Origin: a virus | Strand: one strand, 5' to 3' | IMG/VR virus record: IMGVR_UViG_3300026255_000014 | Location: 1-37,708 of that record | Length of the DNA stretch: 37,708 nucleotides | Part shown: positions 1 to 37,708 of the stretch, piece by piece | Layout: each line of letters opens with the position of its first letter | Position numbering within the stretch: the stretch's first letter is position 1 | Notes under the pieces: generated by a model | Database searches by the model: none | Told to the model about the DNA's origin: nothing | What the model saw: only the letters and a program-made list of their open reading frames with translations | Program-made: the position numbers and the translations under genes

Positions 1-312
1 CCGTTTTGTGGGAGGACACCGAATCCAGACTGGACTGATGAGAGCTACATAGAGTGTACAAATCGTAAATGTTCTCTTTATGGTTATGGAATGAGTACAG
101 GCGACTGGAACACCCGCCCAATTGAGGATGACCTTCGCAAGCGCATTGCCGAGTTGGAGGCGCTTGTTAATGTGTCGGAAGGTCTTTACGAGCGTATCTA
201 TGAGCAAGCAGCCCGCATTGCCGAGCTGGAGGCGGAGATTGTCCAACTTACCGCTCACGATGCTACAGAGCGGCAAGATGATAAGTGGATACCGGAGGTG
301 CAGGATGTGTAA
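1..312 (+). CDS. Lar-like zinc-ribbon protein, 5' truncated by window edge; duplicate copy of 37306..37638
   Basis: ORF track 91..312 translation is identical to the C-terminal part of 37306..37638; the frame is open back to position 1. Confidence 0.5.
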   Translation, partial: PFCGRTPNPDWTDESYIECTNRKCSLYGYGMSTGDWNTRPIEDDLRKRIAELEALVNVSEGLYERIYEQAARIAELEAEIVQLTAHDATERQDDKWIPEVQDV

Positions 313-382
313 CTTTTTCAGTTTTGTAACAGACCCAGTGAATCACCCAGCGGAGTATTACTACTTCGACTGGGAATATCGC
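1..382. repeat. Terminal redundancy, left copy; identical to 37327..37708
   Basis: Direct comparison of the first and last 382 nt of the window shows identity; implies a unit genome of about 37,326 bp. Confidence 0.9.
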
Positions 383-1069
383 AAGGCGCACCTAAACGAC
401 GATGGAGTGGACAGCCATTCGCATATCTGTGCATACTACCTCCTCAACGAGGATAGATGTAACAAATATGAGTTCAATCCGCTGACTGGAAGATTTGATA
501 TTGACCAAATCAACTCGGAGCGTGATGATTCAAATGCTGCAGAAAAGTGGGCGAAACGGCAGGACTTCAAAGAGATTGTCGAGACACTTATTATCAAGCC
601 GATTGTCAAACCGTTTGAGTTGCCAAAGGTAGAACAAGTGACAGATGAACAAATTGGCTGGCTGAAGGAGTGGGCTTCGGTCAGGGATTTGGTCGGGGCT
701 TCGGTCTGGGCTTTGGTCGGGGATTCGGTCAGGGATTCGGTCTGGGCTTTGGTCGGGGTTTCGGTCAGGGATTTGGTCTTGGATTCGGTCAGGGATTTGG
801 TCGGGGCTTCGGTCTGGGCTTCGGTCAGGGCTTCGGTCAGGGATTTGGTCGGGGCTTCGGTCTGGGCTTCGGTCAGGGATTCGGTCTGGGCTTCGGTCTG
901 GGCATATATCAGCAGTTTTTTCGCCATCAACTACAAATACAACTTTTCGTCTGTAGCAAATCTTTGGAACGCAGGGCTTGTACCCTCATTTGACGGTGAG
1001 ACATGGCGGTTGCATAGCAGCGAGAATGCGGATGTGGTTTACGAGTGGACGCCGGAGGTGCAGGAATGA
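305..1069 (+). CDS. Hypothetical protein with internal tetrapeptide tandem-repeat array and C-terminal WTPEVQE tail
   Basis: Same frame as ORF 122..1069; likely start ATG 305 sits 5 nt after GGAGGTG and overlaps the upstream stop. Ends in the conserved junction CCGGAGGTGCAGGAATGA. Frame assignment through the repeat is ambiguous. Confidence 0.5.
   Translation: MCNFFSFVTDPVNHPAEYYYFDWEYRKAHLNDDGVDSHSHICAYYLLNEDRCNKYEFNPLTGRFDIDQINSERDDSNAAEKWAKRQDFKEIVETLIIKPIVKPFELPKVEQVTDEQIGWLKEWASVRDLVGASVWALVGDSVRDSVWALVGVSVRDLVLDSVRDLVGASVWASVRASVRDLVGASVWASVRDSVWASVWAYISSFFAINYKYNFSSVANLWNAGLVPSFDGETWRLHSSENADVVYEWTPEVQE
672..899. repeat. 19 tandem copies of a 12-bp unit GGGNTTYGGTCN
   Basis: Read directly from sequence. 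No stop codons in any forward frame, which is why ORFs 122..1069, 670..993 and antisense 436..930 all cross it. Confidence 0.9.
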
Positions 1070-1395
1070 ACACGCTTAAACCCTGCCCGTTTTGTGGGAG
1101 GACACCGAATCCAGACTGGACTGATGAGAGCTACATAGAGTGTACAAATCGTAAATGTTCTCTTTATGGTTATGGAATGAGTACAGGCGACTGGAACACC
1201 CGCCCAATTGAGGATGACCTTCGCAAGCGCATTGCCGAGTTGGAGGCGCTTGTTAATGTGTCGGAAGGTCTTTACGAGCGTATCTATGAGCAAGCAGCCC
1301 GCATTGCCGAGCTGGAGGCGGAGATTGTCCAACTTACCGCTGATAGCACAGACGAGCGGAAAGATGATAAATGGATACCGGAGGTGCAGGAATGA
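1066..1395 (+). CDS. Lar-family-like zinc-ribbon protein (putative restriction alleviation), paralog B
   Basis: N-terminus MNTLKPCPFCG...C..RKC is a CxxC/CxxC zinc ribbon resembling Lar family proteins, followed by a coiled coil. Near-identical to 37306..37638 except the last ~12 codons. ATG 1066 overlaps the upstream stop (ATGA). Confidence 0.6.
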   Translation: MNTLKPCPFCGRTPNPDWTDESYIECTNRKCSLYGYGMSTGDWNTRPIEDDLRKRIAELEALVNVSEGLYERIYEQAARIAELEAEIVQLTADSTDERKDDKWIPEVQE

Positions 1396-1670
1396 TACCC
1401 AAAATTTCCAAAATTGTTAGCTGTGTTTGCGGATGTCATTTGGTCAAATTTGAGAAATGGACGGACGATGAAGGTGCGTGGATGATGATCTATGAGAACT
1501 CTTTTTACTCGAAACAGGGTGGAAGAATCAGGTCATATCTGAAACGGCTATGGTCAGCAATTCGAGGAAAAGAATATTTGCTGATGGAAATCAGCATGTC
1601 AGACGAGGATACTGTTGGGCTAAGAAATGCACTAATCGAGGCTACAACACCGCCGGAGGAAATCCAATGA
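1392..1670 (+). CDS. Hypothetical small cysteine-containing protein
   Basis: ORF track 1371..1670 with internal ATG 1392 overlapping the upstream stop; contains CVCGC. Confidence 0.5.
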   Translation: MIPKISKIVSCVCGCHLVKFEKWTDDEGAWMMIYENSFYSKQGGRIRSYLKRLWSAIRGKEYLLMEISMSDEDTVGLRNALIEATTPPEEIQ

Positions 1671-2014
1671 ACCGGACATACGAGGAGTGGGTTGAGAAGG
1701 TGACGGACAGCAGCGCGGACATTGCGCTCGCGGACATGCTGGCGGACTGGCAGGCGGACATCATCCGGCGAATGAAGGCTGAGCACGCGCTGAATAAGCG
1801 CATTGCCGAGCTTGAGGCGGAAATTGACCAACTTACCGCTGATAGCACAGACGAGCGGAAAGATGATAAGTTACCTGAGCGGGAAGTGTGTGAAGCCTGT
1901 GGGGGCGATGGCACATTGCTTTTAGTAGACAACTATAAAGGGCAAGCAACTGCAACTGTGGATTGTCCGTATTGCAACGGCACTGGACGTGTAAACAAGG
2001 AGTGTGAGAAATGA
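1667..2014 (+). CDS. Hypothetical protein with coiled coil and DnaJ-type CxxCxGxG zinc finger
   Basis: Translation contains CEACGGDG and CPYCNGTG; the coiled-coil segment RIAELEAEIDQLTADSTDERKDDK is shared with the Lar paralog at 1066..1395. ATG 1667 overlaps the upstream stop. Confidence 0.55.
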   Translation: MNRTYEEWVEKVTDSSADIALADMLADWQADIIRRMKAEHALNKRIAELEAEIDQLTADSTDERKDDKLPEREVCEACGGDGTLLLVDNYKGQATATVDCPYCNGTGRVNKECEK

Positions 2015-2271
2015 GCGAACAAAAACATCCGGATGATATGACGCGTGAGGAGTTGATAACCCTCGTGTTTGCAATGAGCTGGGCGGCGTTGGATTTAGCA
2101 CAACACTTGGATTTTACAACAAAAATGCTGAAAGAAGAATATCGAAAAGAAGCTTACAAAAAAGCGACACGAATGGCATATGAACTTGTTTTTCTTTGGG
2201 AAGTAGAACCAGATGAGAATAAAAATTCGGGGATACTTATTTTTGGTGAAAATGGATTGGAGCACGGGTGA
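2011..2271 (+). CDS. Hypothetical protein
   Basis: ORF track; ATGA overlap with upstream gene. Confidence 0.5.
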   Translation: MSEQKHPDDMTREELITLVFAMSWAALDLAQHLDFTTKMLKEEYRKEAYKKATRMAYELVFLWEVEPDENKNSGILIFGENGLEHG

Positions 2272-2585
2272 GCAAGTCAGCGCTTGAAGCAGAGTTAGCC
2301 TTGCAGATCAAGGCGTTGGGCTTGCCAGAGCCGATTCGCGAATACCAGGCAATCAAGGGGCGCAAGTTCCGCTTTGACTTCGCTTGGCTTGAGCACAGGT
2401 TGCTGGTGGAAGTGAACGGCGGCACTTACACGAAGGGTGCTCACTCTACAGGTCGGGGCATTGCGCGAGACTACGAGAAGGCGAACCTGGCTACGCTTGA
2501 CGGCTGGCGCGTGCTGATGTTTGACGGCAAGGCGGTGAAGTCGGGTGTAGCGGTTGAAGTGATTAGACAGGCGTTGGAGGCGTGA
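2268..2585 (+). CDS. Putative PD-(D/E)xK-type endonuclease (DUF559/Vsr-like motif pattern)
   Basis: GTG start overlapping the upstream stop; pattern FRFDFAW...LLVEVNGG...H...RD...L...GW.VLMF recalled from DUF559-like nuclease domains. Confidence 0.45.
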   Translation: MSKSALEAELALQIKALGLPEPIREYQAIKGRKFRFDFAWLEHRLLVEVNGGTYTKGAHSTGRGIARDYEKANLATLDGWRVLMFDGKAVKSGVAVEVIRQALEA

Positions 2586-2586
2586 G

Positions 2587-2793
2587 ATGGGATTTTGGGA
2601 AGAGTTGTTTTATGTCATGAAAATAGGCACGGTGGTTACCGTGTGTGGGCTGTTGGCAAGTTTGCCGATAGCGTTTATAGTGCACCTCGCGATTGAAAGA
2701 GGGTCATGGTTGTTAGGTGTTCTGGCGTTCTTTGTACTTATAGCGATTGCGAGTATAGCGGTTGTTATCCAAGAACGGTTGGAGGCTGAATGA
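2587..2793 (+). CDS. Small membrane protein (two predicted TM helices)
   Basis: Hydrophobic segments VVTVCGLLASLPIAFIV and LLGVLAFFVLIAIASIAVV. Confidence 0.5.
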   Translation: MGFWEELFYVMKIGTVVTVCGLLASLPIAFIVHLAIERGSWLLGVLAFFVLIAIASIAVVIQERLEAE

Positions 2794-2993
2794 ACCTGAT
2801 TGATTTCCTAAGCGAAGAGGACGCGGAAAAGCGGATTGAGGTGCAAGAGCGAATTGACGATCTTAGTCGCATAGAGAGAGCGATGCTGCATTTGTGGGTG
2901 GAAGGGTACACCCAGGCAGAGATTGCGCACATGTTTGGTTACTCGCAAGCCAGAATAAGCCAAATACTCAATGCGATTTATAAAAGCTGCTGA
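2790..2993 (+). CDS. Putative HTH transcriptional regulator (sigma-70 region 4-like)
   Basis: C-terminal YTQAEIAHMFGYSQARISQIL resembles a sigma region 4 / LuxR-type helix-turn-helix. Confidence 0.45.
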   Translation: MNLIDFLSEEDAEKRIEVQERIDDLSRIERAMLHLWVEGYTQAEIAHMFGYSQARISQILNAIYKSC

Positions 2994-3021
2994 AAAGTGG
3001 CTGTAGTATATAGAGACCATT

Positions 3022-3225
3022 GTGGAAACTAAACGTTGTGTTTGTGGAAAAGTTATAACGAGCCAATTTGATCTTTGCAACAAGTGTCAAGCAGAATACG
3101 GGCTTGACCGTTCTAAGTGGGATGATTGGCTTATTTTCATGGTTGCCGACTTGAAGCGAGAGCGTCGCCAACAAGCAATCATTGACGAACGCGAAATCCC
3201 GTTTTCAGAATTAGGAATTTATTAA
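3022..3225 (+). CDS. Small zinc-ribbon protein
   Basis: GTG start; CVCG...CNKC motif. Confidence 0.45.
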   Translation: METKRCVCGKVITSQFDLCNKCQAEYGLDRSKWDDWLIFMVADLKRERRQQAIIDEREIPFSELGIY

Positions 3226-3238
3226 CTCGGAGGCTTGA

Positions 3239-3571
3239 ATGGAATTTGACGTAACACTTTTAGGAATCGTAATCGGAATGATGGTACTGGCTAACCGCTT
3301 GGTGGCAATGCTCATTACTCCGCTGTGGGATAAGTACGGCTGGGACAAATTCTGGCTGGCTTATCCGGCCTGGATTCTATCGGGCGTGTTCGTGTGGCTG
3401 ACTGAAGTCAACCTATTCGCCGCGTTTATCCCGAACGCGCTTATCGGTCAAATTCTGACTGCCATTGTTGCAGGGGGCGGGTCAAATTTGCTCCACGACC
3501 TAACTGACAAGCCATCCAATCTGATTGCCGTGTTTGATGCGCTTGAAGATTACGAGGACGCTAACGGATGA
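3239..3571 (+). CDS. Membrane protein, possible holin
   Basis: 110 aa with multiple hydrophobic helices and an acidic C-terminus; holin assignment is an inference from size and topology only. Confidence 0.4.
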   Translation: MEFDVTLLGIVIGMMVLANRLVAMLITPLWDKYGWDKFWLAYPAWILSGVFVWLTEVNLFAAFIPNALIGQILTAIVAGGGSNLLHDLTDKPSNLIAVFDALEDYEDANG

Positions 3572-3996
3572 GCGAGAACGTCTGGGTCGCAATCATAGCA
3601 GCGGTGCTGGGCGGAGGCGGCTTAGGCGCGGCTATTGTGAATGCGCTTGCTAACCGCAAGAAAATCCAGGCGGACTGTGTAGCAACGCTATCATCCGCAT
3701 ACGAAACGAGGATAAACGCTCTCAATAAGCGGGCGGATGAGTTGGCGGCGAAGGTGGACGTCTTAGAGGCGCAAGTCTGTGGCTTGCGTTCTGCATTGTC
3801 AGACAGGGAAGCAATGATTGTGAATTTGCAGCAGGAAAATGTTGATTTGCAGGCGCAAGTGGACAAGTTGAGCAAGGTGGTCAACAACAAGGATAAGCGT
3901 ATTCGGGAATTAGAGCGACAGGTCGCTGACCTGACCACGCGTCTTAATGCGATGAATGGTGGAAGCGGTGAGGCTTGGCTCGGTGGTACTGATTGA
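3568..3996 (+). CDS. Membrane-anchored coiled-coil protein
   Basis: N-terminal TM segment WVAIIAAVLGGGGLGAAIV followed by a long heptad-rich region. Confidence 0.5.
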   Translation: MSENVWVAIIAAVLGGGGLGAAIVNALANRKKIQADCVATLSSAYETRINALNKRADELAAKVDVLEAQVCGLRSALSDREAMIVNLQQENVDLQAQVDKLSKVVNNKDKRIRELERQVADLTTRLNAMNGGSGEAWLGGTD

Positions 3997-4059
3997 CTTC
4001 AAGGGCGGACGTGAGTGCCTGTGGACGTACTCTCGCTTACTTGAAAAGACGAGGATTAT

Positions 4060-4233
4060 TTGGAAACGATCAAATTTGATGCAGTAGTTTATAAATTACA
4101 GACATTGGCTGACGGTGGAATCAGAATCACGCTTGATATGAGCGAGACCTCGATTCCTCAAATGGCAATGTTAGCAGAAACCAAACGACAGGGTTTGGCT
4201 CTTTCGTTTGAAGCGAAGGCGAGCGGCAGTTAG
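4060..4233 (+). CDS. Possible small ORF (57 aa, TTG start)
   Basis: Hand translation of otherwise empty DNA between 3996 and 4237; no motif support. Confidence 0.2.
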   Translation: METIKFDAVVYKLQTLADGGIRITLDMSETSIPQMAMLAETKRQGLALSFEAKASGS

Positions 4234-4236
4234 TTT

Positions 4237-4584
4237 ATGGCTTATGCGCCAGCAAGACAATGTGTTGTGCCAGGATGTCCGAATCTTGTGACAGAGCCTG
4301 GTGTTAGCCGTTGTCCAGAACATCAAAAACAATACAAAAAAGAGTTGACAAGACCGCGTGATGTCAAATACACGAGTCAACGATGGCGCAAGACCTCGAA
4401 GGTGTTTTTGAGTCGCAATCCAATTTGTGAACGTTGTGGTGAGCCGAGTGAGATCGCACACCACATTATTCGTAAGCGTGATGACGGGGCAGACGACTTC
4501 GACAATCTGGAAGCACTTTGCCGAAAGTGTCATGAAGCCGAACATCATGCAAGCGGTGAAAGGTGGGGTAGGCGTGCGAGGTAG
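4237..4584 (+). CDS. HNH homing-type endonuclease
   Basis: CxxC...CxxC plus HH..RKRDDG...N...LC..CH arrangement typical of the HNH fold; canonical position just upstream of the terminase small subunit. Confidence 0.8.
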   Translation: MAYAPARQCVVPGCPNLVTEPGVSRCPEHQKQYKKELTRPRDVKYTSQRWRKTSKVFLSRNPICERCGEPSEIAHHIIRKRDDGADDFDNLEALCRKCHEAEHHASGERWGRRAR

Positions 4585-5071
4585 AACGCCATTGCCAGAT
4601 GCTTTGAAAGAAGCACAGGGAACGCTGAAGAAGAGCCGAGTAAATGACTCTCAGGCTCGTTTTGACGTACCTAAAGACTCACCGAAACCGCCGACAACGC
4701 TCAATCTCTATGGCAAGCGGTTGTGGAAAGAAATGCTGCCAAAGTTGGTTGAAACAGGTCTTTATACCGAAGGTGATCACCAGGCGTTTGAATTGCTTTG
4801 CATGGCTTATGGTGATCTGATTCAGGCACGCAAAGACCTTAAAGAGTCGGGTACGATTGTTATCACAGACAAGGGCACGGTTTATCAGCACCCTAACGTT
4901 GGGATCGCAAACCAGGCTTGGAATCGGGTGAAACTGATGTTGGGGCAGTTTGGGCTGACACCAGCAGAGCGGACACGAGTAAAAGCACGCTCACCCGAAG
5001 AGAAAAGGGGCAGTTTGGCAGAATCGTTGTTTGCTGCTGCACGTGAAAAGGTTGAGGGTGAGACTGAGTGA
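4574..5071 (+). CDS. terS: Terminase small subunit (P27-family-like)
   Basis: Motif GQFGLTPAERTRVKA and N-terminal RGRTPLP resemble P27-family TerS. Start uncertain: GTG 4574 follows an AGGTGGGG SD; ATG 4547 and 4532 are in-frame alternatives. Confidence 0.7.
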   Translation: MRGRTPLPDALKEAQGTLKKSRVNDSQARFDVPKDSPKPPTTLNLYGKRLWKEMLPKLVETGLYTEGDHQAFELLCMAYGDLIQARKDLKESGTIVITDKGTVYQHPNVGIANQAWNRVKLMLGQFGLTPAERTRVKARSPEEKRGSLAESLFAAAREKVEGETE

Positions 5072-6375
5072 GTGCAAATCTGTATTTAGGTGACTGTCTG
5101 GAAGTCTTATCAACGCTTGAAGCGGATAGCATTGACACCTGCATCACTGACCCGCCTTACGAGTTAGGTTTCATGGGTAAGAAGTGGGATTCAAGCGGCA
5201 TTGCGTTCCAGCCTGAAACTTGGCAAGCCGTATTCAGGGTGCTGAAACCAGGTGCAATTCTGCTTGCCTTCGGCGGCACTCGCACCTATCACCGCATTGC
5301 TTGCGCTATTGAGGACGCTGGCTTTGAAATCCGTGACACTATCGCTTGGGTATACGGGAGCGGATTCCCTAAAAGTTACGACATAAGTAAGGGAATTGAC
5401 AAACAAGCTGGAGCTGAAAGGGAAATAGTAGGCTACAAGGAAACATCAACTTATCCAGATAGCGATGGTGTTGCTCATTACAAAAACAGGCAACAAAGCA
5501 ATGGTTCTCAAGTCAATACAGGAGGTATGCCAGAAATCACCGCGCCCTCCACCCCCGAAGCGCAACTCTGGGATGGCTGGGGCACGGCGTTGAAGCCTGC
5601 CTTTGAGCCGATAGTTGTTGCGATGAAGCCGATTGACGGCACGTTTGTCAACAACGCGCTCACTTGGGGCGTGGCTGGCTTGTGGATTGACGGGGGTAGG
5701 GTGGGGACGTCAAAAAACGTTCCTGCATCACCAAGCGATAAAGGCACTCTGCAATGTAAAGGTTTGGGCGGTGGATGGGATAGAAGCGGAATGAATCCGA
5801 ACATTGGTCGCTTCCCTGCCAACTTGATTCACGACGGCTCGGATGAGGTGGTGAGTGGGTTTCCGAATACTACGAGCGGCAAGGTTGCGGCTGGAACTAT
5901 GCGAGGCTTGAAAAGCAATCACAATGTGGCATACGCAGACATCGCCGCCGGAACTGAATTGACTGGCTACGGCGACTCTGGCTCAGCCGCGCGCTTTTTC
6001 TACTGTGCGAAAGCCAGCCGAAGCGAGCGCAACGCTGGGCTGGAGGGGATGGAAGAAAAGGTCGGCGGTGGAATGAAGGGCACGGAAGACCAAACGCTTT
6101 TGACTGGCTCTGGAAACATCCGCAACAATAAAATGCAAAACCACCATCCCACCGTCAAGCCAATCGAACTGATGCGCTACCTTGTTCGGCTTACCAAAAC
6201 GCCAACAGGCGGGGTGGTACTTGACCCGTTCATGGGGTCTGGCACGACTGGCATTGCTTGCGTGTTGGAAGGACGCGAGTTTATCGGAATTGAGCGGGAA
6301 GCGGAGTATGTCGAGATTGCAGAAAAGCGGATTGCGCATTACAGGTTGCCGATATTGGAAGAAGTGATCGAGTGA
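5068..6375 (+). CDS. DNA methyltransferase (N6-adenine/N4-cytosine, beta-class order)
   Basis: N-terminal DPPY (ITDPPYELGF) and C-terminal AdoMet motif LDPFMGSGTTGIA. Confidence 0.85.
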   Translation: MSANLYLGDCLEVLSTLEADSIDTCITDPPYELGFMGKKWDSSGIAFQPETWQAVFRVLKPGAILLAFGGTRTYHRIACAIEDAGFEIRDTIAWVYGSGFPKSYDISKGIDKQAGAEREIVGYKETSTYPDSDGVAHYKNRQQSNGSQVNTGGMPEITAPSTPEAQLWDGWGTALKPAFEPIVVAMKPIDGTFVNNALTWGVAGLWIDGGRVGTSKNVPASPSDKGTLQCKGLGGGWDRSGMNPNIGRFPANLIHDGSDEVVSGFPNTTSGKVAAGTMRGLKSNHNVAYADIAAGTELTGYGDSGSAARFFYCAKASRSERNAGLEGMEEKVGGGMKGTEDQTLLTGSGNIRNNKMQNHHPTVKPIELMRYLVRLTKTPTGGVVLDPFMGSGTTGIACVLEGREFIGIEREAEYVEIAEKRIAHYRLPILEEVIE

Positions 6376-8966
6376 AAAAGTACGATCCCTGGAATTGCGA
6401 CCTTGATAAGTACGAATTTGACCCTGTGGCTGGGCAGGTTGCAGTCGACTTTATTGAAAATTATATTACCCATGTCAAAGGGGAGTTAGGCGGCAAGCCT
6501 TTTTTGCTTTTGGAGTGGGAAAAGGATTTTGTAAGAAACCTTTTCGGTTGGAAAGAAAAGGAAACAGGTTATCGGCGTTACCGTGAGGCGTTTGTATTTG
6601 TGGCACGGAAAAATGGCAAAGCATTAGAAGTCAATACTCCGATTCTGACTACTACAGGTTGGAAGAAACACGGCGATTTAGTCCCTGGAGACTTTGTTTT
6701 TTCTCCTGATGGCGTACCCGCAAAGGTTATCTATTCTACTCCTCATTATGAGGGGAATTGTTATTTTGTGGATTTCTCAGGCGATGAAGCAATTATCGCT
6801 CACGAAAATCACGAATGGAAAACTAACCGCACCTGGTATACAGGAAAGCCCAAATGGATAGAAGGTGAAAAGCCTTTGGTTACCACTAAGCGGATTGCGG
6901 AAACTCTACGATGTGGGAAACGCCAAGACCTTGTGCATTCTGTGGATGTTGCGAAACCGATACAGTTTGAGCCAAAAGAATACACAATACCCCCGTATGT
7001 TTTAGGCGTTTGGCTTGGCGATGGCGACTCTGACAGTTGCAGGATCACGATTGCAGAACCTGAAATTGTCCAGAAGCTATCTGATTATGGTTATCCAGCC
7101 GAATATAGATCAAGATACCGACACCTTGTTGGACGGGGGAAGTTTCAAAAGCAACTGCGTGAAAAGGGCTTACTGGGCAATAAGCATATACCACAAGAAT
7201 ACTTGCTTGGTTCAGTTGAGCAAAGGATCGACCTCTTGCGCGGATTGATGGACACAGACGGTTATGTGTCTTCGGCTGGACAATGCGGAATTGCATTAAC
7301 CGACGGTAATTTGTTTCGCCAAGTTGTCGAATTAATTACAGGCTTGGGATTAAAGCCTCGCGTAATGATTGATCGTGCTCAGTTAAATGGGGTTGACTGC
7401 GGAGTTAGATATAGAGTCCACTTCTATGCCTATCAAGACACGCCAATAGCATATATTGAGCGAAAAGCCAAACGGCAAAAAGAAACTCCAAAAACAAGGC
7501 GGCGCAGCCAGACTCGGATGATTTCAAATGTTACGCCCGCAGGTAAGCAAACAGTCAACTGCATCACAGTCGAAGGCGGGATGTATCTCGCAGGAAAGCA
7601 ACTTATCCCAACTCACAACTCACCTCTTGGGGCTGCCATCGCGCTTTATCTGTTGATTGTAGACAATGAGCCTGGTGCAGAGTTGATCTCTGTAGCAGCA
7701 GACCGAGACCAGGCACGGGCGATTTTTGACACGGCTCGTTTTATGGTAAAGCAAAACGCCGCCCTGGACGAATTGGTTAGTGCATATCGAAATGCGATTG
7801 TCGCTAAGCAAGGGGCTTCAGTTTACAAAGTTGTTTCATCGGATGCTGGCACTAAGCATGGTGGAAACTTACATGCTGCGCTTTTTGACGAGTTGCACGC
7901 TCAGAAGAACCGAGACCTTTACGATGTTGTGCAAACCAGTTTTGGCGCGCGCCGTCAACCACTGCTGATTTCTTTTAGTACGGCAGGGTTTGATCGTGAG
8001 TCGATCTGCTATGAAGTTTACTCAATGGCAAAGCAGATTTCTGAGGGCATAATCCAGCGAGATTGGTTTTACCCCGTAATATACGAGGCATCGCCAGAAG
8101 ACGATTGGACAAGCGAAGATACGTGGAAGAAAGCCAATCCGAGTTTGGGACACTCGATCAAGATTGATTACCTGCAGAAGAATTATGAAAAGGCTCTATC
8201 AAGCCCGCAGTTCCAAAACACTTTCAAGCGTTTGTATCTCAATATGTGGACATCGGCAGAAACACGCTGGCTTGATATGCAAAACTGGGACAAATGCGGT
8301 GAGCAACCGATTGACATGGGACTGCTTGAAGGGGCTGAATGTTACGGCGGTCTTGACCTTGCGACAGTTTCTGACATTGCTGCTTTTGTACTGGATTTCC
8401 CGAATGAAAGCGGTGAAGAGGAATTGCACACCTGGCTTCCGACCTTGTTCTGTCCAGAGTCAAAGTTGACCGACCCAGGTTTCATTGACCGCGACATTTA
8501 CAGGGCTTGGGCTGACCAGGGCTATTTGATTGCAACGCCTGGAAACGTGATTGACTACGAGTACATCATTGCTGAAATTGAGCGATTAGGTGAACTTTAC
8601 AACATTAAAGAGATCGCATTTGACCGTTGGGGTGCTGCACAGATTTCACAAACGCTTACCAATATGGGCTTTACTTTGGTTGGTTTTGGTCAAGGGTACG
8701 TGAGCATGTCACCACCCACAAAAGAAGTTGAGCGGTTGATATTACAAGGCAGGGTGAGACATGGAAACCACCCTGTAATGCGTTGGATGGCGGATAACGT
8801 TATGGTTACGACTGACCCTGCAGGGAATATCAAGCCAGACAAGAAGAAAAGCAGGCAGAAGATTGACGGCGTGGTTGCGGCAATCATGGCAACCGATAGG
8901 GCAATTAGAAATTCTGTAGGTCGCAAGGACTCTGTTTACGAAAAAAGAGGGTTGGTTGTTCTATGA
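6372..8966 (+). CDS. terL: Terminase large subunit, interrupted by an in-frame intein
   Basis: 864 aa; removing residues 84..416 yields the P-loop ARKNGKS and a Walker B-like LLIVDNE with a C-terminal nuclease-like domain. GTG start overlaps the upstream stop. Confidence 0.9.
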   Translation: MKKYDPWNCDLDKYEFDPVAGQVAVDFIENYITHVKGELGGKPFLLLEWEKDFVRNLFGWKEKETGYRRYREAFVFVARKNGKALEVNTPILTTTGWKKHGDLVPGDFVFSPDGVPAKVIYSTPHYEGNCYFVDFSGDEAIIAHENHEWKTNRTWYTGKPKWIEGEKPLVTTKRIAETLRCGKRQDLVHSVDVAKPIQFEPKEYTIPPYVLGVWLGDGDSDSCRITIAEPEIVQKLSDYGYPAEYRSRYRHLVGRGKFQKQLREKGLLGNKHIPQEYLLGSVEQRIDLLRGLMDTDGYVSSAGQCGIALTDGNLFRQVVELITGLGLKPRVMIDRAQLNGVDCGVRYRVHFYAYQDTPIAYIERKAKRQKETPKTRRRSQTRMISNVTPAGKQTVNCITVEGGMYLAGKQLIPTHNSPLGAAIALYLLIVDNEPGAELISVAADRDQARAIFDTARFMVKQNAALDELVSAYRNAIVAKQGASVYKVVSSDAGTKHGGNLHAALFDELHAQKNRDLYDVVQTSFGARRQPLLISFSTAGFDRESICYEVYSMAKQISEGIIQRDWFYPVIYEASPEDDWTSEDTWKKANPSLGHSIKIDYLQKNYEKALSSPQFQNTFKRLYLNMWTSAETRWLDMQNWDKCGEQPIDMGLLEGAECYGGLDLATVSDIAAFVLDFPNESGEEELHTWLPTLFCPESKLTDPGFIDRDIYRAWADQGYLIATPGNVIDYEYIIAEIERLGELYNIKEIAFDRWGAAQISQTLTNMGFTLVGFGQGYVSMSPPTKEVERLILQGRVRHGNHPVMRWMADNVMVTTDPAGNIKPDKKKSRQKIDGVVAAIMATDRAIRNSVGRKDSVYEKRGLVVL
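6621..7619 (+). mobile_element. Intein (333 aa) with LAGLIDADG homing endonuclease domain inside the TerL Walker A motif
   Basis: Begins ALEVNTPILT, contains LGVWLGDGDS and LLRGLMDTDGYV, ends ...LIPTHN followed by Ser; splicing restores ARKNGK|SPLG. Confidence 0.8.
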
Positions 8967-9172
8967 GTTTATTTGGATGGTTTGCAGAATTGAGACCAGT
9001 TATTGTCAACACAAAGTTTGGCAAGGATTTCAGGGGCGTTGTTTGGAAGAAAACAAACGACTGCATCGTTCTGAAAAACGCAGAGTGGTTGTCGCCTGAT
9101 GGGGCGAAAAAACTGGATGGTGAAACAATCATCTTCATCAAAGAAATCGAATTTATACAGGCGGTCTCATGA
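8963..9172 (+). CDS. Hypothetical protein
   Basis: ORF track; ATGA overlaps with both TerL and portal. Confidence 0.5.
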   Translation: MSLFGWFAELRPVIVNTKFGKDFRGVVWKKTNDCIVLKNAEWLSPDGAKKLDGETIIFIKEIEFIQAVS

Positions 9173-11115
9173 CAACGATTATTTCAGAAACTAACCTAAT
9201 AACGATGCCAGCGAATTGGTGGACAAACGCAAACAACATCACGCTTTCATCGGTGCGATCCGATTACAACTTCGATTATTTGGCGATGTACAGGAATCAC
9301 ATGAACGTGAGGATTTGCGTTGATTTCCTGGCTCGAAATATCGCTCACCTGGGGCTGCACGTTTACACGCGAAAAGAAGACAATGACAGAGAGCGATTGC
9401 GAGACCACAGGGCGGTACAAATTCTGAAACAACCGCTGCCGGCAAAGTTTAAGGTGACACAGTTCCAACTGGTTGAATCGGCAGTCGCAGACATGCTGAT
9501 CAGCGGTAATGGTTATTTACTCAAACACAGAAACGGTGAGGGTGAGATCATCGCGCTTCAGCGTGTGCCTTATATGCTTATGAGTGTCAAGGGCGAGTTA
9601 GTTCCTACGAAATACAAAATTGGCTATATCGAGAAAGAGTACAAGCCAGAAGATATTATCCATTTTCGATTTTACAACCCTGAGAACTCTACCATCGGCG
9701 TTTCACCGCTTGAAGGTTTGCGCGAAGTGTTGGCTGAAGAATGGGAAAAGTCGAAGTACAGTTCTGGTTTCTGGCGGAATGCCGCTCGTATTTCTGGTGT
9801 GATCGAAAGACCGCTGGAAGCAAAAGAAATGAGCGAAGCAGCAGCACGCAACTTCCGTCAGCAATGGCAGGAAATGTATGCAGGTGAAGACAACAGCGGC
9901 AAGACTGCTTTGTTGGAAGAGGGCATGGTTTTCAAACCGATGTCGTTCAGCCCGAAAGAAACTGAGTATATCGAGAGCAGAAAACTAAACCGAGAAGAAT
10001 GCGCGAGAGCATATCACATCCCCCCGCCAATGGTCGGAATTTTAGATCGCAGTACGTTCTCGAACATTACCGAGTTGCACAAGTCGCTTTACATGGATGT
10101 GCTTAGTCCAATGTGTGCCAGACTTGAGGACGATTGGGATTTGCAGTATTTGAGTGAGTTCAAAGATTTGAAGGGCGCATACACTGAGTTCAATATTGAC
10201 GAAAAACTACAGTCTGATTTCAGTATGCAACTTGAGTCACTACGGCAGTCTGTGGGCGTGCCTTACATGACACCGAACGAAGGTCGTGCGATTCTGAACC
10301 TTCCACGTTTGAAGAACCCCCTGGCTGACACCCTGGTTACCCCTCTCAATATGGCAACCCCTGAAATGGTTATGCGACAACAACAGAACAAAAGTGAAAT
10401 GCCAATAATTGAGACTAAGGCATCGGCTGAGTCTATCATGCCAGAATATCCCGACCTGGACAAAGACTTTGGTGAGAAATGGCACAAGTTGATGGTGAAC
10501 GTTTTTACACGCCAGAGAGACGCAGTGTTACCAAAAGCGAAGATGGACAAGTTGGATGTGCTTTGGGACAAAGAGCGTTGGGACAGGGAAGTCGCTGAGG
10601 ACTTTCTGAAACTTGCGGAAGAAACCGCCTGGGCTTATGCGGATGCTTTTGCAGGGCAGTTAGGCGCAGAGTACAAGCGCGAGTGGATGGAAAAATGGTT
10701 GCAGGAAAACTCCAGGATTGCCGCTGAATATATCAACGCCAGCACCTACGACCAGCTCGCAAAGGCGATGCAGGGTGAAAATCCAGTTGACGCAATCAAA
10801 GAGGTGTTTGCGTCAGCATTGGCGGTAAGAGCGGTGCAATTGGCTGAGGATCGCCGCGCGATGGTGGAAAGTTATGTTGAAGCAAAGATTGCAGATGCGG
10901 TTGATTCCGTTATCGGGAAGATTTGGACAGTTAGAAGCAACAACCCCCGCCCAGAACACGAGAAGATGAATGGCGAGTTTATTGAGAAAAGGGAAGTGTT
11001 TTCAAACGGACTACAGTACCCACGAAGTTACAAGGGTAGTGCTAAAGACAATGCCAACTGTAAATGTAAGGTGATGTGGGTCAGAAAACCTGTAGACACC
11101 ACGCCTTTGAGGTGA
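9169..11115 (+). CDS. Portal protein with C-terminal MuF-like (minor head protein) domain
   Basis: Central region resembles HK97-family portals; C-terminus carries RPEHEKMNGEF, a MuF-like motif. Confidence 0.75.
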   Translation: MTTIISETNLITMPANWWTNANNITLSSVRSDYNFDYLAMYRNHMNVRICVDFLARNIAHLGLHVYTRKEDNDRERLRDHRAVQILKQPLPAKFKVTQFQLVESAVADMLISGNGYLLKHRNGEGEIIALQRVPYMLMSVKGELVPTKYKIGYIEKEYKPEDIIHFRFYNPENSTIGVSPLEGLREVLAEEWEKSKYSSGFWRNAARISGVIERPLEAKEMSEAAARNFRQQWQEMYAGEDNSGKTALLEEGMVFKPMSFSPKETEYIESRKLNREECARAYHIPPPMVGILDRSTFSNITELHKSLYMDVLSPMCARLEDDWDLQYLSEFKDLKGAYTEFNIDEKLQSDFSMQLESLRQSVGVPYMTPNEGRAILNLPRLKNPLADTLVTPLNMATPEMVMRQQQNKSEMPIIETKASAESIMPEYPDLDKDFGEKWHKLMVNVFTRQRDAVLPKAKMDKLDVLWDKERWDREVAEDFLKLAEETAWAYADAFAGQLGAEYKREWMEKWLQENSRIAAEYINASTYDQLAKAMQGENPVDAIKEVFASALAVRAVQLAEDRRAMVESYVEAKIADAVDSVIGKIWTVRSNNPRPEHEKMNGEFIEKREVFSNGLQYPRSYKGSAKDNANCKCKVMWVRKPVDTTPLR

Positions 11116-11126
11116 AAGGAATAATT

Positions 11127-11735
11127 ATGAAAATGGAAAAGAAATCATTTGAAACCGAACTTGAGTTCAAAGAAAACGCCGATGAGACTGGTCAATTCAA
11201 GGCAGTGTTCAGTTGGTTTGATGTAATTGACAAACACGGTGATGTTACCTTGCCAGGGGCGTTTGAGGAAGGGGCGAAAGTCAAGATTGCTTCCTGGGGG
11301 CATCGGTGGGAAAACCTGCCTGTTGGTCGCGGTGAAGTCCACCAGGATGAAGAGAAAGCCTGGGTGGACGGTAAGTTTTTCCTTGATACTGAAGCGGGTC
11401 TTGAAACCTACAAGACCGTCAAAAATCTTGGTGAGTTACAAGAGTGGTCGTATGGATTCGAGACCATTGACTCATCCGAGGATAAGAAAGACGGACGGAC
11501 AGTGCGAGTGTTGAAGAAACTCAAAACTTTCGAGGTGTCGCCTGTATTTATTGGTGCAGGGAACGACACTCAAACTTTAGCCATTAAGAGCGAGGGCGAA
11601 GAGTCTGAGCCAGAAGTGGAGCAGGAAGTCAAAACTGAATCAGAGACCGTGGAAGTCGGGAATGAGAGCGGCGTTGATCCTGCTGACATGAAATTACTAA
11701 TCGAAATAATTGCTTTGGAGGCAAAACATGAATAA
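11127..11735 (+). CDS. Prohead protease (HK97 family)
   Basis: Pattern DVIDKHGDVTLPGAF...SWGH...SYGF...FEVSPV. Start ATG 11127 chosen inside ORF 11076..11735. Confidence 0.75.
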   Translation: MKMEKKSFETELEFKENADETGQFKAVFSWFDVIDKHGDVTLPGAFEEGAKVKIASWGHRWENLPVGRGEVHQDEEKAWVDGKFFLDTEAGLETYKTVKNLGELQEWSYGFETIDSSEDKKDGRTVRVLKKLKTFEVSPVFIGAGNDTQTLAIKSEGEESEPEVEQEVKTESETVEVGNESGVDPADMKLLIEIIALEAKHE

Positions 11736-13020
11736 CGAAAAATTTATGAATCTTTTGGGCGATGCCCGTGAGATTGTTGAAAAGGCTCTTGTTGAGGGTC
11801 GCCCTATGACAGAGGACGAGCGCAATAAGTCCATGAACATGGTAGAAGAAGCCAAACAAGGTCTTGATGACGTTGCTTTGGAACGCAAGATCGCTGAACT
11901 TCAGGCTGCTGCCGCAAAGGGCAAAGAAGAAGAAACCCAAGAGGAAGTAAAAGGCAGTATGGGTGAACGCTTTGCTCAGAGCAAGGCATACAAAGCCTGG
12001 ATGAAACAGGTTGCTCCCAACGGTCACATTCCTGAGAGTGCGAAGGGCATCAATTCCCCCGCTTTCCAGGTCGACATGCCGTTTGAAAAGAAAGCCGTTC
12101 TTACTGGCGCATCTGCCACTTCTGGCGGCGCGTTCATTCAGAACGACGACACTGGCATTTACGTTCCTATGGGACGCAAACCGCTGAAGTTGCGCGACCT
12201 GATCAGCGTCCGTAGTACCAATAGCGACATGGTTGAGTTTGTTCGCCAGACTGCACAGGTTACCCAGGCGGCTGGCGTTGCTGAAGCGACTTCTGCTGCC
12301 GCCCCTACAGTTGTCACAACTGCGACTGGTAATCCAACGCTGGTCTATACCAGCACTGTGACTAACAACGCAGGTGGCGGTTACAAACCCGAAGGCGCAA
12401 TGGCTTTTGAAAAAGTTACCGCTCCCGTGGAAACCGTTGCAGTATGGATTCCTGTAACCAAACGCGCTCTGGCTGACGCAGCTCAATTGCGCGGAATTAT
12501 TGACCAGGAATTGCGCGACTCTCTCATGGATGAGATCGAAACCAACATCCTGTTTGGGCAAGCCACTCCCGATTTTGTCGGTTTGGCTGAAACGCCGAAT
12601 ATTTTGAGCCAGGCTTTTAGCACCAACATTCTGACTACTGCCCGTAAAGCCATCACTAATTTGGCGACAAACGGTTTGGAAGCCAGCCCCACCGCATTCG
12701 TGGTTGCACCTGCCGATTGGGAAGCGGTTGAGTTAGCTCTCTTTGCTGCCGCACCGTACCTGCCTTATCAGCAATCCATGTGGCGTATTCCTGTGGTTGA
12801 GTCACAGTATCTCACCGCTGGTACTGCCTATTTGGGCAACTGGAAACAGGCGGTTATGTGGGATCGCCAGCAGGTCACTATCAGCGTAAGCGATAGCCAT
12901 GCTGATTTCTTCATCCGCAACCTGGTTGCAGTGCTTGCTGAGGCTCGTGCAGCTTTCGGTGTGCTGAAACCAAAGTCCTTTGTTGAGATCGCTACCGCCG
13001 CAAGCGGCAGCCCATCTTAG
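11728..13020 (+). CDS. Major capsid protein (HK97 fold) with N-terminal delta/scaffold-like coiled coil
   Basis: ATG 11728 preceded by GGAGG; ~100-aa charged coiled-coil N-terminus followed by a capsid-like body; followed by a strong terminator. Confidence 0.85.
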   Translation: MNNEKFMNLLGDAREIVEKALVEGRPMTEDERNKSMNMVEEAKQGLDDVALERKIAELQAAAAKGKEEETQEEVKGSMGERFAQSKAYKAWMKQVAPNGHIPESAKGINSPAFQVDMPFEKKAVLTGASATSGGAFIQNDDTGIYVPMGRKPLKLRDLISVRSTNSDMVEFVRQTAQVTQAAGVAEATSAAAPTVVTTATGNPTLVYTSTVTNNAGGGYKPEGAMAFEKVTAPVETVAVWIPVTKRALADAAQLRGIIDQELRDSLMDEIETNILFGQATPDFVGLAETPNILSQAFSTNILTTARKAITNLATNGLEASPTAFVVAPADWEAVELALFAAAPYLPYQQSMWRIPVVESQYLTAGTAYLGNWKQAVMWDRQQVTISVSDSHADFFIRNLVAVLAEARAAFGVLKPKSFVEIATAASGSPS

Positions 13021-13037
13021 GCTTAGTTGATTGATTA

Positions 13038-13063
13038 GGGCGGGGGCGATTTCGCCCCCGCCC
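13038..13063 (+). terminator. GC-rich hairpin downstream of the capsid gene
   Basis: GGGCGGGGGCG-ATTT-CGCCCCCGCCC perfect 11-bp stem, with a T-run at 13074..13078. Confidence 0.6.
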
Positions 13064-13078
13064 TGAGAGGAAGTTTTT

Positions 13079-13285
13079 ATGGTTGAAAAAGACGTAATGG
13101 TGATCGTCCCGATTGGCGAGTACGAAGGCATCAAGATGTGGCGGTCTGAGGCTGAAAAGCAAGGGCTGAAATACAAGGTGATCGGCAAAGAGTATGTCCC
13201 TGAGATCGAGGACAAAATGGTCGAGCCTGTGGAAGATAAGGCTCTGCCGAAAAAGACCACAAGACGGAAAACTACGAAGAAGTAG
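13079..13285 (+). CDS. Hypothetical protein (basic C-terminus)
   Basis: ORF track; RBS GAGAGGAAG upstream. Confidence 0.5.
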   Translation: MVEKDVMVIVPIGEYEGIKMWRSEAEKQGLKYKVIGKEYVPEIEDKMVEPVEDKALPKKTTRRKTTKK

Positions 13286-13292
13286 GTGAGGA

Positions 13293-13889
13293 ATGGGATT
13301 TTGCTCAATTGACGACATCAACACTTTTTTAGGCACAACAATATTGCCAGATGACGCGCAAGCACTTCTGGCGATTGATGAGGCAACCGCAGTAATTCAA
13401 AATTATTGCAATCAGAAAATTGAGCAAGTCTCAGACGATACTATCCTGCTTGACGGCACTGGATCGACCAAATTGTTTTTGCCTGAGTTGCCTGTTGTTT
13501 CGATTACAAGCGTTGAAGTGGATGGGGTACTCTTAGACCCGACTTACTATGCTTTGGCTGAAAACGGGGTGCTCTGGCGGAAGTACGGGGTGTGGACAGT
13601 TGGTGCTCGAAACATCAGTATCACTTACACCCACGGTCACGATGTAATACCAGAAGAAGTCCGAGGGGTTTGTTACCGATCAGCGGCACGGTTATACCAG
13701 GCGCAATTGAAAGCGAGACGACAGGATTTTGTGTCGGGGTTGCAATCTGTGAGTGTCGGGGACTGGTCTGAAACCTACGAAACCGCAGGTGGATCATCGG
13801 GCGAGTCTGACAAAGGCGTATCTGCTGCACGGACTTTGTTGATGAGCGAGAAGGATATTCTGAACCATTACCGCTATAAGAGGATTTGA
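13293..13889 (+). CDS. Head-tail connector protein (gp6-like)
   Basis: N-terminal pattern resembles gp6-like connector proteins; position immediately after the capsid gene. Confidence 0.55.
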   Translation: MGFCSIDDINTFLGTTILPDDAQALLAIDEATAVIQNYCNQKIEQVSDDTILLDGTGSTKLFLPELPVVSITSVEVDGVLLDPTYYALAENGVLWRKYGVWTVGARNISITYTHGHDVIPEEVRGVCYRSAARLYQAQLKARRQDFVSGLQSVSVGDWSETYETAGGSSGESDKGVSAARTLLMSEKDILNHYRYKRI

Positions 13890-14260
13890 TGTCTAAGTTT
13901 CCGCACACAATGACCTGGTACGCAAAAACTACCACCGCAAACGTGTTTACACGCAGGGTGGTGACAGAAGTGATGTGGCAAGCGCAAAAGGTCGCTAACA
14001 CCAAAAAATCAGGTTTGCTTGATTCGGACAAAGCGATTGTCTATGTGCCGTTTGTTACATCGGATGGCACAGACCGCTCAGCGGAATTGACTTTCAAGAT
14101 CGGCGATTACTTAGTGCCTGGTGAAGCGAGCGAGACAATGGTGGACGGCACATACACGCCTACAAAATTACTTGCAGCCTATCCGCGCACAATTCAGATC
14201 AGGACTGTGGACTGGAAAGACTACGGCGCATTACAGCACGTCCAGATTGGCGGTAAGTAA
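13889..14260 (+). CDS. Hypothetical head-tail joining protein
   Basis: Position only; ATG 13889 overlaps upstream stop (TGATG). Confidence 0.45.
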   Translation: MSKFPHTMTWYAKTTTANVFTRRVVTEVMWQAQKVANTKKSGLLDSDKAIVYVPFVTSDGTDRSAELTFKIGDYLVPGEASETMVDGTYTPTKLLAAYPRTIQIRTVDWKDYGALQHVQIGGK

Positions 14261-14670
14261 TGGATAACGTCTATGTTACCCAACCCCAGGACAGAATCAT
14301 CAAGACGCGGAACGGCGATATGCTGGTCAAGTGGAATCCTAATTTTGCAAGGCAGCGAAACACCCGATATAACCGCGCTCAAAGGTTTGTAGATTCAAGA
14401 GTGCTTTATTACTCTGAGAACTATATCCCTGTTGACACAGGCGAGCTGCTATTGTCAGGACGCAGGGAAACAAAGATTGGATCGGGCATGGTTATATGGA
14501 AAGCCAGGGGGCGGCCTTACACGAGACCACAATACTACGGATGGCGCAGGGCGCATAAAAGCAACTTACCGAAAATCCATCACGGAAATTACTGGTTCAG
14601 GAAAGTCAAAGCCCAGCATGGCAAACAGATTGTTAACACGGCTAAGGGCATGGCAGGTGGAGGTAGCTGA
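14260..14670 (+). CDS. HK97 gp10-like tail/neck component
   Basis: Motif PVDTGELLLSG resembles the HK97 gp10 family signature. Confidence 0.55.
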   Translation: MDNVYVTQPQDRIIKTRNGDMLVKWNPNFARQRNTRYNRAQRFVDSRVLYYSENYIPVDTGELLLSGRRETKIGSGMVIWKARGRPYTRPQYYGWRRAHKSNLPKIHHGNYWFRKVKAQHGKQIVNTAKGMAGGGS

Positions 14671-14672
14671 CT

Positions 14673-15125
14673 ATGAGTGAAGAGCCTATCGAAGAAGAAG
14701 GCACGACCATCATTCAGGCATTGCAGACTTACATTGCAGATTGCGAGCTTTTGTCTGAAATGGGGCTGACACCGCTTGTCAACTGGTTAGAACAAACGCC
14801 AGACAGTTACGGGATTTTTCCTTTACCTGGCGATAAACAAATATACAGTTACCCAGCAAAAGGGGGAATGTACGAGTTCCCATTTGCGCTTCAGGTCAAT
14901 TCTTCAAACGCTGACGATCTGGCGAGATTGCAGACACAAGGCTTTTTTGAGAAATTTGGGAAATGGCTTGACGCTCAGAACGAGGCGGAAAACTATCCTA
15001 CGTTGAGCAGCGGTGAAACTGTTTATGAAATTGAAGCTCTTGGTCAGGGTTACTTGCTCGACCAGGGGGATTCTGATGTAAGCACCTACGAAGTGCCTTG
15101 CAGACTTACTTACGAAAGGATTTAA
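14673..15125 (+). CDS. Hypothetical neck/tail completion protein
   Basis: Position only. Confidence 0.4.
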   Translation: MSEEPIEEEGTTIIQALQTYIADCELLSEMGLTPLVNWLEQTPDSYGIFPLPGDKQIYSYPAKGGMYEFPFALQVNSSNADDLARLQTQGFFEKFGKWLDAQNEAENYPTLSSGETVYEIEALGQGYLLDQGDSDVSTYEVPCRLTYERI

Positions 15126-15129
15126 CAAC

Positions 15130-15606
15130 ATGGCAATCAAGCGTTCAAAACTATTGCATTTTATGAACACTACGCCGTCAAGCACGGCAACTTACTACTT
15201 GATGAACACTGGTATCACCAGCCTTAGTATCAACAAGAATCCAACTTACCTGGAAGAAGGGTACATCGCTGACGATGTTGGCAGCAAACAGTTGGAAAGT
15301 CTTGCGCCTGAGTTCACATTTGAGATCAACGTGGACTCGGCTGACGAAGTTTCAAAGTTCTTGACTGGTTTGGAATGGAACGACAAAACCCTGACCGATG
15401 TTGAGACAGACATTGTTTCTGTGCAGTATTGGAAAACCCCAACTGGAACTGCCTATCCTGCAAAAAAGTATAAGGTTTCTGTTTCTGTTGAAACAATCGG
15501 TGACGAAGCGTTGAAGACGCTAAAACATTCCGTTACCTGTGGCGTTATGGGCGATGCGGTCTTTGGGACATTCAACACCTCTTCCAAAGCCTTTAGTGCG
15601 ACCTAA
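15130..15606 (+). CDS. Major tail protein, paralog 1
   Basis: Position upstream of chaperones and tape measure; homologous to the adjacent gene. Confidence 0.6.
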   Translation: MAIKRSKLLHFMNTTPSSTATYYLMNTGITSLSINKNPTYLEEGYIADDVGSKQLESLAPEFTFEINVDSADEVSKFLTGLEWNDKTLTDVETDIVSVQYWKTPTGTAYPAKKYKVSVSVETIGDEALKTLKHSVTCGVMGDAVFGTFNTSSKAFSAT

Positions 15607-15623
15607 TTAGAAAGGAATAAATA

Positions 15624-16133
15624 ATGGCGATCAAAAGATCAAAATTACAACATTTTATGAATACCACGCCAGACGAGACAACTCCATCTGGCGGTGAAAC
15701 ATGGTCGTTGATGAACACTGGCATTACCAGCCTGAGCATCAACAAAAACCCAACCTATCTTGAGGAAGGGTACATTGCCGACGATGTTGGCAGTAAACAG
15801 CTTGAGAGCCTTGCGCCTGAGTTCACTTTTGAGATCAATGTAGATGAGGACGACCCTGTGTCTATTTATCTGACTGACTTAGAGTGGGAAGATGCAACTT
15901 TGGAAGACGTTGAAACCAGCATCGTGTCTGTGCAGTTGTGGCAGACTCCCTCTGGCACTGCTCCAAACTTATTGTACCCTGCGAAGAAATACAACGTGTC
16001 AATCTCGGTTGAAACCATTGGCGATGAAGCGTTGAAAACGCTAAAGCATTCGGTGACCGCTGGTGTGATGGGCGATGCGGTCTTTGGGACTTTCAATCCG
16101 AACACAAAAGCCTTTGTAGAAGACGAGGATTAG
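15624..16133 (+). CDS. Major tail protein, paralog 2
   Basis: Protein is alignable along its length with 15130..15606 (identical N-terminus MAIKRSKL.HFMNTTP and long shared blocks). Confidence 0.6.
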   Translation: MAIKRSKLQHFMNTTPDETTPSGGETWSLMNTGITSLSINKNPTYLEEGYIADDVGSKQLESLAPEFTFEINVDEDDPVSIYLTDLEWEDATLEDVETSIVSVQLWQTPSGTAPNLLYPAKKYNVSISVETIGDEALKTLKHSVTAGVMGDAVFGTFNPNTKAFVEDED

Positions 16134-16136
16134 TTG

Positions 16137-16577
16137 ATGGAATCAATCAATATCAAAACCGATAGCCAGCGGACTTTGTGTATCAACGATGACGAGTCCA
16201 GGTGGATTTCGTTTGATGCAGAAGACCTGAATTTCTACGGTAGGCTGAAGGTCTTATATAGTTCGCTTGGTGGAAAGCAAAAAGAGTTTGAAGTCAAAGA
16301 AGCCGAAGCACGTGCTCTTGAGGGCGAGGATGAGAACGGTGCGCCGTTGTCTGCTTTGGCTTTGATTGACATTCAGACCGAGTTTGCCAGTCATGTGACT
16401 GAAGGAATGGACGCGGTATTCGGTGAGGGCACTTGCCAACGCCTGTTTGGAAACACGTTCAATCCAGACGCTTACGGTGAACTAATCAAGGCTATTTTGA
16501 CACACATTTCAAAATACCGTGAGAAGAAACTGCAGGCTGAACTGAAAAAAAATCCAGGCAAAAAGGTAATGAAATAA
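16137..16577 (+). CDS. Tail assembly chaperone (candidate)
   Basis: Acidic ~147-aa protein immediately upstream of the tape measure gene. Confidence 0.45.
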   Translation: MESINIKTDSQRTLCINDDESRWISFDAEDLNFYGRLKVLYSSLGGKQKEFEVKEAEARALEGEDENGAPLSALALIDIQTEFASHVTEGMDAVFGEGTCQRLFGNTFNPDAYGELIKAILTHISKYREKKLQAELKKNPGKKVMK

Positions 16578-16578
16578 G

Positions 16579-17196
16579 TTGAAGAACTTTCTGATCGAGC
16601 AGTTTCCTGATGCAATCGAGATTGACGGTGAAGTATATGCCGTCAATACTGATTTTCGTGTCGGGTTACAGATTATGGCTGACTTTGAGAATCCTGAGTT
16701 TGACCAGGATGAGAAGGGCTATCTAATGCTCAATCGGCTTTATCGTGATTTGCCAGATGACAGGGACGGCGAGTTTTATCAGGAAGCGTTATCAAAGGCG
16801 ACTAAATTTCTGAACGCTGGCGATGAGGCAGGACAAGACGTTGACGGCAAACCACGGCTTTACTCGTTTGACAAAGACGCACGGTTGATCTATTCTGCTT
16901 TCTCACAGACTCACGGTGTAGACCTGCAAACAGCCGATATGCACTGGTGGAGGTTTATCGCTCTCTTCATGGATTTGGGGGCAGATACGGCTTTCAATTC
17001 TATGGTCAACCTACGGAAACGTTATCACGAAGGCAAGTTGACCGATGAAGAAAAGAAATTGGTAGCGCGGTTAGGCAATGATTTTCTACTTGAGCAGGAA
17101 GAAAGTTATGAGCCGCTTGACCCTGATGAAATTGCATTTATTGAACTTTTACCAGAAGAAGACCAAAAGAGGTTTTGGGAAAGCAGGAAACGCTAA
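16579..17196 (+). CDS. Tail assembly protein (Gp15-like, candidate)
   Basis: TTG start; N-terminal pattern recalled from the Gp15 family; stop overlaps the TMP start (TAATG). Confidence 0.4.
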   Translation: MKNFLIEQFPDAIEIDGEVYAVNTDFRVGLQIMADFENPEFDQDEKGYLMLNRLYRDLPDDRDGEFYQEALSKATKFLNAGDEAGQDVDGKPRLYSFDKDARLIYSAFSQTHGVDLQTADMHWWRFIALFMDLGADTAFNSMVNLRKRYHEGKLTDEEKKLVARLGNDFLLEQEESYEPLDPDEIAFIELLPEEDQKRFWESRKR

Positions 17197-19901
17197 TGGC
17201 GTATGATGGCAGTATACGGATTAATACAAAAATTGACGGCAAGGGCTTCAACACTGGCATAAAGAGAATGATGTCCAGCCTGGGAAGCCTGACCGCTGCG
17301 ATTGGTGTTGCTTTAAGCGTGGCGGGTCTGGTCAACTTTGGCAAGAAAAGCGTAGAAACTGCTATGCAAATGGAAGCAGGTTGGCAAGGCTTGAGTTATA
17401 TGGCAAGAGCCTACGGCAAAGACATCAACCAAATCTCAGAGTTTTTGCAGGACTACACAAAAGACGGTTTAGTGCCAATGATGAACGCACAGCAAGCCTA
17501 TAAGAACATGCTTGCCCGTGGGTACGACACAGAACAGCTTGAAAAGATGCTGCTGATTATGAAAGACAGCGCAGTTTATCTTCGCAAAGGGCAGTTGAGC
17601 ATCGGCGATGCAATCGAGAAAACCACAATGGGCTTGCGGACAGAGCGATCTATCCTGACCGACTCCTCTGGTATCGAAAAGAACATGTATAAAATGTGGC
17701 AAGCCTACGCAAAGGAAATGGGAACAACCATTTCGGCTTTGACGGAAGAGCAGAAACTTATCGCCGAGTTCCAGGGTTTCATGGAAGAGGGCGCGGTTTA
17801 TGCTGGGGCTGCCGCTGAGTACACCCAAACTTACGCTGGTCGAGTGGCGCAATTAACCGCAGCAATGGTCGGTTTGAAGGTGTCCGTGGGTAACATGCTC
17901 ATCCCATTGCTGAATGCGATGCTGCCGAAAATTATTGAGATAGTACATTGGTTTACCCGCCTTTTCAACATCGTTGGGCGCGTGTTGAACTTATTATTTG
18001 GCACAAACGTTGGGGCAATAGACGCTATAGCTGAAGGGACTGAAGATGCCGCAGATGCACAGGACGCGTTGGCTGATGCGACTGGCGAGGCGGGCAAGGC
18101 GGCTAAAGGTGCATTGGCTGCGTTTGACAAGTTGAATGTACTGGCACAACCAAAAGCAGCGAGCGGTGCTGGTGACACAGACTTAGGCTTGCCAGAAGAA
18201 GAGGAAGACGGTGGTGCGCTTGGCAAGATTGGGAAAGCACTTGATGAGTTAGAGATAAAGATTGCGGCTTTCAAACAGAACTTGCTTGCTTTCTTCGCAC
18301 CATTACAAGAGCCGTTTAATCGCTTGAAAGAGGCTTTTCTGACCTTAGGCGCGACCATCGGTACTGGCTTAGGCTGGGCGTGGGAAAACATCTTGCAGCC
18401 ATTTTTCACCTGGATAGTCCAAAGCGTTGCTCCCGTTGCTCTTGACATTATTTCTGGAGCACTTGGTGTCCTAAACGAGATTTTGATTGCAGTTTCTCCG
18501 TTGTTTGTCGCTCTGTGGGAGAACGTACTGAAGCCGTTAGGGGAGTGGGCTGGCGAGGCGTTTATCCAAGCCCTGACTTGGATTTCAGAAAAACTTACGG
18601 AGCTAAGCGATTGGATCAGCACTCACCAGGAGACAGTTCAGACAATTGCAACCATCTTAGGAAGTTTCGCCGCAGCATGGATTCTCGTGAACGGCGCGAT
18701 TGGTATTTGGAGTGGAATAGCTGCTATAGCCACGAGCGTAACAACTGCGTTTGCTGGTGCGGTTGCGTTTCTGACATCGCCAATAGGGTTGGTGGTTTTG
18801 GCAATTGGGGCGGTAATTGCAATTGGTGTGTTACTGATCCAGCATTGGGACGACGTAAAAGCCTGGGCGATTAGCACCTGGGAAAAGATCAAAGAAGTTT
18901 GGGGTGTAGTCGCAGGCTGGTTTAACGAGAAGGTAGTTGAGCCACTAAAGGCGTTCTTTGCTCCAATAGCTGAATGGTTTTCAACCAACGTTACTGATCC
19001 ACTGAAAGAGAAGTTTGCAAACCTTGTCGAGAAGTGGACTGAACTCAAAGACGTGATCAAAGAGAAGATCATTGACCCTGTAGTAAAATTCTTTGAGGAA
19101 ACCCTTAAGCCGCTGATTGCAGCCGTCCTGGACTTTCTGAAGGATTACTTTGCTGAAGTTTGGGAGGGCATAAAAGATGTCATATCTACAGTGATTGGTG
19201 CAATCGGTTTGATTTTCGAGACACAGCTTGAGTTTTGGAAAGGCATTTTTTCAGGTGTCTTCGAGGCTATCGGTGGAATTATCAAAGGTGCGTTGGAGGT
19301 TATTACTGCGGTAATAGGGACGATCATTGACGTAATCGCTGGGATTATCACCTTCCTGACTGGTGTGTTTACTGGCGATTGGGACAAAGCCTGGCAGGGT
19401 ATCAAAGACATCGTGATTGGCATTTGGGACGGGATTGTTGGTGTAATCAAGGGCGCAATCAATGGGATCATCGGGTTTATCAACGGGATGATCAATGGCA
19501 TTGTATCTGGAATCAACAACGTAATCGGCGTGCTCAATAATCTGAATATTGAAATCCCCGATTGGATTCCATTTTGGGGCGGAAAGACTTTTGGCTTCAA
19601 CCTACAAGCCCTTACTGCCCCGCAAATTCCTTTACTTGCCACTGGCGCAGTTATCCCCGCCAATGCGCCGTTCGCGGCAATCCTGGGCGACCAGAAGTCT
19701 GGTACGAATGTCGAAGCACCGCTGAAAACCATTGAGCAAGCTGTGGACAATGTGCTGGCACGGCGGGGGCTTAATACTGGTACAGACAATGGGTTGATCC
19801 ACAACGTTATCAAATTGGACGGGCAAGTCTTATATGATGCGTTTAAGAAAATTGACAAGCGCGTTGGCAGAAGCATGATTGCAGGGAGCGGTATACGATG
19901 A
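17196..19901 (+). CDS. Tail tape measure protein
   Basis: ~900 aa, alpha-helical N-terminal part, Gly/Ala/Ile-rich hydrophobic C-terminal region, position after chaperones. Confidence 0.85.
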   Translation: MAYDGSIRINTKIDGKGFNTGIKRMMSSLGSLTAAIGVALSVAGLVNFGKKSVETAMQMEAGWQGLSYMARAYGKDINQISEFLQDYTKDGLVPMMNAQQAYKNMLARGYDTEQLEKMLLIMKDSAVYLRKGQLSIGDAIEKTTMGLRTERSILTDSSGIEKNMYKMWQAYAKEMGTTISALTEEQKLIAEFQGFMEEGAVYAGAAAEYTQTYAGRVAQLTAAMVGLKVSVGNMLIPLLNAMLPKIIEIVHWFTRLFNIVGRVLNLLFGTNVGAIDAIAEGTEDAADAQDALADATGEAGKAAKGALAAFDKLNVLAQPKAASGAGDTDLGLPEEEEDGGALGKIGKALDELEIKIAAFKQNLLAFFAPLQEPFNRLKEAFLTLGATIGTGLGWAWENILQPFFTWIVQSVAPVALDIISGALGVLNEILIAVSPLFVALWENVLKPLGEWAGEAFIQALTWISEKLTELSDWISTHQETVQTIATILGSFAAAWILVNGAIGIWSGIAAIATSVTTAFAGAVAFLTSPIGLVVLAIGAVIAIGVLLIQHWDDVKAWAISTWEKIKEVWGVVAGWFNEKVVEPLKAFFAPIAEWFSTNVTDPLKEKFANLVEKWTELKDVIKEKIIDPVVKFFEETLKPLIAAVLDFLKDYFAEVWEGIKDVISTVIGAIGLIFETQLEFWKGIFSGVFEAIGGIIKGALEVITAVIGTIIDVIAGIITFLTGVFTGDWDKAWQGIKDIVIGIWDGIVGVIKGAINGIIGFINGMINGIVSGINNVIGVLNNLNIEIPDWIPFWGGKTFGFNLQALTAPQIPLLATGAVIPANAPFAAILGDQKSGTNVEAPLKTIEQAVDNVLARRGLNTGTDNGLIHNVIKLDGQVLYDAFKKIDKRVGRSMIAGSGIR

Positions 19902-20266
19902 TAGTGATTGACGGCACTTCTTACGACATCCCAATCAAGTCCATTCAAGGTAAAGCGGATATGCTGGACAAATATGCCGAAAGAACTTTGGACGGCGTAC
20001 TCCATCGTGAGTTGATTGGTGTATACGACAACTATGAAATCGAGTTTGCGGCAACCTATCGGAATCCAACAGTTTATTCTGACCTTTGGTTTAAGTTGAC
20101 TGAGCCAGTGCCCTGGCACACCGTTACATTTCCTACTGTCTTTGGTGACCGTGCGATTGTTGGTTATTTTGCCAATACTTCACACGATATTTCAAAACAA
20201 AAAGATGGGACAACATACTGGAAAAATCTGACAACTTCTTTTGTTTCCCGTGAGAAGAGACCATAG
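19898..20266 (+). CDS. Hypothetical tail protein
   Basis: Position after the tape measure gene. Confidence 0.4.
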   Translation: MIVIDGTSYDIPIKSIQGKADMLDKYAERTLDGVLHRELIGVYDNYEIEFAATYRNPTVYSDLWFKLTEPVPWHTVTFPTVFGDRAIVGYFANTSHDISKQKDGTTYWKNLTTSFVSREKRP

Positions 20267-20268
20267 CA

Positions 20269-21849
20269 ATGTCTTATACCTACCCGATTGTCACTCTTAG
20301 CATTATGAATGATACCATCGTGTTTCAAGACACCGATGTAATTGAGGCAGAAGTCACGCAGGAAATCCATCCGATTGGGATTGAAGTTCCTGCTTCAAAA
20401 GCAACGATTAGAGTATGGCTTGATGATGAAATTGTGGATGAAGAGGGTAGAACGCTAAGGGATAAGTTTAGACCTTTTTCAGACGGGATTTATTACCAAT
20501 CCATGACCACAGGCTTGATAGTGGATGTCAGTGAGCGGATAGTCGATGAAGACAACTCAATTGACACAGAGCATTTTGTTGGTCGGTTTTATCTCGAAGG
20601 GTGGAATACCACAAAAGAAGGTGAACTCGAACTCGATTGCACTGATGCCGTTGGTCTTTTGGAAAACACAACTTATTTAGGGAATTTCTATGAGACACCG
20701 ACACGCGCTGACGTAATTCTTGCAGATATTTTTAATAATGTTGACTTGCTTTATTCTGTGGAAACAGGTATCGCACAAAAATATTTGAAAGGCTACATCC
20801 CTGGGGACATCACTTTACGTGAGGCTTTGCAGCAAGTGCTGTTTGCTTGTGGGGCTTTTGCTATAACAGAAAAGAACGAAATTGATATTGTATTTCTCAA
20901 TATCAAAAGTGGAAGACTGCCGATTGCCAATCCCGTTTACCCTGGCTACTACTATGAAGAAGAAGGCGAAACAGAGCCTGTTTCGACATATGATGGTGAT
21001 GCCTGGTATACCAATGTTCTTCTGGACACAATTGTCACAAATGAAGAAAAGACTGATTCGCAGGAGCTCAATATTTTGCAGTTAGTCACTGGTGTCGAAA
21101 TCACAAGTCACGACTATTCAAAAAGCGAAACACTTGAAGAGATATACAACGCTTATCTTGCCCCAGGCGAATATATGGTTGTTTACGATAAACCGTACTG
21201 GCATGTCGAAGCGTCTGGTGTTGGTGACAGAATTACTTATCTTGGCACAACAACACCAACAAATGATGACGGACAAGATGAAGTTCTTGTTTTCCCTTAT
21301 TCTGGCGCAACATATCCTGATGTGACGATTCTTACAACTTATGGCGAATTTGAGTTTGGCGTAAATTATGTCTATCTATATGTGCCAGAGCCAGGCGGAA
21401 CGGCAGTGGTTAGTGGCAAACCCTGGTTGGATGCAAAACAAAATTTCATCTGGGTGAATCCAGCTGGAATAACATCGTATGAAGAGGGTGCGGTTTATGA
21501 TGACCCACTTGCCTTATATAATGATGCGGTCTATTACCGTGACTGGAACACCTATGCCCCACCAAATGTTTGGAAAATTACCAATGCTACACTTGTGCCT
21601 TTTAATAAATCTGATGCTGAGGTGACTGTAGAAGAAGTCTTGGCGAGAGTCGCAGAATACGCAAGTTTGCGCTATCAGCAAAAGGCTAATTTGTTTCCAC
21701 GGACAGACCTTGAGTTAGGCGAGATTGACATTATCGAATCGCTTTATGGCAAAAGCGTGGTAGGCGTTGTGGAGCGTATAAATAGCGATTTAACTGGCGG
21801 CTACCTGATTGATGCTGAGTTTATTGGAGTCGAAAGGGTGACGGTATAG
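20269..21849 (+). CDS. Tail/baseplate protein (candidate)
   Basis: 526 aa, position in tail tip module. Confidence 0.45.
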   Translation: MSYTYPIVTLSIMNDTIVFQDTDVIEAEVTQEIHPIGIEVPASKATIRVWLDDEIVDEEGRTLRDKFRPFSDGIYYQSMTTGLIVDVSERIVDEDNSIDTEHFVGRFYLEGWNTTKEGELELDCTDAVGLLENTTYLGNFYETPTRADVILADIFNNVDLLYSVETGIAQKYLKGYIPGDITLREALQQVLFACGAFAITEKNEIDIVFLNIKSGRLPIANPVYPGYYYEEEGETEPVSTYDGDAWYTNVLLDTIVTNEEKTDSQELNILQLVTGVEITSHDYSKSETLEEIYNAYLAPGEYMVVYDKPYWHVEASGVGDRITYLGTTTPTNDDGQDEVLVFPYSGATYPDVTILTTYGEFEFGVNYVYLYVPEPGGTAVVSGKPWLDAKQNFIWVNPAGITSYEEGAVYDDPLALYNDAVYYRDWNTYAPPNVWKITNATLVPFNKSDAEVTVEEVLARVAEYASLRYQQKANLFPRTDLELGEIDIIESLYGKSVVGVVERINSDLTGGYLIDAEFIGVERVTV

Positions 21850-21864
21850 AAGGAGTGAAAATTT

Positions 21865-22920
21865 ATGGCTGAGCCTTTAACTAAGAAAATTAATGATTTA
21901 CCCGAAATGGGTGTCGTAGCAGCGTCTAACGACAAATTGCTGATGCTTGATGTGAGCGAGAGTGCTGTTAACATGACAAAGTTAGTGCCGATGAATTTGC
22001 TTTCAATTCACACGGCATCGCAACTTGCCGCAAATACGGTGGGCAGTTCTCAGATAAAAGCAGGCGCAGTAACAAACAGCAAACTTGGCGCAGACGCTGT
22101 TAATGGGGCTAAGATTGCAGATGACGCAATTGGCAATGAGCACATTAGAGACTCCGTAGCTTTGTCGGTTATCGGGCGTTCTTCCAGTACCAGCGGTAAC
22201 CCCGCTGACATCGTTGCAGGTACAAACGGTCACGTGCTCAGACGATCTGGTACAACACTTGGTTTCGGCCAAGTTGCCAATGCTGGAATTGCTAACGGTG
22301 CAGTAACAAACAGCAAACTTGGCGCAGACGCTGTTGATGGGGCTAAGATTGCAGATAACGCAATTGGCAATGAGCACATTAGAGACTCTGCTGCATTATC
22401 TGTAATTGGGCGTTCTGCGAATAGCAGCGGTAACCCCGCTGACATTGCAGCTACTACCGATGGTTATGTCCTGAGACGATCAGGAACAACTTTGGGATTT
22501 GGTCAGGTTGTTACTGCTGGAATTGCGAATAATGCTGTTACCGAAGAGAAGTTAGGCACGATTAAGCGCACCCTCTTTCTTCGGGTGACCGCGCCAGACG
22601 ACACATTAACAGTGGGAAGCACCACCAAATTCTTCCCGTTCCCGATTACCCTAAACAACTTTATCGTTGTCGACGCAAGAATCAATCTCATTACGGCATC
22701 GTCAAGTGGAACGGTCACAGTCGCTTTGTTAAATCAAGGCGGCACAATGACGACCTTATCACTTGCTGCTGGAGCAACGGGCATGAGCGCAAGCGGAACA
22801 ATCTCAACATCGTACCGCACTGCGATAACGAATAACTTTCTCGGTGTGAACGCAACCGCCGCTGGAACAGGGGCTAAAGGGCTTAGCATAACACTCGTTT
22901 TGCAAGGAGTGCCTGCATGA
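21865..22920 (+). CDS. Tail fiber protein with two tandem ~80-aa repeats
   Basis: Internal duplication AVTNSKLGADAV.GAKIAD.AIGNEHIRDS.ALSVIGRS...SGNPADI......G.VLRRSGTTLGFGQV, roughly nt 22060..22540. Confidence 0.6.
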   Translation: MAEPLTKKINDLPEMGVVAASNDKLLMLDVSESAVNMTKLVPMNLLSIHTASQLAANTVGSSQIKAGAVTNSKLGADAVNGAKIADDAIGNEHIRDSVALSVIGRSSSTSGNPADIVAGTNGHVLRRSGTTLGFGQVANAGIANGAVTNSKLGADAVDGAKIADNAIGNEHIRDSAALSVIGRSANSSGNPADIAATTDGYVLRRSGTTLGFGQVVTAGIANNAVTEEKLGTIKRTLFLRVTAPDDTLTVGSTTKFFPFPITLNNFIVVDARINLITASSSGTVTVALLNQGGTMTTLSLAAGATGMSASGTISTSYRTAITNNFLGVNATAAGTGAKGLSITLVLQGVPA

Positions 22921-23486
22921 TAAAAACCTTGACGTTGCCAATGGTTTGGAATAGATACGGCTCAAGCTACGGCTCAGCGGCTGACGAAATCCGTTTGGGT
23001 TGGCGGGAGTTCAATTTTATCAACTACAAATACAACTCCTGGGCGAAGTTCAATGTTTCAGAAGTGCTTGCGCTGAATCTGCAGGCAAGATACATTGTCT
23101 CAGCAAAGATTGTCATGTTCCTGAGTGGCACCGATTACGATGTCAGTTGTAAGGTCTATAACACCCTCAAGCCCGCCACGAGTGGGGCAAACTGGAACAC
23201 CTACAACGGCACTAACTCATGGACAGTGCCTGGCGGAGAAGGCAGCGGAACAGACCACGGCTCAGAGTTAGCTAATGCCAGCAATTTTGGTCAAACAACG
23301 GTTGAAATCCCCTTATCTGGTGCGGCTCTGATGGAAGCCGTTGTAACTTCAAACGGGATATTCTCGTTTATTACAACCAGCCCTCAAGGAACAAACGATT
23401 ATATTGTCGCATATTCAACAACGTACCCGCCCTATTTATCGGTAACTTATAACAAACCATCTATGTTCGACGTAATAATATTTTAG
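22917..23486 (+). CDS. Hypothetical tail-associated protein
   Basis: Position only. Confidence 0.4.
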   Translation: MIKTLTLPMVWNRYGSSYGSAADEIRLGWREFNFINYKYNSWAKFNVSEVLALNLQARYIVSAKIVMFLSGTDYDVSCKVYNTLKPATSGANWNTYNGTNSWTVPGGEGSGTDHGSELANASNFGQTTVEIPLSGAALMEAVVTSNGIFSFITTSPQGTNDYIVAYSTTYPPYLSVTYNKPSMFDVIIF

Positions 23487-23504
23487 ATAGAGAGGATAAT
23501 AAAC

Positions 23505-24014
23505 ATGGCAGCATCATACCCAGGAACGATAAAACCATTTTCAACGAAAGAACCCGGTCAAGCAATCGCCTCCAGCCACATTAACGAATTGCAGGACGAA
23601 GTGGTCGCCATCGAAACCCAACTCGGCACGAACGCAGGAATATGGCAATCTTATACGCCTACCACAGTAATAGGATGGGAGGCAGGCTATACCGTAGATT
23701 ATAGATATGCCGTAATAGGCGATTTATGCTTCATAGCCCTGTCTATATCAGGAACAAGCAACAACAATCAAGCACGAGTCAGTACACCAGTACCAGTAGG
23801 GGGAACTGGCTATTTATATACACCAGTAGCACTATATAAGGATAATGACGTAATGGTTTACGCTGGCGGCAGAGTTTTTGGTCAGATAAGACCGCACACC
23901 GTATCTGAACCAGATATGGTATTTTTCTGGATTGACGGCTCGGCTTCTAGTTGGACAGAAACTAAAGGAAAACAAATATATTTTAACGCATTTTACCCGA
24001 TTTACCGAGCATAA
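23505..24014 (+). CDS. Hypothetical protein
   Basis: Position only. Confidence 0.4.
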   Translation: MAASYPGTIKPFSTKEPGQAIASSHINELQDEVVAIETQLGTNAGIWQSYTPTTVIGWEAGYTVDYRYAVIGDLCFIALSISGTSNNNQARVSTPVPVGGTGYLYTPVALYKDNDVMVYAGGRVFGQIRPHTVSEPDMVFFWIDGSASSWTETKGKQIYFNAFYPIYRA

Positions 24015-24057
24015 AGCATGAAACCAATAATTGACATAAGCAGCCACCAGGAGGATT

Positions 24058-25470
24058 ATGACTTATCCGTTCGGCATTGACATTTCGGCTTACCAATACT
24101 CACAAGACGGCTCACGAAAGCCCGACTTCGACCTAATCAACGAAAAGTGTGACTTCGTTGCCGTGCGTGCTGGCATCAGTTGGGGGTACACCGACAAGTG
24201 GTTTGAGTATTCGTGGTCACACGTTCTCAGACCGAGGCTGGGGTATCACGTGGTTTACCCTGGCGAGAGTGCGACTGCACAAATGAAACACTTTCTCAAC
24301 ATCGTGCATCCAACTCAGAATGACCGCCTTGTGCTTGATATGGAACTCGACCACGGCTATAGCAAGGCTCGAATCACAAAAACGCTTGTGGACTGTATGA
24401 ACATTATACAGACAGAGACGGGGCGTTATCCTGTGATTTACAGCAGGGCTTATTGGATTAACCAGTTTGTAGACGTGAACGCTTTGCCAGAAAAGACCGA
24501 CTGGTGGTTAGCAAACTACCTGCGTTCTAATCCCGACCCGTATTTCACGCCAGAGATGACACCGCCGCCTATGTTGCCAAACGGTGTGAAGAATTGGCTC
24601 ATCCATCAAACGTCAAAAGAACAGGACGGCAGTAAGGTGGGCGTGGTTAGTCACTATGTGGACACTAATCGTTGGAACGGTACACACGATGAGTTGCTGG
24701 CTTACTTCGGTTACGATGAGCAACCAGAGCCTGAACCTGAACCTGAACCGGAAGAGCCTTTGTTCCAAGCACGCGTTTACAGCTGGGCGACTCCCTACGT
24801 CAACGTGAGAGCCGAACCTTCATTAAGCGCAGGGAAAGTCGGCTTCAAATACCCGTTAGCGGTGACCGATGTTATGAGCACGATGCCTGACTGGTACGAA
24901 GTGCCCGAAGGCTGGATGATGTCTCGATTCTTAGAACGGCTTGACTATGACCCGCCCGCCACGATGCTTGCAATCAAGCCGCTCTCACAAAGAGACACGC
25001 GCTGGGCTTCTCACAAACTCGGTTATTCCTATTACACGATAGGCGGTTACGGATGCCTTATCACAGCTATCAGTATGATACTGAACTGGTACGGCAAGCA
25101 GACCGACCCGGCGCAACTCAATGACGCTTTGGTTAGGGTGGGCGGTTTCACGGGTGCAAACCTTTATTGGAACGCAATCGCGCAAGTTCAGCCTGACATT
25201 TACCTTGCAAAGGCTATCGACTGCTACTATATTCCAGCACCCTTGCACGAAATAGACGCTCTGCTTGCGGATGACGTTCCCGTCTTGGTGCACGTTGACT
25301 TCACGCCGGGTGGCGCGGTAGATCAGCATTGGGTGCTGATTGTCGGCAAGTCGGGCGATGATTACATCATCAATGACCCGTGGACTGGGGAGCAAGGTAG
25401 TTTCCGCACTCGTTATGGCGATCCTGCCCGCTGGATATTCCGCATCAGGGCGTATCGGAGGCAAGCATGA
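24058..25470 (+). CDS. Modular endolysin: GH25 muramidase, (EP)n linker, C-terminal C39-like cysteine peptidase
   Basis: N-terminal FGIDISAYQ typical of GH25; linker EPEPEPEPEPEEP; C-terminal GYGCLITAISM and DQHWVLIVG suggest a papain-like Cys/His pair. Confidence 0.8.
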   Translation: MTYPFGIDISAYQYSQDGSRKPDFDLINEKCDFVAVRAGISWGYTDKWFEYSWSHVLRPRLGYHVVYPGESATAQMKHFLNIVHPTQNDRLVLDMELDHGYSKARITKTLVDCMNIIQTETGRYPVIYSRAYWINQFVDVNALPEKTDWWLANYLRSNPDPYFTPEMTPPPMLPNGVKNWLIHQTSKEQDGSKVGVVSHYVDTNRWNGTHDELLAYFGYDEQPEPEPEPEPEEPLFQARVYSWATPYVNVRAEPSLSAGKVGFKYPLAVTDVMSTMPDWYEVPEGWMMSRFLERLDYDPPATMLAIKPLSQRDTRWASHKLGYSYYTIGGYGCLITAISMILNWYGKQTDPAQLNDALVRVGGFTGANLYWNAIAQVQPDIYLAKAIDCYYIPAPLHEIDALLADDVPVLVHVDFTPGGAVDQHWVLIVGKSGDDYIINDPWTGEQGSFRTRYGDPARWIFRIRAYRRQA

Positions 25471-25513
25471 CCTTCGTGATCAATTCAAACATTCAACCTA
25501 TAGGAGATAACTA

Positions 25514-25924
25514 ATGGCAACTTACACAAAATTTCAACAATTCGTAGAAGACCTTGCAGAGAAGAAACACAATCTCGCAACCGACACACTCAAGGTCGCG
25601 TTTTCCAACGCCGCTAACGCCCCATCTGCTTCGGCTGACGTCAAGCTGGCTGACATTACCACCATTGTCGCAACCAACTTGGGCGACGTTACCCTAACCG
25701 TATCGAGCTCAAGCCAAACCGCCGGCACGTACAAGTTGGTGGTTGCAGACAAGACCCTAACCGCGGTGGGCGCAGTACCAGCGTTCCGCTATGTGATCAT
25801 CTACAACGACACCGCCGCTAACGACGAGTTAATCTGCTTCTTCGACTACGGCTCGGAAGTCACGCTCGCATCGGGCGACACGTTCAAGCTCGACTTCGGC
25901 ACAGAACTGTTTAGCTTGGCGTAA
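25514..25924 (+). CDS. Hypothetical protein (Thr/Ala-rich, beta-rich)
   Basis: ORF track; no motif recognised. Confidence 0.4.
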   Translation: MATYTKFQQFVEDLAEKKHNLATDTLKVAFSNAANAPSASADVKLADITTIVATNLGDVTLTVSSSSQTAGTYKLVVADKTLTAVGAVPAFRYVIIYNDTAANDELICFFDYGSEVTLASGDTFKLDFGTELFSLA

Positions 25925-26032
25925 TCGTGGCGAATATGATACCGCCTCGGCGTTGGGTCGGGGCGGCAAGTTGAGCGAGATGTATCCACGCGCCGTCATT
26001 CGTTACGGCTCATATAGGAAGGTAAATTAGTT

Positions 26033-28426
26033 ATGGCAAATTGGGCTAAGTTACAAGAGCAACTGACAGGACTGCCTGTTGTAAAGCGAGACAAGCACAG
26101 CATCCACTTTGCCAAAGGTGACGGGCAAATCGTTGCCAACTTCTCAGGCGCACCCTGTCACTATGAAGAGAACGGCATCTGGAAAGCACTCGACACCGCC
26201 ATCGTTGAACTGGAAGACGGCTCACTTGGCGCAAAGGGCGTACCAGTCCGCTTGAACCTGAACGGGCTTGTCAGGCTTATCAACGAAAACAACGAGGACT
26301 TATACAGTCAAGTCACGACACGGGTGGGCGTGTTCAATAGCACTACCCGCAACTTGGTAGATTACATCAACCTGCCAGTAGGACAAGTTCAAGACGACCT
26401 GCTGATAAAAGACACCGACCTCTATTCTCACAGTTTGCGCTTGACCGAAACAGGCTTGCGCGAAGAAATTGTCATCAAGTCAAAGCCAGCGTTTGTAACC
26501 GACAAGGCTAACTTATGGCTGGTACTTGACACGGTTGTGACGGGCGTAAGTTTCGAGGACGGCTGGCTGGATGCGTTTGAGATTGCGCAAATGCACTTCC
26601 CACCTCCAACCGCTACCGATGCGGAGGGGCGAGAGGGCACGGCGAAACGCTATGCCAAGAATATTGGTGGCGTTCAGCACATCTTTACTGGCTTGAAATT
26701 CAGTGAGTTGTATCGGGCGGCTTACCCTGTAACGGTTGACCCTGACTTTAGTGGTGGGTCTGGATATGTAATTACTAGTCAAAGTACTGATTATGCTACT
26801 GCAAGAACAACGAGTGTATCTTCAGCAGCTTGGTCGAATAGGTCTGACGTTGGGCAGGGACAGTGGTCTGTTTATCTAAGAACTTTACGCATCTTTACAA
26901 AGTTTGACACATCAAGTATAGGAGCAGGCTCAACAGTTACACAAGTTAACTTGGCTATGTGCCCTTATTATAACAATTCTGCTACAGATTTTGACATCCA
27001 GATATGTATGCAAGACTGGTCGGCTCAAGACCCCATAGCATCGGGAAATAGAGAAACAGCGTTTGACAACTGTCTCGCAGAAACAGATTACGATGTTTGG
27101 TTGAACAGTGCTGATTGTCCGAAAAGACAGAGATATACGGGTGGAAATATGACCACATCGTGGATTAACAAGACTGGCACAACATATTATAGTATTCGCT
27201 CAAGTAGGGACTACAACGGCGATGAGCGTGTAATTGATGGAAATACTGAAACTGTTAACTTGTGTGCGCCAGATAACGCCACCGAATCCTACCGCCCCGT
27301 TCTTACCGTCACCTATCTCATTCCCGACTACACCCTCACTTGCGCCGCCGGTTCATACTCGCTGACTGGCACGGATTGCACGCTTACGCACACTCCGGCA
27401 TCGCAAAACCTGACCCTCACCTGTTCCGCTGGCTCATATTCGCTAACAGGCACGAACGCCGACTTGACGGTCAAGCGGAATTATGTGCTGGCGTGTGGTG
27501 CTGGAAGTTATTCGCTCACCGGCTCGGATGTGGATTTTGTTCTGCAACGCAATTACTCGCTTGAATGCGGTGCTGGAAGTTACAGCCTGACTGGTACGGA
27601 CACGACATTCGAGGTCAAGCGAAATTACACGCTTGTCTGTGAAGCTGGAAGCTACAGTCTTACTGGTACTAACGCCGACTTGACGGTCACCCGACATTAC
27701 ACGCTAACCTGTGAGACTGGAAGTTATGCGCTTGCTGGCACTAACGCCGACCTTATTTTACAGCGCAACTATGTGTTAGCTTGCTCTGCTGGCAATTACT
27801 TAATCACAGGCACGGACGTAACACTCACTGTTCAACGCAATTACACCCTCACCTGCGCCGCCGGTTCATACTCGCTGACTGGCACTAACGTCACGCTCAC
27901 ATCAACCGTAAAGCAAAACTTGACGCTGGCTTGTTCTGCAGGCTCGTACTCGCTTACTGGCACTAACGCCGACTTGACGGTCACCCGACATTACACGCTA
28001 ACCTGTGAAGCTGGAGGTTATGCGCTTACTGGCTCAATCGTTGATCTGACAGTCCAGCGCAACTATGTGTTGGTGTGTGAAGCTGGTAGTTACGCGCTAA
28101 CCGGAACAAACGCAGGCTTGACTTCTGCTCGCACAATGGCACTCGAATCAGGTTCGTACGCCTTGACTGGCACGAATGCCGGTCTATACCGCGCGTTGGT
28201 TATGGCTTGTGAGGCTGGAACTTATGCGCTCACAGGCTCGGATGCTACGTTCAATGCCAATTACATATTTGCTCTCGGAATGGGGAGTTACGTTCTGGTT
28301 GGCACGAGCGTGGGATTGTTCGTTCTCTCGCCAACACCGGCTTGCAGAACCGCGACAATCGAATTTGAGAACAGAACATTTGCAATTCCGCATGAGAATA
28401 GAACATTAGAGGTCACATGTCACTAA
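26033..28426 (+). CDS. Large repeat protein: ~430-aa N-terminal domain plus ~16 tandem 22-23-aa Cys-containing repeats
   Basis: Repeats of consensus YTLTC.AGSYSLTGTNADLTV.RN span roughly nt 27320..28330. Confidence 0.6.
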   Translation: MANWAKLQEQLTGLPVVKRDKHSIHFAKGDGQIVANFSGAPCHYEENGIWKALDTAIVELEDGSLGAKGVPVRLNLNGLVRLINENNEDLYSQVTTRVGVFNSTTRNLVDYINLPVGQVQDDLLIKDTDLYSHSLRLTETGLREEIVIKSKPAFVTDKANLWLVLDTVVTGVSFEDGWLDAFEIAQMHFPPPTATDAEGREGTAKRYAKNIGGVQHIFTGLKFSELYRAAYPVTVDPDFSGGSGYVITSQSTDYATARTTSVSSAAWSNRSDVGQGQWSVYLRTLRIFTKFDTSSIGAGSTVTQVNLAMCPYYNNSATDFDIQICMQDWSAQDPIASGNRETAFDNCLAETDYDVWLNSADCPKRQRYTGGNMTTSWINKTGTTYYSIRSSRDYNGDERVIDGNTETVNLCAPDNATESYRPVLTVTYLIPDYTLTCAAGSYSLTGTDCTLTHTPASQNLTLTCSAGSYSLTGTNADLTVKRNYVLACGAGSYSLTGSDVDFVLQRNYSLECGAGSYSLTGTDTTFEVKRNYTLVCEAGSYSLTGTNADLTVTRHYTLTCETGSYALAGTNADLILQRNYVLACSAGNYLITGTDVTLTVQRNYTLTCAAGSYSLTGTNVTLTSTVKQNLTLACSAGSYSLTGTNADLTVTRHYTLTCEAGGYALTGSIVDLTVQRNYVLVCEAGSYALTGTNAGLTSARTMALESGSYALTGTNAGLYRALVMACEAGTYALTGSDATFNANYIFALGMGSYVLVGTSVGLFVLSPTPACRTATIEFENRTFAIPHENRTLEVTCH

Positions 28427-28698
28427 CATTACAAAATCCATTGAAAGACCCTTCCGCAGTGCTGGATTATGTGTTCGACTGGACGGAATGGCTGGCAACC
28501 GGCGAAACAATCACCGACCATACTATCACAGCCGACACGGGTATCACCGTTGACAGTTCGACTGAATCAGACGGCAAAGTTACCGTCTGGCTCTCAGGCG
28601 GTACGGCTGGTATCAATTACAAAGTGGCGTGCCTGATTACAACGTCCGCAGGGCGAACCGACGAGCGCACAATCTGGATCAAGGTGGTCGAAAGGTGA
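28417..28698 (+). CDS. Small conserved-looking phage protein (possible fiber-associated)
   Basis: Pattern DYVFDWTEWL...VTVWLSGGTAG.NYKV recalled as a recurrent phage family; function unknown. Confidence 0.35.
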   Translation: MSLTLQNPLKDPSAVLDYVFDWTEWLATGETITDHTITADTGITVDSSTESDGKVTVWLSGGTAGINYKVACLITTSAGRTDERTIWIKVVER

Positions 28699-30185
28699 GC
28701 AATTTGTTTCCAGACATAACGGGCGTGCTATATGAAGAAGAACAGTCAAAATTACATGAGATAGCCAAAACAACTACGCATCCAATTGTCAACATTGGCG
28801 TATATCAAGGATTGTCTACCGCACAACTTGCAAGTGGCACAAAGCAGAGCGTGTACGCCATTGACATTTGGGATGAGCGACCAGCAGGGTATGTCCCAAG
28901 TAAAAGGGACTTGATGAGGGGATACCACCTGAAGAAAACTCAGGACGTTTTCCTTGAAAACATGGAAAAGCACGGCTTGACAAACGTTATCCCGATAAAG
29001 GGTAACAGCAAGGTGGTTGGCAAAACCTGGGACACCCCGATAGGCGTGTTGTTTATCGACGGTGATCACCATTACAAATCCGCGCTTTCGGATTACAGCT
29101 TGTTTGCAAAACACATTGTAGTCGGCGGATGGTTAGCAATTCACGATTATCACATAAAAGACGTTAGAAGGGTGATAGACGAGATCATCATTCCTTCGGG
29201 ACTGTGGACGGACATTGAACTGACAGAGACCTTATGGGTTTGCAAGAGAAAGTCGTGCACGACAGCAGACGCAAAACCGCCTATGACATACTGGATACGC
29301 CATCATCAGCACAAAGGGAAGCCAATTGAAGACGCTTTAATTAGTCAAGGATGGCAGTGTAGTGACGCGCCAGATATTGCCTTGTTCGACACCGCGAGGA
29401 ACAAACCTATAGAACGCAGGTTTAGAAGAGGGGGCGCAACGCTTGTAGTCTATCCGCATACGGCAATTGCTGGCTGGTGGTACGACGGGATATTAGAACC
29501 GCCTAACGGCTTTAGTGCAATACTGGCTATCGGGGAAGGACAGAAGGAAGTCCAGAATATCATCACGCCGAACATCAGGGTTGAAACAATTGGTTGGAGT
29601 TATTGTCCAATCTTGCCATTTCAAAAGCCAAAGGCGATCAAGCAAATACTGTTTGCCCCCATCCATCCAAGCCTCAATGGCAAGTTGAGATCAGAGGCAA
29701 AAGACGTGAACGTCAGGGTGTATAAGCGTTTGCTGGAAATGAAAGGCGTGCAGATAAACCTTCGTGTTATTGGCGATCTTGAAAAGAATGGATTATGGCA
29801 CTCGCCAGATGTTACAACCACAGAAGCCCAACCAGACGGAAGTTATGCAGAAATTGATTCTGCAGATTTGGTGATAGGCGAGGGCATGTTTCTATCGCTT
29901 GCAGTAGCCAGAGGGAAGCCAGCTATCGGAATGAATCAGCGCGTAACACAGAAAGTAAACTGGAGTGGGCGCGTTCCAAAACGGTGGAACGAATATAACC
30001 ACTTACAAGCATATCCGATTGACTTTGATGACGCTGATCTGCCGGAGTTGATTGACAAGGCGGTAGACGAATCACAGGTAAGCAACTGGAAGAAACGCTT
30101 TATCGGTGAGCAGTTGCAACCTGAGCATTTATCAAACGTGCTAAAGGACATCAGGAATGAGCATGCCAAACAGAGAGAACAATAA
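28695..30185 (+). CDS. Fusion protein: class I SAM-dependent methyltransferase-like N-terminus, glycosyltransferase-like C-terminal domain
   Basis: NIGVYQGLST...FIDGDHHY...GGWLAIHDY resembles Methyltransf_24-type O-methyltransferases; C-terminal ADLVIGEGMFLSLAVARGKPAIG resembles GT-B C-terminal domains. GTG start overlaps upstream stop. Confidence 0.5.
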   Translation: MSNLFPDITGVLYEEEQSKLHEIAKTTTHPIVNIGVYQGLSTAQLASGTKQSVYAIDIWDERPAGYVPSKRDLMRGYHLKKTQDVFLENMEKHGLTNVIPIKGNSKVVGKTWDTPIGVLFIDGDHHYKSALSDYSLFAKHIVVGGWLAIHDYHIKDVRRVIDEIIIPSGLWTDIELTETLWVCKRKSCTTADAKPPMTYWIRHHQHKGKPIEDALISQGWQCSDAPDIALFDTARNKPIERRFRRGGATLVVYPHTAIAGWWYDGILEPPNGFSAILAIGEGQKEVQNIITPNIRVETIGWSYCPILPFQKPKAIKQILFAPIHPSLNGKLRSEAKDVNVRVYKRLLEMKGVQINLRVIGDLEKNGLWHSPDVTTTEAQPDGSYAEIDSADLVIGEGMFLSLAVARGKPAIGMNQRVTQKVNWSGRVPKRWNEYNHLQAYPIDFDDADLPELIDKAVDESQVSNWKKRFIGEQLQPEHLSNVLKDIRNEHAKQREQ

Positions 30186-30188
30186 ATT

Positions 30189-31493
30189 ATGAGCGAAACC
30201 GCTTTGATCGACAATATCTCAAGAGAGATATTTGAAGGTAATGGAAACGCACAAGAGAAACTACGTAGAATATATGGTAAAGAACTAAACTATACCAACG
30301 CCAAAAAATACTTGGCTGGGATAAAACTGCACCTGAACACGGTCAAGGGCTTAGACAAAAACCAACAAACTTTTGGTACATCGAAAGAGATCAGTTTCAA
30401 TGCTGACAAAAGTCAAACCGTAAAACAAGACGTTTACCTGACACCGGACGAGGCAGCCGATCCTTCAAAGATAATGCGGAGGATGGGCTTTGATCCTTTG
30501 TTATGGGAAGTTATAACCTGCAACGTGATCAGCGGATCGTGGGATGTTACGATCAAGAACGAAGCCTATGAGGGCGTGAAATACACGAACCAAAAATACT
30601 CGATAAAGTTGACCGTGAAACCGTTGGGGGGCAACCTGACGTTTCCACAAGTGCTGAGTGCTTTCAAGGAACTGCAACCTGCCAAAGTTATCGAGTACGA
30701 CTACGAACCGATTGTAACAGGAAAAGGGCTTTTGTTTGAACTGCCAATTATGGATTTCCACTTAGGCAAACTCGCCTGGTCTGGCGAAACAGGCGATGAT
30801 GATTATGATCTGAAAGCCGCTGCAAAGTTGTGGAAGAAAACTGTAGACGATCTGATAGACAAGGCTTGCAGCTTTGGCGAGATTGAGAAAATATTGTTTC
30901 CAGTTGGGCAAGACTATTTTCATTTTGACACGCCAACGGTTACTACAACCGCTGGAACTCAACTCGATTCTGACACACGTTGGCAGAAGATGTTTAGCAA
31001 AGGCGTGGAGTTGTTGGTTTGGGCGGTAGAGCAATTGAGAAAGATTGCGCCAGTTGAAGTATTGTGGATTCCAGGCAACCACGATCAGATGTTATCTTAT
31101 GCGGCAACTGTGGGCTTGGCTCAACGGTATGCAGAAACTAAAAGCGTAAAGGTGGACTTGAGCGCAACCCCCAGGAAGTATCGCTTGTTTGGAAATAGCC
31201 TTATCGGATATTCTCACGGCGAAAAAGAAGGCAAGCGGCTGGAGGGGCTTATGCAGATTGAAGCACCTGAACTTTGGGGTGATTCTATCTTCAGGGAATT
31301 TCATATGGGGCATTTGCACACTGAATCAACCGTCACAAAAAACGGTATCGTGTTTCGCAGGATCAGTGCGATCACCGCACCCAATGCCTGGCACGTGGAA
31401 AATGGTTTCATTGGCAGTGTACGACAGGCGCAAGCGTTTATGTGGGATAAGGAACGCGGCTTGCAAGCTATCTTGAATAGTAATGTGAGGTAA
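30189..31493 (+). CDS. Calcineurin-like metallophosphoesterase-like protein
   Basis: Ordered motifs DFHLG, GQDYFHFD, GNHD, YSHGE, GHLH resemble the metallophosphatase signature. Confidence 0.5.
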   Translation: MSETALIDNISREIFEGNGNAQEKLRRIYGKELNYTNAKKYLAGIKLHLNTVKGLDKNQQTFGTSKEISFNADKSQTVKQDVYLTPDEAADPSKIMRRMGFDPLLWEVITCNVISGSWDVTIKNEAYEGVKYTNQKYSIKLTVKPLGGNLTFPQVLSAFKELQPAKVIEYDYEPIVTGKGLLFELPIMDFHLGKLAWSGETGDDDYDLKAAAKLWKKTVDDLIDKACSFGEIEKILFPVGQDYFHFDTPTVTTTAGTQLDSDTRWQKMFSKGVELLVWAVEQLRKIAPVEVLWIPGNHDQMLSYAATVGLAQRYAETKSVKVDLSATPRKYRLFGNSLIGYSHGEKEGKRLEGLMQIEAPELWGDSIFREFHMGHLHTESTVTKNGIVFRRISAITAPNAWHVENGFIGSVRQAQAFMWDKERGLQAILNSNVR

Positions 31494-31494
31494 T

Positions 31495-31713
31495 ATGCCC
31501 GTCTACGTTTACCATTGTGACAATTGCCTGAAGCAGACCGAGATATTTCAACACTTCACCGATGACCCGATAACCGTGTGCCCTGAGTGTAAACAGCCGA
31601 CTTTGCAGAAAGTGTATCAGGTTGCGAACGTGCATTACAAGGGCAATGGCTTCTATGTCACGGATAAACGAGGGGCTGAACAAGTGTCGGGGGAGTCTTC
31701 GGACAACTCATAA
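31495..31713 (+). CDS. FmdB-family-like zinc-ribbon protein
   Basis: MPVYVYHCDNC...CPEC...GNGFYVTD matches the FmdB-type zinc ribbon pattern. Confidence 0.65.
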   Translation: MPVYVYHCDNCLKQTEIFQHFTDDPITVCPECKQPTLQKVYQVANVHYKGNGFYVTDKRGAEQVSGESSDNS

Positions 31714-31742
31714 CGCGGGGGCAGTACCCGCCAGCTCCACTA

Positions 31743-31780
31743 AAAGAGCACCAGCTAAATTGTAGGTGCTCTTTCGTTTT
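31743..31780 (+). terminator. Rho-independent terminator closing the late operon
   Basis: AAAGAGCACC-loop-GGTGCTCTTT followed by CGTTTT. Confidence 0.7.
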
Positions 31781-31781
31781 A

Positions 31782-31855
31782 AGTATTGTATTCGAGTATT
31801 GTAATTAAGTATTGTAAGACGCATCCCATTTTAAGTATTGATTTCAGGTATTGTA
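31782..31855. repeat. Five direct copies of RGTATTGW (AGTATTGTA core), iteron-like
   Basis: Copies at about 31782, 31795, 31808, 31834, 31847. Confidence 0.7.
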
Positions 31856-32029
31856 ACGCCTTCTTCTGCCATTGCCTTATCAAGCAGGTTGCGTAGAGTA
31901 CGGCTGATCCCCTGTGGCTGTGACGTAAAAAAAGGGGGTAAAAACAGGGGTTATTATAATATCGCATAATTACACCTTATTATAATACAACGCTTATTTT
32001 AGGGGTATTTTATCGCTTGCAATGGCCAC

Positions 32030-32101
32030 GGGTTCAGGGTTCAGGGTTCAGGGGTTCACGATCTCAGGGTTCAGGGTTCAGCGTCCAGGGGTAGGGGGGG
32101 G
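32030..32101. repeat. Tandem GGGTTCA heptamer array ending in a G8 run
   Basis: GGGTTCA x3, GGGGTTC, gap, GGGTTCA x2, degenerate copies, then GGGGTAGGGGGGGG. Confidence 0.85.
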
Positions 32102-32214
32102 CGAAATCTCTACCGCGCAAGCCCCCCGAGCGCGCGCGTAATCTTAGGCACGCGAGGGCAAATATCCGACAGGGGGTTAATCTTACCAATTATTCAAGAA
32201 ATCCCGAAAAACAC

Positions 32215-32242
32215 TTGACTTTTGCTTTAATTTGTGTATAAT
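32215..32242 (+). promoter_or_regulatory. Sigma-70-type promoter, near consensus (probable early promoter)
   Basis: TTGACT (32215..32220), 16-nt spacer, TATAAT (32237..32242); RBS TAAGGAGC and ATG at 32284 downstream. Confidence 0.65.
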
Positions 32243-32283
32243 TCAGGTGTAGTAAAGTAATTCACACAAAGATAAGGAGCAAA

Positions 32284-32475
32284 ATGTTTGACACGCAAGA
32301 AATCTATTTATCCCGATTAGAACCACAAGAAGAAGAAATTGTCACTTGCCCACATTGCGAAAGTTATCTCGTTGAGCATCAGGACAATTTCACCTACGTC
32401 TGCCTGGATTGTCTGCAAGAGTTCAGCATCCACCCGATGGCAGATGACGACTCAATACCGTTTCGAAAGGAGTAA
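32284..32475 (+). CDS. Small zinc-ribbon protein (first early gene)
   Basis: CPHC...CLDC motifs; strong promoter and RBS upstream. Confidence 0.6.
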   Translation: MFDTQEIYLSRLEPQEEEIVTCPHCESYLVEHQDNFTYVCLDCLQEFSIHPMADDDSIPFRKE

Positions 32476-32477
32476 CG

Positions 32478-32594
32478 ATGTTAGACCAACTTTTTGATTT
32501 CATAGTAGGATTCGGAATTATCTGCATACCGATGATGATCGGCGCAGTTGTGGCCGGCATCATCGAGACAAGACGTGAGCGGAGGGGAAGATGA
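32478..32594 (+). CDS. Small hydrophobic peptide (38 aa)
   Basis: Hand-translated MLDQLFDFIVGFGIICIPMMIGAVVAGIIETRRERRGR; AAGGAG 7 nt upstream; below the ORF-track size cut-off. Confidence 0.4.
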   Translation: MLDQLFDFIVGFGIICIPMMIGAVVAGIIETRRERRGR

Positions 32595-32683
32595 CCGCAC
32601 TCGGAATTGACATGAGCAGCCGTGATGCAGGTGGGGGTACTCGCCAGCGCAATCTATGAGAAGTGGCAGGAAAGAAGGGCTAA

Positions 32684-33031
32684 ATGAAGGAAATATCGGC
32701 CTATAAATGCGGTTACTGCAAAAGAATATACCAGTTCCAGCGCAACGCTCAGAAGCATGAGGCAGTATGCCATTATAACCCGTCTATGCGCTCATGCTTT
32801 ACTTGTGGGCTGTTTGTTCGTGAAGCAGACATCTCAGACTATGATGGCGAGTTTGTTCCATCTGCCCGATGCGAAAAAGGGTTTGATATAGATGAACCAT
32901 TTGACCACATAAGGCTTGCGCAAGTCGGTTGCAAGTTTTGGGAGCCAAGAGAAAACCACCCAGGCGAGTATGTGAAGTTTAGAACTGGCTTTGGTGGATA
33001 CAGAAAGCTTTATGAGGAGAGCAAGAAATGA
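32684..33031 (+). CDS. Cysteine-rich hypothetical protein
   Basis: ORF track; CGYC, C..C pairs. Confidence 0.5.
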   Translation: MKEISAYKCGYCKRIYQFQRNAQKHEAVCHYNPSMRSCFTCGLFVREADISDYDGEFVPSARCEKGFDIDEPFDHIRLAQVGCKFWEPRENHPGEYVKFRTGFGGYRKLYEESKK

Positions 33032-33300
33032 CCGTACTCGGAATCAACGTAACAGACAGAGATCCAGACTTATTTTATTGGCCAAAGCCTAACTGGCACG
33101 GCAAACCTGCAGAGTTGTTGAGAGTTGAAAGCAAGATTGAAGATCTGTGGGAGTGTTACGGAAAAAAGTGTGACATTATCCCGTTGCCGAATATCGAACT
33201 TGACGAGCTATTAGACGAAATTGATCACCTGGAAAAAATCAAAACAAGATTATGGAACGAATGGCAACACTTAGAAACAGAAAAGGAGCTAACACAATGA
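33028..33300 (+). CDS. Hypothetical protein
   Basis: ORF track; ATGA overlaps at both ends. Confidence 0.5.
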   Translation: MTVLGINVTDRDPDLFYWPKPNWHGKPAELLRVESKIEDLWECYGKKCDIIPLPNIELDELLDEIDHLEKIKTRLWNEWQHLETEKELTQ

Positions 33301-33953
33301 ACAAGTCAGAATCAATTCAGAACTTATCAGCAGCCTTATCGAAGGCGCAAGCGGAAATGCCTGCTATCAAGTTTGACAGCAAAAATCCGTTTCTCAAAAA
33401 CGACTACGCCAGTTTAGGCGCAATCATAGCGGGGGCGCGACCCGTACTCGCGAAGCACGGCCTCTCGGTAGCACAACTCACTTTTGGCGAAGATGGTGTG
33501 GCTGGAGTCGAGACCGTACTCATGCACGCTTCCGGCGAATGGATCAGTAACTCTATCTCAATGCCTATTGGCGAAGAGAAGGGCAAGTCATCCGCGCAGG
33601 TTGCAGGTTCTATTGTAACGTATCTTCGCCGGTACAGCCTGGCTTCAATACTGGGTATCTATTCAGACGAAGACGGTGACGGCAATAAGCCAGAGCCAAC
33701 GCGCAAGCCAACCAGAACAAAGCCAGAAGCTCAAGCCAACGATGACATCATGACTATCGAGCGAGCATCAAAAGTCACGAACAGCAAAGGCACGCCTTAC
33801 GTTGACATCGCAAGTGACGTGTTGCAACGAATGGTGATCGGCATCAATAAGGGTTTGCAGAACAGCGCGGATGACGAAAAACGAGCCGAGTATCTCGAAA
33901 AGAAACAGGCTATTGGCGTGATATTGAAGGCACGCGCAGACAAGTCAATTTGA
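33297..33953 (+). CDS. ERF-family single-strand annealing protein
   Basis: Motif SAQVAGSIVTYLRRYSLASILGI and overall pattern typical of ERF recombinases; ATG 33297 inside ORF 33252..33953. Confidence 0.7.
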   Translation: MNKSESIQNLSAALSKAQAEMPAIKFDSKNPFLKNDYASLGAIIAGARPVLAKHGLSVAQLTFGEDGVAGVETVLMHASGEWISNSISMPIGEEKGKSSAQVAGSIVTYLRRYSLASILGIYSDEDGDGNKPEPTRKPTRTKPEAQANDDIMTIERASKVTNSKGTPYVDIASDVLQRMVIGINKGLQNSADDEKRAEYLEKKQAIGVILKARADKSI

Positions 33954-34017
33954 GCGGGTTTCCCTCTCCTTTACCGCAGCCTGCTGGCCGGCGTTGTAGA
34001 CCAGCAGAAAGCAGAGT

Positions 34018-34980
34018 ATGAATAATGAACTAATAACGCTTGATGAGAGAAGCCGTTTATACCAGCTTGAAGAAACTATCAGGCAAGGGCTGAATACCTT
34101 CGTGGATGTTGGGAACGCCCTGCTTGAGATACGGGACAAACGGCTTTACAGGCAAGAGCACAGCACGTTCGAAGAATACTGCAATAAGCAGTGGAACTTT
34201 ACAAAACAGCGTGTCTACCAACTTATGGATTCTGCCTCTGTAATCGACACTCTAAAAAAGTCAACCGTGGTTGACTTTTTACCAACCTCTGAACGCCAAG
34301 CCCGCCCGCTTGCGTCACTTGAGCCAGAAGAACAGGTTGAAGCATGGAAGCGCGTTATTACATCAACGCCGGAGGGCAATGTTACAGCCAAGATTGTTTT
34401 GAAGGCTGTAAAGGAAGTTGAGCGCGAGAAGCGCATTGAGCGAAGGCAAGAGCGCATAGAAAGTACTCCTGTAATTCCAAACGGGAAATACAACGTCATT
34501 TATGCTGACCCTCCCTGGCAATACGCATTTGGGTTTGATATTCATGGGGCAGCCGATAGACACTACTCCACTATGTCAATTGATGAACTTTGTGAATTGC
34601 CGATAAGAGACTTGACCGAAGACAACGCAGTCTTATTTATGTGGACGACATCACCAAAGTTATTTGATTCTTATGCTGTAATAAAGGCATGGGGATTTGA
34701 GTATAAAACTTCCTTCGTCTGGGACAAAGTGAAACATGTCATGGGGCACTATAACAGTGTCAGGCATGAGTTCCTTCTACTTTGCACAAAGGGAAGTTTT
34801 CCAAAACAGTCTAATACTTTACACGACAGCGTTATTGAAATCGAGCGATCGGACGAACACAGCGAAAAACCTGAATATTTTCGGCAACTAATTGAGACGA
34901 TGTATCCGCTATCGAAAAAAATAGAGTTATTCGCACGTAAAACTGTCGATGGCTGGGATGGCTGGGGGAATGAAATATGA
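34018..34980 (+). CDS. MT-A70-family N6-adenine DNA methyltransferase with N-terminal putative DNA-binding domain
   Basis: VIYADPPWQY, FMWTT, KAWGF, VWDK, EHSEKP, ELFARK...GWDGWGNE are MT-A70 signatures. Confidence 0.85.
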   Translation: MNNELITLDERSRLYQLEETIRQGLNTFVDVGNALLEIRDKRLYRQEHSTFEEYCNKQWNFTKQRVYQLMDSASVIDTLKKSTVVDFLPTSERQARPLASLEPEEQVEAWKRVITSTPEGNVTAKIVLKAVKEVEREKRIERRQERIESTPVIPNGKYNVIYADPPWQYAFGFDIHGAADRHYSTMSIDELCELPIRDLTEDNAVLFMWTTSPKLFDSYAVIKAWGFEYKTSFVWDKVKHVMGHYNSVRHEFLLLCTKGSFPKQSNTLHDSVIEIERSDEHSEKPEYFRQLIETMYPLSKKIELFARKTVDGWDGWGNEI

Positions 34981-35456
34981 CAGAACAGGAAAAGAAAGAA
35001 TACTTCAAGTTCGAAAAGGATTCTCAACTAATCATCGACCAATATTACGTGCTGAGAGGACACACCGTAGACAGATCAACCTCGTGCATTTCTTACGACT
35101 GCATATTAGATGGCAAGGATAAAATCGAAGAGAAAATTCGACAAATAGAGCGATCCGATATTCTTGTTGAATTTATCCAAGACGCTGTAAGTTACGCTCC
35201 TGGTTGGTTTTACGAAACAAGATGTGATTATTTACACTACATCTTCATGGACAAAGCTGGAGGATTTATCAGTAGATTTGTCAGGTTGAGTTGGAATAAA
35301 TTCAAGAGTTGGTGCTTGACTGATTATCTTACGAAGAATAAGCACCCATACAGTGTGATTAGCGACAAAGGGTGGGGGCTTACGATTAACTTCTCAATTC
35401 CGATAGATGCTATACCAAAATCCATAGCTACTTATGACAGCAAGACAGGAGGTTGA
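34977..35456 (+). CDS. Hypothetical protein
   Basis: ORF track. Confidence 0.5.
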   Translation: MTEQEKKEYFKFEKDSQLIIDQYYVLRGHTVDRSTSCISYDCILDGKDKIEEKIRQIERSDILVEFIQDAVSYAPGWFYETRCDYLHYIFMDKAGGFISRFVRLSWNKFKSWCLTDYLTKNKHPYSVISDKGWGLTINFSIPIDAIPKSIATYDSKTGG

Positions 35457-35458
35457 AA

Positions 35459-36211
35459 ATGGCTTGGACCCGGATTGACGACAACTTCAAGAATAATATA
35501 AAAGTCCGCAAGGCTGGTGGTGATGGAGTCTTACTCTATCTTTACGGATTGATTCATTGCAATACTAACCTGACAGACGGTTATATTGACGAAGTTTATT
35601 TACCGCAACTGTTTGCAGACGCATTTTGTAAAAGGCCAAAAACTACAGTTGAAAAATTGCTTGAGGTCGGTCTTTGGATCAAAGTTGATGGTGGTTACCA
35701 GGTGAATGACTTTTTAGAATATAACCTGACAAAAGCAGAAATTGAAAAACGTAGGCAAGCAAAAGTAAAAGCAGGACGCAAGGGCGGACTAATCTCAAGT
35801 GAAAGCAAACAGAAAACAGAGAGCATACCAGATGCTCAAGCAAGTGCTCAAGCAGATGCTCAAGCAAAATTCAACCCCATAACCCATAACCCATTCCCAT
35901 TACCAGATAACCCTAAAGATACTACTACCGGTACTTCTTTTTCAGACGTTGCAAAAGCCTATGAAGATGTTTGTGGAGTTCTAAATTCAGTTACCGCTGA
36001 CAAGCTGAAACTGGCTTACAGCGAATATGAGCCTTCCTGGATTATGGATGCTTTGAAAGAGACGGCCGTGCAGAATAAGCGTTCTTGGGCTTATACGGAG
36101 GCAATCCTGAAACGCTGGCAAAAAGAAGGGCGCAATAACGGCAAGCGCGCGGTCAAGCCGGAGCGGTCAGCTGACACGTTCAGGCAGTACCGGAAGGCGG
36201 TGGGGGCGTGA
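35459..36211 (+). CDS. Replisome organizer / DnaD-like replication initiation protein
   Basis: N-terminus WTRIDDNF resembles phage replisome organizer N-terminal domains; C-terminal SWAYTEAILKRWQKEG resembles the DnaD-domain signature. AGGAGG 6 nt upstream of ATG 35459. Confidence 0.55.
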   Translation: MAWTRIDDNFKNNIKVRKAGGDGVLLYLYGLIHCNTNLTDGYIDEVYLPQLFADAFCKRPKTTVEKLLEVGLWIKVDGGYQVNDFLEYNLTKAEIEKRRQAKVKAGRKGGLISSESKQKTESIPDAQASAQADAQAKFNPITHNPFPLPDNPKDTTTGTSFSDVAKAYEDVCGVLNSVTADKLKLAYSEYEPSWIMDALKETAVQNKRSWAYTEAILKRWQKEGRNNGKRAVKPERSADTFRQYRKAVGA

Positions 36212-36402
36212 GCGACAAAATGTGCGCGACTTGTAAATATTTTCAAACTTCAATCAGGCAGCCGCAGGGGTCTAGTCAGAAAGAGTTAGTCATGACCTGC
36301 CGCAAAGGGCACGTTCCTATCGCGTGGTTTAGCGGTAGAGAGTGCGAAGACTATCAACCAAAACTATCAGAGACACAGGAGCAAACATGTACCAAAAACT
36401 AA
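36208..36402 (+). CDS. Small cysteine-containing hypothetical protein
   Basis: ORF track; CATC...C..GH. Confidence 0.4.
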   Translation: MSDKMCATCKYFQTSIRQPQGSSQKELVMTCRKGHVPIAWFSGRECEDYQPKLSETQEQTCTKN

Positions 36403-36746
36403 TATTGATCGGCCATTTAGGCAACATTCCAGACACTCGCTACACAGCAAAAGGTGATCCCGTGACGAGCTTCAGCGTGGCGACTTCGCGGCGTTACGGT
36501 GAGACGGACGAGACCACCTGGTTCAGAGTGTCGGTGTGGGGCAAGCAAGCGGAGGCGTGCCAGACTTACTTGCACAAAGGCGCGAAGGTGCTGGTGGAAG
36601 GCAGGTTACGCCCTGACTCGAACGGCAACCCGACCACGTTCCAGCGCAAGGACGGCACGTGGGGCGCGAGCTTCGAGGTGACCGCAGAGAACGTAAGGTT
36701 CTTAGACGGCAAGGCTGATAGTGAGCCTGCTGAAGTGCCGTTTTAG
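36387..36746 (+). CDS. ssb: Single-stranded DNA-binding protein
   Basis: MYQKLILIGHLGNIPDTRYT...TWFRVSVWGKQAEAC..YLHKGAKVLVEGRL is the SSB OB-fold signature. Confidence 0.85.
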   Translation: MYQKLILIGHLGNIPDTRYTAKGDPVTSFSVATSRRYGETDETTWFRVSVWGKQAEACQTYLHKGAKVLVEGRLRPDSNGNPTTFQRKDGTWGASFEVTAENVRFLDGKADSEPAEVPF

Positions 36747-36755
36747 GAGGATGAG

Positions 36756-37124
36756 ATGAGTAAAGAGTTCAAAATAAATCTTCTCGAAGAAATGGATTTG
36801 CTTTATGCCAAGATACACAGACTCGAAGACGTTTGTGAACAGGCGAACATTATGCTGAATCAGCGAGATGAAATCGAAGAGGGGCTCAACAAGCGCATTG
36901 CCGAGTTTGAGGAAAAGCAACGCTGGCGTGTTGTTGCAGATGGAGAGTTGCCGGAGGTGTATCGGGATGAAGACGGCGAATTTATACCCTTTCTTGTTTG
37001 CGAAGGAGACGGAGACCGCCCATTCATAGCAATGTATGGCGGTAAAAACTGGCATGCTGGAATATTTGTGCCTGACATCACCCACTGGATGCCCTTGCCA
37101 GAATTGCCGGAGGTGCAGGAATGA
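36756..37124 (+). CDS. DUF551-like protein
   Basis: C-terminal HWMPLPELP resembles the DUF551 signature; ends in the conserved PEVQE junction. Confidence 0.5.
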   Translation: MSKEFKINLLEEMDLLYAKIHRLEDVCEQANIMLNQRDEIEEGLNKRIAEFEEKQRWRVVADGELPEVYRDEDGEFIPFLVCEGDGDRPFIAMYGGKNWHAGIFVPDITHWMPLPELPEVQE

Positions 37125-37309
37125 GCGACATTAAAGAGTATCAGTCAGATTCAATAGTTTGCGATTTGTGTAATGGAAAAGGAAATATATTGATGACCTT
37201 CCATGATTGGATTTTAGATGAAACGCGCACGGAAGTGAGTACCTGTATCCGTTGTAAAGGCAAGGGCTTCTTGCATGATGGCAAACAGCCGCCGGAGGTG
37301 CAGGAATGA
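37121..37309 (+). CDS. Small zinc-ribbon protein
   Basis: CDLCNGKG...CIRCKGKG; ends in the PEVQE junction. Confidence 0.55.
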   Translation: MSDIKEYQSDSIVCDLCNGKGNILMTFHDWILDETRTEVSTCIRCKGKGFLHDGKQPPEVQE

Positions 37310-37638
37310 ACACGCTTAAACCCTGTCCGTTTTGTGGGAGGACACCGAATCCAGACTGGACTGATGAGAGCTACATAGAGTGTACAAATCGTAAATGTTC
37401 TCTTTATGGTTATGGAATGAGTACAGGCGACTGGAACACCCGCCCAATTGAGGATGACCTTCGCAAGCGCATTGCCGAGTTGGAGGCGCTTGTTAATGTG
37501 TCGGAAGGTCTTTACGAGCGTATCTATGAGCAAGCAGCCCGCATTGCCGAGCTGGAGGCGGAGATTGTCCAACTTACCGCTCACGATGCTACAGAGCGGC
37601 AAGATGATAAGTGGATACCGGAGGTGCAGGATGTGTAA
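37306..37638 (+). CDS. Lar-family-like zinc-ribbon protein (putative restriction alleviation), paralog A
   Basis: Same N-terminal zinc ribbon and coiled coil as 1066..1395; complete copy of the gene truncated at 1..312. Confidence 0.6.
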   Translation: MNTLKPCPFCGRTPNPDWTDESYIECTNRKCSLYGYGMSTGDWNTRPIEDDLRKRIAELEALVNVSEGLYERIYEQAARIAELEAEIVQLTAHDATERQDDKWIPEVQDV

Positions 37639-37708
37639 CTTTTTCAGTTTTGTAACAGACCCAGTGAATCACCCAGCGGAGTATTACTACTTCGACTGGG
37701 AATATCGC
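37327..37708. repeat. Terminal redundancy, right copy; identical to 1..382
   Basis: Direct sequence identity. Confidence 0.9.
37631..37708 (+). CDS. 5' end of the tandem-repeat protein gene (duplicate of 305..382), truncated by window end
   Basis: Identical to 305..382. Confidence 0.45.
   Translation, partial: MCNFFSFVTDPVNHPAEYYYFDWEYR

What the first reader, a model, noticed from the sequence alone, without database searches (positions are those of the whole stretch)
6621..7619. Intein with WCT-type signature and LAGLIDADG endonuclease splitting the TerL P-loop
TerL is 864 aa. A 333-aa insert sits exactly between ARKNGK and S of the Walker A motif. It starts with Ala rather than Cys/Ser, has Trp in a block-B-like HENHEW, Cys in a block-F-like VNCITV, and ends THN before Ser, which is the pattern of class 3 inteins. 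It carries two LAGLIDADG motifs. Packaging ATPase activity would therefore depend on protein splicing.
Basis: partly seen in the sequence, partly recalled or inferred. Interest (0 to 1): 0.75.

Follow-up and report, generated by a model that had tools for sequence, protein, structure and literature searches.

The report
Class 3 intein in phage terminase

Summary
ORF 6372-8966 (+) encodes an 864-aa HK97-type large terminase (TerL). Nucleotides 6621-7619 encode a 333-aa insert between Lys83 and Ser417 of the Walker A motif RKNGK|S. Close intein-free homologues are exactly 531 aa and read RK(N/Q)GK-SPLGAAI without a break.

The insert's ends match solved class 3 DnaB mini-inteins (6BS8, 6RIX; E 1e-13). 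These matches align Ala1, His64, Trp66, Cys314 and Thr331-His332-Asn333, followed by Ser+1. The AlphaFold model (pLDDT 96.5) superposes on PI-SceI (TM 0.77), with the splicing lobe matching 6BS8. Both LAGLIDADG motifs keep their catalytic Asp residues.

In 110 TerL homologues with an insert at this site, the Trp-Cys-Thr triplet, His and Asn are invariant, and residue 1 is never a nucleophile. Intein DNA is about 99.4% identical to two related contigs, while the flanking extein DNA has diverged about 10% (dS 0.013 versus 0.53). This points to recent homing.

The architecture is already known. Tori et al. 2010 noted class 3 inteins in phage TerL P-loops, and Kelley et al. 2016 described the site as TerL1-a. 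Cluster E mycobacteriophage TerL carries a 36%-identical intein at the identical site. The verdict is a correct call on a new member of a known kind, of low-to-moderate interest.

The parts
6372..8966 (+). TerL precursor gene (864 aa plus stop). It has a GTG start that overlaps the stop of the upstream methyltransferase gene (GTGA).
   Evidence: Homologues start at the same MKKYDPWNCDL.
6372..6620 (+). N-extein (aa 1-83), ending in the Walker A residues ARKNGK. Lys83 is at 6618-6620.
   Evidence: aligned to ARKNGKT of HK97 TerL 6Z6D.
6621..7619 (+). The intein, 333 aa, running from Ala1 to Asn333.
6621..6659 (+). Splicing block A (ALEVNTPILTTTG). Residue 1 is Ala, not a nucleophile.
   Evidence: One search aligns it to ALALDTPLPTPSG of 6BS8. 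At position 1, 110 relatives have A in 79, Q in 28, R in 1, M in 1, and one alignment gap.
6759..6761 (+). Cys47, equivalent to Cys48 of the M. smegmatis DnaBi1 intein. There, Cys48 is essential for splicing and is the disulfide partner of the catalytic Cys.
   Evidence: Alignment. Cys is present in 78 of 110 relatives. The role in DnaBi1 comes from PMC6195587.
6783..6824 (+). Splicing block B (DEAIIAHENHEWKT). His64 is B:10 (6810-6812) and Trp66 is B:12 (6816-6818).
   Evidence: His and Trp are invariant in 110 of 110 relatives.
6993..7031 (+). Endonuclease block C, the first LAGLIDADG helix (PYVLGVWLGDGDS). The catalytic Asp134 is at 7020-7022.
   Evidence: PI-SceI match; helix 125-134.
7173..7205 (+). 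Endonuclease block D (LGNKHIPQEYL), with the invariant Lys188.
   Evidence: Lys in 110 of 110.
7224..7268 (+). Endonuclease block E, the second LAGLIDADG helix (RIDLLRGLMDTDGYV). The catalytic Asp213 is at 7257-7259.
   Evidence: helix 199-211; Asp in 110 of 110.
7545..7595 (+). Splicing block F (KQTVNCITVEGGMYLAG). Cys314 is F:4 (7560-7562), the predicted initiating nucleophile.
   Evidence: One search aligns it to VRCVEV of 6BS8. Cys is invariant in 110 of 110.
7599..7622 (+). Splicing block G (QLIPTHN|S). It contains Thr331 (G:5), His332, Asn333, and Ser+1, which is TerL Ser417.
7620..8966 (+). C-extein (aa 417-864): the rest of the ATPase domain plus the nuclease domain.

Best explanation
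Nucleotides 6621-7619 encode a full-length, bifunctional class 3 intein: a HINT splicing domain with a nested LAGLIDADG homing endonuclease. It sits in the Walker A P-loop of an HK97-type phage large terminase, between the invariant Lys83 and Ser417.

The proposed mechanism follows the established class 3 pathway (Tori et al. 2010, PMC2807308; PMC5222942; PMC7664689) and is inferred here, not shown.
1. The 864-aa precursor folds, with the intein keeping the two halves of the P-loop apart.
2. Cys314 (block F:4), activated by His64, Trp66 and Thr331, attacks the Lys83-Ala84 peptide bond. This forms a thioester-linked block F branched intermediate.
3. The N-extein is passed to the Ser417 hydroxyl, forming the block G branched ester intermediate.
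4. Asn333 cyclises and releases the 333-aa intein.
5. An O-to-N acyl shift leaves a 531-aa TerL with an intact RKNGKS Walker A.

Only this spliced product is expected to bind ATP and package DNA. At the DNA level, the free intein's endonuclease cuts intein-free TerL alleles in co-infecting relatives, and the intein is copied in by repair (homing).
For: - Anatomy: there is a clean 333-codon gap relative to 531-aa homologues.
- Sequence: phmmer against PDB gives class 3 DnaB inteins 6BS8, 6RIX and 6RIY as the top hits (E 1.4e-13 to 1.4e-11). They align A1, H64, W66, C314 and T331-H332-N333 to the corresponding class 3 catalytic residues.
- Fold: the AF2 model has pLDDT 96.5 and pTM 0.93. Foldseek matches PI-SceI at E 1e-19 and TMq 0.76-0.77, and the class 3 Msm DnaB intein at TMt 0.80.
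- Family conservation: 110 of the window TerL plus its 120 best database matches carry an insert at this site. H, W, C, T, H and N are invariant, position 1 is never Cys, Ser or Thr, and +1 is Ser in 91 and Thr in 19.
- Endonuclease: Pfam Hom_end scores 25.7 bits against a 21.1 cutoff. Asp134, Lys188 and Asp213 are present.
- Selection: against a 75%-identical intein (L006), pN is 0.17 and pS is 0.82, including in the endonuclease part.
- Mobility: against L005, the intein has 5 mismatches in 999 nt (dS 0.013), while the C-extein dS is 0.53. Against L008, the intein has 7 mismatches in 999 nt and the C-extein 124 in 1281.
- Host protein: the joined exteins align to HK97 TerL 6Z6D at E 3e-67, with ARKNGKS over ARKNGKT.
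- Precedent: the cluster E mycobacteriophage JeTaime/Cjw1 TerL reads RKNGK|ALDVETP...HHLW...VCIQI...PTHN|T, the same site and signature at 36% identity. Other TerL inteins have been shown to splice and to cleave DNA (PMC5050341).
Against: - No biochemical step was tested. Splicing, the block F intermediate and DNA cleavage are all inferred from homology.
- Pfam and NCBIfam profile libraries report no HINT or intein-splicing family for the insert, only the endonuclease families. LAGLIDADG_3 falls just below its cutoff (21.1 versus 22.5 bits).
- The low-divergence tract around the intein extends about 250 nt upstream and about 370 nt downstream. Other low-divergence patches occur later in the gene, so ordinary mosaic recombination could account for part of the pattern.
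- Active-site geometry in the model could not be measured, because no coordinates were available.
Confidence: 0.88

Rival explanations
1. The insert is a decayed or non-splicing intein remnant, an intein pseudogene like the Arthrobacter Arth_1007 case, or a domesticated insertion domain. On this reading the TerL is either non-functional or works with the insert in place.
For: Splicing was not tested. Profile libraries do not recognise a HINT domain. Degenerate class-3-like inteins do exist (PMC3196547, listed).
Against: Every residue required in class 3 inteins is present and invariant across 110 relatives. Purifying selection acts over the whole insert (pN 0.17 against pS 0.82). The insert separates Lys and Ser of the Walker A in an essential gene of what appears to be a complete phage genome. 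The model is confidently folded as HINT plus LAGLIDADG.
Confidence: 0.05
2. The insert is an intein that splices by the class 2 (KlbA-like) route. In that route Ser+1 attacks the N-terminal junction directly, and the block F Cys is not the initiating nucleophile.
For: Ala1 is shared by class 2 and class 3 inteins, and the mechanism was not measured here.
Against: Class 2 inteins lack the Trp-Cys-Thr triplet (PMC2807308). Here the triplet is present and invariant. The nearest solved relatives are experimentally characterised class 3 inteins (6BS8, 6RIX).
Confidence: 0.04
3. The splicing domain is active but the endonuclease is no longer functional. The intein would then persist only by vertical descent and general recombination, not by homing.
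For: Many inteins carry dead endonucleases. A clade of 27-28 related TerL inteins has Asn or Lys in place of the block C Asp. Mosaic low-divergence patches elsewhere in TerL show that general recombination operates.
Against: In this intein Asp134, Lys188 and Asp213 are intact. The endonuclease part has pN/pS of about 0.24 against L006. In two independent relatives the intein DNA is 99.3-99.5% identical while the C-extein DNA has diverged about 10%.
Confidence: 0.25

Closest known systems
TerL inteins of cluster E mycobacteriophages (Cjw1, JeTaime and others); the P-loop site called TerL1-a in Kelley et al. 2016 (PMC5050341)
   Same: The host protein family is the same (Terminase_1/HK97-type TerL). 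The insertion point is identical (RKNGK | intein | S/T). Both have Ala1, HxW, a block F Cys and a THN terminus, with a nested LAGLIDADG endonuclease. The sizes are almost equal: 333 aa here and 331 aa in JeTaime, calculated from the match coordinates.
   Different: Intein identity is only 36%. Residue +1 is Thr in the mycobacteriophage and Ser here. The host phage is unrelated: actinobacteriophage there, versus an uncultured phage whose nearest genome bins are Anaerolineaceae. I confirmed the site by direct alignment. I did not confirm from the paper's tables that cluster E is the group it labels TerL1-a.
Mycobacteriophage Bethlehem DnaB intein, the prototype class 3 intein (Tori et al. 2010, PMC2807308)
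   Same: Both have a non-nucleophilic residue 1, His at B:10 and Trp at B:12 (His65/Trp67 there, His64/Trp66 here), a block F:4 Cys, Thr-His-Asn at the C-terminus, and +1 Ser or Thr. The size is about 340 aa. The insertion is in a P-loop ATPase of a phage.
   Different: The host protein is different (DnaB-like helicase versus TerL). I made no direct sequence comparison here. The correspondence rests on the residue numbering given in the paper.
M. smegmatis and M. chimaera DnaB-1 class 3 mini-inteins (PDB 6BS8, 6RIX, 6RIY)
   Same: These are the best sequence matches among solved structures for both splicing-domain halves (E 1e-13). The splicing lobe superposes at TMt about 0.80. The equivalent of Cys48 is conserved.
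   Different: They are mini-inteins of 139-146 aa with no endonuclease. They are bacterial chromosomal genes. The block F loop is two residues longer.
PI-SceI (yeast VMA1 intein; 1VDE, 1LWS)
   Same: The overall two-domain architecture is the same, HINT plus LAGLIDADG endonuclease. It is the best whole-model fold match (E 1e-19, TMq 0.77). It is also inserted in an ATPase.
   Different: PI-SceI is a class 1 intein (Cys1, Cys+1, no Trp-Cys-Thr triplet). Sequence identity is 15-16%. PI-SceI is about 120 aa larger.

Membership tests
Intein (HINT-domain protein-splicing element) | An in-frame insertion in a conserved host protein, exactly absent from intein-free orthologues | tested here: met
   The 531-aa homologues show a single 333-column gap between GK and SPLGAAI. 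The extein DNA is colinear with the intein-free gene, 1596 nt each.
Intein (HINT-domain protein-splicing element) | A HINT fold with splicing blocks A, B, F and G | tested here: met
   phmmer matches to intein structures cover both halves of the splicing domain. Foldseek matches PI-SceI, TliVMA and DnaB inteins. Caveat: the Pfam and NCBIfam HINT profiles gave no hit.
Intein (HINT-domain protein-splicing element) | A C-terminal Asn followed by a nucleophilic +1 residue (Ser, Thr or Cys) | tested here: met
   Asn333 is followed by Ser417. Asn is invariant, and +1 is Ser in 91 and Thr in 19 relatives.
Intein (HINT-domain protein-splicing element) | Demonstrated protein splicing, with ligated exteins and a free intein | not testable with these tools
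   This needs expression with SDS-PAGE or mass spectrometry.
Class 3 intein (Tori et al. 2010) | A non-nucleophilic residue at intein position 1 | tested here: met
   Ala84 of TerL is intein residue 1. Relatives have A, Q, R or M at this position and never C, S or T.
Class 3 intein (Tori et al. 2010) | The Trp-Cys-Thr triplet: Trp at B:12, Cys at F:4, Thr at G:5 | tested here: met
   Trp66, Cys314 and Thr331 align to the triplet of 6BS8 and 6RIX. Each is invariant in 110 of 110 relatives.
Class 3 intein (Tori et al. 2010) | A block B His (B:10) two residues before the Trp | tested here: met
   His64 in HEW is invariant in 110 of 110.
Class 3 intein (Tori et al. 2010) | An obligate block F Cys nucleophile and a block F branched thioester intermediate | not testable with these tools
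   This needs C314A/S mutants and trapping of the intermediate.
LAGLIDADG homing endonuclease (intein-borne, two-motif type) | Two LAGLIDADG helices, each ending in a catalytic acidic residue | tested here: met
   LGVWLGD134GD and LLRGLMDTD213G lie on helices 125-134 and 199-211. In relatives Asp213 is invariant and Asp134 is present in 81 of 110.
LAGLIDADG homing endonuclease (intein-borne, two-motif type) | A profile match to the family | tested here: met
   PF05204 Hom_end scores E 1.3e-5 and 25.7 bits against a cutoff of 21.1. PF14528 scores 21.1 bits, just under its 22.5 cutoff.
LAGLIDADG homing endonuclease (intein-borne, two-motif type) | Site-specific cleavage of the intein-free allele | not testable with these tools
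   There is only indirect support: intein DNA is 99.3-99.5% identical between phages whose exteins differ by about 10%.
TerL, Terminase_1/HK97 type | An N-terminal ATPase with Walker A G-K-S/T, plus a C-terminal RNase-H-like nuclease | tested here: met
   PF03354 and PF20441 both match. The spliced sequence matches HK97 TerL 6Z6D at E 3e-67, with ARKNGKS aligned to ARKNGKT.

The most novel reading that the evidence does not exclude
The intein acts as a redox switch on DNA packaging. Cys47 is the counterpart of Cys48 in the M. smegmatis DnaBi1 class 3 intein. In that intein Cys48 forms a reversible disulfide with the catalytic block F Cys under oxidative stress and blocks splicing (PMC6195587). 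Cys47 is retained here and in 78 of 110 TerL P-loop inteins. The nearest genome bins point to strictly anaerobic Anaerolineaceae as hosts. Oxygen exposure could therefore trap TerL as an inactive precursor and postpone packaging until reducing conditions return. That would make the intein a conditional regulator rather than a purely selfish element.
Probability: 0.15. Interest if true: 0.55.

Novelty: new member of a known kind. Interest (0 to 1): 0.25.

Why it matters
The result shows that a tool-less reading of raw sequence can correctly call an intein class, its boundaries and its host motif.

Biologically it adds one more class 3 LAGLIDADG intein at the well-known TerL P-loop hotspot. This one is in an uncultured phage from anaerobic digester or fermentation-type metagenomes, whose nearest genome bins are Anaerolineaceae.

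Two points have modest value.
- The near-identical intein DNA inside diverged terminase genes is a clean natural footprint of recent homing in an uncultured phage population.
- The family of more than 100 TerL P-loop class 3 inteins, with an invariant His/Trp/Cys/Thr/His/Asn set, is a ready source of Cys1-free inteins for protein engineering. It is also a way to test whether the Cys48-type redox trap is general.

None of this changes the current understanding of inteins or terminases.

Tried and rejected
- Megablast of the TerL gene against deposited phages and complete E. coli genomes found no match. The phage has no close cultured relative.
- Pfam and NCBIfam did not detect a HINT or intein-splicing family in the insert, only endonuclease families and weak matches to the intein-containing Tes and RNR models. 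The splicing domain had to be established by PDB sequence search and fold comparison instead.
- tRNA and Rfam scans of the whole window found nothing.
- I first guessed a Bacillota host from the GH25 endolysin and the DnaB_2 and ERF genes. The genome-contig scan instead placed the closest TerL genes in Anaerolineaceae/Anaerolineales MAG bins. Either attribution is weak.
- I considered whether the upstream methyltransferase also carries an intein, because its Pfam match spans 399 residues for a 221-position profile. I did not pursue this. The layout (DPPY first, FxGxG last) is what beta-class N4/N6 methyltransferases show with a central target-recognition region, but that was not tested.
- I could not measure Cys314-to-junction or Cys47-to-Cys314 distances, because model coordinates are not exposed to the scripting tool.
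- dS against L006 is saturated (pS about 0.8), so no omega value is given for that pair, only pN and pS.
Full report
**Observation.**
The ORF at 6372-8966 (+) is 864 aa. Pfam assigns its C-terminal 450 residues to TerL_ATPase (PF03354, residues 420-554) and TerL_nuclease (PF20441, residues 562-845). Inside residues 273-350 it finds intein-type homing endonuclease families: Hom_end at 25.7 bits against a 21.1 cutoff when the insert is scanned alone, and LAGLIDADG_3 just below its cutoff. Coordinates 6621-7619 are exactly codons 84-416. These 333 residues begin ALEVNTP after ARKNGK and end IPTHN before SPLGAAI.

**The insert is a discrete element.**
A search of the protein collection returned 1906 TerL relatives. 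The closest intein-free ones (P0003 to P0008, P0010 to P0013 and P0015, at 71-90% identity over the exteins) are 531-541 aa. In the alignment they show one clean gap of 333 columns, with RK(N/Q)GK directly followed by SPLGAAI. The nearest such gene (L001 to L004) is 1596 nt, the same length as the window's two extein parts joined, and aligns to them without gaps at 80-83% nucleotide identity. The joined exteins (531 aa) match the solved HK97 large terminase 6Z6D at E 3e-67, with ARKNGKS over ARKNGKT. The insertion therefore sits between the Lys and the Ser/Thr of the Walker A P-loop.

**The insert is a class 3 intein.**
- phmmer against all PDB chains gives three class 3 DnaB mini-inteins as the top hits (6BS8 from M. 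smegmatis, 6RIX and 6RIY from M. chimaera; E 1.4e-13 to 1.4e-11).
- The N-terminal 70 residues and the C-terminal 26 residues match separately. These matches align Ala1, His64-Glu-Trp66 (HQW in the references), Cys314 (VRCVEV in the references) and Pro-Thr331-His-Asn333.
- These are the positions that define class 3 (B:10, B:12, F:4, G:5-7) in Tori et al. 2010 (PMC2807308) and in the structural work on MchDnaB1 (PMC7664689).
- An AlphaFold2 model built on 64 homologues has mean pLDDT 96.5 and pTM 0.93.
- Foldseek against the PDB returns PI-SceI at E 1e-19 and TMq 0.76-0.77 for the whole model. Other endonuclease-bearing inteins follow (TliVMA, PhoVMA, PI-PfuI), then the class 3 DnaB inteins for the splicing lobe (TMt about 0.80).
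- The window TerL was aligned with its 120 best database matches, and 110 of these 121 sequences carry an insert at this same site. In all 110, His, Trp, Cys, Thr, His and Asn are invariant. Position 1 is Ala (79), Gln (28), Arg (1), Met (1) or an alignment gap (1), and never a nucleophile. Residue +1 is Ser (91) or Thr (19).

**The endonuclease.**
Two LAGLIDADG helices are present, PYVLGVWLGD134GDS and RIDLLRGLMDTD213GYV. They lie on model helices 125-134 and 199-211. The block D Lys188 and Asp213 are invariant. Asp134 is present in 81 of 110 relatives; the exceptions are mostly one clade described below.

Against a 75%-identical intein (L006) the whole element shows pN 0.17 against pS 0.82, and the endonuclease part shows pN 0.19 against pS 0.80. 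It is therefore under purifying selection, although dS is saturated for this pair.

Two close relatives that carry the same intein give a more telling result.
- Against L005, a JGI metagenome contig, the intein has 5 mismatches in 999 nt (dS 0.013). The N-extein dS is 0.14 and the C-extein dS is 0.53.
- Against L008, a contig binned with an Anaerolineaceae MAG, the intein has 7 mismatches in 999 nt and the C-extein has 124 in 1281.

A tract of near-identity centred on the intein and fading into the flanks is what homing with co-conversion produces. Because other low-divergence patches occur further downstream, general mosaic recombination cannot be excluded as a contributor.

**Mechanism (inferred from the class 3 literature, not shown here).**
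1. Cys314 attacks the Lys83-Ala84 peptide bond to give a block F thioester branch.
2. The N-extein is transferred to the Ser417 hydroxyl.
3. Asn333 cyclises and releases the intein.
4. An O-to-N shift gives a 531-aa TerL with RKNGKS restored.

The Walker A Lys and Ser are 333 residues apart in the precursor, so ATP binding and therefore packaging should require splicing. P-loop inteins are reported to disrupt ATPase function in RadA, as cited in PMC6195587.

**Comparison with what is known.**
- Tori et al. [quoted passage not shown]
- Kelley et al. 2016 described the TerL1-a site as lying between the invariant Lys and the nucleophilic Thr of the P-loop. They also showed that several TerL inteins splice and that two cleave intein-free alleles.
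- A 2025 survey counts 287 class 3 inteins among actinobacteriophage inteins. Those with canonical LAGLIDADG endonucleases lie almost entirely in TerL and Cas4.
- tblastn of the insert against 50,697 phage records finds 792 records with related inteins. The best are cluster E mycobacteriophages (Cjw1, JeTaime), with a full-length match at 36% identity.
- Translating the JeTaime TerL shows RKNGK|ALDVETPILT...HHLW...VCIQI...PTHN|TELLAG, which is the same site, signature and endonuclease.
- More distant relatives include the Catera gp206-type and SETP3-type helicase inteins, both classic class 3 examples.

The finding is therefore a new member of a known kind.

**Context.**
The window is a phage genome. 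It encodes TerS (4427-5071), an N6/N4 DNA methyltransferase (5068-6375), TerL, a portal protein, an S78 protease, the major capsid protein, tail genes, a GH25/C39-like endolysin, two more methyltransferases, an ERF recombinase and a DnaB_2-domain protein. Its first 382 bases repeat exactly at its end, so it is probably a complete circular assembly. There is no close DNA relative among cultured phages or in E. coli. The closest TerL genes in species-representative genomes lie in Anaerolineaceae/Anaerolineales MAG bins, which is a weak host hint.

**Most novel reading not excluded.**
Cys47 aligns with Cys48 of Msm DnaBi1. In that intein Cys48 is essential for splicing and forms a reversible disulfide with the catalytic Cys under oxidative stress (PMC6195587). 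The authors called that Cys non-conserved, yet it is present in 78 of 110 TerL P-loop inteins. In a phage of anaerobes, this could make packaging redox-gated. I rate this at about 15% probability. The conservation may simply reflect the structural or catalytic need seen in the C48 mutants.

**Verdict.**
The novelty is low: a new member of a known kind. Interest is 0.25.

Noticed in passing
window 5068-6375 (+): A 435-aa N6/N4 DNA methyltransferase gene (PF01555, E 3e-35) sits exactly between TerS and TerL, with GTGA stop/start overlaps at both ends. Relatives L001 to L004 and L006 have TerS abutting TerL directly. So does L005, whose TerL is 98% and whose TerS is 97.5% identical. L008 appears to share the methyltransferase, because it aligns without gaps to 6219-6371. 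This looks like a recently gained, polymorphic cassette in the packaging operon. Its Pfam match spans 399 residues for a 221-position profile, so it has a large central insert, presumably a target-recognition region; this was not tested.
   Followed up: partly
window 1-382 and 37327-37708: The first 382 bases are 100% identical to the last 382. The window is probably a circular assembly of a complete phage genome of about 37.3 kb, or it carries a terminal repeat.
   Followed up: partly
window 1-255 versus 1087-1341; 637-948: There is a 255-nt direct repeat at 100% identity with 1086-nt spacing, and further 71-nt and 38-nt repeat copies near 1300-1391 and 1799-1869. A run of 12-nt tandem periodicity (18 registers) lies at 637-948 inside ORF 122-1069. 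This could be a repeat-rich gene family, an origin-like region or an assembly duplication.
   Followed up: no
window 6369-7988 versus L005 and L008: A tract of near-identical DNA is centred on the intein (5-7 mismatches in 999 nt). It is flanked by extein DNA that rises to 10-20% divergence. Further alternating low- and high-divergence patches occur at 8349-8528, 8769-8888 and 9009-9128. This shows mosaic recombination among co-circulating phages.
   Followed up: yes
proteins P0060-P0095 (TerL homologues of 857-869 aa, for example from Acidaminococcus intestini): A clade of 27-28 TerL P-loop inteins starts with Gln1. It has Ala in place of Cys47, Gly at block B:7, and Asn or Lys in place of the block C catalytic Asp. 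This is a class 3 variant with a probably inactive or nicking endonuclease.
   Followed up: partly
window 6759-6761 (intein Cys47): This Cys aligns with Cys48 of the M. smegmatis DnaBi1 intein, the redox-trap partner of the catalytic Cys. The original paper described it as non-conserved. Here it is present in 78 of 110 TerL P-loop inteins.
   Followed up: partly
L006 11724-12563 and 583-930; L002 1415-1822: Related phage contigs carry free-standing homing-endonuclease-type genes. L006 has a GIY-YIG/NUMOD3 gene between tail genes. L006 and L002 have HNH genes just upstream of TerS. The window itself was not checked for an HNH gene.
   Followed up: no
window 28629-30185, 34018-34980 and 5068-6375: The genome of about 37 kb carries three separate methyltransferase genes: Methyltransf_24, MT-A70 and N6_N4_Mtase. 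This suggests heavy investment in anti-restriction DNA modification.
   Followed up: no
window 24058-25470 (+): The endolysin candidate combines a GH25 muramidase domain with a C-terminal peptidase_C39-like domain.
   Followed up: no
L008, L009, L010 (genome contigs): The closest TerL genes in species-representative genomes (98%, 81% and 55% identity) all lie on contigs binned into Anaerolineaceae or Anaerolineales MAGs. This hints at a Chloroflexota host, although binning of short phage contigs is weak evidence.
   Followed up: no

Follow-up and report, generated by a model that had tools for sequence, protein, structure and literature searches.

The portal gene of an uncultured phage, known from metagenomic DNA of ~47% G+C, continues far beyond its portal core. 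Its product is very probably an HK97-family portal protein joined through a flexible linker to a domain of the MuF/SPP1-gp7 type. The window, by which we mean the whole stretch of DNA analysed, is 37,708 nucleotides long, and the complete fusion gene lies at 9169..11115 on the + strand as one uninterrupted open reading frame (ORF) of 648 aa plus stop, as seen in the ORF list, in the match to phrog_2662 and in identical copies elsewhere. An earlier note, made from the DNA letters, had proposed a portal fused to a MuF-like minor head domain. This proposal is borne out by the matches to PF04860 and TIGR01537 on the one hand and, on the other, by phrog_2468, by a profile alignment (hhalign) to SPP1 gp7 and by Foldseek.

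The gene is part of a head module with the order TerL, 69-aa ORF, portal-MuF, S78 protease and capsid. The large terminase subunit (6372..8966, + strand) was recognised by TerL_ATPase and TerL_nuclease matches and is interrupted by an intein with Hom_end/LAGLIDADG matches; the insertion was mapped by comparison with the intein-less TerL of the relative L004. The small ORF of 69 aa between TerL and the portal (8963..9172, + strand) was read from the sequence, and its slot holds an ORF of 69-74 aa in the relatives L004, L005, L009 and L012. Downstream, the prohead serine protease (S78; 11127..11735, + strand; PF04586, E=2.9e-16) starts 11 nt past the portal-MuF stop, with AAGGA upstream of its ATG at 11127, and is annotated as 202 aa on sibling contigs. 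The HK97-fold major capsid protein follows (11728..13020, + strand; PF05065, E=1.1e-28; 430 aa on sibling contigs). At the nucleotide level, sequenced phages gave only short matches of ~65-68%, all inside the terminase gene. A contig of a 'Candidatus Neomarinimicrobiota' MAG carries the nearest named relative, a weak clue to the host.

Portal module, linker and possible cleavage

Judged by its sequence, the N-terminal part of the protein is an HK97-family portal. The portal domain (aa 47-377; 9307..10299, + strand) scores 274.2 bits with Pfam PF04860 (Phage_portal) against a cutoff of 39.1 (E=1.9e-81), and NCBIfam TIGR01537 gives 182.8 bits against a cutoff of 112.05. Two solved portals are matched over aa 47-384, namely 6tba, the RcGTA portal (E=8.5e-21), and 8cez, an HK97-type portal (E=7.3e-17), and the alignments to both of these HK97-type structures stop at aa 379-384. 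With the Pfam portal ending at aa 377 and the solved-portal alignments at aa 379-384, the ORF thus extends ~260 codons beyond the portal core, more than the approximately 200 codons given in the earlier note.

After the portal comes a conserved V-T-P-L-N junction, and then a poorly conserved, flexible linker of ~30 residues (aa 390-418; 10336..10422, + strand). Both the length and the sequence of this linker differ among homologues. The full-length model assigns it a pLDDT below 50, the model of the C-terminal part one of 55-61. The full-length monomer model accordingly consists of two predicted folded modules joined by the linker.

The C-terminal (crown) end of a portal protein points into the capsid interior. 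The prototype among the MuF proteins studied is gp7 of phage SPP1, a portal-associated protein that is present in one to a few copies, is targeted to the capsid interior and is encoded right after the portal (PMC5576092, PMC6316719). Portal binding, location in the capsid interior and support of infection initiation are known only for SPP1 gp7 (PMC5576092, PMC6316719). We propose that in the phage studied here a covalent link would substitute for the SPP1-style interaction between portal and gp7. One MuF domain per portal subunit, up to 12 copies in all, would then come to lie inside the procapsid at the portal vertex. The tethered MuF might then do a gp7-like job, holding or organising the DNA end and helping the genome to exit. 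The two systems differ in that SPP1 gp7 is a separate protein of 308 aa that binds the portal tightly but non-covalently, whereas the covalent attachment found here implies up to 12 copies. Since 12 tethered copies stand against one to a few gp7 molecules in SPP1, the functional analogy may not transfer.

It is also possible, though we consider it the less likely course of events, that the fusion is only a delivery device and that the S78 prohead protease cuts the linker after procapsid assembly. The products would be a portal of normal size and a free MuF protein in the head, which could exit together with the DNA in the manner suggested for gp7 and the MuF toxins. The disordered and variable character of aa 390-418 would suit such a cut, as would a prohead protease gene only 11 nt downstream. 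Moreover, delivery into the host has been proposed for standalone MuF proteins (PMC5576092, PMC6316719), and fusions of MuF to a protease occur in other phages (PMC7302621). On the other side, the linker showed no conserved cleavage motif. In any case, such processing would refine rather than contradict the explanation preferred here, that of a portal linked to a MuF domain.

The MuF/gp7-like C-terminal domain

Several lines of evidence support homology between the C-terminal part of the protein (aa ~420-645; 10426..11103, + strand) and minor head (head morphogenesis) proteins of the MuF/SPP1-gp7 type. The profile phrog_2468 'head morphogenesis' matches the C-terminus with E=4e-11. When the family profile A1 was aligned with hhalign to SPP1 gp7, the match extended across an R-x-x-H...C-x-C motif (probability 92.2%, E=5.9e-7); with Mu gpF the aligned region includes this motif too, and the match is weak (E=0.0046, probability 7.6%). 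The AlphaFold (AF2) model of the C-terminal part has a pLDDT of 91.2 and a pTM of 0.83, and it predicts a long bundle of helices with a small beta subdomain after it. Using Foldseek, we obtained 97 matches in BFVD at E<=1e-3; most of the matched proteins carry the names head morphogenesis domain, minor capsid or MuF-like minor capsid. For example, 'MuF-like minor capsid protein [Microbacterium phage FuzzBuster]' is amongst them. Their TMq values of 0.5-0.74 compare predicted structures on both sides. No experimental MuF structure was found in the PDB, where a profile search with A1 and a Foldseek search gave only insignificant matches to helical bundles.

A domain search had been suggested in the earlier note as a check. 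The direct match to Pfam PF04233 (Phage_Mu_F) at aa 552-636 stays below the gathering score of 29.6 bits: the full protein reaches 19.2 bits and the isolated C-terminus 21.3 bits, and none of the 39 relatives tested attains this cutoff (best 27.6 bits). The supporting results come from phrog_2468, from the gp7 alignment and from the family as a whole, of which 29 of 39 members match PF04233 at E<=0.01 while no competing family recurs. By the Pfam cutoff the protein is therefore not a formal member of PF04233 (MuF1), and we place it in the wider MuF superfamily as a divergent member; position and HMM-HMM homology define that superfamily (Jamet et al. 2017, PMC5576092). The sole NCBIfam match on the C-terminus, to Cas8a1/Csx13, is sub-threshold and spurious.

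The conserved residues of the domain cluster around two short motifs. The string RPEHEKMNGEF, with which the protein had been said to end, is indeed present at aa 594-604 (10948..10980, + strand), but a further 44 residues follow it. Its residues R594, H597 and G602 are invariant in the family alignments A1 and A2. The same holds for K584, W586, F611, P618, C631 and C633, the last two forming C631-K-C633 (11059..11067, + strand), the C-x-C that ends the MuF domain. N613 is also among the invariant residues of the 44-residue stretch after RPEHEKMNGEF. The resulting motif, K-x-W...R-x-x-H-x4-G...C-x-C, is common to the family, SPP1 gp7 and Mu gpF: RPEHEKMNGEF aligns to 'TRAGHRKLDGK' in SPP1 gp7 and to 'TRPEHARLHN' in Mu gpF, and C631-K-C633 aligns to 'NCRC' in both. 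It is in this motif region that our domain and SPP1 gp7 are homologous, whereas elsewhere their likeness is at the fold level only. Mu gpF (gp30), the founding member of PF04233, shares the motif in the form W...R-P-E-H...N-C-R/K-C, and its gene lies directly downstream of the Mu portal gene. Mu F nonetheless differs in having 439 aa with the motif in the N-terminal half, and the Mu portal comes from another family.

Could the C-terminus be something other than MuF, such as a lineage-specific set of helices that extends the portal crown or barrel, as in P22-like portals, and resembles MuF by chance? The sub-threshold score with PF04233 would be in keeping with this, and so would a domain composed mostly of long helices, which are prone to spurious matches and which found only generic helical bundles in the PDB. 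We nevertheless regard it as very improbable. The domain exists as whole standalone proteins of 200-300 aa in the muf slot, the Foldseek matches span the full length of named MuF and head morphogenesis proteins, and the hhalign match to gp7 sits on the non-helical motif region. In addition, one relative (P0264) has a CdiA_C toxin domain after MuF, like the MuF polymorphic toxins.

These polymorphic toxins (PMC5576092) have the MuF targeting domain and the portal-proximal context in common with our protein; their toxin partner is C-terminal, whereas here the partner is a portal, stands N-terminal and comes without a toxin domain. The thought that the C-terminus might serve to bring a toxin domain or an effector domain into the host draws on relatives with C-terminal extensions, namely the CdiA_C domain of P0264 and the extra tails of ~260 aa in P0150 and P0236, and on the top BFVD match, which is a Zeta-toxin-domain protein. 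The chance of this is slight. There are 15 residues between the closing C-x-C of the MuF domain and the end of the protein, the prohead protease gene comes next, and searches of Pfam, PHROGs and NCBIfam detected no toxin or immunity domain. We reject the toxin reading because MuF is not succeeded by any domain.

Integrity of the fused reading frame

The observation of a long portal ORF with a C-terminal extension is confirmed. At its 5′ end, the TGA stop of the 69-aa ORF and the ATG start of the 648-aa ORF overlap in the sequence ATGA, and an alignment shows that homologues conserve residues 6-46 of the 648-aa protein. Both the stop/start overlap and this conservation favour the start of the 648-aa form, and an alternative gene call of 604 aa on the same contig (P0013) is probably too short. 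HMMs built from the clade match in one frame, the portal model at aa 1-389 and the MuF model at aa 421-640, and a six-frame hmmsearch revealed no second MuF-like ORF in the window. We also searched for signs that short and long products are made from the gene. In the linker and its surroundings there is neither a slippery heptamer with an out-of-frame stop nor an internal start with a Shine-Dalgarno sequence, and the sole slippery-like site in frame, CCCCCCG at aa 284, falls within the portal core.

The fused form recurs widely. Separate samples in ENA, JGI and Logan yielded 21 contigs that encode exactly this 648-aa protein, and the layout is shared by over 100 full-length homologues, which measure 630-700 aa and are 41-99% identical. 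An error of sequencing or assembly, through loss of a stop or a shift of frame, could, as a single event, merge adjacent portal and muf genes and so mimic a fusion, since MuF genes normally adjoin portal genes on the downstream side (PMC5576092), but this is in practice refuted and has next to no probability left, given identical copies from independent samples, homologues retaining the single ORF down to 41% identity, a nearly invariant V-T-P-L-N junction and an entire family, phrog_2662, with the portal-MuF layout.

Fused and separate MuF domains among relatives

The family profile phrog_2662 'portal protein' spans aa 18-636 of the query at profile positions 37-706 of 717 (E=3.2e-132). At a query coverage of 80% or more there are 271 phage records, many of which bear the label 'portal and MuF-like fusion protein'. 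By tblastn, the fusions of Arthrobacter phages are 35-37% identical over 95-100% of the query (E~1e-105), examples being MargaretKali (MH450123), Maja (MK279899) and HunterDalle (KU160648). Portal-MuF fusions have also been described in the Microbacterium phage clusters EA3, EA5, EA8 and EB (Jacobs-Sera 2020, PMC7302621). As phrog_2662, the GenBank label and the latter study attest, the portal-MuF architecture is already known, and the gene described here is an ordinary new example of it. The actinobacteriophage fusions resemble it in having the portal and then MuF in one ORF, between the terminase and the protease/capsid genes; they differ in being only 35-37% identical to a query whose source is no actinophage. 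Furthermore, Microbacterium phages of cluster EA are without a prohead protease (PMC7302621), whereas in our window the protease follows the fusion gene.

MuF is not always fused: the top 150 cluster representatives comprise 89 fused and 61 MuF-only proteins. The comparison with separately encoding relatives that the earlier note had recommended could be made with L004 (from GCA_043801535.1) and L012 (from ERZ4198739), and it agrees with the fusion. Both have the same order as this phage, that is TerL, small ORF, portal, ..., MuF, protease and capsid, and differ in that MuF is a standalone gene of 247-292 aa (P0134, P0143) between the portal and the protease/capsid. Against the clade-built HMMs, the portal of L004 scores 627 bits and its MuF 261 bits. 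In place of MuF, the portal C-terminus carries a SAM-dependent methyltransferase domain in L004 and an unrelated extension of ~270 aa in L012. The extended portal gene of L012 adjoins a gene for an HD-type hydrolase.

In a neighbour-joining tree built from 137 MuF domains, fused forms are interspersed with separate ones. The tree requires 30 Fitch changes (shuffled labels need 40 on average and 30 at the least), but at ~30% identity it is too weak for counting fusion or fission events, and some of its 'standalone' entries may be gene fragments (P0125, for example, lies on a 1-kb contig).

More speculatively, and with considerable doubt, the portal C-terminus of this clade might be an exchangeable docking site for cargo, which would place twelve copies of an internal protein in each capsid. 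If this were true, the cargo would be MuF in the phage studied here, the methyltransferase in L004, which has MuF as its own gene, and the ~270-aa domain in L012. The intermixing of fused and separate forms on the tree would then mean that cargo is swapped frequently. Should the prohead protease free the tethered domains, and should they be ejected along with the DNA, they would be portal-borne injected effectors.

The finding has little general consequence. It does touch on annotation, as automatic annotation gives this protein and hundreds of its metagenomic relatives the name 'HK97 family phage portal protein' and no Pfam domain other than PF04860. The score of the MuF part falls below the Pfam cutoff, so that this part is overlooked, and a dedicated profile for this MuF subfamily would mend the gap. 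Given that the PDB searches returned no solved structure, twelve covalently tethered copies could also suit cryo-EM of the MuF domain. Finally, the fusion is natural genetic evidence for MuF/gp7-type proteins acting at the inner face of the portal.

The portal–MuF reading frame

An uninterrupted reading frame on the + strand (9169..11115, 648 aa) joins a portal to a MuF-like domain. Sequence comparison identifies its N-terminal half as a portal of the HK97 family: aa 47-377 match Pfam PF04860 (E=1.9e-81), the NCBIfam TIGR01537 score is 183 bits (cutoff 112), and the solved RcGTA (6tba) and HK97-type (8cez) portals are matched as well. The earlier note had described a portal gene continuing for about 200 codons past the core and ending with RPEHEKMNGEF. 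We confirm this observation, with two details imprecise: the extension is present but amounts to ~260 residues (aa 377 is the last residue of the Pfam domain, and alignments to solved portals reach aa 379-384), and the string lies at aa 594-604, with 44 more residues after it.

The ATG overlaps the TGA of an upstream 69-aa ORF (tcATGa at 9169-9172). The stop TGA occupies 11113-11115, and the prohead protease ATG, preceded by AAGGA, follows 11 nt later. The public gene call on the window's own 37,708-bp contig (P0013) is 604 aa, from Met45 (window 9301 versus 9169), and the gene is called at 648 aa on sibling contigs. We favour the 648-aa start because of the ATGA overlap and the conservation of residues 6-46 in homologues. 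An assembly artefact was ruled out: the identical 648-aa protein is found on 21 contigs from different ENA/JGI/Logan samples, with neighbours likewise the same, and more than 100 homologues (630-700 aa, 41-99% identity) have the same layout. Neither recoding nor an internal start that would yield a mix of short and long products was evident in the fusion gene.

Identity of the C-terminal half

Against Pfam Phage_Mu_F, the whole protein scores 19.2 bits and the isolated C-terminus 21.3 bits, both below the cutoff of 29.6. Because this match is weak by itself, we sought independent evidence. Compared alone with PHROGs, the C-terminus matches phrog_2468 ('head morphogenesis', 4e-11). The whole protein matches phrog_2662 ('portal protein', 717 positions) end to end (3e-132), and the fused layout is therefore itself a catalogued family. 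Searching 1.84 billion cluster representatives with aa 390-648 (phmmer) yielded 598 proteins at E<=1e-3; when the top 150 were sorted by HMMs built from the window clade, one per half, 89 were portal+MuF and 61 MuF-only (about 200-320 aa).

Alignment A1 combines 19 C-termini of fused proteins with 20 standalone proteins. Ten positions are invariant (full-length numbering: N523, K584, W586, R594, H597, G602, F611, P618, C631, C633). PF04233 is matched at E<=0.01 by 29 of the 39 members, and no second family recurs. With hhalign, A1 aligns to residues 194-276 of SPP1 gp7 (92% probability, E=5.9e-7), pairing the motifs KxW, R-x-x-H-x4-G and N-C-R-C; Mu gpF can be aligned at this motif too, but only weakly (E=0.0046).

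AlphaFold2 on A1 gave a confident model (pLDDT 91.2, pTM 0.83), with a predicted long bundle of helices and, after it, a small beta subdomain bearing the motif; the ~30 residues at its start are floppy. In the full-length model, two folded modules are separated by a linker (aa 390-418) with pLDDT <50. Foldseek against BFVD returned 97 matches at E<=1e-3 (TMq up to 0.74), overwhelmingly named 'phage head morphogenesis domain', 'minor capsid protein', 'head morphogenesis protein' or 'MuF-like minor capsid protein'. These matches often span the whole target length; a few long 'portal' proteins are also among the 97. While the direct Pfam match is sub-threshold, the PHROGs, gp7, PF04233 and Foldseek results together support the earlier reading of the gene as portal plus MuF.

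Relatives and neighbouring genes

A single ORF covers at least 80% of the window protein in 271 sequenced phage genomes, most of them from phages of Arthrobacter, Microbacterium and Curtobacterium. Many of these ORFs carry the label 'portal and MuF-like fusion protein', which genome announcements also use, and the fusion was documented by Jacobs-Sera et al. (PMC7302621). Such a fusion is thus catalogued already and ordinary in phage head modules. The window protein is only 35-37% identical to the actinophage fusions, and its phage is uncultured (~47% G+C). Accordingly, we regard it as a divergent addition to a known kind of fusion, not a new kind. Among named relatives the nearest, at 98% identity, is a short contig assigned to a 'Candidatus Neomarinimicrobiota' MAG, and a 54% relative (L009) is a prophage within a 660-kb bacterial contig.

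The proposed comparison with relatives that encode the two proteins separately found standalone MuF genes at two loci. L004 (NCBI GCA_043801535.1) reads TerS, TerL, 74-aa ORF, portal, 85-aa ORF, MuF-like P0134 (247 aa), S78 protease, capsid; its portal (627 bits) and MuF (261 bits) are both close to the window's halves. L012 reads TerL, small ORF, 662-aa portal, 71-aa ORF, HD_4 protein, MuF-like P0143 (292 aa), protease-like protein, capsid. As muf genes lie immediately downstream of portal genes (Jamet et al. 2017, PMC5576092), these gene orders place the fused domain exactly in the known muf slot. The window holds no second MuF-like ORF.

Both loci have further peculiarities. In the L004 portal (613 aa; 2344-4185, contig JAZDLZ010000802.1), a class I SAM-dependent methyltransferase domain (aa ~440-552) replaces MuF, which is its own gene two ORFs downstream; a portal-tethered, capsid-internal methyltransferase would be unusual. 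In L012 (ENA ERZ4198739 NODE_1349, 1209-3980), the portal ends in a non-MuF extension of ~270 aa, with only a weak TGS-domain match, and the HD_4 gene between the 71-aa ORF and the standalone MuF is small alarmone hydrolase-like. These could be a portal-borne effector and its antidote.

When 137 MuF domains were placed on a neighbour-joining tree, fused and separate states were strongly intermixed, with 30 changes (label shuffles: mean 40, minimum 30). Repeated fusion and fission would fit this pattern, and so equally would low resolution among domains ~30% identical, together with contaminating gene fragments, such as possibly P0125, on a 1-kb contig.

Within the same MuF subfamily, P0150 is portal + MuF + an unassigned ~260-aa tail, P0236 is MuF + a ~270-aa tail, and P0219 has a ~290-aa insertion separating portal from MuF. 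P0264 joins MuF to a CdiA_C toxin domain. The window protein, in contrast, lacks such a tail and ends 15 residues past the C-x-C, so a MuF toxin reading was rejected. In two portal-MuF homologues, P0037 (1054 aa) and P0068 (1041 aa), an intein (PF14528/PF14890) interrupts the portal domain itself, a ~390-aa insertion splitting the portal HMM match at about aa 298.

The window's TerL (6372-8966, +, 864 aa) is also enlarged by an intein (6621-7619, +; 333 aa at TerL aa 84-416) with a LAGLIDADG/Hom_end homing-endonuclease domain. It sits directly after the Walker A lysine (RKNGK/ALEVN...IPTHN/S, slashes marking its borders). Its first residue is Ala instead of Cys or Ser, and its last two are His-Asn, with Ser after them. 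The L004 TerL (559 aa) has no intein; that of L009, given its length (871 aa), probably does. Between the small terminase (4427-5071) and TerL lies an N6/N4 DNA methyltransferase (PF01555; 5068-6375, +, 435 aa), in which the 221 positions of the Pfam profile are distributed across aa 22-420, implying a large insertion in the enzyme. Elsewhere are a probable two-domain endolysin (24058-25470, +; N-terminal GH25 muramidase, C-terminal C39-like papain-fold peptidase domain), a Methyltransf_24-domain protein downstream of the tail genes (28629-30185, +, 518 aa) and a 154-aa protein (1550-2014, +) with a sub-threshold DnaJ-type CXXCXGXG zinc-finger match.

Possible role of a tethered MuF domain

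The C-terminal crown of portal proteins (SPP1, HK97, P22) faces the capsid interior. We infer that each portal subunit would carry one MuF domain into the head, on a ~30-residue linker beneath the crown. In SPP1, strong binding of gp7 to the portal gp6 brings a few gp7 copies inside the procapsid; gp7 is dispensable for assembly, and only about 25% of gp7-less virions are infectious (PMC6316719, PMC5576092). MuF proteins are thought to carry toxin domains into the capsid by this portal-binding route (PMC6316719, PMC5576092). By analogy, the covalent link would stand in for the non-covalent portal-gp7 contact, and the tethered domain may have a gp7-like role at the DNA end, in packaging or exit.

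The practical value of the finding is limited to two points: Pfam-based standard annotation misses the MuF half of a large metagenomic clade, and MuF domains tethered to the portal could offer a good way to obtain the first MuF structure by experiment.

What the first reader, a model, noticed from the sequence alone, without database searches (positions are those of the whole stretch)
15130..16133. Tandem duplication of the major tail protein gene
Two adjacent genes encode proteins alignable along their whole length with identical N-termini, but the DNA has many synonymous differences, so both copies are old and maintained. Two distinct major tail subunits could mean a heteromeric tail tube or alternative tails.
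Basis: seen in the sequence. Interest (0 to 1): 0.5.

Follow-up and report, generated by a model that had tools for sequence, protein, structure and literature searches.

The report
Two adjacent paralogous tail-tube genes
An uncultivated long-tailed phage carries two neighbouring, anciently diverged copies of its tail-tube gene, both kept intact by selection, which probably build one mixed tube with two different outer surfaces; similar gene pairs are already known in other phages, though nobody has shown what they do.

Summary
ORF A (15130-15606, 158 aa) and ORF B (15624-16133, 169 aa) are 79% identical in protein (E 6e-93) but only 73% in DNA. Half of the conserved codons differ synonymously (dN about 0.14, dS 1.1-1.7).

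Both are tail-tube (major tail) proteins by three tests:
- profile match to a solved "phage tail tube protein" (PDB 11ok, E 7e-21);
- AlphaFold models matching NF5, 80alpha, monocin, SPP1 and lambda tubes;
- position between the tail-completion gene and the chaperone/tape-measure genes.

The A-B pair, with a conserved 17-nt Shine-Dalgarno spacer, recurs in at least 15 other metagenome contigs. No A-type or B-type gene was found alone, and each copy is under purifying selection (omega 0.04-0.18). About 20 related phages have one copy.

A and B are not sister sequences; B is closer to some single-copy genes. The origin is therefore an ancient duplication with later losses, or capture of a homologue.

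The 27 type-specific positions lie in the beta1-beta2 loop, the outer helix, the beta4-beta5 loop and the C-terminus. The lumen and ring-contact elements are nearly identical. B is far more acidic (net -19 against -5).

The likeliest reading is a co-assembled mixed tube. This is untested. Two related tail-tube genes are already described in actinophages, so novelty is moderate.

The parts
14673..15125 (+). Tail completion / tail terminator-like gene immediately upstream. Its last codons contain the Shine-Dalgarno sequence of gene A (GAAAGGA, 15114-15120).
   Evidence: phrog_3266 'tail completion', E 1.6e-26. Sequence read. The upstream 30 nt are identical in all two-copy loci.
15130..15606 (+). 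Tail-tube (major tail) protein paralogue A: 158 aa, net charge -5, one Cys (C137).
   Evidence: phrog_3099 E 1.2e-30 and phrog_820 'major tail protein' E 0.003. AF2 model pLDDT 85.6, matching the NF5, 80alpha, monocin and SPP1 tail tubes at TM 0.65-0.73. Intact at 158 aa in all two-copy loci.
15607..15623 (+). 17-nt A-B spacer TTAGAAAGGAATAAATA carrying the Shine-Dalgarno sequence of gene B (GAAAGGA, 15610-15616). It has no hairpin, promoter or terminator.
   Evidence: Length and SD are conserved in all two-copy loci, including the variant pair in L037. It has no stable fold (z -0.22), and the promoter/terminator scan finds nothing above background.
15624..16133 (+). Tail-tube (major tail) protein paralogue B: 169 aa, net charge -19, acidic C-terminus VEDED. 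The stop codon abuts the start of the chaperone gene.
   Evidence: phrog_3099 E 1e-27 and phrog_820 E 5e-4. The family profile hits PDB 11ok 'Phage tail tube protein' at E 6.9e-21. AF2 model pLDDT 76.7, matching tail tubes. Charge.
16134..16577 (+). First tail assembly chaperone-like gene (weak DUF6673 match). It starts directly after the stop of B.
   Evidence: 72-99% identical orthologues follow the tail-tube gene in all relatives.
16579..17196 (+). Phage_Gp15-family protein (the second chaperone position).
   Evidence: PF06854, E 7.7e-32.
17175..19901 (+). Tape measure protein, 908 aa.
   Evidence: phrog_1535 and many other tape-measure families, E 5e-88.

Best explanation
Genes A and B are two co-transcribed, separately translated subunits of the non-contractile tail tube of an uncultivated siphophage. 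Each has its own GAAAGGA ribosome-binding site 7-9 nt before its ATG. No regulatory signal lies between them, so both should be made together late in infection in comparable amounts (inferred).

The parts of the fold that build the tube are identical or nearly so in A and B. These are the inner beta-sheet lining the lumen, the beta2-beta3 hairpin that makes the main ring-to-ring contact, and beta5/beta6. The fixed differences lie in the beta1-beta2 loop, the outward-facing alpha-helix, the beta4-beta5 loop and the C-terminal tail. Most of them change charge, making B strongly acidic.

The most likely mechanism is therefore that A and B co-polymerise around the tape measure into one mixed tube. 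Its lattice is that of a normal homomeric tube, but its outer surface shows two chemistries. This would be the functional counterpart of the gp17.1/gp17.1* mixture of SPP1, reached here with two genes instead of a frameshift. Whether mixing is random or ordered is unknown.

Shown here: homology, fold, synteny, conservation of the pair, purifying selection on both copies, and the location of the differences on the predicted secondary structure.

Inferred: co-expression, co-assembly and surface exposure.

The pair is ancient and has a single origin (homologous spacer). It arose either by duplication before the split from L009/L011-type phages, with later losses there, or by capture of a homologous gene.
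For: Identity as tube proteins:
- PDB 11ok 'Phage tail tube protein', E 6.9e-21.
- Foldseek hits to the NF5, 80alpha, monocin, SPP1 and lambda gpV tubes for both models.
- Position between the tail completion gene and the Gp15-type chaperone plus tape measure.

Both copies needed:
- The A-B pair is full-length in 10 loci and partly visible in 7 more. No A-type or B-type gene was found alone.
- Within-A and within-B omega is 0.04-0.18 at dS 0.25-1.0.
- 27 positions are fixed differently between all A and all B copies.
- There is no gene conversion: within-genome A-B DNA identity is 0.72-0.74, against 0.68-0.74 between genomes.

Lattice-compatible core, divergent exterior:
- Discriminating columns fall at B residues 17-28, 75-91, 107-116 and 159-168, plus positions 9 and 127.
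- On the AF2 secondary structure and the canonical tube-protein topology (PMC8718954), these are the beta1-beta2 loop, the outer helix, the exterior beta4-beta5.1 loop and the C-arm.
- Net charge is -5 to -9 for A, -18 to -19 for B, and -4 to -13 for single-copy relatives.

Co-expression:
- A conserved 17-nt SD spacer, with no hairpin, promoter or terminator.
- Codon usage and GC3 of both copies match the neighbouring genes.
Against: - There are no expression, proteomic or structural data for this phage. Co-assembly is inferred only from sequence conservation mapped on a monomer model.
- The C-terminal arm is a major ring-to-ring contact in SPP1 and 80alpha, and it differs between A and B. Free mixing is therefore not guaranteed.
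- About 20 related phages manage with a single gene, so a second subunit is not intrinsically required.
- In SPP1 the second tube form is dispensable (PMC8718954), so a mixed tube may have only a marginal role.
- The deep phylogeny is poorly resolved, because the protein is only about 160 aa.
Confidence: 0.5

Rival explanations
1. Division of labour along the tail. One paralogue builds the bulk of the tube. The other forms a specialised segment, such as the first rings on the tail tip or the last rings under the tail-completion protein. This would resemble the tube-initiator or adaptor paralogues of T4 (gp48/gp54 against gp19) and of Afp/PVC particles (Afp5/Afp7 against Afp1).
For: - Type-specific residues are fixed across the whole clade.
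- The C-terminal arm, an inter-ring contact in 80alpha and SPP1, differs between A and B, including B's acidic VEDED tail.
- Foldseek also hits tube-like adaptor chains of neck and baseplate complexes.
Against: - Known positional paralogues are highly diverged and usually lie in other modules. Here the copies are 79% identical, with near-identical beta2-beta3 hairpin and inner sheet.
- The two similar ribosome-binding sites give no hint of the strongly unequal dosage that a few-ring component would need.
Confidence: 0.17
2. Dosage or redundancy. A and B are functionally interchangeable, and the second copy is kept mainly to raise tube-protein output relative to the downstream chaperones and tape measure. 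In these phages it would replace the stem-loop that follows the single tube gene in relatives.
For: - Single-copy relatives from several lineages carry a strong GC stem-loop, with compensatory changes and sometimes a T-tract, directly after the tube gene.
- All two-copy phages lack it at both junctions.
- Both copies have the same kind of SD.
Against: - Pure dosage does not explain 27 positions fixed differently between A and B, or the consistent 13-unit charge difference, maintained over dS up to 1 within each clade.
- Identical repeats would be expected to homogenise or to delete. Instead there is no gene conversion.
Confidence: 0.15
3. Alternative tails. Individual virions carry a tube made only of A or only of B, giving two particle types with different surface properties (bet-hedging).
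For: The two exteriors differ markedly in charge.
Against: - The genes are 17 nt apart in one operon, with no promoter, terminator, invertible element or switch between them.
- With nearly identical assembly interfaces, co-expressed subunits would be expected to mix.
Confidence: 0.05
4. One copy has left the virion. It would serve another role, for example as a decoy for, or an escape from, a host defence that senses tail-tube proteins. That such defences exist (DSR2 sensing a Bacillus phage tube protein) is my recollection and was not checked here.
For: None directly. It is compatible only with the retention of two diverged copies.
Against: - Both copies keep every element of the tube fold and the assembly hairpin under strong purifying selection.
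- Both remain inside the tail operon.
Confidence: 0.04

Closest known systems
[quoted passage not shown] Gordonia phage FortCran gp22/gp24, Arthrobacter phage Giantsbane gp18/gp23, Microbacterium phage Damascus gp17/gp19)
   Same: Two homologous major tail protein genes sit in one tail module and are conserved in every member of the lineage. Their function is unknown, and horizontal acquisition of one copy has been proposed (PMC12859696; bioRxiv 10.1101/2020.01.10.891226; PMC11080557).
   Different: - In the actinophages the copies are separated by one or more genes and are much more diverged (43% identity in FortCran). One copy has a deviant G+C content.
- Here the genes are directly adjacent (17 nt), 79% identical and compositionally alike.
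- This lineage is different: uncultivated, from digester and bioreactor samples, and distantly related to C. difficile phage phiCD38-2.
SPP1 gp17.1 / gp17.1* (by my recollection also the two tail-protein forms of Listeria phages A118 and PSA)
   Same: Two forms of the tube subunit share the lattice-forming core and differ on the outside. They co-assemble in one tube at 3:1 in SPP1 (PMC8718954). The tail module here is of the same general type: Phage_Gp15 chaperone and a weak tube_lmo2291 match.
   Different: - In those phages one gene yields two products by programmed frameshifting, and the difference is an added Ig/FN3 domain.
- Here there are two genes, no extra domain, and the differences are point substitutions and short loop indels.
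Fused double-domain tube proteins: T5 pb6 and Thermus phage P74-26 tail tube protein
   Same: These are products of a duplication of the tube domain. The two copies occupy alternating positions of a pseudo-hexameric ring (PMC5717097; PMC10034513).
   Different: - Those are single polypeptides forming trimers.
- Here the copies are separate ORFs, divided by a TAA stop and a 17-nt out-of-frame spacer. No evidence of ordered alternation exists.
Bacillus phage G gp179/gp180
   Same: Two adjacent tube-protein candidates lie in the canonical tube position (PMC8570332).
   Different: Phage G is a myophage. The two proteins differ in size (242 and 189 residues) and are only remotely similar to known tubes. 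Their roles are likewise unresolved.
PDB 11ok 'Phage tail tube protein' and Clostridioides phage phiCD38-2 gp12
   Same: These are the closest solved and the closest isolate-encoded homologues of the protein family (E 6.9e-21; 26% identity).
   Different: Both are single-copy. The 11ok entry contains 12 chains of one sequence. gp12 is 266 aa, with a C-terminal extension that A and B lack.

Membership tests
Siphophage major tail / tail-tube protein (PHROG 3099 group; relatives of PDB 11ok) | Significant sequence similarity to an experimentally solved or annotated tail-tube protein | tested here: met
   The profile of 60 family members hits 11ok_A 'Phage tail tube protein' at E 6.9e-21 over 150 positions. 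phrog_3099 gives E 1e-30 and 1e-27; phrog_820 'major tail protein' gives E 0.003 and 5e-4.
Siphophage major tail / tail-tube protein (PHROG 3099 group; relatives of PDB 11ok) | Beta-sandwich flanked by one alpha-helix, with a long beta2-beta3 hairpin (the canonical tube fold) | tested here: met
   AF2 models of B (pLDDT 76.7) and A (pLDDT 85.6) have this topology. Foldseek gives probability 1.0 against the NF5, 80alpha, monocin, SPP1, lambda and GTA tubes, with TM up to 0.73.
Siphophage major tail / tail-tube protein (PHROG 3099 group; relatives of PDB 11ok) | Gene located between the head-tail joining / tail completion genes and the chaperones plus tape measure | tested here: met
   The same synteny holds in all related loci.
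Siphophage major tail / tail-tube protein (PHROG 3099 group; relatives of PDB 11ok) | Most abundant tail protein of the virion; polymerises into stacked hexameric rings | not testable with these tools
   The phage is uncultivated, and no proteome or particle data are available.
NCBIfam NF047353 tube_lmo2291 (equivalog) | Score above the curated cut-off (27 bits) | tested here: not met
   A scores 16.6 bits and B 19.6 bits. They are related but are not members of this equivalog.
[quoted passage not shown] | Two homologous major tail protein genes in one tail module, conserved across the lineage | tested here: met
   The A-B pair is present in every contig that carries an A-type or B-type gene.
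[quoted passage not shown] | Common descent with the actinophage pairs (same duplication event or same protein family) | not tested
   The actinophage proteins were not compared. No actinophage appeared among the tblastn hits in the phage collection, so the pair here is most likely an independent event.
Frameshift-generated tube isoforms (SPP1 gp17.1/gp17.1*) | One gene whose second product arises by a programmed frameshift that adds a C-terminal domain | tested here: not met
   There are two complete ORFs, each with its own ATG and SD, and neither has an added domain.
Fused duplicated tube proteins (T5 pb6, P74-26) | Two tube domains in one polypeptide | tested here: not met
   A ends in a TAA stop. 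The 17-nt spacer puts B out of frame: 20 nt separate the last sense codon of A from the ATG of B.

The most novel reading that the evidence does not exclude
A and B are obligate partners that occupy defined, alternating positions. This would be an A3B3 pseudo-hexameric ring or alternating A6/B6 rings. It would make this the first free-standing two-gene heteromeric siphophage tail tube, and a living intermediate on the evolutionary path to the fused double-domain tube proteins of T5 and P74-26. The unbroken linkage of the pair, the fixed type-specific residues (including the C-arm), and the complementary shift in charge relative to single-copy relatives (A less acidic, B more acidic) do not exclude this.
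Probability: 0.12. Interest if true: 0.75.

Novelty: new member of a known kind. Interest (0 to 1): 0.4.

Why it matters
Siphophage tail tubes solved so far are homopolymers, isoform mixtures from one gene, or fused duplicates. What a second, separately encoded tube subunit does is unanswered, even for the actinophage clusters where such pairs are routinely annotated.

This pair may be an unusually clean case for study:
- The proteins are small (158 and 169 aa) and carry no decoration domains.
- The lattice core is almost identical, and all differences fall in a few predicted exterior elements.
- Many natural variants exist for both copies, and single-copy relatives can serve as controls.

Recombinant co-assembly and cryo-EM could show directly whether two-gene tubes are mixed, ordered or segregated, and whether surface charge is the selected trait. 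If the pair is only a mixed-surface tube, the result is a modest extension of what SPP1 already taught.

Tried and rejected
- Prophage or host search: a scan of 185,579 reference genomes with the family alignment found no relative, so the host stays unknown. The phage collection holds only distant single-copy homologues (C. difficile phiCD38-2 and phiCD146, 26% identity).
- Gene conversion or concerted evolution: rejected. Within-genome A-B identity is no higher than between-genome identity.
- Recent foreign origin of one copy, judged by composition: GC, GC3 and codon choice of A and B are indistinguishable from the neighbouring genes. This does not exclude capture from a close relative.
- Regulatory element between the copies: no promoter or terminator above shuffled background, and no stable RNA fold.
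- Simple in-lineage duplication (A and B as sisters): found in 2% of 300 NJ bootstraps. The deep nodes are otherwise unresolved.
- Tandem tube genes in more distant family members: four long contigs checked (L039, L040, L041, L043). All are single-copy, and the gene after the tube gene is not similar to it.
- Programmed frameshift between the two chaperone genes: there is an A8 run, but the second frame is closed by a TGA 9 nt before its start, so no G/GT-like overlap exists.
- Pfam: no family matches A or B.
- Residue-level mapping on a hexamer: not possible, because no coordinates or multimer prediction were available. Mapping rests on secondary structure and the published canonical topology.

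Full report
**1. The observation**

The window carries two adjacent + strand ORFs: A at 15130-15606 (158 aa) and B at 15624-16133 (169 aa), 17 nt apart.
- BLASTP aligns them end to end: 130/164 identical (79%), E 6e-93, with two short indels.
- In a codon alignment, 64 codons are identical, 66 differ only synonymously and 28 are non-synonymous.
- DNA identity is 72.8%, dN is about 0.14, and dS is at or near saturation (LWL85 1.7-1.9; NG86 undefined).

The only caveat is that the N-termini are strictly identical for just 8 residues.

**2. What the genes are**

PHROG 3099 (no assigned function) matches both proteins at E 1e-30 and 1e-27. Much weaker matches are found to phrog_820 'major tail protein' and to NCBIfam tube_lmo2291, the latter below its cut-off. 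Pfam has nothing.

Three stronger lines of evidence identify them as tail-tube proteins:
- A profile of 60 family members matches the solved chain 11ok_A, deposited as 'Phage tail tube protein', at E 6.9e-21.
- AlphaFold models of B (pLDDT 76.7) and A (pLDDT 85.6) have the same topology: a beta-sandwich plus one helix. They match tail-tube proteins of phages NF5, 80alpha, SPP1, lambda and YDC107, of the monocin, and of the GTA (Foldseek probability 1.0, TM up to 0.73).
- The genes lie between a tail-completion gene (phrog_3266) and two chaperone-position genes (the second is Phage_Gp15, E 8e-32), followed by a 908-aa tape measure.

The rest of the window is a typical siphophage: small terminase, large terminase, portal, protease, major capsid, adaptors, tail, endolysin and replication genes.

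**3. Distribution**

tblastn of A, B and their neighbours against all fetched loci, together with look-ups of individual proteins, gives a clear picture.

Two-copy loci:
- Both genes are full-length in the window and in L003, L004, L005, L007, L021, L022, L025, L034 and L038.
- Both are partly visible at contig ends in L001, L002, L006, L008, L024, L035 and L036. L001 and L002 begin with the last codons of A.
- No A-type or B-type gene was found without its partner.
- All A copies are 158 aa and all B copies are 168-169 aa. The spacer is always 17 nt with GAAAGGA.
- L037 shows a variant pair. A B-related gene (P0019) is preceded by the 3' end of another tube gene and by the same kind of spacer.

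Single-copy loci: relatives whose flanking genes are 65-98% identical to the window's have one tube gene, 73-83% identical to both A and B. These are L009/L010/L027/L030, L011/L012/L014, L013/L026/L028, L015, L016 and L017. More distant family members also have one copy: L018, L039-L043, and phiCD38-2 gp12.

All samples are bioreactor, fermentation or digester metagenomes. No reference genome carries a relative.

**4. Age and origin**

- dS between A and B is 1.1-1.7 in four genomes.
- dS between B and the L009-type single gene is 0.95, and between B and the L011-type gene 1.7.
- dS between A and any single gene is at least 2.3 or undefined.
- In 300 NJ bootstraps the B clade is monophyletic (100%). 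A+B excluding single-copy genes appears in only 2%. Deep nodes are otherwise weak.
- Within-genome A-B DNA identity (0.72-0.74) is no higher than between genomes (0.68-0.74), so there has been no gene conversion.
- GC3 and codon choice of both copies match the neighbouring genes.

The split is therefore at least as old as the divergence of these phages from their single-copy relatives. It reflects either an old duplication with later losses or the capture of a homologue from a related phage. Recombination at exactly this boundary does occur. L027 has a 98%-identical tail-completion gene next to an 83%-identical tube gene, and the N-terminus of L007_A resembles L011-type genes.

The A-B spacer (TTAGAAAGGAATAAATA) resembles the ribosome-binding region in front of the chaperone gene of L011-type phages (ATAGAAAGGTAAATAG). 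This is what a head-to-tail duplication of the 'tube gene plus downstream spacer' unit would leave. The resemblance rests on reading and is only suggestive.

**5. Selection**

Within the A clade and within the B clade, omega is 0.04-0.18 at dS 0.25-1.0. Twenty-seven alignment columns are fixed differently between all A and all B sequences. Both copies are therefore functional, and their differences are themselves conserved.

**6. Where the differences lie**

The discriminating columns fall at B residues 17-28, 75-91, 107-116 and 159-168, plus position 9 and a V/I change at 127. I placed them on the models' secondary structure and on the canonical tube-protein topology described by Zinke et al. 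(PMC8718954). They correspond to:
- the beta1-beta2 loop;
- the alpha-helix, which runs along the outside of the tube;
- the beta4-beta5.1 loop, which protrudes to the exterior in 80alpha and SPP1;
- the C-terminal arm.

The inner-sheet strands form the 24-stranded lumen barrel, and the beta2-beta3 hairpin is the main ring-to-ring contact in most systems. Both are identical or nearly so in A and B.

Most differences change charge. Net charge is -5 to -9 for A, -18 to -19 for B, and -4 to -13 for single-copy genes. The exposure assignments are inferred from a monomer model and the literature, not computed on an assembled tube.

**7. Expression context**

Both genes have GAAAGGA 7-9 nt before the ATG. 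No promoter or terminator signal exceeds shuffled background, and the junctions do not fold.

Single-copy relatives from several lineages carry a strong stem-loop directly after the tube gene. It has 11-15 bp, shows compensatory changes between lineages, and is followed by a T-tract in some. The two-copy phages lack it after A and after B, and B's stop codon abuts the chaperone start. B's acidic tail VEDED is encoded by what aligns with the old ribosome-binding region. Whether hairpin loss and gene doubling are causally linked (a dosage effect) is unexplained.

**8. Mechanism**

The best-supported reading is a mixed tube. A and B are made together, share the lattice-forming core and co-polymerise. 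The tube then has a standard lumen and stacking but a chemically two-toned exterior.

| Reading | Probability |
|---|---|
| Mixed, co-assembled tube | about 0.5 |
| One copy confined to a specialised segment | 0.17 |
| Dosage or redundancy | 0.15 |
| Alternative tails | 0.05 |
| A non-virion role for one copy | 0.04 |

An ordered A3B3 or alternating-ring tube would be an evolutionary intermediate towards T5 pb6 and P74-26. It is not excluded (about 0.12, counted within the mixed-tube reading).

**9. Comparison with what is known**

[quoted passage not shown] In those the copies are non-adjacent and more diverged (43% in FortCran).
- Phage G has two adjacent tube candidates.
- SPP1 makes two tube forms by frameshifting, and the second is dispensable.
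- T5 and P74-26 have fused duplicated tube domains.

The present pair fails the defining features of the frameshift class and of the fusion class. It fits the 'two related genes' class as a new, probably independent member. It is distinguished by direct adjacency, high identity and differences confined to predicted exterior elements.

**10. Verdict**

The feature is real, ancient and selectively maintained, and it is correctly identified as two tail-tube genes. 'Tandem duplication' describes the arrangement accurately but is unproven as its origin. Novelty is moderate and interest is 0.4. The case is attractive mainly as a tractable system for asking what a second tube subunit does.

Noticed in passing
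window 6372-8966: The large terminase is 864 aa. Its ATPase domain is matched in two separate stretches, with a homing-endonuclease domain (PF05204 Hom_end, aa 273-350) between them. This suggests an intein inside the terminase ATPase.
   Followed up: no
window 5068-6375: An N6/N4 DNA methyltransferase gene sits between the small and large terminase genes. A second methyltransferase-domain protein lies at 28629-30185.
   Followed up: no
L009:5930-5960, L011:4410-4436, L013:3047-3073, L015, L017, L018, L039, L040, L043 (downstream of the tube gene): Single-copy relatives have a strong GC-rich stem-loop in the 50-80-nt spacer between the tube gene and the first chaperone gene. The stem sequence differs between lineages but pairing is kept, and L039, L040 and L018 add a T-tract. 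All two-copy phages lack it at both junctions.
   Followed up: partly
L001, L002, L006, L008, L016, L024, L025 (contig ends): Metagenome contigs repeatedly break inside or next to the tube gene(s). L001 and L002 start in the last codons of A, L006 and L008 start inside A, and L024 ends inside B. This probably reflects strain-level variation or short shared repeats (17-22 nt exact matches between A and B) that confuse assemblers.
   Followed up: partly
L027:989-1914; L007:5507-5600: There is mosaic recombination at the tube locus. L027 has a tail-completion protein 98% identical to the window's, next to a single tube gene only 83% identical to B. The N-terminal loop of L007's A copy resembles L011-type single-copy genes.
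   Followed up: partly
L037:1-100: A second kind of pair: the B-related gene P0019 is preceded by the 3' end of a tube gene whose C-terminus (..FIPNSKTFTAS) looks like L011-type genes rather than A-type, followed by the same 17-nt spacer. Only 26 codons of the upstream gene are on the contig.
   Followed up: partly
window 16540-16580: An A8 run (16545-16552) lies near the end of the first chaperone gene. However, the frame of the next gene is closed by a TGA at 16570, so there is no long overlap of the lambda G/GT type. The second gene appears to start on its own at TTG 16579.
   Followed up: partly
window 24058-25470: The endolysin combines a GH25 muramidase domain with a C-terminal Peptidase_C39-like cysteine protease domain.
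   Followed up: no
L020 (phiCD38-2 gp12); proteins P0073, P0074, P0077, P0078: Some distant family members are 255-266 aa. They have the 160-aa tube domain plus a C-terminal extension, presumably a decoration domain, that A, B and their close relatives lack.
   Followed up: no

What the first reader, a model, noticed from the sequence alone, without database searches (positions are those of the whole stretch)
22060..22540. Internal ~240-bp tandem duplication in the tail fiber gene
Two consecutive ~80-aa units with high DNA identity lie within 21865..22920. Repeat gain or loss would change fiber length and could affect host recognition.
Basis: seen in the sequence. Interest (0 to 1): 0.4.

Follow-up and report, generated by a model that had tools for sequence, protein, structure and literature searches.

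The report
Variable-copy repeat module in phage tail fibre
A phage tail-fibre gene carries two in-frame copies of a 78-amino-acid building block, and close relatives carry none, one, two or at least three copies, so this is a real but ordinary example of a modular fibre whose length is changed by recombination.

Summary
A 234-bp in-frame tandem repeat (2.0 copies, about 82% identical, no indels) lies at 22066..22533 in the 351-aa ORF 21865..22920. This ORF sits between the tail-tip genes and the lysis genes of a siphovirus-like phage. Each 78-aa unit is three decapeptides (AVTxxKLxxD type) plus a 48-aa small beta domain, a divergent member of the uncharacterised Pfam repeat DUF5907.

It is not a recent simple duplication. 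The first 89 nt of the two units differ at 2 sites (dS = 0). The remainder differs at 37 of 135 sites (dS about 1.6, dN/dS about 0.09).

Relatives whose flanking DNA is 94-100% identical carry 0, 1, 2 or at least 3 units. Some carry chimeric units, one lacks the beta domain, and three different C-terminal domains occur.

That copy number changes fibre length or host recognition remains inferred.

Verdict: a new member of a known kind, of modest interest.

The parts
21865..22920 (+). 351-aa ORF, a candidate tail fibre or receptor-binding protein. It has an N-terminal anchor, two repeat units and a C-terminal jelly-roll domain.
   Evidence: ORF list. PHROG tail-fibre families phrog_892, 21412 and 28766. 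Synteny with the tape measure, tail-tip and lysis genes. The identical protein is on record on 14 contigs.
21865..22065 (+). N-terminal conserved region (aa 1-67), a probable attachment (anchor) domain. Relatives join it to different shafts and to three different C-terminal domains.
   Evidence: 93-100% nt identity to relatives over the first 170-189 nt. The same N-terminus is joined to the C1, C2 and C3 domains.
22066..22299 (+). Repeat unit 1 (aa 68-145): three decapeptides (AVTNSKLGAD AVNGAKIADD AIGNEHIRDS) plus a 48-aa beta domain.
   Evidence: TRF, codon-level comparison, unit HMM.
22300..22533 (+). Repeat unit 2 (aa 146-223), with the same architecture as unit 1.
   Evidence: TRF.
22066..22154 (+). 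Homogenised 5' segment of unit 1. Its partner in unit 2 is 22300..22388. 87/89 nt are identical, with exact runs of 36, 20 and 31 nt. This is the likely substrate for unequal recombination and gene conversion.
   Evidence: 2/87 differences over codons 5-33, dS = 0. Fisher p = 3e-7 against the 3' segment.
22156..22299 (+). 48-aa beta domain of unit 1, the DUF5907-like core. Its partner in unit 2 is 22390..22533. This is the part that has diverged between the units.
   Evidence: AF2 of the 54-aa core: pLDDT 86.5, four strands. In the overlapping 3' segment (nt 100-234 of the 22054 register, window 22153..22287), dS is 1.57 and dN is 0.135. The profile links the unit to PF19264.
22357..22357 (+). 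Polymorphic site in unit 2 (A here, G in L001 and L002; Asn/Asp). It is the only difference from L001 in 7056 bp, and the alternative base is the one unit 1 has at the matching position.
   Evidence: All four Asp/Asn combinations of the two units occur in relatives.
22534..22917 (+). C-terminal domain (aa 224-351), a confidently predicted beta-sandwich (jelly-roll). It is probably the receptor-binding tip.
   Evidence: AF2 pLDDT about 95. BFVD matches to phage tail fibre, minor tail and collagen-repeat fibre proteins. Weak PDB jelly-roll matches. Relatives L008, L049 and L054 carry other domains in its place.
17175..19901 (+). Tape measure protein (context).
   Evidence: PHROG phrog_1535, E 5e-88.
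19898..21849 (+). Two tail-tip genes (122 aa and 526 aa) directly upstream of the fibre gene (context).
   Evidence: ORFs. PHROG families of unknown function. The order is conserved in all relatives.
24058..25470 (+). Endolysin (GH25, SH3 and a C39-like peptidase). It marks the end of the tail module (context).
   Evidence: Pfam and PHROG.

Best explanation
The ORF 21865..22920 encodes a modular tail fibre or receptor-binding protein of an uncultivated siphovirus-like phage found in anaerobic-digester and bioreactor metagenomes. It has three parts: a conserved N-terminal anchor, a shaft built from interchangeable modules, and an exchangeable C-terminal jelly-roll tip. The shaft modules are 10-aa 'AVTxxKLxxD' repeats and a 48-aa DUF5907-type beta domain.

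The 234-bp repeat is two copies of a composite shaft module, made of three decapeptides plus one beta domain. The two copies are old paralogues kept under purifying selection. Only their 5' 89 nt have been homogenised, by gene conversion.

Homologous (unequal) recombination between units, within and between co-circulating phages, adds, removes and shuffles units. This produces a natural series of fibres with 0, 1, 2 and at least 3 units.

Shown: the repeat, its reading frame, selection on it, copy-number variation, chimeric units, and swapping of the tip domain.

Inferred: each unit lengthens the trimeric shaft by roughly 4-6.5 nm. That would set how far the tip domain reaches and so tune adsorption to hosts with different surface layers.
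For: The repeat is real and in frame.

Tail context: tape measure, tail-tip genes, this gene, then the endolysin. PHROG tail-fibre hits. tblastn hits to annotated tail-fibre genes of Bradyrhizobium and cyanobacterial phages. The C-terminal domain has pLDDT about 95 and resembles annotated fibre and minor-tail proteins.

The unit profile finds 10,130 representative proteins with up to 15 tandem units each, and 9 of the 10 tested hit PF19264. Some relatives end in Peptidase_S74 or K1-lyase_C, which are typical of trimeric fibres and spikes.

Copy number varies among relatives whose flanks are 94-100% identical:
- 0 units: L009, L010.
- 1 unit: L004-L007, L011/L046, L047.
- 2 units: the window, L001, L002, L008, L013-L015, L044, L045.
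- At least 3 units: L003, where the two partial pieces around a 100-N gap add up to exactly 234 nt.

The 5' segment has 2/87 differences and dS = 0. The 3' segment has 37/135 differences, dS 1.57 and dN 0.135. The 5' segment groups by genome and the 3' segment groups by unit type. Relatives' units are block mosaics of unit-1-type and unit-2-type sites.

The only difference from L001 in 7 kb is a site in unit 2 that switches to the unit-1 state.

The position where the C-terminal domain starts varies among relatives, often in steps of about 10 aa, and by 78 aa between the one- and two-unit forms.

A published rule of thumb gives 12-20 residues per nm for phage fibres (PMC3556154).
Against: No experiment or structure shows that the protein is in the virion, is trimeric, or binds a receptor.

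The repeat region is poorly predicted as a monomer (pLDDT 44-63), so the length added per unit is only a rule-of-thumb estimate.

The window protein itself scores below the Pfam DUF5907 threshold (14.9 against 27 bits).

Copy numbers come from short-read metagenome assemblies, which can collapse repeats. L003 has an unresolved gap inside the array.

The one-unit forms need not descend from two-unit forms. They may be ancestral.

The single polymorphic site could be an ordinary point mutation rather than gene conversion.
Confidence: 0.72

Rival explanations
1. Recent simple tandem duplication. On this view, a one-unit fibre gene was duplicated shortly before sampling by replication slippage or unequal crossover. 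The extra copy is a young and possibly transient length variant.
For: The two copies are exactly adjacent, in frame and without indels. The 5' 89 nt are 97.8% identical. One-unit relatives exist whose unit has the unit-1 junction followed by a unit-2-type 3' part (L011).
Against: Synonymous divergence over the 3' 135 nt is saturated (dS 1.57). Orthologous units in L008 are 94-95% identical to the window's, against about 80% between the two units within the window. The duplication therefore predates the split of these lineages. The two-unit form recurs unchanged in many samples.
Confidence: 0.08
2. The 48-aa beta domains are ligand-binding (for example glycan-binding) modules rather than inert shaft spacers. 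On this view, copy number tunes avidity or primary reversible binding to the host surface, and fibre length is secondary.
For: The core folds as a compact, independent small beta domain in AF2 (pLDDT 86.5). Most amino-acid differences between units fall in the predicted inter-strand loops, at unit residues 43-47 and 54-60. The domain occurs in up to 15 copies in very large proteins, as adhesin repeats do. Relative L050 lacks the domain but keeps the three decapeptides. That shows the domain can be lost without destroying the shaft repeat.
Against: The motif (LSVIGRS..G.PADI...DG.VLRRSG..LGFG) is strongly conserved across more than 10,000 protein clusters from very different phages. That fits a structural or oligomerisation role better than specific ligand binding. 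dN/dS is about 0.09. There is no fold match to any known lectin or carbohydrate-binding module. A separate, exchangeable C-terminal tip domain exists that looks like the specificity determinant.
Confidence: 0.15
3. Assembly artefact or a diversity-generating retroelement pair. On this view, the two copies are either a mis-assembly of two strain variants, or the template and variable repeats of a diversity-generating retroelement (DGR).
For: Metagenome assemblies do struggle with this locus, as the 100-N gap in L003 shows. The two copies are similar but not identical, as DGR template and variable repeats are.
Against: The exact 351-aa protein is on record on 14 contigs from JGI and ENA. I read the two-unit gene in five fetched loci from different metagenome and IMG/VR records, and the one-residue variant P0001 in three more. 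The copies are in frame and adjacent. Mismatches are not adenine-specific: 13 of 47 have A in unit 1 and 12 of 47 have A in unit 2. None of the large ORFs tested hits a reverse transcriptase.
Confidence: 0.02

Closest known systems
Pfam PF19264 (DUF5907), a repeat of unknown function in phage, giant-virus and bacterial fibre-like proteins
   Same: The 48-58-aa core of the unit belongs to the same sequence family. A profile of the unit retrieves 10,130 protein clusters. Nine of the ten top hits tested match PF19264, seven of them above its threshold, and 11 of 40 aligned units match it individually. Like DUF5907, it occurs as tandem arrays in proteins annotated as tail fibres.
   Different: The window protein itself scores only 14.9 bits against the 27-bit cut-off. 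The period here is 78 aa, with three decapeptide spacers per domain, whereas the more distant relatives have a 58-aa period with one spacer. No function or structure is published for DUF5907.
Adenovirus fibre shaft pseudo-repeats (own knowledge, not tested here)
   Same: It is a trimeric viral attachment fibre whose shaft is a tandem array of a short structural repeat. Repeat number differs between related viruses, sets fibre length, and influences receptor engagement. The specificity lies in a C-terminal jelly-roll knob.
   Different: The repeat is unrelated: a 15-residue triple beta-spiral, against a 78-aa composite unit here. The virus is eukaryotic. The effect of length is experimentally established there and only inferred here.
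Collagen-like repeats in the receptor-binding proteins of Streptococcus thermophilus and other dairy phages (own knowledge)
   Same: Repetitive shaft sequences in a siphovirus receptor-binding protein serve as recombination points. Through them, modules and host-range-determining regions are exchanged or deleted between related phages.
   Different: Those repeats are Gly-X-Y collagen triplets. No Gly-X-Y repeat is present here (sequence). BFVD does show that the C-terminal domain here resembles tips of fibres with collagen-type shafts.
Variable-number stalk repeats of Gram-positive surface proteins, such as the Rib/alpha-C and SasG B repeats (own knowledge)
   Same: Tandem, nearly identical, domain-sized DNA repeats encode small beta domains. 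Their number changes by homologous recombination, which changes how far the distal binding domain projects.
   Different: Those are cellular, monomeric, cell-wall-anchored proteins. Their repeats are usually more than 95% identical along their whole length, whereas here only the 5' third is homogenised.

Membership tests
Pfam DUF5907 (PF19264) repeat | The protein scores at or above the curated gathering threshold (27 bits) against the family HMM | tested here: not met
   14.9 bits, E 0.032, aa 83-131.
Pfam DUF5907 (PF19264) repeat | Homology to bona fide family members, shown by a profile search | tested here: met
   The unit profile (A2) finds 10,130 clusters at E<=1e-3. Nine of the ten top hits tested match PF19264, seven of them above threshold (25.6-135 bits). 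11 of 40 aligned units hit PF19264 on their own. Many hits carry a precomputed PF19264 annotation.
Pfam DUF5907 (PF19264) repeat | Occurs as tandem copies of a roughly 60-80-aa unit | tested here: met
   Two 78-aa units here. Relatives have 3-15 tandem units with a period of about 58 aa.
Phage tail fibre / receptor-binding protein of a siphovirus tail tip | The gene lies in the tail module, downstream of the tape measure and distal tail genes and upstream of the lysis genes | tested here: met
   Tape measure 17175..19901. Genes of 122 aa and 526 aa, then this ORF, then genes of 189 aa and 169 aa, then the endolysin at 24058..25470. The same order is seen in relatives.
Phage tail fibre / receptor-binding protein of a siphovirus tail tip | Sequence or fold similarity to proteins annotated as tail fibres | tested here: met
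   PHROG phrog_892, E 3.6e-12, and two further tail-fibre families. tblastn to the Bradyrhizobium phage tail fibre gene and cyanophage tail-fibre-like genes. BFVD matches of the C-terminal domain to tail fibre and minor tail proteins. These annotations are themselves mostly unverified.
Phage tail fibre / receptor-binding protein of a siphovirus tail tip | Modular exchange of the distal (specificity) domain between close relatives | tested here: met
   The same N-terminus is joined to three unrelated C-terminal domains, C1, C2 and C3. L003's C-terminal domain is 79% identical at the nt level, against 94% or more for the flanks.
Phage tail fibre / receptor-binding protein of a siphovirus tail tip | Homotrimeric virion component that binds a host receptor | not testable with these tools
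   Only monomer AF2 was available. There is no isolate, host or proteomics.
Recent tandem duplication (young paralogues) | Low synonymous divergence along the whole unit | tested here: not met
   dS is 0 in codons 5-33 but 1.57 in codons 34-78. Units group by position across genomes.
Diversity-generating retroelement (template and variable repeat pair) | Adenine-specific mismatches between the repeats and a nearby reverse transcriptase | tested here: not met
   13 of 47 mismatches have A in unit 1 and 12 of 47 have A in unit 2. No reverse transcriptase domain was found in the large ORFs scanned. Small ORFs were not scanned.

The most novel reading that the evidence does not exclude
The DUF5907-type 48-aa domain is a structurally new 'bead' fold, with no detectable relative in the PDB. 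It acts as a host-surface (glycan) binding module. Its number is actively tuned in phage populations through a homogenised 5' 'recombination handle' that gene conversion keeps identical between otherwise diverged units. On this reading, the locus is a built-in copy-number switch for adsorption avidity and reach, not a passive shaft polymorphism.
Probability: 0.12. Interest if true: 0.55.

Novelty: new member of a known kind. Interest (0 to 1): 0.3.

Why it matters
Repeat-number variation in fibre shafts is a familiar route by which viruses adjust how far their receptor-binding tip reaches.

This locus gives a clean natural series. Phages that are otherwise 94-100% identical carry 0, 1, 2 or at least 3 units, a form lacking the beta domain, and three alternative tip domains.

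It also shows concerted evolution of only part of each repeat unit. And it attaches a context to DUF5907, an abundant repeat (more than 10,000 protein clusters) that has no known structure or function.

If a cultivable relative were found, the series would allow a direct test of how shaft length affects adsorption and host range. It could also guide the engineering of fibre length.

It does not open a new kind of biology.

Tried and rejected
- A megablast of 15 kb around the locus against 50,697 phage records found nothing. No cultured close relative or host could be named.
- PDB sequence searches found only chance-level hits, both with the whole protein and with a 40-sequence unit profile.
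- A Foldseek search of the unit model against the PDB gave no match better than E = 2, so the fold stays unassigned.
- A Foldseek search of the full model against the PDB gave only generic jelly-roll matches at TM 0.4-0.5. That is not enough to name a homologue.
- Literature searches for DUF5907 and PF19264 gave nothing usable. One paper was indexed for PF19264, but the term is not in its main text.
- A five-term search on repeat number in tail fibres found no paper.
- TRF on L003 found no array, because a 100-N gap interrupts it. The units were located by BLAST instead.
- The IMG/VR scan added only three near-identical two-unit contigs.
- I considered and rejected an assembly artefact, a DGR repeat pair, and a recent simple duplication (see the rival explanations).
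- The minus-strand ORFs across the repeat (22003..22377 and others) are by-products of the repeat. They have no support.

Full report
**Observation.**
Tandem Repeats Finder reports one long-period array in the window: 22066..22526, period 234, 2.0 copies, 82% matches, no indels, score 649. It lies inside the plus-strand ORF 21865..22920 (351 aa), and the period is a multiple of three.

In the register starting at 22054, the two units are 187/234 nt and 64/78 aa identical. Differences by codon position are 9, 9 and 29. In the register starting at Ala68 (22066), 191/234 nt are identical.

Across the whole window, adjacent 234-nt segments share 61.8 ± 11.3 identical positions. The maximum, 192, is this locus.

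**Anatomy of the unit.**
The natural register is 22066..22299 and 22300..22533. Each unit has two parts:
- Three decapeptides: AVTNSKLGAD, AV(N/D)GAKIAD(D/N) and AIGNEHIRDS.
- A 48-aa segment: (V/A)ALSVIGRS...GNPADI...G(H/Y)VLRRSGTTLGFGQV..AGIAN(G/N).

The C-terminal domain begins with a further AVT decapeptide (AVTEEKLGTIKRT) at 22534.

AlphaFold2 on the whole protein gives low confidence for the repeat region (pLDDT 44-63), as expected for a monomer model of a fibre shaft. It gives very high confidence (about 95) for a beta-sandwich from about residue 225 to the end.

AlphaFold2 on the 54-aa core, using a 40-sequence alignment of units, gives pLDDT 86.5 and four beta strands. No PDB chain matches this core by sequence profile or by fold (best E = 2).

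**What the gene is.**
The window is a phage genome or most of one. It encodes:
- a large terminase, portal and capsid;
- a tape measure at 17175..19901;
- two tail-tip genes (122 and 526 aa);
- this ORF;
- two small ORFs;
- a GH25/SH3/C39-like endolysin.

The ORF hits three PHROG tail-fibre families, best E 3.6e-12. It also hits annotated tail-fibre genes of a Bradyrhizobium phage and of T7-like cyanophages by tblastn.

The C-terminal model matches BFVD proteins annotated as tail fibre, minor tail or collagen-repeat fibre proteins (E down to 2.5e-9, target-normalised TM-score up to 0.68). In the PDB it matches only generic viral jelly-rolls.

I therefore accept 'tail fibre or receptor-binding protein' as very probable. 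No virion or binding data exist.

**Family of the repeat.**
Pfam gives only a sub-threshold hit to DUF5907 (PF19264): 14.9 bits against a cut-off of 27.

A profile of 40 units, searched against 1.84 billion representative proteins, finds 10,130 proteins at E<=1e-3. The 150 best-scoring proteins carry 3 to 15 matched stretches each. Nine of the ten top hits tested match PF19264, seven of them above its threshold. Eleven of the 40 aligned units match it on their own.

In these distant relatives the period is about 58 aa, one decapeptide plus the domain. Some end in Peptidase_S74 or K1-lyase_C domains, which are typical of trimeric fibres and spikes.

The unit is thus a divergent member of a known but uncharacterised repeat family. 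I found no usable literature on it.

**Copy number in relatives.**
The protein search returned close relatives whose lengths differ by exactly 78 aa: 351, 273 and 205 aa. I fetched their contigs. Where the flanking genes and the N-terminal part of the fibre gene are present, they are 93-100% identical at the DNA level to the window. The C-terminal part is at least 94% identical, except in L003 (79%) and in L008, which has a different domain.

| Units | Loci |
|---|---|
| 0 | L009, L010 |
| 1 | L004/L005, L006/L007, L011 (= L046), L047 |
| 2 | window, L001, L002, L008, L013-L015, L044, L045 |
| At least 3 | L003 |

- In L003, a 100-N scaffold gap sits inside the array. The two partial pieces on either side (163 + 71 nt) add up to exactly one unit.
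- Two 273-aa one-unit forms belong to the same 90%-identity cluster as the window protein.
- L050 has the three decapeptides but lacks the 48-aa domain.
- L049 has one full unit plus a second one without the domain.
- L008 and L049 carry a different C-terminal domain (...FWFVLIVG). L054 and L055 carry a third (...DFWFLVI).
- Among 63 complete proteins with the same C-terminal domain, the position where that domain starts varies widely, often in steps of about 10 aa. It differs by 78 aa between the one- and two-unit forms (145 against 223).
- Different variants occur in one metagenome: Ga0172381 holds L046, L049 and L053.

**Age and mode of evolution.**
Identity between the two units is very uneven.

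| Segment | Differences | dS | dN |
|---|---|---|---|
| Codons 5-33 | 2/87 nt | 0 | 0.03 |
| Codons 34-78 | 37/135 nt | 1.57 | 0.135 |

The difference between the segments is significant (Fisher p = 3e-7).

In the 5' segment, units group by genome or lineage:
- The four units of the window and L008 differ at 0-2 sites.
- The units of L003, L004 and L011 differ from each other at 1-7 sites.
- The two groups differ from each other at 10-15 sites.

In the 3' segment, units group by type. Window unit 1 against L008 unit 1 differs at 10/135 sites, and unit 2 against unit 2 at 12/135. Unit 1 against unit 2 differs at 32-40/135.

At the 47 sites where the window's units differ, relatives' units are block mosaics of the two types. 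For example, L004 reads 1-2-1-2, and L003's last unit reads 2-1-2. L011's unit has the unit-1 junction followed by a 3' part that is 156/156 identical to unit 2.

The window and L001 differ at a single position in 7056 bp. That position is 22357, in unit 2, and the alternative base is the one unit 1 carries at the matching site. All four Asp/Asn combinations of this site in the two units exist among relatives.

I read this as an old duplication, or a juxtaposition of two diverged units. Both copies are under purifying selection (dN/dS about 0.09). Gene conversion homogenises the 5' third, and recombination among units changes their number and composition.

The mismatch spectrum is not adenine-specific, and none of the scanned ORFs hits a reverse transcriptase. 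A diversity-generating retroelement is therefore excluded.

**Mechanism, and what is inferred.**
The following are shown: the repeat, its reading frame, selection on it, natural variation in copy number, chimeric units, and exchange of the tip domain.

The following is inferred. Each unit extends a trimeric shaft and moves the C-terminal tip further from the tail. That would alter adsorption to hosts with different envelope or capsule thickness.

A published survey estimates about 1 nm of fibre per 12-20 residues (PMC3556154). This would make one unit about 4-6.5 nm.

The main rival is that the small beta domains themselves bind the host surface, so that copy number tunes avidity. This cannot be excluded. 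The very strong conservation of the motif across thousands of unrelated phage proteins and the separate exchangeable tip argue for a structural role.

**Caveats.**
All relatives come from short-read metagenome assemblies, which can collapse repeats. The zero-unit and mosaic forms cannot arise by simple collapse, and several one-unit forms recur in independent samples. Even so, exact numbers, especially for L003, need long reads. The host is unknown. The endolysin architecture suggests a Gram-positive host, but that is only an inference.

**Verdict.**
This is a real feature. It sits in what is very probably a tail-fibre gene, although no virion or binding data confirm that. The suggestion of variable copy number is borne out in relatives.

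It is an ordinary phenomenon for phage fibres, and a new member of a known repeat family (DUF5907). Its interest lies in the unusually clean natural series and the concerted evolution of only part of each unit.

Noticed in passing
window 26033..28426 (+): A 797-aa ORF downstream of the lysis genes carries about 14 tandem copies of a roughly 24-aa repeat (RNYTLTCEAGSYSLTGTNADLTVx), from about aa 440 to 740. This array is far larger than the one in the finding. TRF detects only 27551..27751 (period 72). No Pfam or PHROG function was found. The related contig L003 has different genes at this position.
   Followed up: partly
window 6372..8966 (+): The large terminase is 864 aa and has a homing-endonuclease (PF05204 Hom_end) hit at aa 273-350, upstream of the ATPase and nuclease domain hits. 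This is a probable intein or homing-endonuclease insertion.
   Followed up: no
window 671..903, in ORF 122..1069 (+): A 12-nt (4-aa) periodic repeat (SVRD/SVWA/LVGA; TRF periods 24, 36 and 48; up to 9.7 copies) lies in a 315-aa ORF with no family hit.
   Followed up: no
window 31494..32683 (intergenic): The long non-coding gap holds several short direct repeats: 13 bp x2.8 at 31781..31817, 13 bp x2 at 31925..31950, and GGGTTCA x8.4 at 32030..32090. It is possibly a replication origin or regulatory region.
   Followed up: no
window 5068..6375, 28629..30185, 34018..34980 (+): Three separate DNA methyltransferase genes are present (N6_N4_Mtase, Methyltransf_24 and MT-A70). This suggests heavy anti-restriction investment.
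   Followed up: no
L008 999..2054; L049 331..1233; L054 1495..2073: The same N-terminal anchor of about 65 aa is fused to three unrelated C-terminal domains in close relatives (ending ...LVLQGVPA, ...FWFVLIVG and ...DFWFLVI). Where sequence is available (L008, L003), the downstream gene changes as well. This suggests a tip domain and partner gene that are exchanged together.
   Followed up: partly
L050 2..631: A relative keeps the three decapeptides of the unit but lacks exactly the 48-aa beta domain. The decapeptide spacer and the beta domain are therefore separable modules.
   Followed up: partly
L003 7351..9282 and L010 2075..3985, against window 20269..21849: The upstream tail-tip protein is 643 aa in L003 and 636 aa in L010, against 526 aa in the window. 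In L003 the extra residues are an insertion near the N-terminus. This is another length polymorphism in the adsorption apparatus.
   Followed up: no

What the first reader, a model, noticed from the sequence alone, without database searches (positions are those of the whole stretch)
24017..25470. Three-part endolysin with an upstream out-of-frame remnant of a second GH25 N-terminus
The endolysin combines a GH25 muramidase, an (EP)n linker and a C-terminal C39-like Cys/His peptidase domain. Just upstream, a 20-codon ORF at 24017..24079 in another frame reads MKPIIDISSHQEDYDL, resembling a GH25 N-terminus. That may be a relic of a replaced endolysin 5' end.
Basis: partly seen in the sequence, partly recalled or inferred. 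Interest (0 to 1): 0.5.

Follow-up and report, generated by a model that had tools for sequence, protein, structure and literature searches.

The report
Relic start of a replaced endolysin domain
Just upstream of this phage's cell-wall-cutting enzyme gene lie the first eight codons of a different lysozyme gene, left when one catalytic module replaced another at a spot that selfish homing-endonuclease genes invade in related phages.

Summary
Window 24018..24080 (not 24017..24079) is a 20-codon ORF. Its first 8 codons, plus 4 upstream bases, are 100% identical to the start of a second GH25 allele ("type A", MKPIIDISFWQ...) that is intact in related phage contigs. The working endolysin (24058..25470) carries a "type B" GH25 only 24% identical to type A. 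Its SH3-like and C39-like half is 96-98% identical in protein to that of type A phages. So a ~0.7-kb GH25 cassette was swapped between codon 8 and the (EP)n linker.

The enzyme has four parts, not three: GH25, EP linker, SH3b-like domain and Peptidase_C39_2 domain. The residues expected for both active sites are conserved.

New here: the same gene-start position is an insertion site for GIY-YIG homing endonuclease genes. Contig L022 matches the window up to base 24083. It then carries such a gene fused in frame to the first ~9 type B codons, followed by a recoded endolysin start. Twenty endonuclease clusters show this design. One contig has a type B stub with a type A gene, the mirror image of the window.

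Endonuclease-driven replacement followed by endonuclease loss is the likeliest origin. It is inferred, not shown.

The parts
24014..24041 (+). Relic of the type A GH25 gene start: 4 upstream bases plus codons 1-8 (ATGAAACCAATAATTGACATAAGC, MKPIIDIS)
   Evidence: 100% identical over 27-28 nt to the start of full-length type A endolysin genes in L005 and L017. Aligned with other type A starts. The pattern occurs once against 0 expected by chance.
24018..24080 (+). 20-codon upstream ORF (MKPIIDISSHQEDYDLSVRH*) formed by the relic. It runs through the Shine-Dalgarno site and 23 nt into the endolysin ORF in another frame.
   Evidence: In related contigs the equivalent ORF differs in length and C-terminus: L027 has 20 codons, L025 has 14 (..KGGL*), L010 has 16 (..AGGI*). 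Only the first 8 codons are conserved.
24042..24057 (+). Junction spacer with Shine-Dalgarno AGGAGG (24049-24054), 3 nt before the endolysin ATG. Possibly the last codons of a lost homing-endonuclease gene (GGA GGA TTA TGA = GGL*, with the stop overlapping the ATG).
   Evidence: Sequence. The homing-endonuclease 3' ends in L028 and L037 read ..AAAGGAGGAGTGCAATGA and ..AAAGGAGGAACAGGATGA (KGGVQ*, KGGTG*) with the same ATGA overlap. This resemblance is suggestive only.
24058..25470 (+). Endolysin gene, 470 aa
   Evidence: ORF. Pfam and PHROG endolysin hits. More than 390 homologues.
24058..24711 (+). Type B GH25 muramidase module (aa 1-218). The residues expected at the active site are Asp8, Asp94, Glu96 and Asp202.
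   Evidence: Pfam PF01183, 62.5 bits. Foldseek matches to GH25 structures 1jfx, 2wag and 4krt with TM about 0.78-0.80 normalised to the target. D8 and D202 are invariant; D94 and E96 are conserved in at least 90% of 43 homologues. This stretch is shared at DNA level only with L010 (96.7%), L018 (90%) and L022 (96%).
24083..24106 (+). Empty homing site. In L022 a 740-nt cassette (GIY-YIG endonuclease gene, Shine-Dalgarno site and a recoded endolysin start of 17 codons, one more than the 16 they replace) replaces window 24084-24105.
   Evidence: L022 is 93% identical to the window on the left (540/580) and 96% on the right (583/608). The 5' 48 nt of the restarted gene are only 57% identical (30/53).
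24718..24753 (+). (EP)n linker, QPEPEPEPEPEE (aa 221-232). It is also the right-hand recombination zone of the GH25 cassette.
   Evidence: pLDDT below 50 at aa 221-230. DNA similarity to type A contigs begins at 24696, 24733 or 24742, depending on the contig.
24763..24939 (+). SH3b-like beta domain (aa 236-294)
   Evidence: Pfam SH3_3, E 1.7e-3, below the cut-off. PF08239 is on record for many homologues. The model is all-beta here with block-mean pLDDT 76-95 (83-95 except the last block). Foldseek matches the SH3 domain 2krs at E 1e-2.
24973..25461 (+). Peptidase_C39_2 (papain-like) domain, aa 306-468. The putative catalytic residues are Gln311, Cys333 (25054-25056), His424 (25327-25329) and Asp440 (25375-25377).
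   Evidence: Pfam PF13529, 40.4 bits against a cut-off of 24. All four residues are invariant in 43 homologues. Foldseek matches 3erv (C39-like peptidase, E 2e-5) and the PCAT1 and ComA peptidase domains.
25467..25514 (+). Second short ORF at the downstream joint (MTFVINSNIQPIGDN*). Its first 10 nt match the start of the gene that follows the endolysin in other contigs.
   Evidence: ATGACCTTCG here against ATGACATTCG, which starts the MTF... genes in L005, L009, L010, L014 and L018. Similarity to most contigs ends at 25472-25476. The match is short and weak.

Best explanation
Shown: the window's phage descends from one whose endolysin had a type A GH25 domain (MKPIIDISFWQ...). A ~0.7-kb type B GH25 cassette with its own ribosome-binding site replaced that domain. 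The swapped stretch runs from just after codon 8 of the old gene to the (EP)n linker. The first 8 codons of the old gene remain as a short upstream ORF. The SH3b-like and C39-like half was kept.

Inferred: the swap was started by a GIY-YIG homing endonuclease gene of the kind that sits at exactly this position in relatives. These genes insert in frame just after the codons for (G/I)-I-D-I-S, which include the conserved Asp8 codon. They borrow the resident gene's start signals and first 7-14 codons. Behind them they carry a ribosome-binding site plus either a recoded gene start or a whole alternative GH25 gene. The presumed steps are a cut in an endonuclease-free genome, then repair from the endonuclease-carrying genome, which copies in the endonuclease gene and the downstream GH25. 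The endonuclease gene was later lost by internal deletion, leaving stub, tail, Shine-Dalgarno site and type B gene.

The stub probably has no function of its own now. At most it passes ribosomes from the upstream gene on to the endolysin start.

Estimated likelihood: relic of a replaced 5' end, about 0.95; endonuclease-driven origin, about 0.55.
For: Relic and swap:
- Window 24014-24041 is 100% identical to type A gene starts.
- Type A and type B GH25 domains are 24% identical.
- The window's C-terminal half is 96-98% identical in protein to type A contigs L003, L004 and L005. It is 92% identical to type B contigs L010 and L018, and 33% to L022.
- L003 also shares the downstream gene and the same joint.
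- L018 carries type B with no relic, so the real start is 24058.

Endonuclease link:
- L022 has the same upstream gene (89% protein identity), the same relic, the same Shine-Dalgarno site and the same first 26 nt of type B. It then has a 246-aa GIY-YIG/NUMOD3 ORF beginning MTYPFGIDIS-RSGIYQ (Pfam E 2.5e-10 and 3.4e-18), then a restart VSELPFGIDLS...
- The window is therefore the empty-site allele of L022.
- Of the 120 closest endonuclease clusters, 19 carry type B-like stubs and P0145 carries the type A-like stub MKPIIDISSWQNPR. The other 95 have a median of 6 residues before the GIY motif.
- All 7 endonuclease contigs examined have a stub, the endonuclease gene, a Shine-Dalgarno site in its 3' end, and a full GH25 gene with a 5' end recoded relative to the stub or, in L035, of the other GH25 type.
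- L035 has a type B stub and endonuclease followed by a type A GH25 (43% identical to L003, 21% to the window). It is the mirror image of the window.
- No group I intron was found in these contigs.
- The type A relic breaks within 5 nt of the position where the endonuclease gene joins type B.
- The short ORFs of L025 and L010 end KGGL* and AGGI*, in frame and with the stop overlapping the ATG, like the endonuclease C-termini KGGVQ* and KGGTG*.
- L209 carries two stacked stubs, one type B and one type A, before a third GH25 allele.
Against: - No endonuclease gene or recognisable fragment is in the window (tblastn). At most 16 nt could derive from one, and any AGGAGG site can read Gly-Gly.
- No contig with type A stub, endonuclease and type B gene (the predicted intermediate) was found. 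The IMG/VR pattern scan gave 0 hits, and no further type A stubs appeared among relatives of P0145.
- Stubs also arise without endonucleases in these phages. L141 and L200 keep 27-33 type A codons followed by unrelated genes. L204 is a tandem duplication. The window's 3' joint has its own small stub.
- Cleavage specificity and homing were not tested.
Confidence: 0.55

Rival explanations
1. Same relic and same domain swap, but made by ordinary phage mosaicism. On this view an illegitimate or short-homology crossover just inside the old gene start, plus a homologous crossover in the EP linker or C-terminal half, produced the swap with no endonuclease involved. The endonuclease in L022 arrived later and independently.
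For: - These phages are mosaic at nearly every gene boundary. The upstream gene, the downstream gene and an optional 78-aa domain all vary independently.
- Stubs without endonucleases exist in L141, L200 and L204, and at the window's own 3' joint.
- No endonuclease remnant is demonstrable in the window.
- In L022 the endonuclease gene sits inside type B, not next to the type A relic, so it postdates the relic.
Against: - The break in type A falls within 5 nt of the homologous position used by 20 endonuclease clusters.
- L035 shows an endonuclease joined to a cross-type swap.
- L034 shows a type A-like stub fused to an endonuclease.
- The spacer tails of L025 and L010 mimic endonuclease C-termini in frame and in the stop/start overlap.
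Confidence: 0.38
2. The short ORF is kept because it works now. On this view it is a translated leader that couples ribosomes from the upstream gene (23505..24014) to the endolysin start, or that tunes endolysin dosage.
For: - The ATG and an open frame are kept in all four variants.
- In L010 and L025 the stop overlaps the endolysin ATG (ATGA), the classic coupling layout.
- In L027 the short ORF's own ATG overlaps the upstream gene's stop.
Against: - Frame, length and C-terminus differ among variants, and only the inherited 8 codons are conserved.
- In the window the short ORF has a poor ribosome-binding site and ends 20 nt past the endolysin ATG.
- L018 and other type B contigs do without it.
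- An open frame over about 14 codons is expected by chance roughly half the time (my estimate).
- No RNA structure is evident (z = 0.5).
- This rival is compatible with the relic origin. It concerns present use only.
Confidence: 0.12
3. Chance resemblance or assembly chimera.
For: The ORF is only 20 codons long, and GH25 N-termini are short motifs.
Against: - A 27-28 nt exact match to real gene starts.
- 0 matches expected by chance.
- The same arrangement occurs in at least 9 contigs from independent assemblies, in four sequence variants.
Confidence: 0.01

Closest known systems
Mobile endonuclease ORFs in fungal mitochondria that carry a foreign gene end (Allomyces macrogynus atp6; Glomus atp6, atp9, cox2 and nad3 hybrids; PMC3630166)
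   Same: A free-standing endonuclease gene (GIY-YIG or LAGLIDADG) inserts in frame into a host gene. It brings a diverged copy of the gene segment it displaces. The native segment stays next to it as a duplicate that may no longer be expressed.
   Different: There the 3' end of the gene is duplicated and the native C-terminus is the relic. Here the 5' end is duplicated, the endonuclease borrows the native start, and in some cases a whole catalytic domain of another type is brought in. The host genome is a phage, not a mitochondrion. In the window the endonuclease gene itself is gone.
Free-standing homing endonucleases of T4-like phages (seg and mob genes) and intronless homing with co-conversion of flanking markers (PMC2988022, PMC2790892, listed)
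   Same: The proposed mechanism is the same: a double-strand break in the endonuclease-free genome, repair from the endonuclease-carrying genome, and co-conversion of neighbouring sequence. The carrier is protected by sequence divergence at the target.
   Different: To my knowledge, T4 seg and mob genes lie between genes or split genes, without a stub-plus-duplicated-start design. No cleavage data exist for the enzymes described here.
Nuclease genes at boundaries of genetic exchange between phages (Barth, Dunham and Seed 2023, PMC10055350)
   Same: Homing endonuclease genes lie next to or inside essential phage genes and mark recombination boundaries.
   Different: That study concerns mostly T5orf172 and HNH enzymes in ICP1 and larger islands. 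Term searches of its text for 'duplicat', 'in-frame', 'fused', 'split' and 'N-terminal' found no account of in-frame 5' stubs or endolysin targets.
Modular two-enzyme endolysins of phages of Gram-positive bacteria, for example GH25 plus SH3_3 in Psm of phage phiSM101 (4krt). Peptidase_C39_2 is already catalogued as an endolysin catalytic domain (PMC5017753, PMC8223927).
   Same: A GH25 muramidase joined to an SH3-type domain. A second, papain-like peptidase module. Flexible linkers. Domain shuffling as the mode of evolution.
   Different: The order GH25, linker, SH3b, C39_2, with the binding-type domain in the middle, is less usual. It is nevertheless common in metagenomes, with hundreds of homologues of about 470 aa. 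No member has been characterised biochemically, as far as the searches showed.

Membership tests
Glycoside hydrolase family 25 (muramidase) | Match to the Pfam Glyco_hydro_25 profile above its curated cut-off | tested here: met
   62.5 bits against a cut-off of 27, aa 7-185. Type A relatives L003 and L005 score 69.1 and 67.4 bits.
Glycoside hydrolase family 25 (muramidase) | Acidic active-site residues: an N-terminal Asp, a D-x-E motif and a C-terminal Asp, as in Cpl-1 (positions recalled from established knowledge) | tested here: met
   D8 and D202 are invariant. D94 and E96 are conserved in at least 90% of 43 homologues. Assignment to catalysis is by analogy, not by experiment.
Glycoside hydrolase family 25 (muramidase) | GH25 barrel fold | tested here: met
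   Model pLDDT is 85-98 over aa 1-220. Foldseek matches 1jfx, 2wag, 2x8r and 4kru with TM 0.77-0.80 normalised to the target.
Peptidase_C39_2 / papain-like cysteine peptidase (clan CA) | Match to the Pfam PF13529 profile above its cut-off | tested here: met
   40.4 bits against a cut-off of 24, aa 306-442.
Peptidase_C39_2 / papain-like cysteine peptidase (clan CA) | Conserved Gln, Cys, His and Asp/Asn catalytic residues | tested here: met
   Q311, C333, H424 and D440 are invariant in 43 homologues of 44-94% identity.
Peptidase_C39_2 / papain-like cysteine peptidase (clan CA) | Peptidoglycan peptidase activity | not testable with these tools
   Needs a zymogram or muropeptide analysis of the isolated domain and a C333A mutant.
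Bacterial SH3 (SH3b) cell-wall-binding domain | Pfam SH3_3 match above its cut-off, or an SH3 fold | tested here: inconclusive
   18.9 bits against a cut-off of 27. PF08239 is on record for many homologues. The model is all-beta with a Foldseek match to 2krs at E 1e-2.
GIY-YIG homing endonuclease gene | GIY-YIG catalytic domain plus a DNA-binding module (NUMOD3) encoded at the locus | tested here: not met
   None is in the window (tblastn with 8 endonucleases; only the 10-11 residue stubs match). The feature is met in relatives: L022 (GIY-YIG 2.5e-10, NUMOD3 3.4e-18) and L034.
GIY-YIG homing endonuclease gene | Presence/absence polymorphism at one site between otherwise near-identical genomes | tested here: met
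   Window against L022: 93% and 96% identity flanking a 740-nt insertion at 24083/24106.
GIY-YIG homing endonuclease gene | Site-specific cleavage of the empty allele and homing | not testable with these tools
   Needs an in vitro cleavage assay and co-infection crosses.
Group I intron with an endonuclease ORF (as known in some phage lysin genes) | Intron ribozyme core detectable, with exons that join without a duplicated gene start | tested here: not met
   No Rfam intron match at E up to 1 in L022, L028, L034, L035 or L036. The endonuclease ORF fills the whole insert. Six of the seven downstream genes have their own Shine-Dalgarno site, start codon and complete N-terminus. L035 has the Shine-Dalgarno site but no canonical start codon.

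The most novel reading that the evidence does not exclude
The start of GH25 endolysin genes, at the codons for the conserved Asp8 (in the position of a GH25 catalytic Asp), is a homing site for a clade of GIY-YIG endonuclease genes. These genes fuse in frame to the resident gene's first 7-14 codons. Behind them they carry either a recoded gene start or a whole alternative catalytic domain. On this reading selfish nucleases, not only random mosaicism, drive replacement of endolysin catalytic domains. The window's short ORF would be an internally deleted endonuclease gene (stub plus tail), one layer in a stack of such invasions. L022 adds a second layer, and L209 shows two stubs. The same stub-duplication design appears at other phage genes (L080, L095, L102, L107, L114).
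Probability: 0.5. Interest if true: 0.65.

Novelty: new variant of a known kind. Interest (0 to 1): 0.5.

Why it matters
Endolysin domain shuffling is textbook, but the events that cause it are rarely caught.

Here all the states are available as natural sequences:
- the "before" state (L003-like, type A);
- the "after" state (the window);
- the occupied site (L022);
- the mirror-image swap (L035).

Breakpoints are resolved to a few bases. If the endonuclease link holds, it supplies a mechanism for swapping lysis-enzyme catalytic domains.

It also describes a 5'-end counterpart of the gene-end-carrying mobile endonuclease ORFs known from fungal mitochondria.

There are practical points too. 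Gene callers will mis-annotate such stubs, and they may truncate downstream genes, as happened in L035. The recoded starts mark the likely recognition sequence of a family of natural site-specific nucleases. The GH25-SH3b-C39_2 architecture is abundant in metagenomes, and the literature searches run here found no biochemical characterisation of it.

Tried and rejected
- Cultured-phage databases: blastn found nothing, and tblastn found only two weak GH25 hits. Relatives had to come from metagenomes.
- Group I intron in the endonuclease contigs: no Rfam hit.
- Regulatory RNA structure around the start: z = 0.5.
- A sigma-70-like promoter, TTGACA (24031) then 17 nt then GATTAT, lies inside the relic. 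Such matches occur at chance frequency in the region (4 found, 3.4 expected), and its transcript would start inside the ORF.
- Programmed frameshift or N-terminal extension of the endolysin: rejected. L018 starts type B directly after the upstream stop, and the short-ORF frame varies among contigs.
- Search for the predicted intermediate (type A stub, endonuclease, type B gene): the IMG/VR pattern scan gave 0 hits. Relatives of P0145 carry no further type A stubs. Distant IMG/VR endonucleases sit at other genes.
- Similarity of L209 stub tails to endonuclease N-termini (SGFYE against SGIYQ; RAG): not significant.
- A microhomology (TTCTGGCA) deletion model for loss of the endonuclease gene: consistent with L010, L028 and L036, but it rests on 8 nt and is left as speculation.
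- Host assignment: only a 7.4-kb contig binned to a Bacteroidales MAG, plus 34-36% C39_2 hits in Patescibacteria MAGs. Host unresolved.
Full report
**1. What is at the coordinates**

The endolysin ORF is window 24058..25470 (+), 470 aa. A 20-codon ORF lies at 24018..24080 in a different frame and reads MKPIIDISSHQEDYDLSVRH*. The finding's coordinates for it are one base low. A Shine-Dalgarno AGGAGG (24049-24054) sits inside the short ORF, 3 nt before the endolysin ATG.

Pfam gives three domain matches:
- Glyco_hydro_25 at aa 7-185 (62.5 bits, cut-off 27).
- Peptidase_C39_2 at aa 306-442 (40.4 bits, cut-off 24).
- A sub-threshold SH3_3 at aa 248-292.

PHROGs calls the protein an endolysin. An AlphaFold model built on 43 homologues has mean pLDDT 91.4. 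Only the QPEPEPEPEPEE linker is disordered, with pLDDT below 50 at aa 221-230. An all-beta domain occupies aa 236-294.

Foldseek matches three kinds of solved structure:
- GH25 enzymes (1jfx, 2wag, phiSM101 Psm 4krt).
- C39-like peptidases (3erv, PCAT1, ComA).
- An SH3 domain (2krs).

Conservation across 43 homologues of 44-94% identity supports both active sites. In the GH25 domain D8 and D202 are invariant, and D94 and E96 are conserved in at least 90%. Q311, C333, H424 and D440 of the peptidase are all invariant.

So the enzyme has four parts (GH25, EP linker, SH3b-like, C39_2), and both catalytic domains look active. Peptidase_C39_2 is already listed among endolysin catalytic domains (PMC5017753, PMC8223927). 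The architecture is common in metagenomes, with more than 390 homologues, most of them about 470 aa. Cultured-phage databases hold nothing close.

**2. The short ORF is a real gene-start relic**

Related IMG/VR and metagenome contigs carry two GH25 alleles joined to the same C-terminal half:
- Type A starts ATGAAACCAATAATTGACATAAG.. (MKPIIDISFWQAPL..). It is found in L003-L009, L013-L015 and L017.
- Type B starts MT[YL]PFGIDISAYQ... It is found in the window, L010 and L018.

The two GH25 domains are 24% identical.

Window 24014-24041 is 100% identical to the type A start in L005 and L017. The 23-nt pattern is unique in the window, with 0 expected by chance.

DNA similarity to type A contigs resumes at 24696-24742, in or next to the EP linker. 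It then runs at 85-95% to the stop codon. In protein, the window's C-terminal half compares as follows:

| Contig | GH25 type | Identity of C-terminal half |
|---|---|---|
| L003, L004, L005 | A | 96-98% |
| L010, L018 | B | 92% |
| L022 | B | 33% |

L003 also shares the next gene (87.5% protein identity) and the same downstream joint. The simplest history is an L003-like type A endolysin whose GH25 module was replaced by a type B cassette. That cassette spans about 24042-24711 to 24742.

The relic plus type B occurs in four sequence variants and four upstream contexts:
- the window together with L001, L002 and L019-L022;
- L027;
- L025;
- L010.

L018, L023, L024 and L026 have type B without any relic or endonuclease gene. 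L028 also lacks the type A relic, but it carries an endonuclease gene at the type B start.

Only the first 8 codons are conserved among the short ORFs. Length, frame and C-terminus all differ. This argues against a conserved peptide.

**3. The same position is a homing-endonuclease insertion site**

L022 (LSQX01110597.1) has an upstream gene 89% identical in protein to the window's. It has the identical relic, Shine-Dalgarno site and first 26 nt of type B. It then diverges into a 246-aa ORF, MTYPFGIDIS-RSGIYQITNTANGNRYIGSS... This ORF matches GIY-YIG (E 2.5e-10) and NUMOD3 (E 3.4e-18). The endolysin restarts at a GTG as VSELPFGIDLSRWNYSPDGS.

Alignment of L022 with the window shows the following:

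| Segment | Identity |
|---|---|
| Left of the insertion | 93% (540/580) |
| Right of the insertion | 96% (583/608) |
| 5' 48 nt of the restarted gene | 57% (30/53) |

The insertion is 740 nt and replaces window 24084-24105. The window is therefore the empty-site allele.

Of the 120 closest endonuclease clusters, 19 begin with type B-like stubs such as MTLPFGIDISRSGIYQ, MTLPFGIRQAGIYQ and MSEFPLGVDLRRAGIYQ. P0145 begins MKPIIDISSWQNPR-RKCGIYQ, a type A-like stub. The other 95 have a median of 6 residues before the GIY motif.

Seven endonuclease contigs were read in full (L022, L028, L034-L037, L039). All have the stub in frame with the endonuclease, a Shine-Dalgarno site inside the endonuclease gene's 3' end, and a complete GH25 gene. 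In six of them the first codons of that gene are densely recoded relative to the stub. In L035 the downstream gene is of the other GH25 type.

L035 is the mirror image of the window. A type B stub and endonuclease are followed by a type A GH25, which is 43% identical to L003 and 21% to the window.

Rfam finds no group I intron in the five of these contigs that were scanned (L022, L028, L034-L036). Six of the seven downstream genes have their own start signals. L035 has no canonical start codon. These are therefore free-standing elements, not introns.

**4. How the window's relic most likely arose**

This part is inference. The type A relic breaks within 5 nt of the homologous point where endonuclease genes join type B, just after the I-D-I-S codons.

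The tails of the short ORFs resemble endonuclease C-termini:
- L025 ends AAA GGA GGG TTA TGA (KGGL*).
- L010 ends GCA GGA GGA ATA TGA (AGGI*).
- Both are in frame with the stub, and the stop overlaps the endolysin ATG.
- Endonuclease C-termini do the same: KGGVQ* in L028 and KGGTG* in L037.
- The window has GGA GGA TTA TGA but is 1 nt shorter than L025, which throws stub and tail out of frame.

This fits an endonuclease gene once fused to the type A stub that brought in type B and was then lost by internal deletion.

The evidence is limited in four ways:
- The tail is at most 16 nt, and any AGGAGG site can read Gly-Gly.
- The window holds no endonuclease fragment.
- The predicted intermediate was not found.
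- Endonuclease-free stubs also occur: L141, L200, L204 and the window's own 3' joint.

I put the relic claim at about 0.95. I put the endonuclease-driven origin at about 0.55 and plain mosaic recombination at about 0.38. Current use of the short ORF for translational coupling is possible but unsupported.

**5. Wider pattern**

About 45 IMG/VR contigs have full-length GH25 genes starting MKPIIDIS[FYASH][WYH]Q.

L209 stacks two stubs in front of a third allele:
- a type B stub, MTLPFGIDISKHQG..;
- a type A stub, MKPIIDISAWQ..;
- the full-length gene, MKPIIDISHHQ.., 457 aa.

More distant GIY-YIG genes show the same stub-duplication design at unrelated genes (L080/L084, L095, L102, L107, L114).

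**6. Comparison with what is known**

- The closest described analogue is the mobile endonuclease ORF of fungal mitochondria. It inserts in frame and carries a foreign gene C-terminus, leaving the native C-terminus as a duplicate (PMC3630166). The present case is the 5'-end counterpart in a phage.
- The proposed break-and-repair mechanism is that of intronless homing in T4-like phages (papers listed).
- Endonuclease genes at exchange boundaries are described for ICP1 (PMC10055350). Term searches of that paper found no account of in-frame stubs or endolysin targets.
- A search for GIY-YIG together with GH25 and phage found no paper.

**7. Verdict**

The relic itself is an ordinary product of phage mosaicism. 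Its context exposes a recurrent arrangement at endolysin gene starts that involves homing endonuclease genes, and the literature searches run here found no description of it. Novelty: new variant of a known kind. Interest: 0.5.

Noticed in passing
window 1-382 and 37327-37708: An exact 382-nt direct repeat at the two ends of the window. The window is probably a complete genome of about 37.3 kb, either circularly assembled or terminally redundant. It is siphovirus-like, with a tape-measure gene at 17175..19901.
   Followed up: partly
window 1050-1391 vs about 37290-37631: A second, internal 345-nt repeat at 96.5% identity next to the terminal repeat, plus several 18-23 nt repeats in the same region.
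   Followed up: no
window 25467..25514: A 15-codon ORF (MTFVINSNIQPIGDN*) overlaps the endolysin stop (ATGA). Its first 10 nt match the start of the MTF... gene that follows the endolysin in L005, L009, L010, L014 and L018. It may be a second gene-start stub, at the downstream joint.
   Followed up: partly
window 25514..25924: A 136-aa gene (phrog_644, unknown function) is present in the window and L003. It is absent in L007, L008 and L011, where the endolysin is followed directly by the homologue of the 797-aa gene. It behaves like a moron-type insertion.
   Followed up: partly
window 26033..28426: A 797-aa protein containing about 15 tandem copies of a ~20-residue unit (..GSYSLTGT[DN]..L[TV]..RNY[TV]L.C..). 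It has only one weak PHROG match (phrog_36919, unknown function, E 5e-4).
   Followed up: no
window 2587..2793, 3239..3571, 3568..3996: The only holin-like small membrane ORFs (two predicted membrane spans each, then one with an N-terminal span and a coiled-coil-like remainder) lie about 15 kb from the endolysin on the circular map. The endolysin itself sits among tail-fibre-like genes.
   Followed up: no
L035:4755-4800: The type A GH25 gene downstream of the endonuclease gene has no canonical start codon. ATA sits where L022 has GTG, after the Shine-Dalgarno GAGAGGTGA. The gene caller truncated the gene to start at 4945, which removes the N-terminal conserved Asp.
   Followed up: partly
L209:2040-3628: Two stacked endolysin gene-start stubs precede a full-length 457-aa GH25 gene: type B at 2040..2168 and type A at 2165..2245.
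   Followed up: partly
L080/L084, L095, L102, L107, L114 (IMG/VR): Distant GIY-YIG genes whose N-terminal extensions duplicate the N-terminus of the gene immediately downstream. One example is MRSLRPPIFVTGTARSGTS.. before MSDTTGSLRPPIFVVGCARSGTS... The stub-duplication design is not limited to endolysins.
   Followed up: no
L004, L005, L006, L010 (after the EP linker): An optional extra domain of about 78 aa (VEVEDKLFDAKVTTTPPNRLKTRY...WMERVEDKL) lies between the linker and the SH3b-like domain. It occurs with either GH25 type, so it is another independently shuffled module.
   Followed up: no
L204 (minus strand, 1826-2500 in reversed coordinates): A tandem duplication of about 295 nt covers the 3' part of the upstream gene plus the first 20 codons of the GH25 gene. 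It creates a chimeric 93-aa ORF before the intact gene.
   Followed up: no
L041-L045 (Patescibacteria / Shapirobacteria MAGs): The only genome-collection relatives of the C39_2 domain, at 34-40% identity over aa 309-453, are in candidate-phyla-radiation MAGs. The host of the window phage remains unknown.
   Followed up: no

What the first reader, a model, noticed from the sequence alone, without database searches (positions are those of the whole stretch)
26033..28426. 797-aa protein with about 16 tandem 22-23-aa Cys-containing repeats
After a ~430-aa non-repetitive N-terminal domain the protein becomes a regular array of repeats, consensus YTLTC.AGSYSLTGTNADLTV.RN, with one conserved Cys per unit. 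Adjacent DNA units have diverged at synonymous positions, so the array is old and under selection. The regularity suggests a solenoid-like fiber or spike, a possible host-range determinant, placed unusually after the endolysin.
Basis: partly seen in the sequence, partly recalled or inferred. Interest (0 to 1): 0.7.

Follow-up and report, generated by a model that had tools for sequence, protein, structure and literature searches.

The report
Beta-helix phage fibre with collar-docking tail
The 797-residue protein is most likely a phage fibre with a sugar-binding head, a 14-turn beta-helix shaft and a short repeat tail, probably fixed to the virion through the small Gp77-type collar protein encoded next to it; the middle of the gene is swapped among related phages.

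Summary
The ORF (26033-28426, +, 797 aa) and its repeat array are real, but the array has 14 units, mostly 24 aa (range 22-27), not ~16 of 22-23. Cys is present in 12 of 14 units.

- An N-terminal pair of carbohydrate-binding-type beta-sandwiches; the second is CBM96/DNRLRE-like.
- A low-confidence 32-aa tail.

The repeat belongs to a large family with no Pfam model (6,746 clusters at 50% identity; usual period 22 aa). The Cys is clade-specific; it is Ala elsewhere.

The tail carries Arg every 9 residues (CRTATIEF-ENRTFAIPH-ENRTLEVTCH). The next gene overlaps by 10 nt and encodes a 93-aa homologue of GP4 gp77, the Ig-like collar that anchors fibres at the head-tail joint. Period-9 tails face Gp77-like genes in 20 of 24 testable loci, against 4 of 286 control termini. 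Three distant members chosen only for their tails all had a Gp77-type gene beside or near them.

Relatives keep the flanks (a phrog_644 136-aa gene; the last repeats, tail and Gp77-like gene). They swap the N-terminal part and vary repeat number from 9 to 18.

Best reading: a collar or neck fibre. This is a new variant of the GP4/Bas63 collar-rope system, inferred and not shown.

The parts
25514..25924 (+). 136-aa protein (phrog_644), the conserved upstream partner of the fibre gene. Its function is unknown. By position and size it corresponds to the ~140-aa 'bead' subunits (GP4 gp80, phrog_240) of collar fibres.
   Evidence: phrog_644 E 6e-15. There are 2,836 homologue clusters, and the best 120 are 86-96% identical. 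A homologue lies directly upstream of the fibre gene in 6 relatives. One also lies near repeat proteins in L001, L009, L010, L069 and L070. Homology to gp80/phrog_240 was not detected (hhalign probability 1% or less).
26033..28426 (+). The whole fibre gene (797 aa plus stop).
   Evidence: ORF list. The identical protein occurs on 23 contigs read from 34 collection blocks. AF2 mean pLDDT is 82.5.
26033..26737 (+). aa 1-235: N-terminal helix (aa 4-12, conserved MANW start) followed by a beta-supersandwich resembling galactose-mutarotase-like and GH38 C-terminal domains.
26738..27322 (+). aa 236-430: CBM96/DNRLRE-like beta-sandwich, a putative glycan-binding domain.
27323..28327 (+). aa 431-765: 14 tandem units (27, 24x6, 26, 24, 24, 22, 22, 22, 24 aa), consensus RNYTLxCEAGSYxLTGTDAxLxVQ. 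Predicted as a three-sided parallel beta-helix shaft.
28328..28423 (+). aa 766-797: C-terminal tail SPTPACRTATIEFENRTFAIPHENRTLEVTCH. Arg at 772, 781 and 790 (period 9), each followed by alternating hydrophobic residues. Bracketed by Cys771 and Cys796. Proposed docking ('rope') peptide.
   Evidence: pLDDT below 50 for 766-784 and 788-797. Tails of the same type occur across the family. Adjacency to Gp77-like genes is 20 of 24 against 4 of 286 background. Three lookups made as a prediction test found a Gp77-type gene.
28417..28698 (+). 93-aa Gp77-like Ig-type protein, overlapping the fibre gene's end by 10 nt. Proposed collar or adaptor ring.
   Evidence: PF23148 Gp77 E 3.1e-29. PDB 8jou_D (GP4 gp77) E 7.7e-11. 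It is 98% identical in L007, where the fibre's repeat region is 67% identical and its N-terminal domain aligns only over aa 168-428 at 40%. The role of gp77 is taken from PMC11445570 and PMC12609058.
28076..28698 (+). Conserved 3' flank of the variable cassette: the 22-aa units 11-14, the tail and the Gp77-like gene.
   Evidence: 82-89% nt identity to L022, L028 and L031. The N-terminal domain region 26033-27322 has no DNA match in any relative. The 5' flank 25502-25969 (the p136 gene) is 73-84% identical.

Best explanation
The gene encodes a modular virion fibre. It belongs to a three-gene cassette (136-aa phrog_644 protein, fibre, 93-aa Gp77-like protein) in a siphovirus.

Shown by prediction, the chain has four parts:
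- Two N-terminal beta-sandwich domains of carbohydrate-binding type; the second is CBM96/DNRLRE-like.
- A 14-turn, three-sided parallel beta-helix built from the 24-aa repeats. This would be a rigid shaft roughly 65-70 A long, if each turn rises about 4.8 A as in known beta-helices.
- A flexible 32-aa tail with three Arg-x-hydrophobic-x-hydrophobic strand-like segments spaced 9 residues apart.

Inferred mechanism: the tail works like the 'rope' of the GP4 and Bas63 collar systems. It is an extended peptide whose short strand segments dock onto a ring of Ig-like Gp77-type subunits around the head-tail connector, possibly also onto the 136-aa protein. This fixes the fibre by its C-terminus, and the helix holds the glycan-binding head away from the virion. 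The head would then make reversible first contacts with host-surface or matrix polysaccharide.

The cassette has conserved ends (the p136 gene; the last four repeats, tail and Gp77-like gene) and a replaceable middle. Recombination can therefore change the binding head and the shaft length without disturbing attachment.
For: Fold:
- AF2 gives pLDDT of about 95 for aa 1-430 and 65-85 for the repeats, with three strands per unit. The tail is below 50.

Virion link:
- The downstream gene is PF23148 Gp77 (E 3e-29) and matches PDB 8jou_D (E 8e-11). It overlaps the fibre stop by 10 nt.
- gp77 is a 93-aa Ig-like 15-mer encircling the head-to-tail adaptor that anchors fibres (PMC11445570). In Bas63 the collar's rope threads through whisker subunits and completes their sandwiches (PMC12609058).

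Tail and collar coupling:
- Period-9 Arg arrays lie on the terminus facing a Gp77-like gene in 20 of 24 testable loci, against 4 of 286 other termini.
- The lineages include Microcystis phage Mae-JY28 and mycobacteriophage DS6A. In Faith1 the array is two genes away.
- Three distant family members picked only for such tails (P0099, P0077, P0058) were checked. Two have a Gp77 gene directly downstream. The third has phrog_644 and then a phrog_4137 Gp77-type gene.
- Members with other tail types (P0073, P0102) have no Gp77.

Neck context: in L068 the cassette abuts the head-completion gene. In L069 it lies between the capsid and portal genes.

Modularity:
- Repeat number is 9-18 and N-terminal parts are swapped in relatives with the same tail and Gp77.
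- The flanks are conserved at 73-89% nt, with no DNA match across the N-terminal domain.
- Gp77-like is 98% identical and p136 74% in L007. There the fibre's repeat region is 67% identical and its N-terminal domain aligns only over aa 168-428 at 40%.
Against: - Nothing shows that the protein is in virions or where it sits.
- Gene adjacency and co-occurrence do not prove contact. Many of the 20 positive loci are close relatives, so only about 5-7 lineages are independent.
- No solved structure contains the period-9 motif by sequence. GP4 gp78 and gp79 are not in the PDB by sequence, and I could not read the GP4 paper, so the identity and sequence of the GP4 rope are unknown to me.
- The 136-aa protein is phrog_644, not the phrog_240 family of GP4 gp80, and hhalign finds no relation.
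- In actinophage records Gp77-like genes lie among genes annotated as minor tail proteins. A tail-tip location is therefore not excluded.
- The invariant MANW N-terminus of the head domain, and the many stand-alone 440-aa versions of that domain, could mean the N-terminus is the attached end.
- The oligomeric state is unknown; only a monomer was modelled.
- Repeat-region confidence is moderate.
Confidence: 0.5

Rival explanations
1. Tail-tip side fibre or receptor-binding protein. On this reading the Gp77-like protein adapts the fibre to the baseplate or distal tail of this siphovirus rather than to the neck. The fibre would be the main or a secondary receptor binder.
For: The cassette follows the tail-tip genes in the window. 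In Faith1, Tangerine and DS6A the Gp77-like gene lies among genes annotated as minor tail proteins. The beta-helix fold is shared with tailspikes.
Against: The only solved homologue of the adaptor sits around the head-to-tail adaptor. In L068 and L069 the cassette lies beside head-completion, portal and capsid genes. phrog_644 follows the portal or the adaptor gene in L009 and L010. The tail-tip module has its own fibre-like gene, 21865-22920. The 'minor tail' labels are annotations by position only.
Confidence: 0.2
2. Capsid-anchored head fibre or decoration. On this reading the fibre, with p136, is attached to capsid vertices or faces and mediates adhesion to polysaccharide matrices rather than host recognition.
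For: phrog_240 relatives at the corresponding position are annotated 'head protein'. GP4 fibre I and the Bas63 up-facing whiskers touch the capsid. The cassette lies next to capsid genes in L069.
Against: The 'head protein' labels are unverified. The Gp77-type protein is a connector collar in the one solved case. No capsid-binding domain was recognised.
Confidence: 0.1
3. Enzymatic tailspike (polysaccharide depolymerase) whose beta-helix carries the active site.
Against: The best matches are non-enzymatic adhesin helices: Vag8, UpaB, pertactin and EtpA. The turns are near-identical 22-24-aa units with no long loops or insertions that could form a catalytic groove. Repeat number varies freely from 9 to 18 among relatives. 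No Pfam, PHROG or NCBIfam enzyme family matches.
Confidence: 0.05
4. Non-structural protein released at lysis. Examples would be a matrix- or cell-wall-binding factor, or a decoy, co-expressed with the endolysin.
For: The gene lies just downstream of the endolysin (GH25 + SH3 + C39-like, 24058-25470) in the window and in L007. There are no direct virion data.
Against: There is tight, overlapping linkage to a homologue of a solved virion protein. In other lineages the cassette lies among head and neck genes with no lysin nearby. No Pfam, PHROG or NCBIfam export or membrane-anchor family matches the protein, and by eye the N-terminus (MANWAKLQEQ...) does not look like a signal peptide; no predictor was run.
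Confidence: 0.1

Closest known systems
Ralstonia podophage GP4 fibre-collar system: gp77 fiber-tail adaptor, 'rope' protein and gp80 fibre I (PDB 8JOU; Zheng et al. 2023, J Mol Biol 435:168258, known to me only through PMC11445570 and PMC12609058)
   Same: A 93-aa Ig-like Gp77-family protein (PF23148; 38% identical to gp77) is encoded directly beside a large fibre-type gene and close to a ~140-aa small-protein gene. An extended peptide with short strand-like segments is the proposed link. GP4 gp79 carries a weak copy of the Arg motif (IERQLFVEDDSRTLVV).
   Different: The host virus here is a siphovirus with a tape-measure gene. The fibre is one 797-aa chain with a beta-helix shaft and carbohydrate-binding head, not a string of gp80 dimers. 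The putative rope is fused to the fibre's C-terminus. The small partner is phrog_644, not phrog_240.
Collar-whisker assembly of Escherichia myophage Bas63 (Felixounavirus), PMC12609058
   Same: An Ig-like collar ring sits on the connector, with a rope peptide that supplies strands to partner subunits.
   Different: In Bas63 the rope is the N-terminal extension of the collar protein itself and carries only whisker dimers. No sequence similarity was found between the window proteins and any solved chain other than GP4 gp77.
Autotransporter passenger beta-helices (Bordetella Vag8 7AKV, E. coli UpaB 6BEA, pertactin 2IOU)
   Different: The window protein has no match to an autotransporter barrel family. 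By eye the N-terminus does not look like a signal peptide. The context is a phage, sequence identity is 11-12%, and the sequence repeats are far more regular.
Phage tailspikes and depolymerases (for example CBA120 TSP2/3, LKA1 gp49, phi29 gp12)
   Different: The polarity is reversed: the conserved, presumably attached end here is C-terminal and the variable end is N-terminal. There is no sign of an active site. Trimer formation is untested.
CBM96 / DNRLRE carbohydrate-binding modules (8WAB, chondroitin-sulfate binding; 7VBO, alginate binding)
   Different: The window protein itself is below the family thresholds. The ligand is unknown. Here the module is part of a phage fibre, not of a lyase.

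Membership tests
Parallel beta-helix (pectate-lyase-like / autotransporter-passenger-like solenoid) | About 22-25 residues per turn with three beta-strands per turn | tested here: met
   DSSP on the AF2 model shows three strands of 4-7 residues in each 22-27-aa unit from aa 433 to 764.
Parallel beta-helix (pectate-lyase-like / autotransporter-passenger-like solenoid) | Three-dimensional similarity to solved beta-helices | tested here: met
   [not shown]
Parallel beta-helix (pectate-lyase-like / autotransporter-passenger-like solenoid) | Match to a sequence family of beta-helix repeats (Pfam Beta_helix, PbH1 and similar) | tested here: not met
   No Pfam, PHROG or NCBIfam family covers aa 431-765. 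No PDB sequence match was found.
CBM96 / DNRLRE domain | Profile match above the curated threshold | tested here: inconclusive
   For the window protein, NCBIfam DNRLRE scores E 0.006 and 16.7 bits against a cut-off of 34, and there is no Pfam hit. Ten of 39 homologues of the domain match Pfam CBM96, best E 8e-9.
CBM96 / DNRLRE domain | Beta-sandwich fold of solved CBM96 modules | tested here: met
   [not shown]
CBM96 / DNRLRE domain | Binding of an acidic polysaccharide | not testable with these tools
   This needs binding assays. Ligand residues were not compared.
GP4/Bas63-type collar-rope-fibre system | An Ig-like collar protein of the Gp77 family encoded with the fibre | tested here: met
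   PF23148 E 3.1e-29. 8jou_D E 7.7e-11. The genes overlap by 10 nt.
GP4/Bas63-type collar-rope-fibre system | An extended 'rope' peptide that interlocks with the collar and partner subunits | tested here: inconclusive
   A period-9 Arg/hydrophobic tail with pLDDT below 50. It is adjacent to Gp77-like genes in 20 of 24 loci against 4 of 286. Three of three prediction lookups were positive. No structural or sequence link to a solved rope was found.
GP4/Bas63-type collar-rope-fibre system | Bead subunits of the gp80 / whisker family (phrog_240) | tested here: not met
   The neighbouring 136-aa protein is phrog_644. hhalign against a gp80-type alignment gives probability 0.7%. There is no PDB match.
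GP4/Bas63-type collar-rope-fibre system | Location of the ring at the head-tail connector | not testable with these tools
   Gene context in L068 and L069 is suggestive only.
Autotransporter adhesin | N-terminal signal peptide and C-terminal outer-membrane beta-barrel | tested here: not met
   No autotransporter domain was found in Pfam. The protein ends 32 aa after the helix. No signal-peptide predictor was run; by eye the N-terminus does not look like a signal peptide. The gene is in a phage.
Tailspike depolymerase | Catalytic site on the helix and a conserved N-terminal particle-binding domain | tested here: not met
   There are no enzyme family hits. The turns are uniform, without insertions. 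The N-terminal part is the variable end among relatives. Enzyme activity itself was not tested.

The most novel reading that the evidence does not exclude
The period-9 Arg-x-hydrophobic-x-hydrophobic tail may be a general plug that connects many unrelated fibres to Gp77-type Ig collars.

If so, the 22-aa repeat proteins would be a very large, unannotated class of exchangeable neck fibres. They span at least 6,746 clusters at 50% identity and several tail types, and occur in contigs with siphovirus-type tail genes and in podovirus contigs. Gp77-like genes with adjacent or nearby period-9 arrays are also found in cultured mycobacteriophages and a Microcystis phage.

In that case the motif alone would predict which protein is the GP4-type rope or fibre in any genome. 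The conserved-flank cassette would be a natural socket for swapping host-binding heads.
Probability: 0.35. Interest if true: 0.75.

Novelty: new variant of a known kind. Interest (0 to 1): 0.6.

Why it matters
Collar or neck fibres anchored by Gp77-type rings have been resolved only recently, in a podophage (GP4) and in Felixounavirus myophages such as Bas63.

- This locus would extend the system to siphoviruses.
- It shows a different build: a long beta-helix with carbohydrate-binding head domains, with the docking peptide fused to the fibre.
- It gives a simple sequence rule, a period-9 Arg tail next to a Gp77-like gene, that can be tested in cultured phages (Mae-JY28, DS6A, Faith1).
- It draws attention to a repeat family with thousands of members and no Pfam, PHROG or NCBIfam model.
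- It shows a conserved-flank arrangement that would be useful for engineering or predicting host range.

Tried and rejected
- **Close relatives in GenBank:** megablast of 20000-32000 against GenBank phages found no match.
- **Family searches on the repeats:** Pfam, PHROGs and NCBIfam gave only noise (DUF5597, ThiI_C, phrog_36919).
- **PDB sequence searches:** none matched with the whole protein, the N-domain profile, p136, the p136 profile or a period-9 array.
- **p136 versus GP4 gp80-type proteins:** single-sequence and profile hhalign comparisons were not significant. I therefore treat the correspondence as positional only.
- **Homologue search with p136:** it returned only near-identical sequences in the listed top 120, so it could not deepen the profile.
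- **Repeat-alignment query for related loci:** Single-protein queries were used instead.
- **Disulfide idea:** Cys72 of the Gp77-like protein does not track with Cys-bracketed tails. It is present in L061, L068 and L070, whose tails lack Cys. The idea was dropped.
- **One disulfide per repeat:** rejected by inference. The position is Ala in 62% of units outside the 24-aa clade and lies two residues after the conserved Leu, so it should face the core. Model coordinates could not be inspected.
- **Promoter and terminator scan of 23900-30300:** at background level.
- **Intergenic region 25922-26035:** a GC hairpin is present, but the fold is not better than shuffles (z -0.71).
- **Guessing the Bas63 accession to inspect its collar rope:** this returned a different BASEL phage and was abandoned.
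- **Host:** only a hint. Four of the nine genome-collection hits to the N-domain are in contigs of MAGs labelled Anaerolineae, Anaerolineales or Anaerolineaceae.
Full report
**The observation.** The ORF is exactly as reported: 26033..28426, + strand, 797 aa. The anchor G-x-[YFW]-x-[LIVM]-x-G occurs 14 times between aa 440 and 751. Five thousand shuffles of the protein gave a mean of 0.11 and a maximum of 2. The other window proteins, 7,229 aa in all, contain one.

Spacings between anchors are 27, 24 (x6), 26, 24, 24, 22, 22, 22. The array therefore has 14 units of mostly 24 aa (aa 431-765, nt 27323-28327), not about 16 units of 22-23 aa. Cys occupies the same position in 12 of 14 units.

Mean nucleotide identity is 56%, and only 39% of identical residues share a codon. 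Tandem Repeats Finder detects just 2.8 copies. Units 1-2 resemble units 8-9 (83% and 82% nt), and unit 6 resembles unit 10 (80%). This points to a later duplication of a multi-unit block.

**The genome.** The window is a siphovirus. In order it encodes:
- large terminase (6372-8966) and portal (9169-11115);
- protease and major capsid protein (11710-13020);
- head-tail adaptor and tail tube candidates;
- tape measure protein (17175-19901);
- a tail-tip module (19898-24014) that includes its own fibre-like gene (21865-22920);
- an endolysin with GH25, SH3 and C39-like domains (24058-25470);
- a 136-aa phrog_644 protein (25514-25924);
- the repeat protein;
- a 93-aa protein (28417-28698);
- a methyltransferase-domain protein and an exonuclease.

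The same phage, with an identical 797-aa protein, occurs in many public assemblies. No GenBank phage is close at the DNA level.

**Structure of the protein.** An AlphaFold2 model built on 90 homologues has mean pLDDT 82.5. Confidence is about 95 for aa 1-430, 65-85 for the repeats and below 50 for aa 766-784 and 788-797. Every repeat forms three short strands.

**The repeat family.** A full HMMER scan with aa 431-797 found 6,746 representatives of 50%-identity clusters at E up to 0.001, and 3,634 at E up to 1e-10. No Pfam, PHROG or NCBIfam model covers the repeat.

Across the family the usual period is 22 aa, with consensus xGxxLxAxAGSYxLTGxAAxLx. The 24-aa period and the Cys are peculiar to the window's clade. 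The Cys position is Ala in 62% of units elsewhere. It lies two residues after the conserved Leu, so it should point into the core. I read it as an internal ladder of small residues, not a set of disulfides. This is inference, because I could not inspect coordinates.

The array lies within 120 aa of the C-terminus in 112 of 146 proteins. It follows many different N-terminal domains, including Laminin_G_3, fn3, SPRY and CBM_X2.

**The tail and the neighbouring gene.** After the last repeat comes SPTPACRTATIEFENRTFAIPHENRTLEVTCH. Arg sits at 772, 781 and 790, each followed by alternating hydrophobic residues, and the segment is bracketed by Cys771 and Cys796.

The next gene starts 10 nt before the fibre's stop codon. 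It encodes a 93-aa protein that matches Pfam Gp77 (E 3e-29) and GP4 gp77 in PDB 8JOU (E 8e-11). According to PMC11445570, gp77 is a 93-aa immunoglobulin-like protein. Fifteen copies encircle the head-to-tail adaptor of podophage GP4 and anchor its fibres.

According to PMC12609058, the related Bas63 collar carries a 'rope' peptide. Whisker dimers wrap around it like beads on a string, and the rope completes each subunit's incomplete sandwich. In GP4 the rope is a separate protein that interlocks with the collar. A low-confidence peptide with a strand-like motif every nine residues is what such a rope would look like.

**Testing the tail-collar link.** I examined the loci fetched with the repeat region or the Gp77-like protein, together with annotated phages. 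In 20 of 24 testable loci the protein terminus facing the Gp77-like gene carries at least two R-x-[AFLIVMY]-x-[VIL] motifs spaced 9-10 residues apart. The same test was positive for 4 of 286 termini of other ORFs of 150 aa or more. Many positives are close relatives. The separate lineages are:
- the ..QCTDDD-tail group (L029, L060) and L061 (seven copies);
- the 625-aa protein of Microcystis phage Mae-JY28;
- mycobacteriophage DS6A gp27, where at least eight copies lie at the N-terminus of the gene downstream of the Gp77-like gene;
- Faith1 gp24, with seven exact copies, two genes away;
- GP4 gp79, weakly.

As a prediction test I looked up three distant period-22 proteins chosen only for their tails:
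- P0099 is followed by a Gp77 gene and then a head-completion gene.
- P0077 is followed by a Gp77 gene, and then, one small gene later, by the portal gene; a phrog_644 gene lies two genes upstream.
- P0058 is followed by phrog_644 and then a phrog_4137 (Gp77-type) gene.

Members with coiled-coil or Trp-repeat tails (P0073, P0102) have phrog_644 nearby but no Gp77. The tail type therefore predicts the adaptor gene. In two of these lineages (L068, L069) the cassette lies among head and connector genes, which favours a neck location.

**Modularity.** In IMG/VR relatives, every complete protein with the CRT...ENRT...CH tail is followed directly by a Gp77-like gene (66-100% identical). Repeat numbers are 9, 10, 11, 12, 13, 14 and 18. 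The N-terminal part is the 430-aa CBM type, an unrelated region of about 290 aa, or only 55-100 aa.

DNA comparison shows conserved flanks. The p136 gene (25502-25969) is 73-84% identical. The last four units, tail and Gp77-like gene (28076-28698) are 82-89% identical. No relative has any match across 26033-27322.

In L007 the Gp77-like protein is 98% identical and p136 is 74% identical. The fibre's repeat region there is 67% identical, and its N-terminal domain aligns only over aa 168-428 at 40%. p136 has 2,836 homologue clusters, with the top 120 at 86-96% identity. The fibre's nearest non-identical relative is only 45% identical. This is the pattern of a host-range cassette with fixed attachment parts and an exchangeable binding part. 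The polarity is the reverse of classical tail fibres.

**Interpretation.** The best-supported account has three elements. The protein is a virion fibre held by its C-terminal tail on a Gp77-type ring, probably at the neck. A 14-turn beta-helix forms the shaft. Two carbohydrate-binding-type domains form the distal head and make reversible contacts with surface or matrix polysaccharide.

Shown here, all by prediction or comparison rather than experiment:
- the repeats and their predicted fold;
- the CBM96-like domain;
- the homology of the neighbouring gene to gp77;
- the statistical and predictive link between tail type and Gp77-like genes;
- the cassette mosaicism.

Inferred:
- physical docking of the tail to the collar;
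- the neck location;
- the role of p136;
- the ligand.

Weak points:
- There are no virion data.
- p136 is not detectably related to GP4 gp80.
- No solved structure contains the motif.
- The conserved MANW N-terminus, and the stand-alone versions of the head domain, leave open which end is attached.
- Actinophage annotations place Gp77-like genes among minor tail genes.

**Novelty.** The fold, the CBM and the collar protein each belong to known kinds. The combination is new in several respects:
- a rope-like docking tail fused to a long beta-helix fibre;
- a siphovirus host;
- phrog_644 as the small partner in place of phrog_240;
- a period-9 motif that tracks Gp77-like genes across distant phages;
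- a repeat family of thousands of members without any profile model.

I rate it a new variant of a known kind and of moderate to good interest. The main value lies in the testable tail-collar rule.

Noticed in passing
L067 6269-8137 (Mycobacterium phage DS6A gp27); L063 9748-12036 (Faith1 gp24); L064 5127-7004 (Microcystis phage Mae-JY28): Cultured phages carry the same exact period-9 Arg arrays next to, or two genes from, their Gp77-like genes. DS6A gp27 begins CEARSAAVVAEDRRALVATEQRTGTVLAEDRH..., and Faith1 gp24 ends with seven copies. A phrog_240 'head protein' gene of the GP4 gp80 family lies in each of the three neighbourhoods. These phages are candidates for an unrecognised collar-fibre apparatus.
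   Followed up: partly
window 25514-25924: The 136-aa phrog_644 protein is very widespread and conserved: 2,836 homologue clusters, with the best 120 at 86-96% identity. It has no annotation anywhere. In SU10-like podophage contigs it follows the portal or the adaptor gene.
   Followed up: partly
window 27323-27475 versus 27836-27985: Repeat units 1-2 and 8-9 are 82-83% identical at the DNA level, against a 56% average. Both pairs begin with an over-long unit (27 and 26 aa). This is evidence of a recent duplication of a seven-unit block inside an otherwise old array.
   Followed up: partly
[not shown]
   Followed up: no
window 6372-8966: The large terminase ORF is 864 aa. The usual terminase profile (phrog_9) covers only aa 417-855. 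The first ~400 aa match other terminase-family and P-loop profiles (phrog_36964, and weakly DnaC-like and primase families). This is an unusually long terminase or a fusion.
   Followed up: no
window 24058-25470: The endolysin has three modules (GH25 muramidase, SH3_3 and a Peptidase_C39_2-like papain-fold domain). A (PE)6 linker (PEPEPEPEPEPE, aa 222-233) separates the first from the other two.
   Followed up: no
window 28629-30185 (gene callers start it at about 28695): The gene after the Gp77-like gene encodes a Methyltransf_24 domain (aa 54-174) followed by about 300 aa with no family match. It is called a DNA methyltransferase by PHROG only. It is not conserved at this position in L007. 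Whether it acts on DNA or on something else is unclear.
   Followed up: no
L002 17986-22017 versus L003 17986-22365: Two contigs carry the identical fibre protein and the same called genes across 1-17921, then differ downstream of the ERF recombinase gene. One has a tyrosine integrase module. The other has MT-A70, DnaB-like and SSB genes. The population therefore appears to include variants with and without an integrase.
   Followed up: no
window 25941-25966: A 10-bp GC-rich hairpin (CCGCCUCGGC-GUUGG-GUCGGGGCGG) without a U-tract lies between p136 and the fibre gene. It falls inside the stretch conserved with relatives (to about 25969). The whole intergenic fold is not better than shuffles (z -0.71).
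   Followed up: partly
L066 6273-6515 (Gordonia phage Tangerine gp38): An 80-aa protein is encoded immediately after the Gp77-like gene. It consists of repeated DDFAD-x-DVRV-xx-M-x-VDV segments with a period of about 19. It may be a free-standing rope-like peptide of a different register.
   Followed up: no
L011, L013, L015, L016 (genome collection): Four of the nine genome-collection relatives of the N-terminal domain lie on contigs of MAGs labelled Anaerolineae, Anaerolineales or Anaerolineaceae. This is the only hint at a host group.
   Followed up: no
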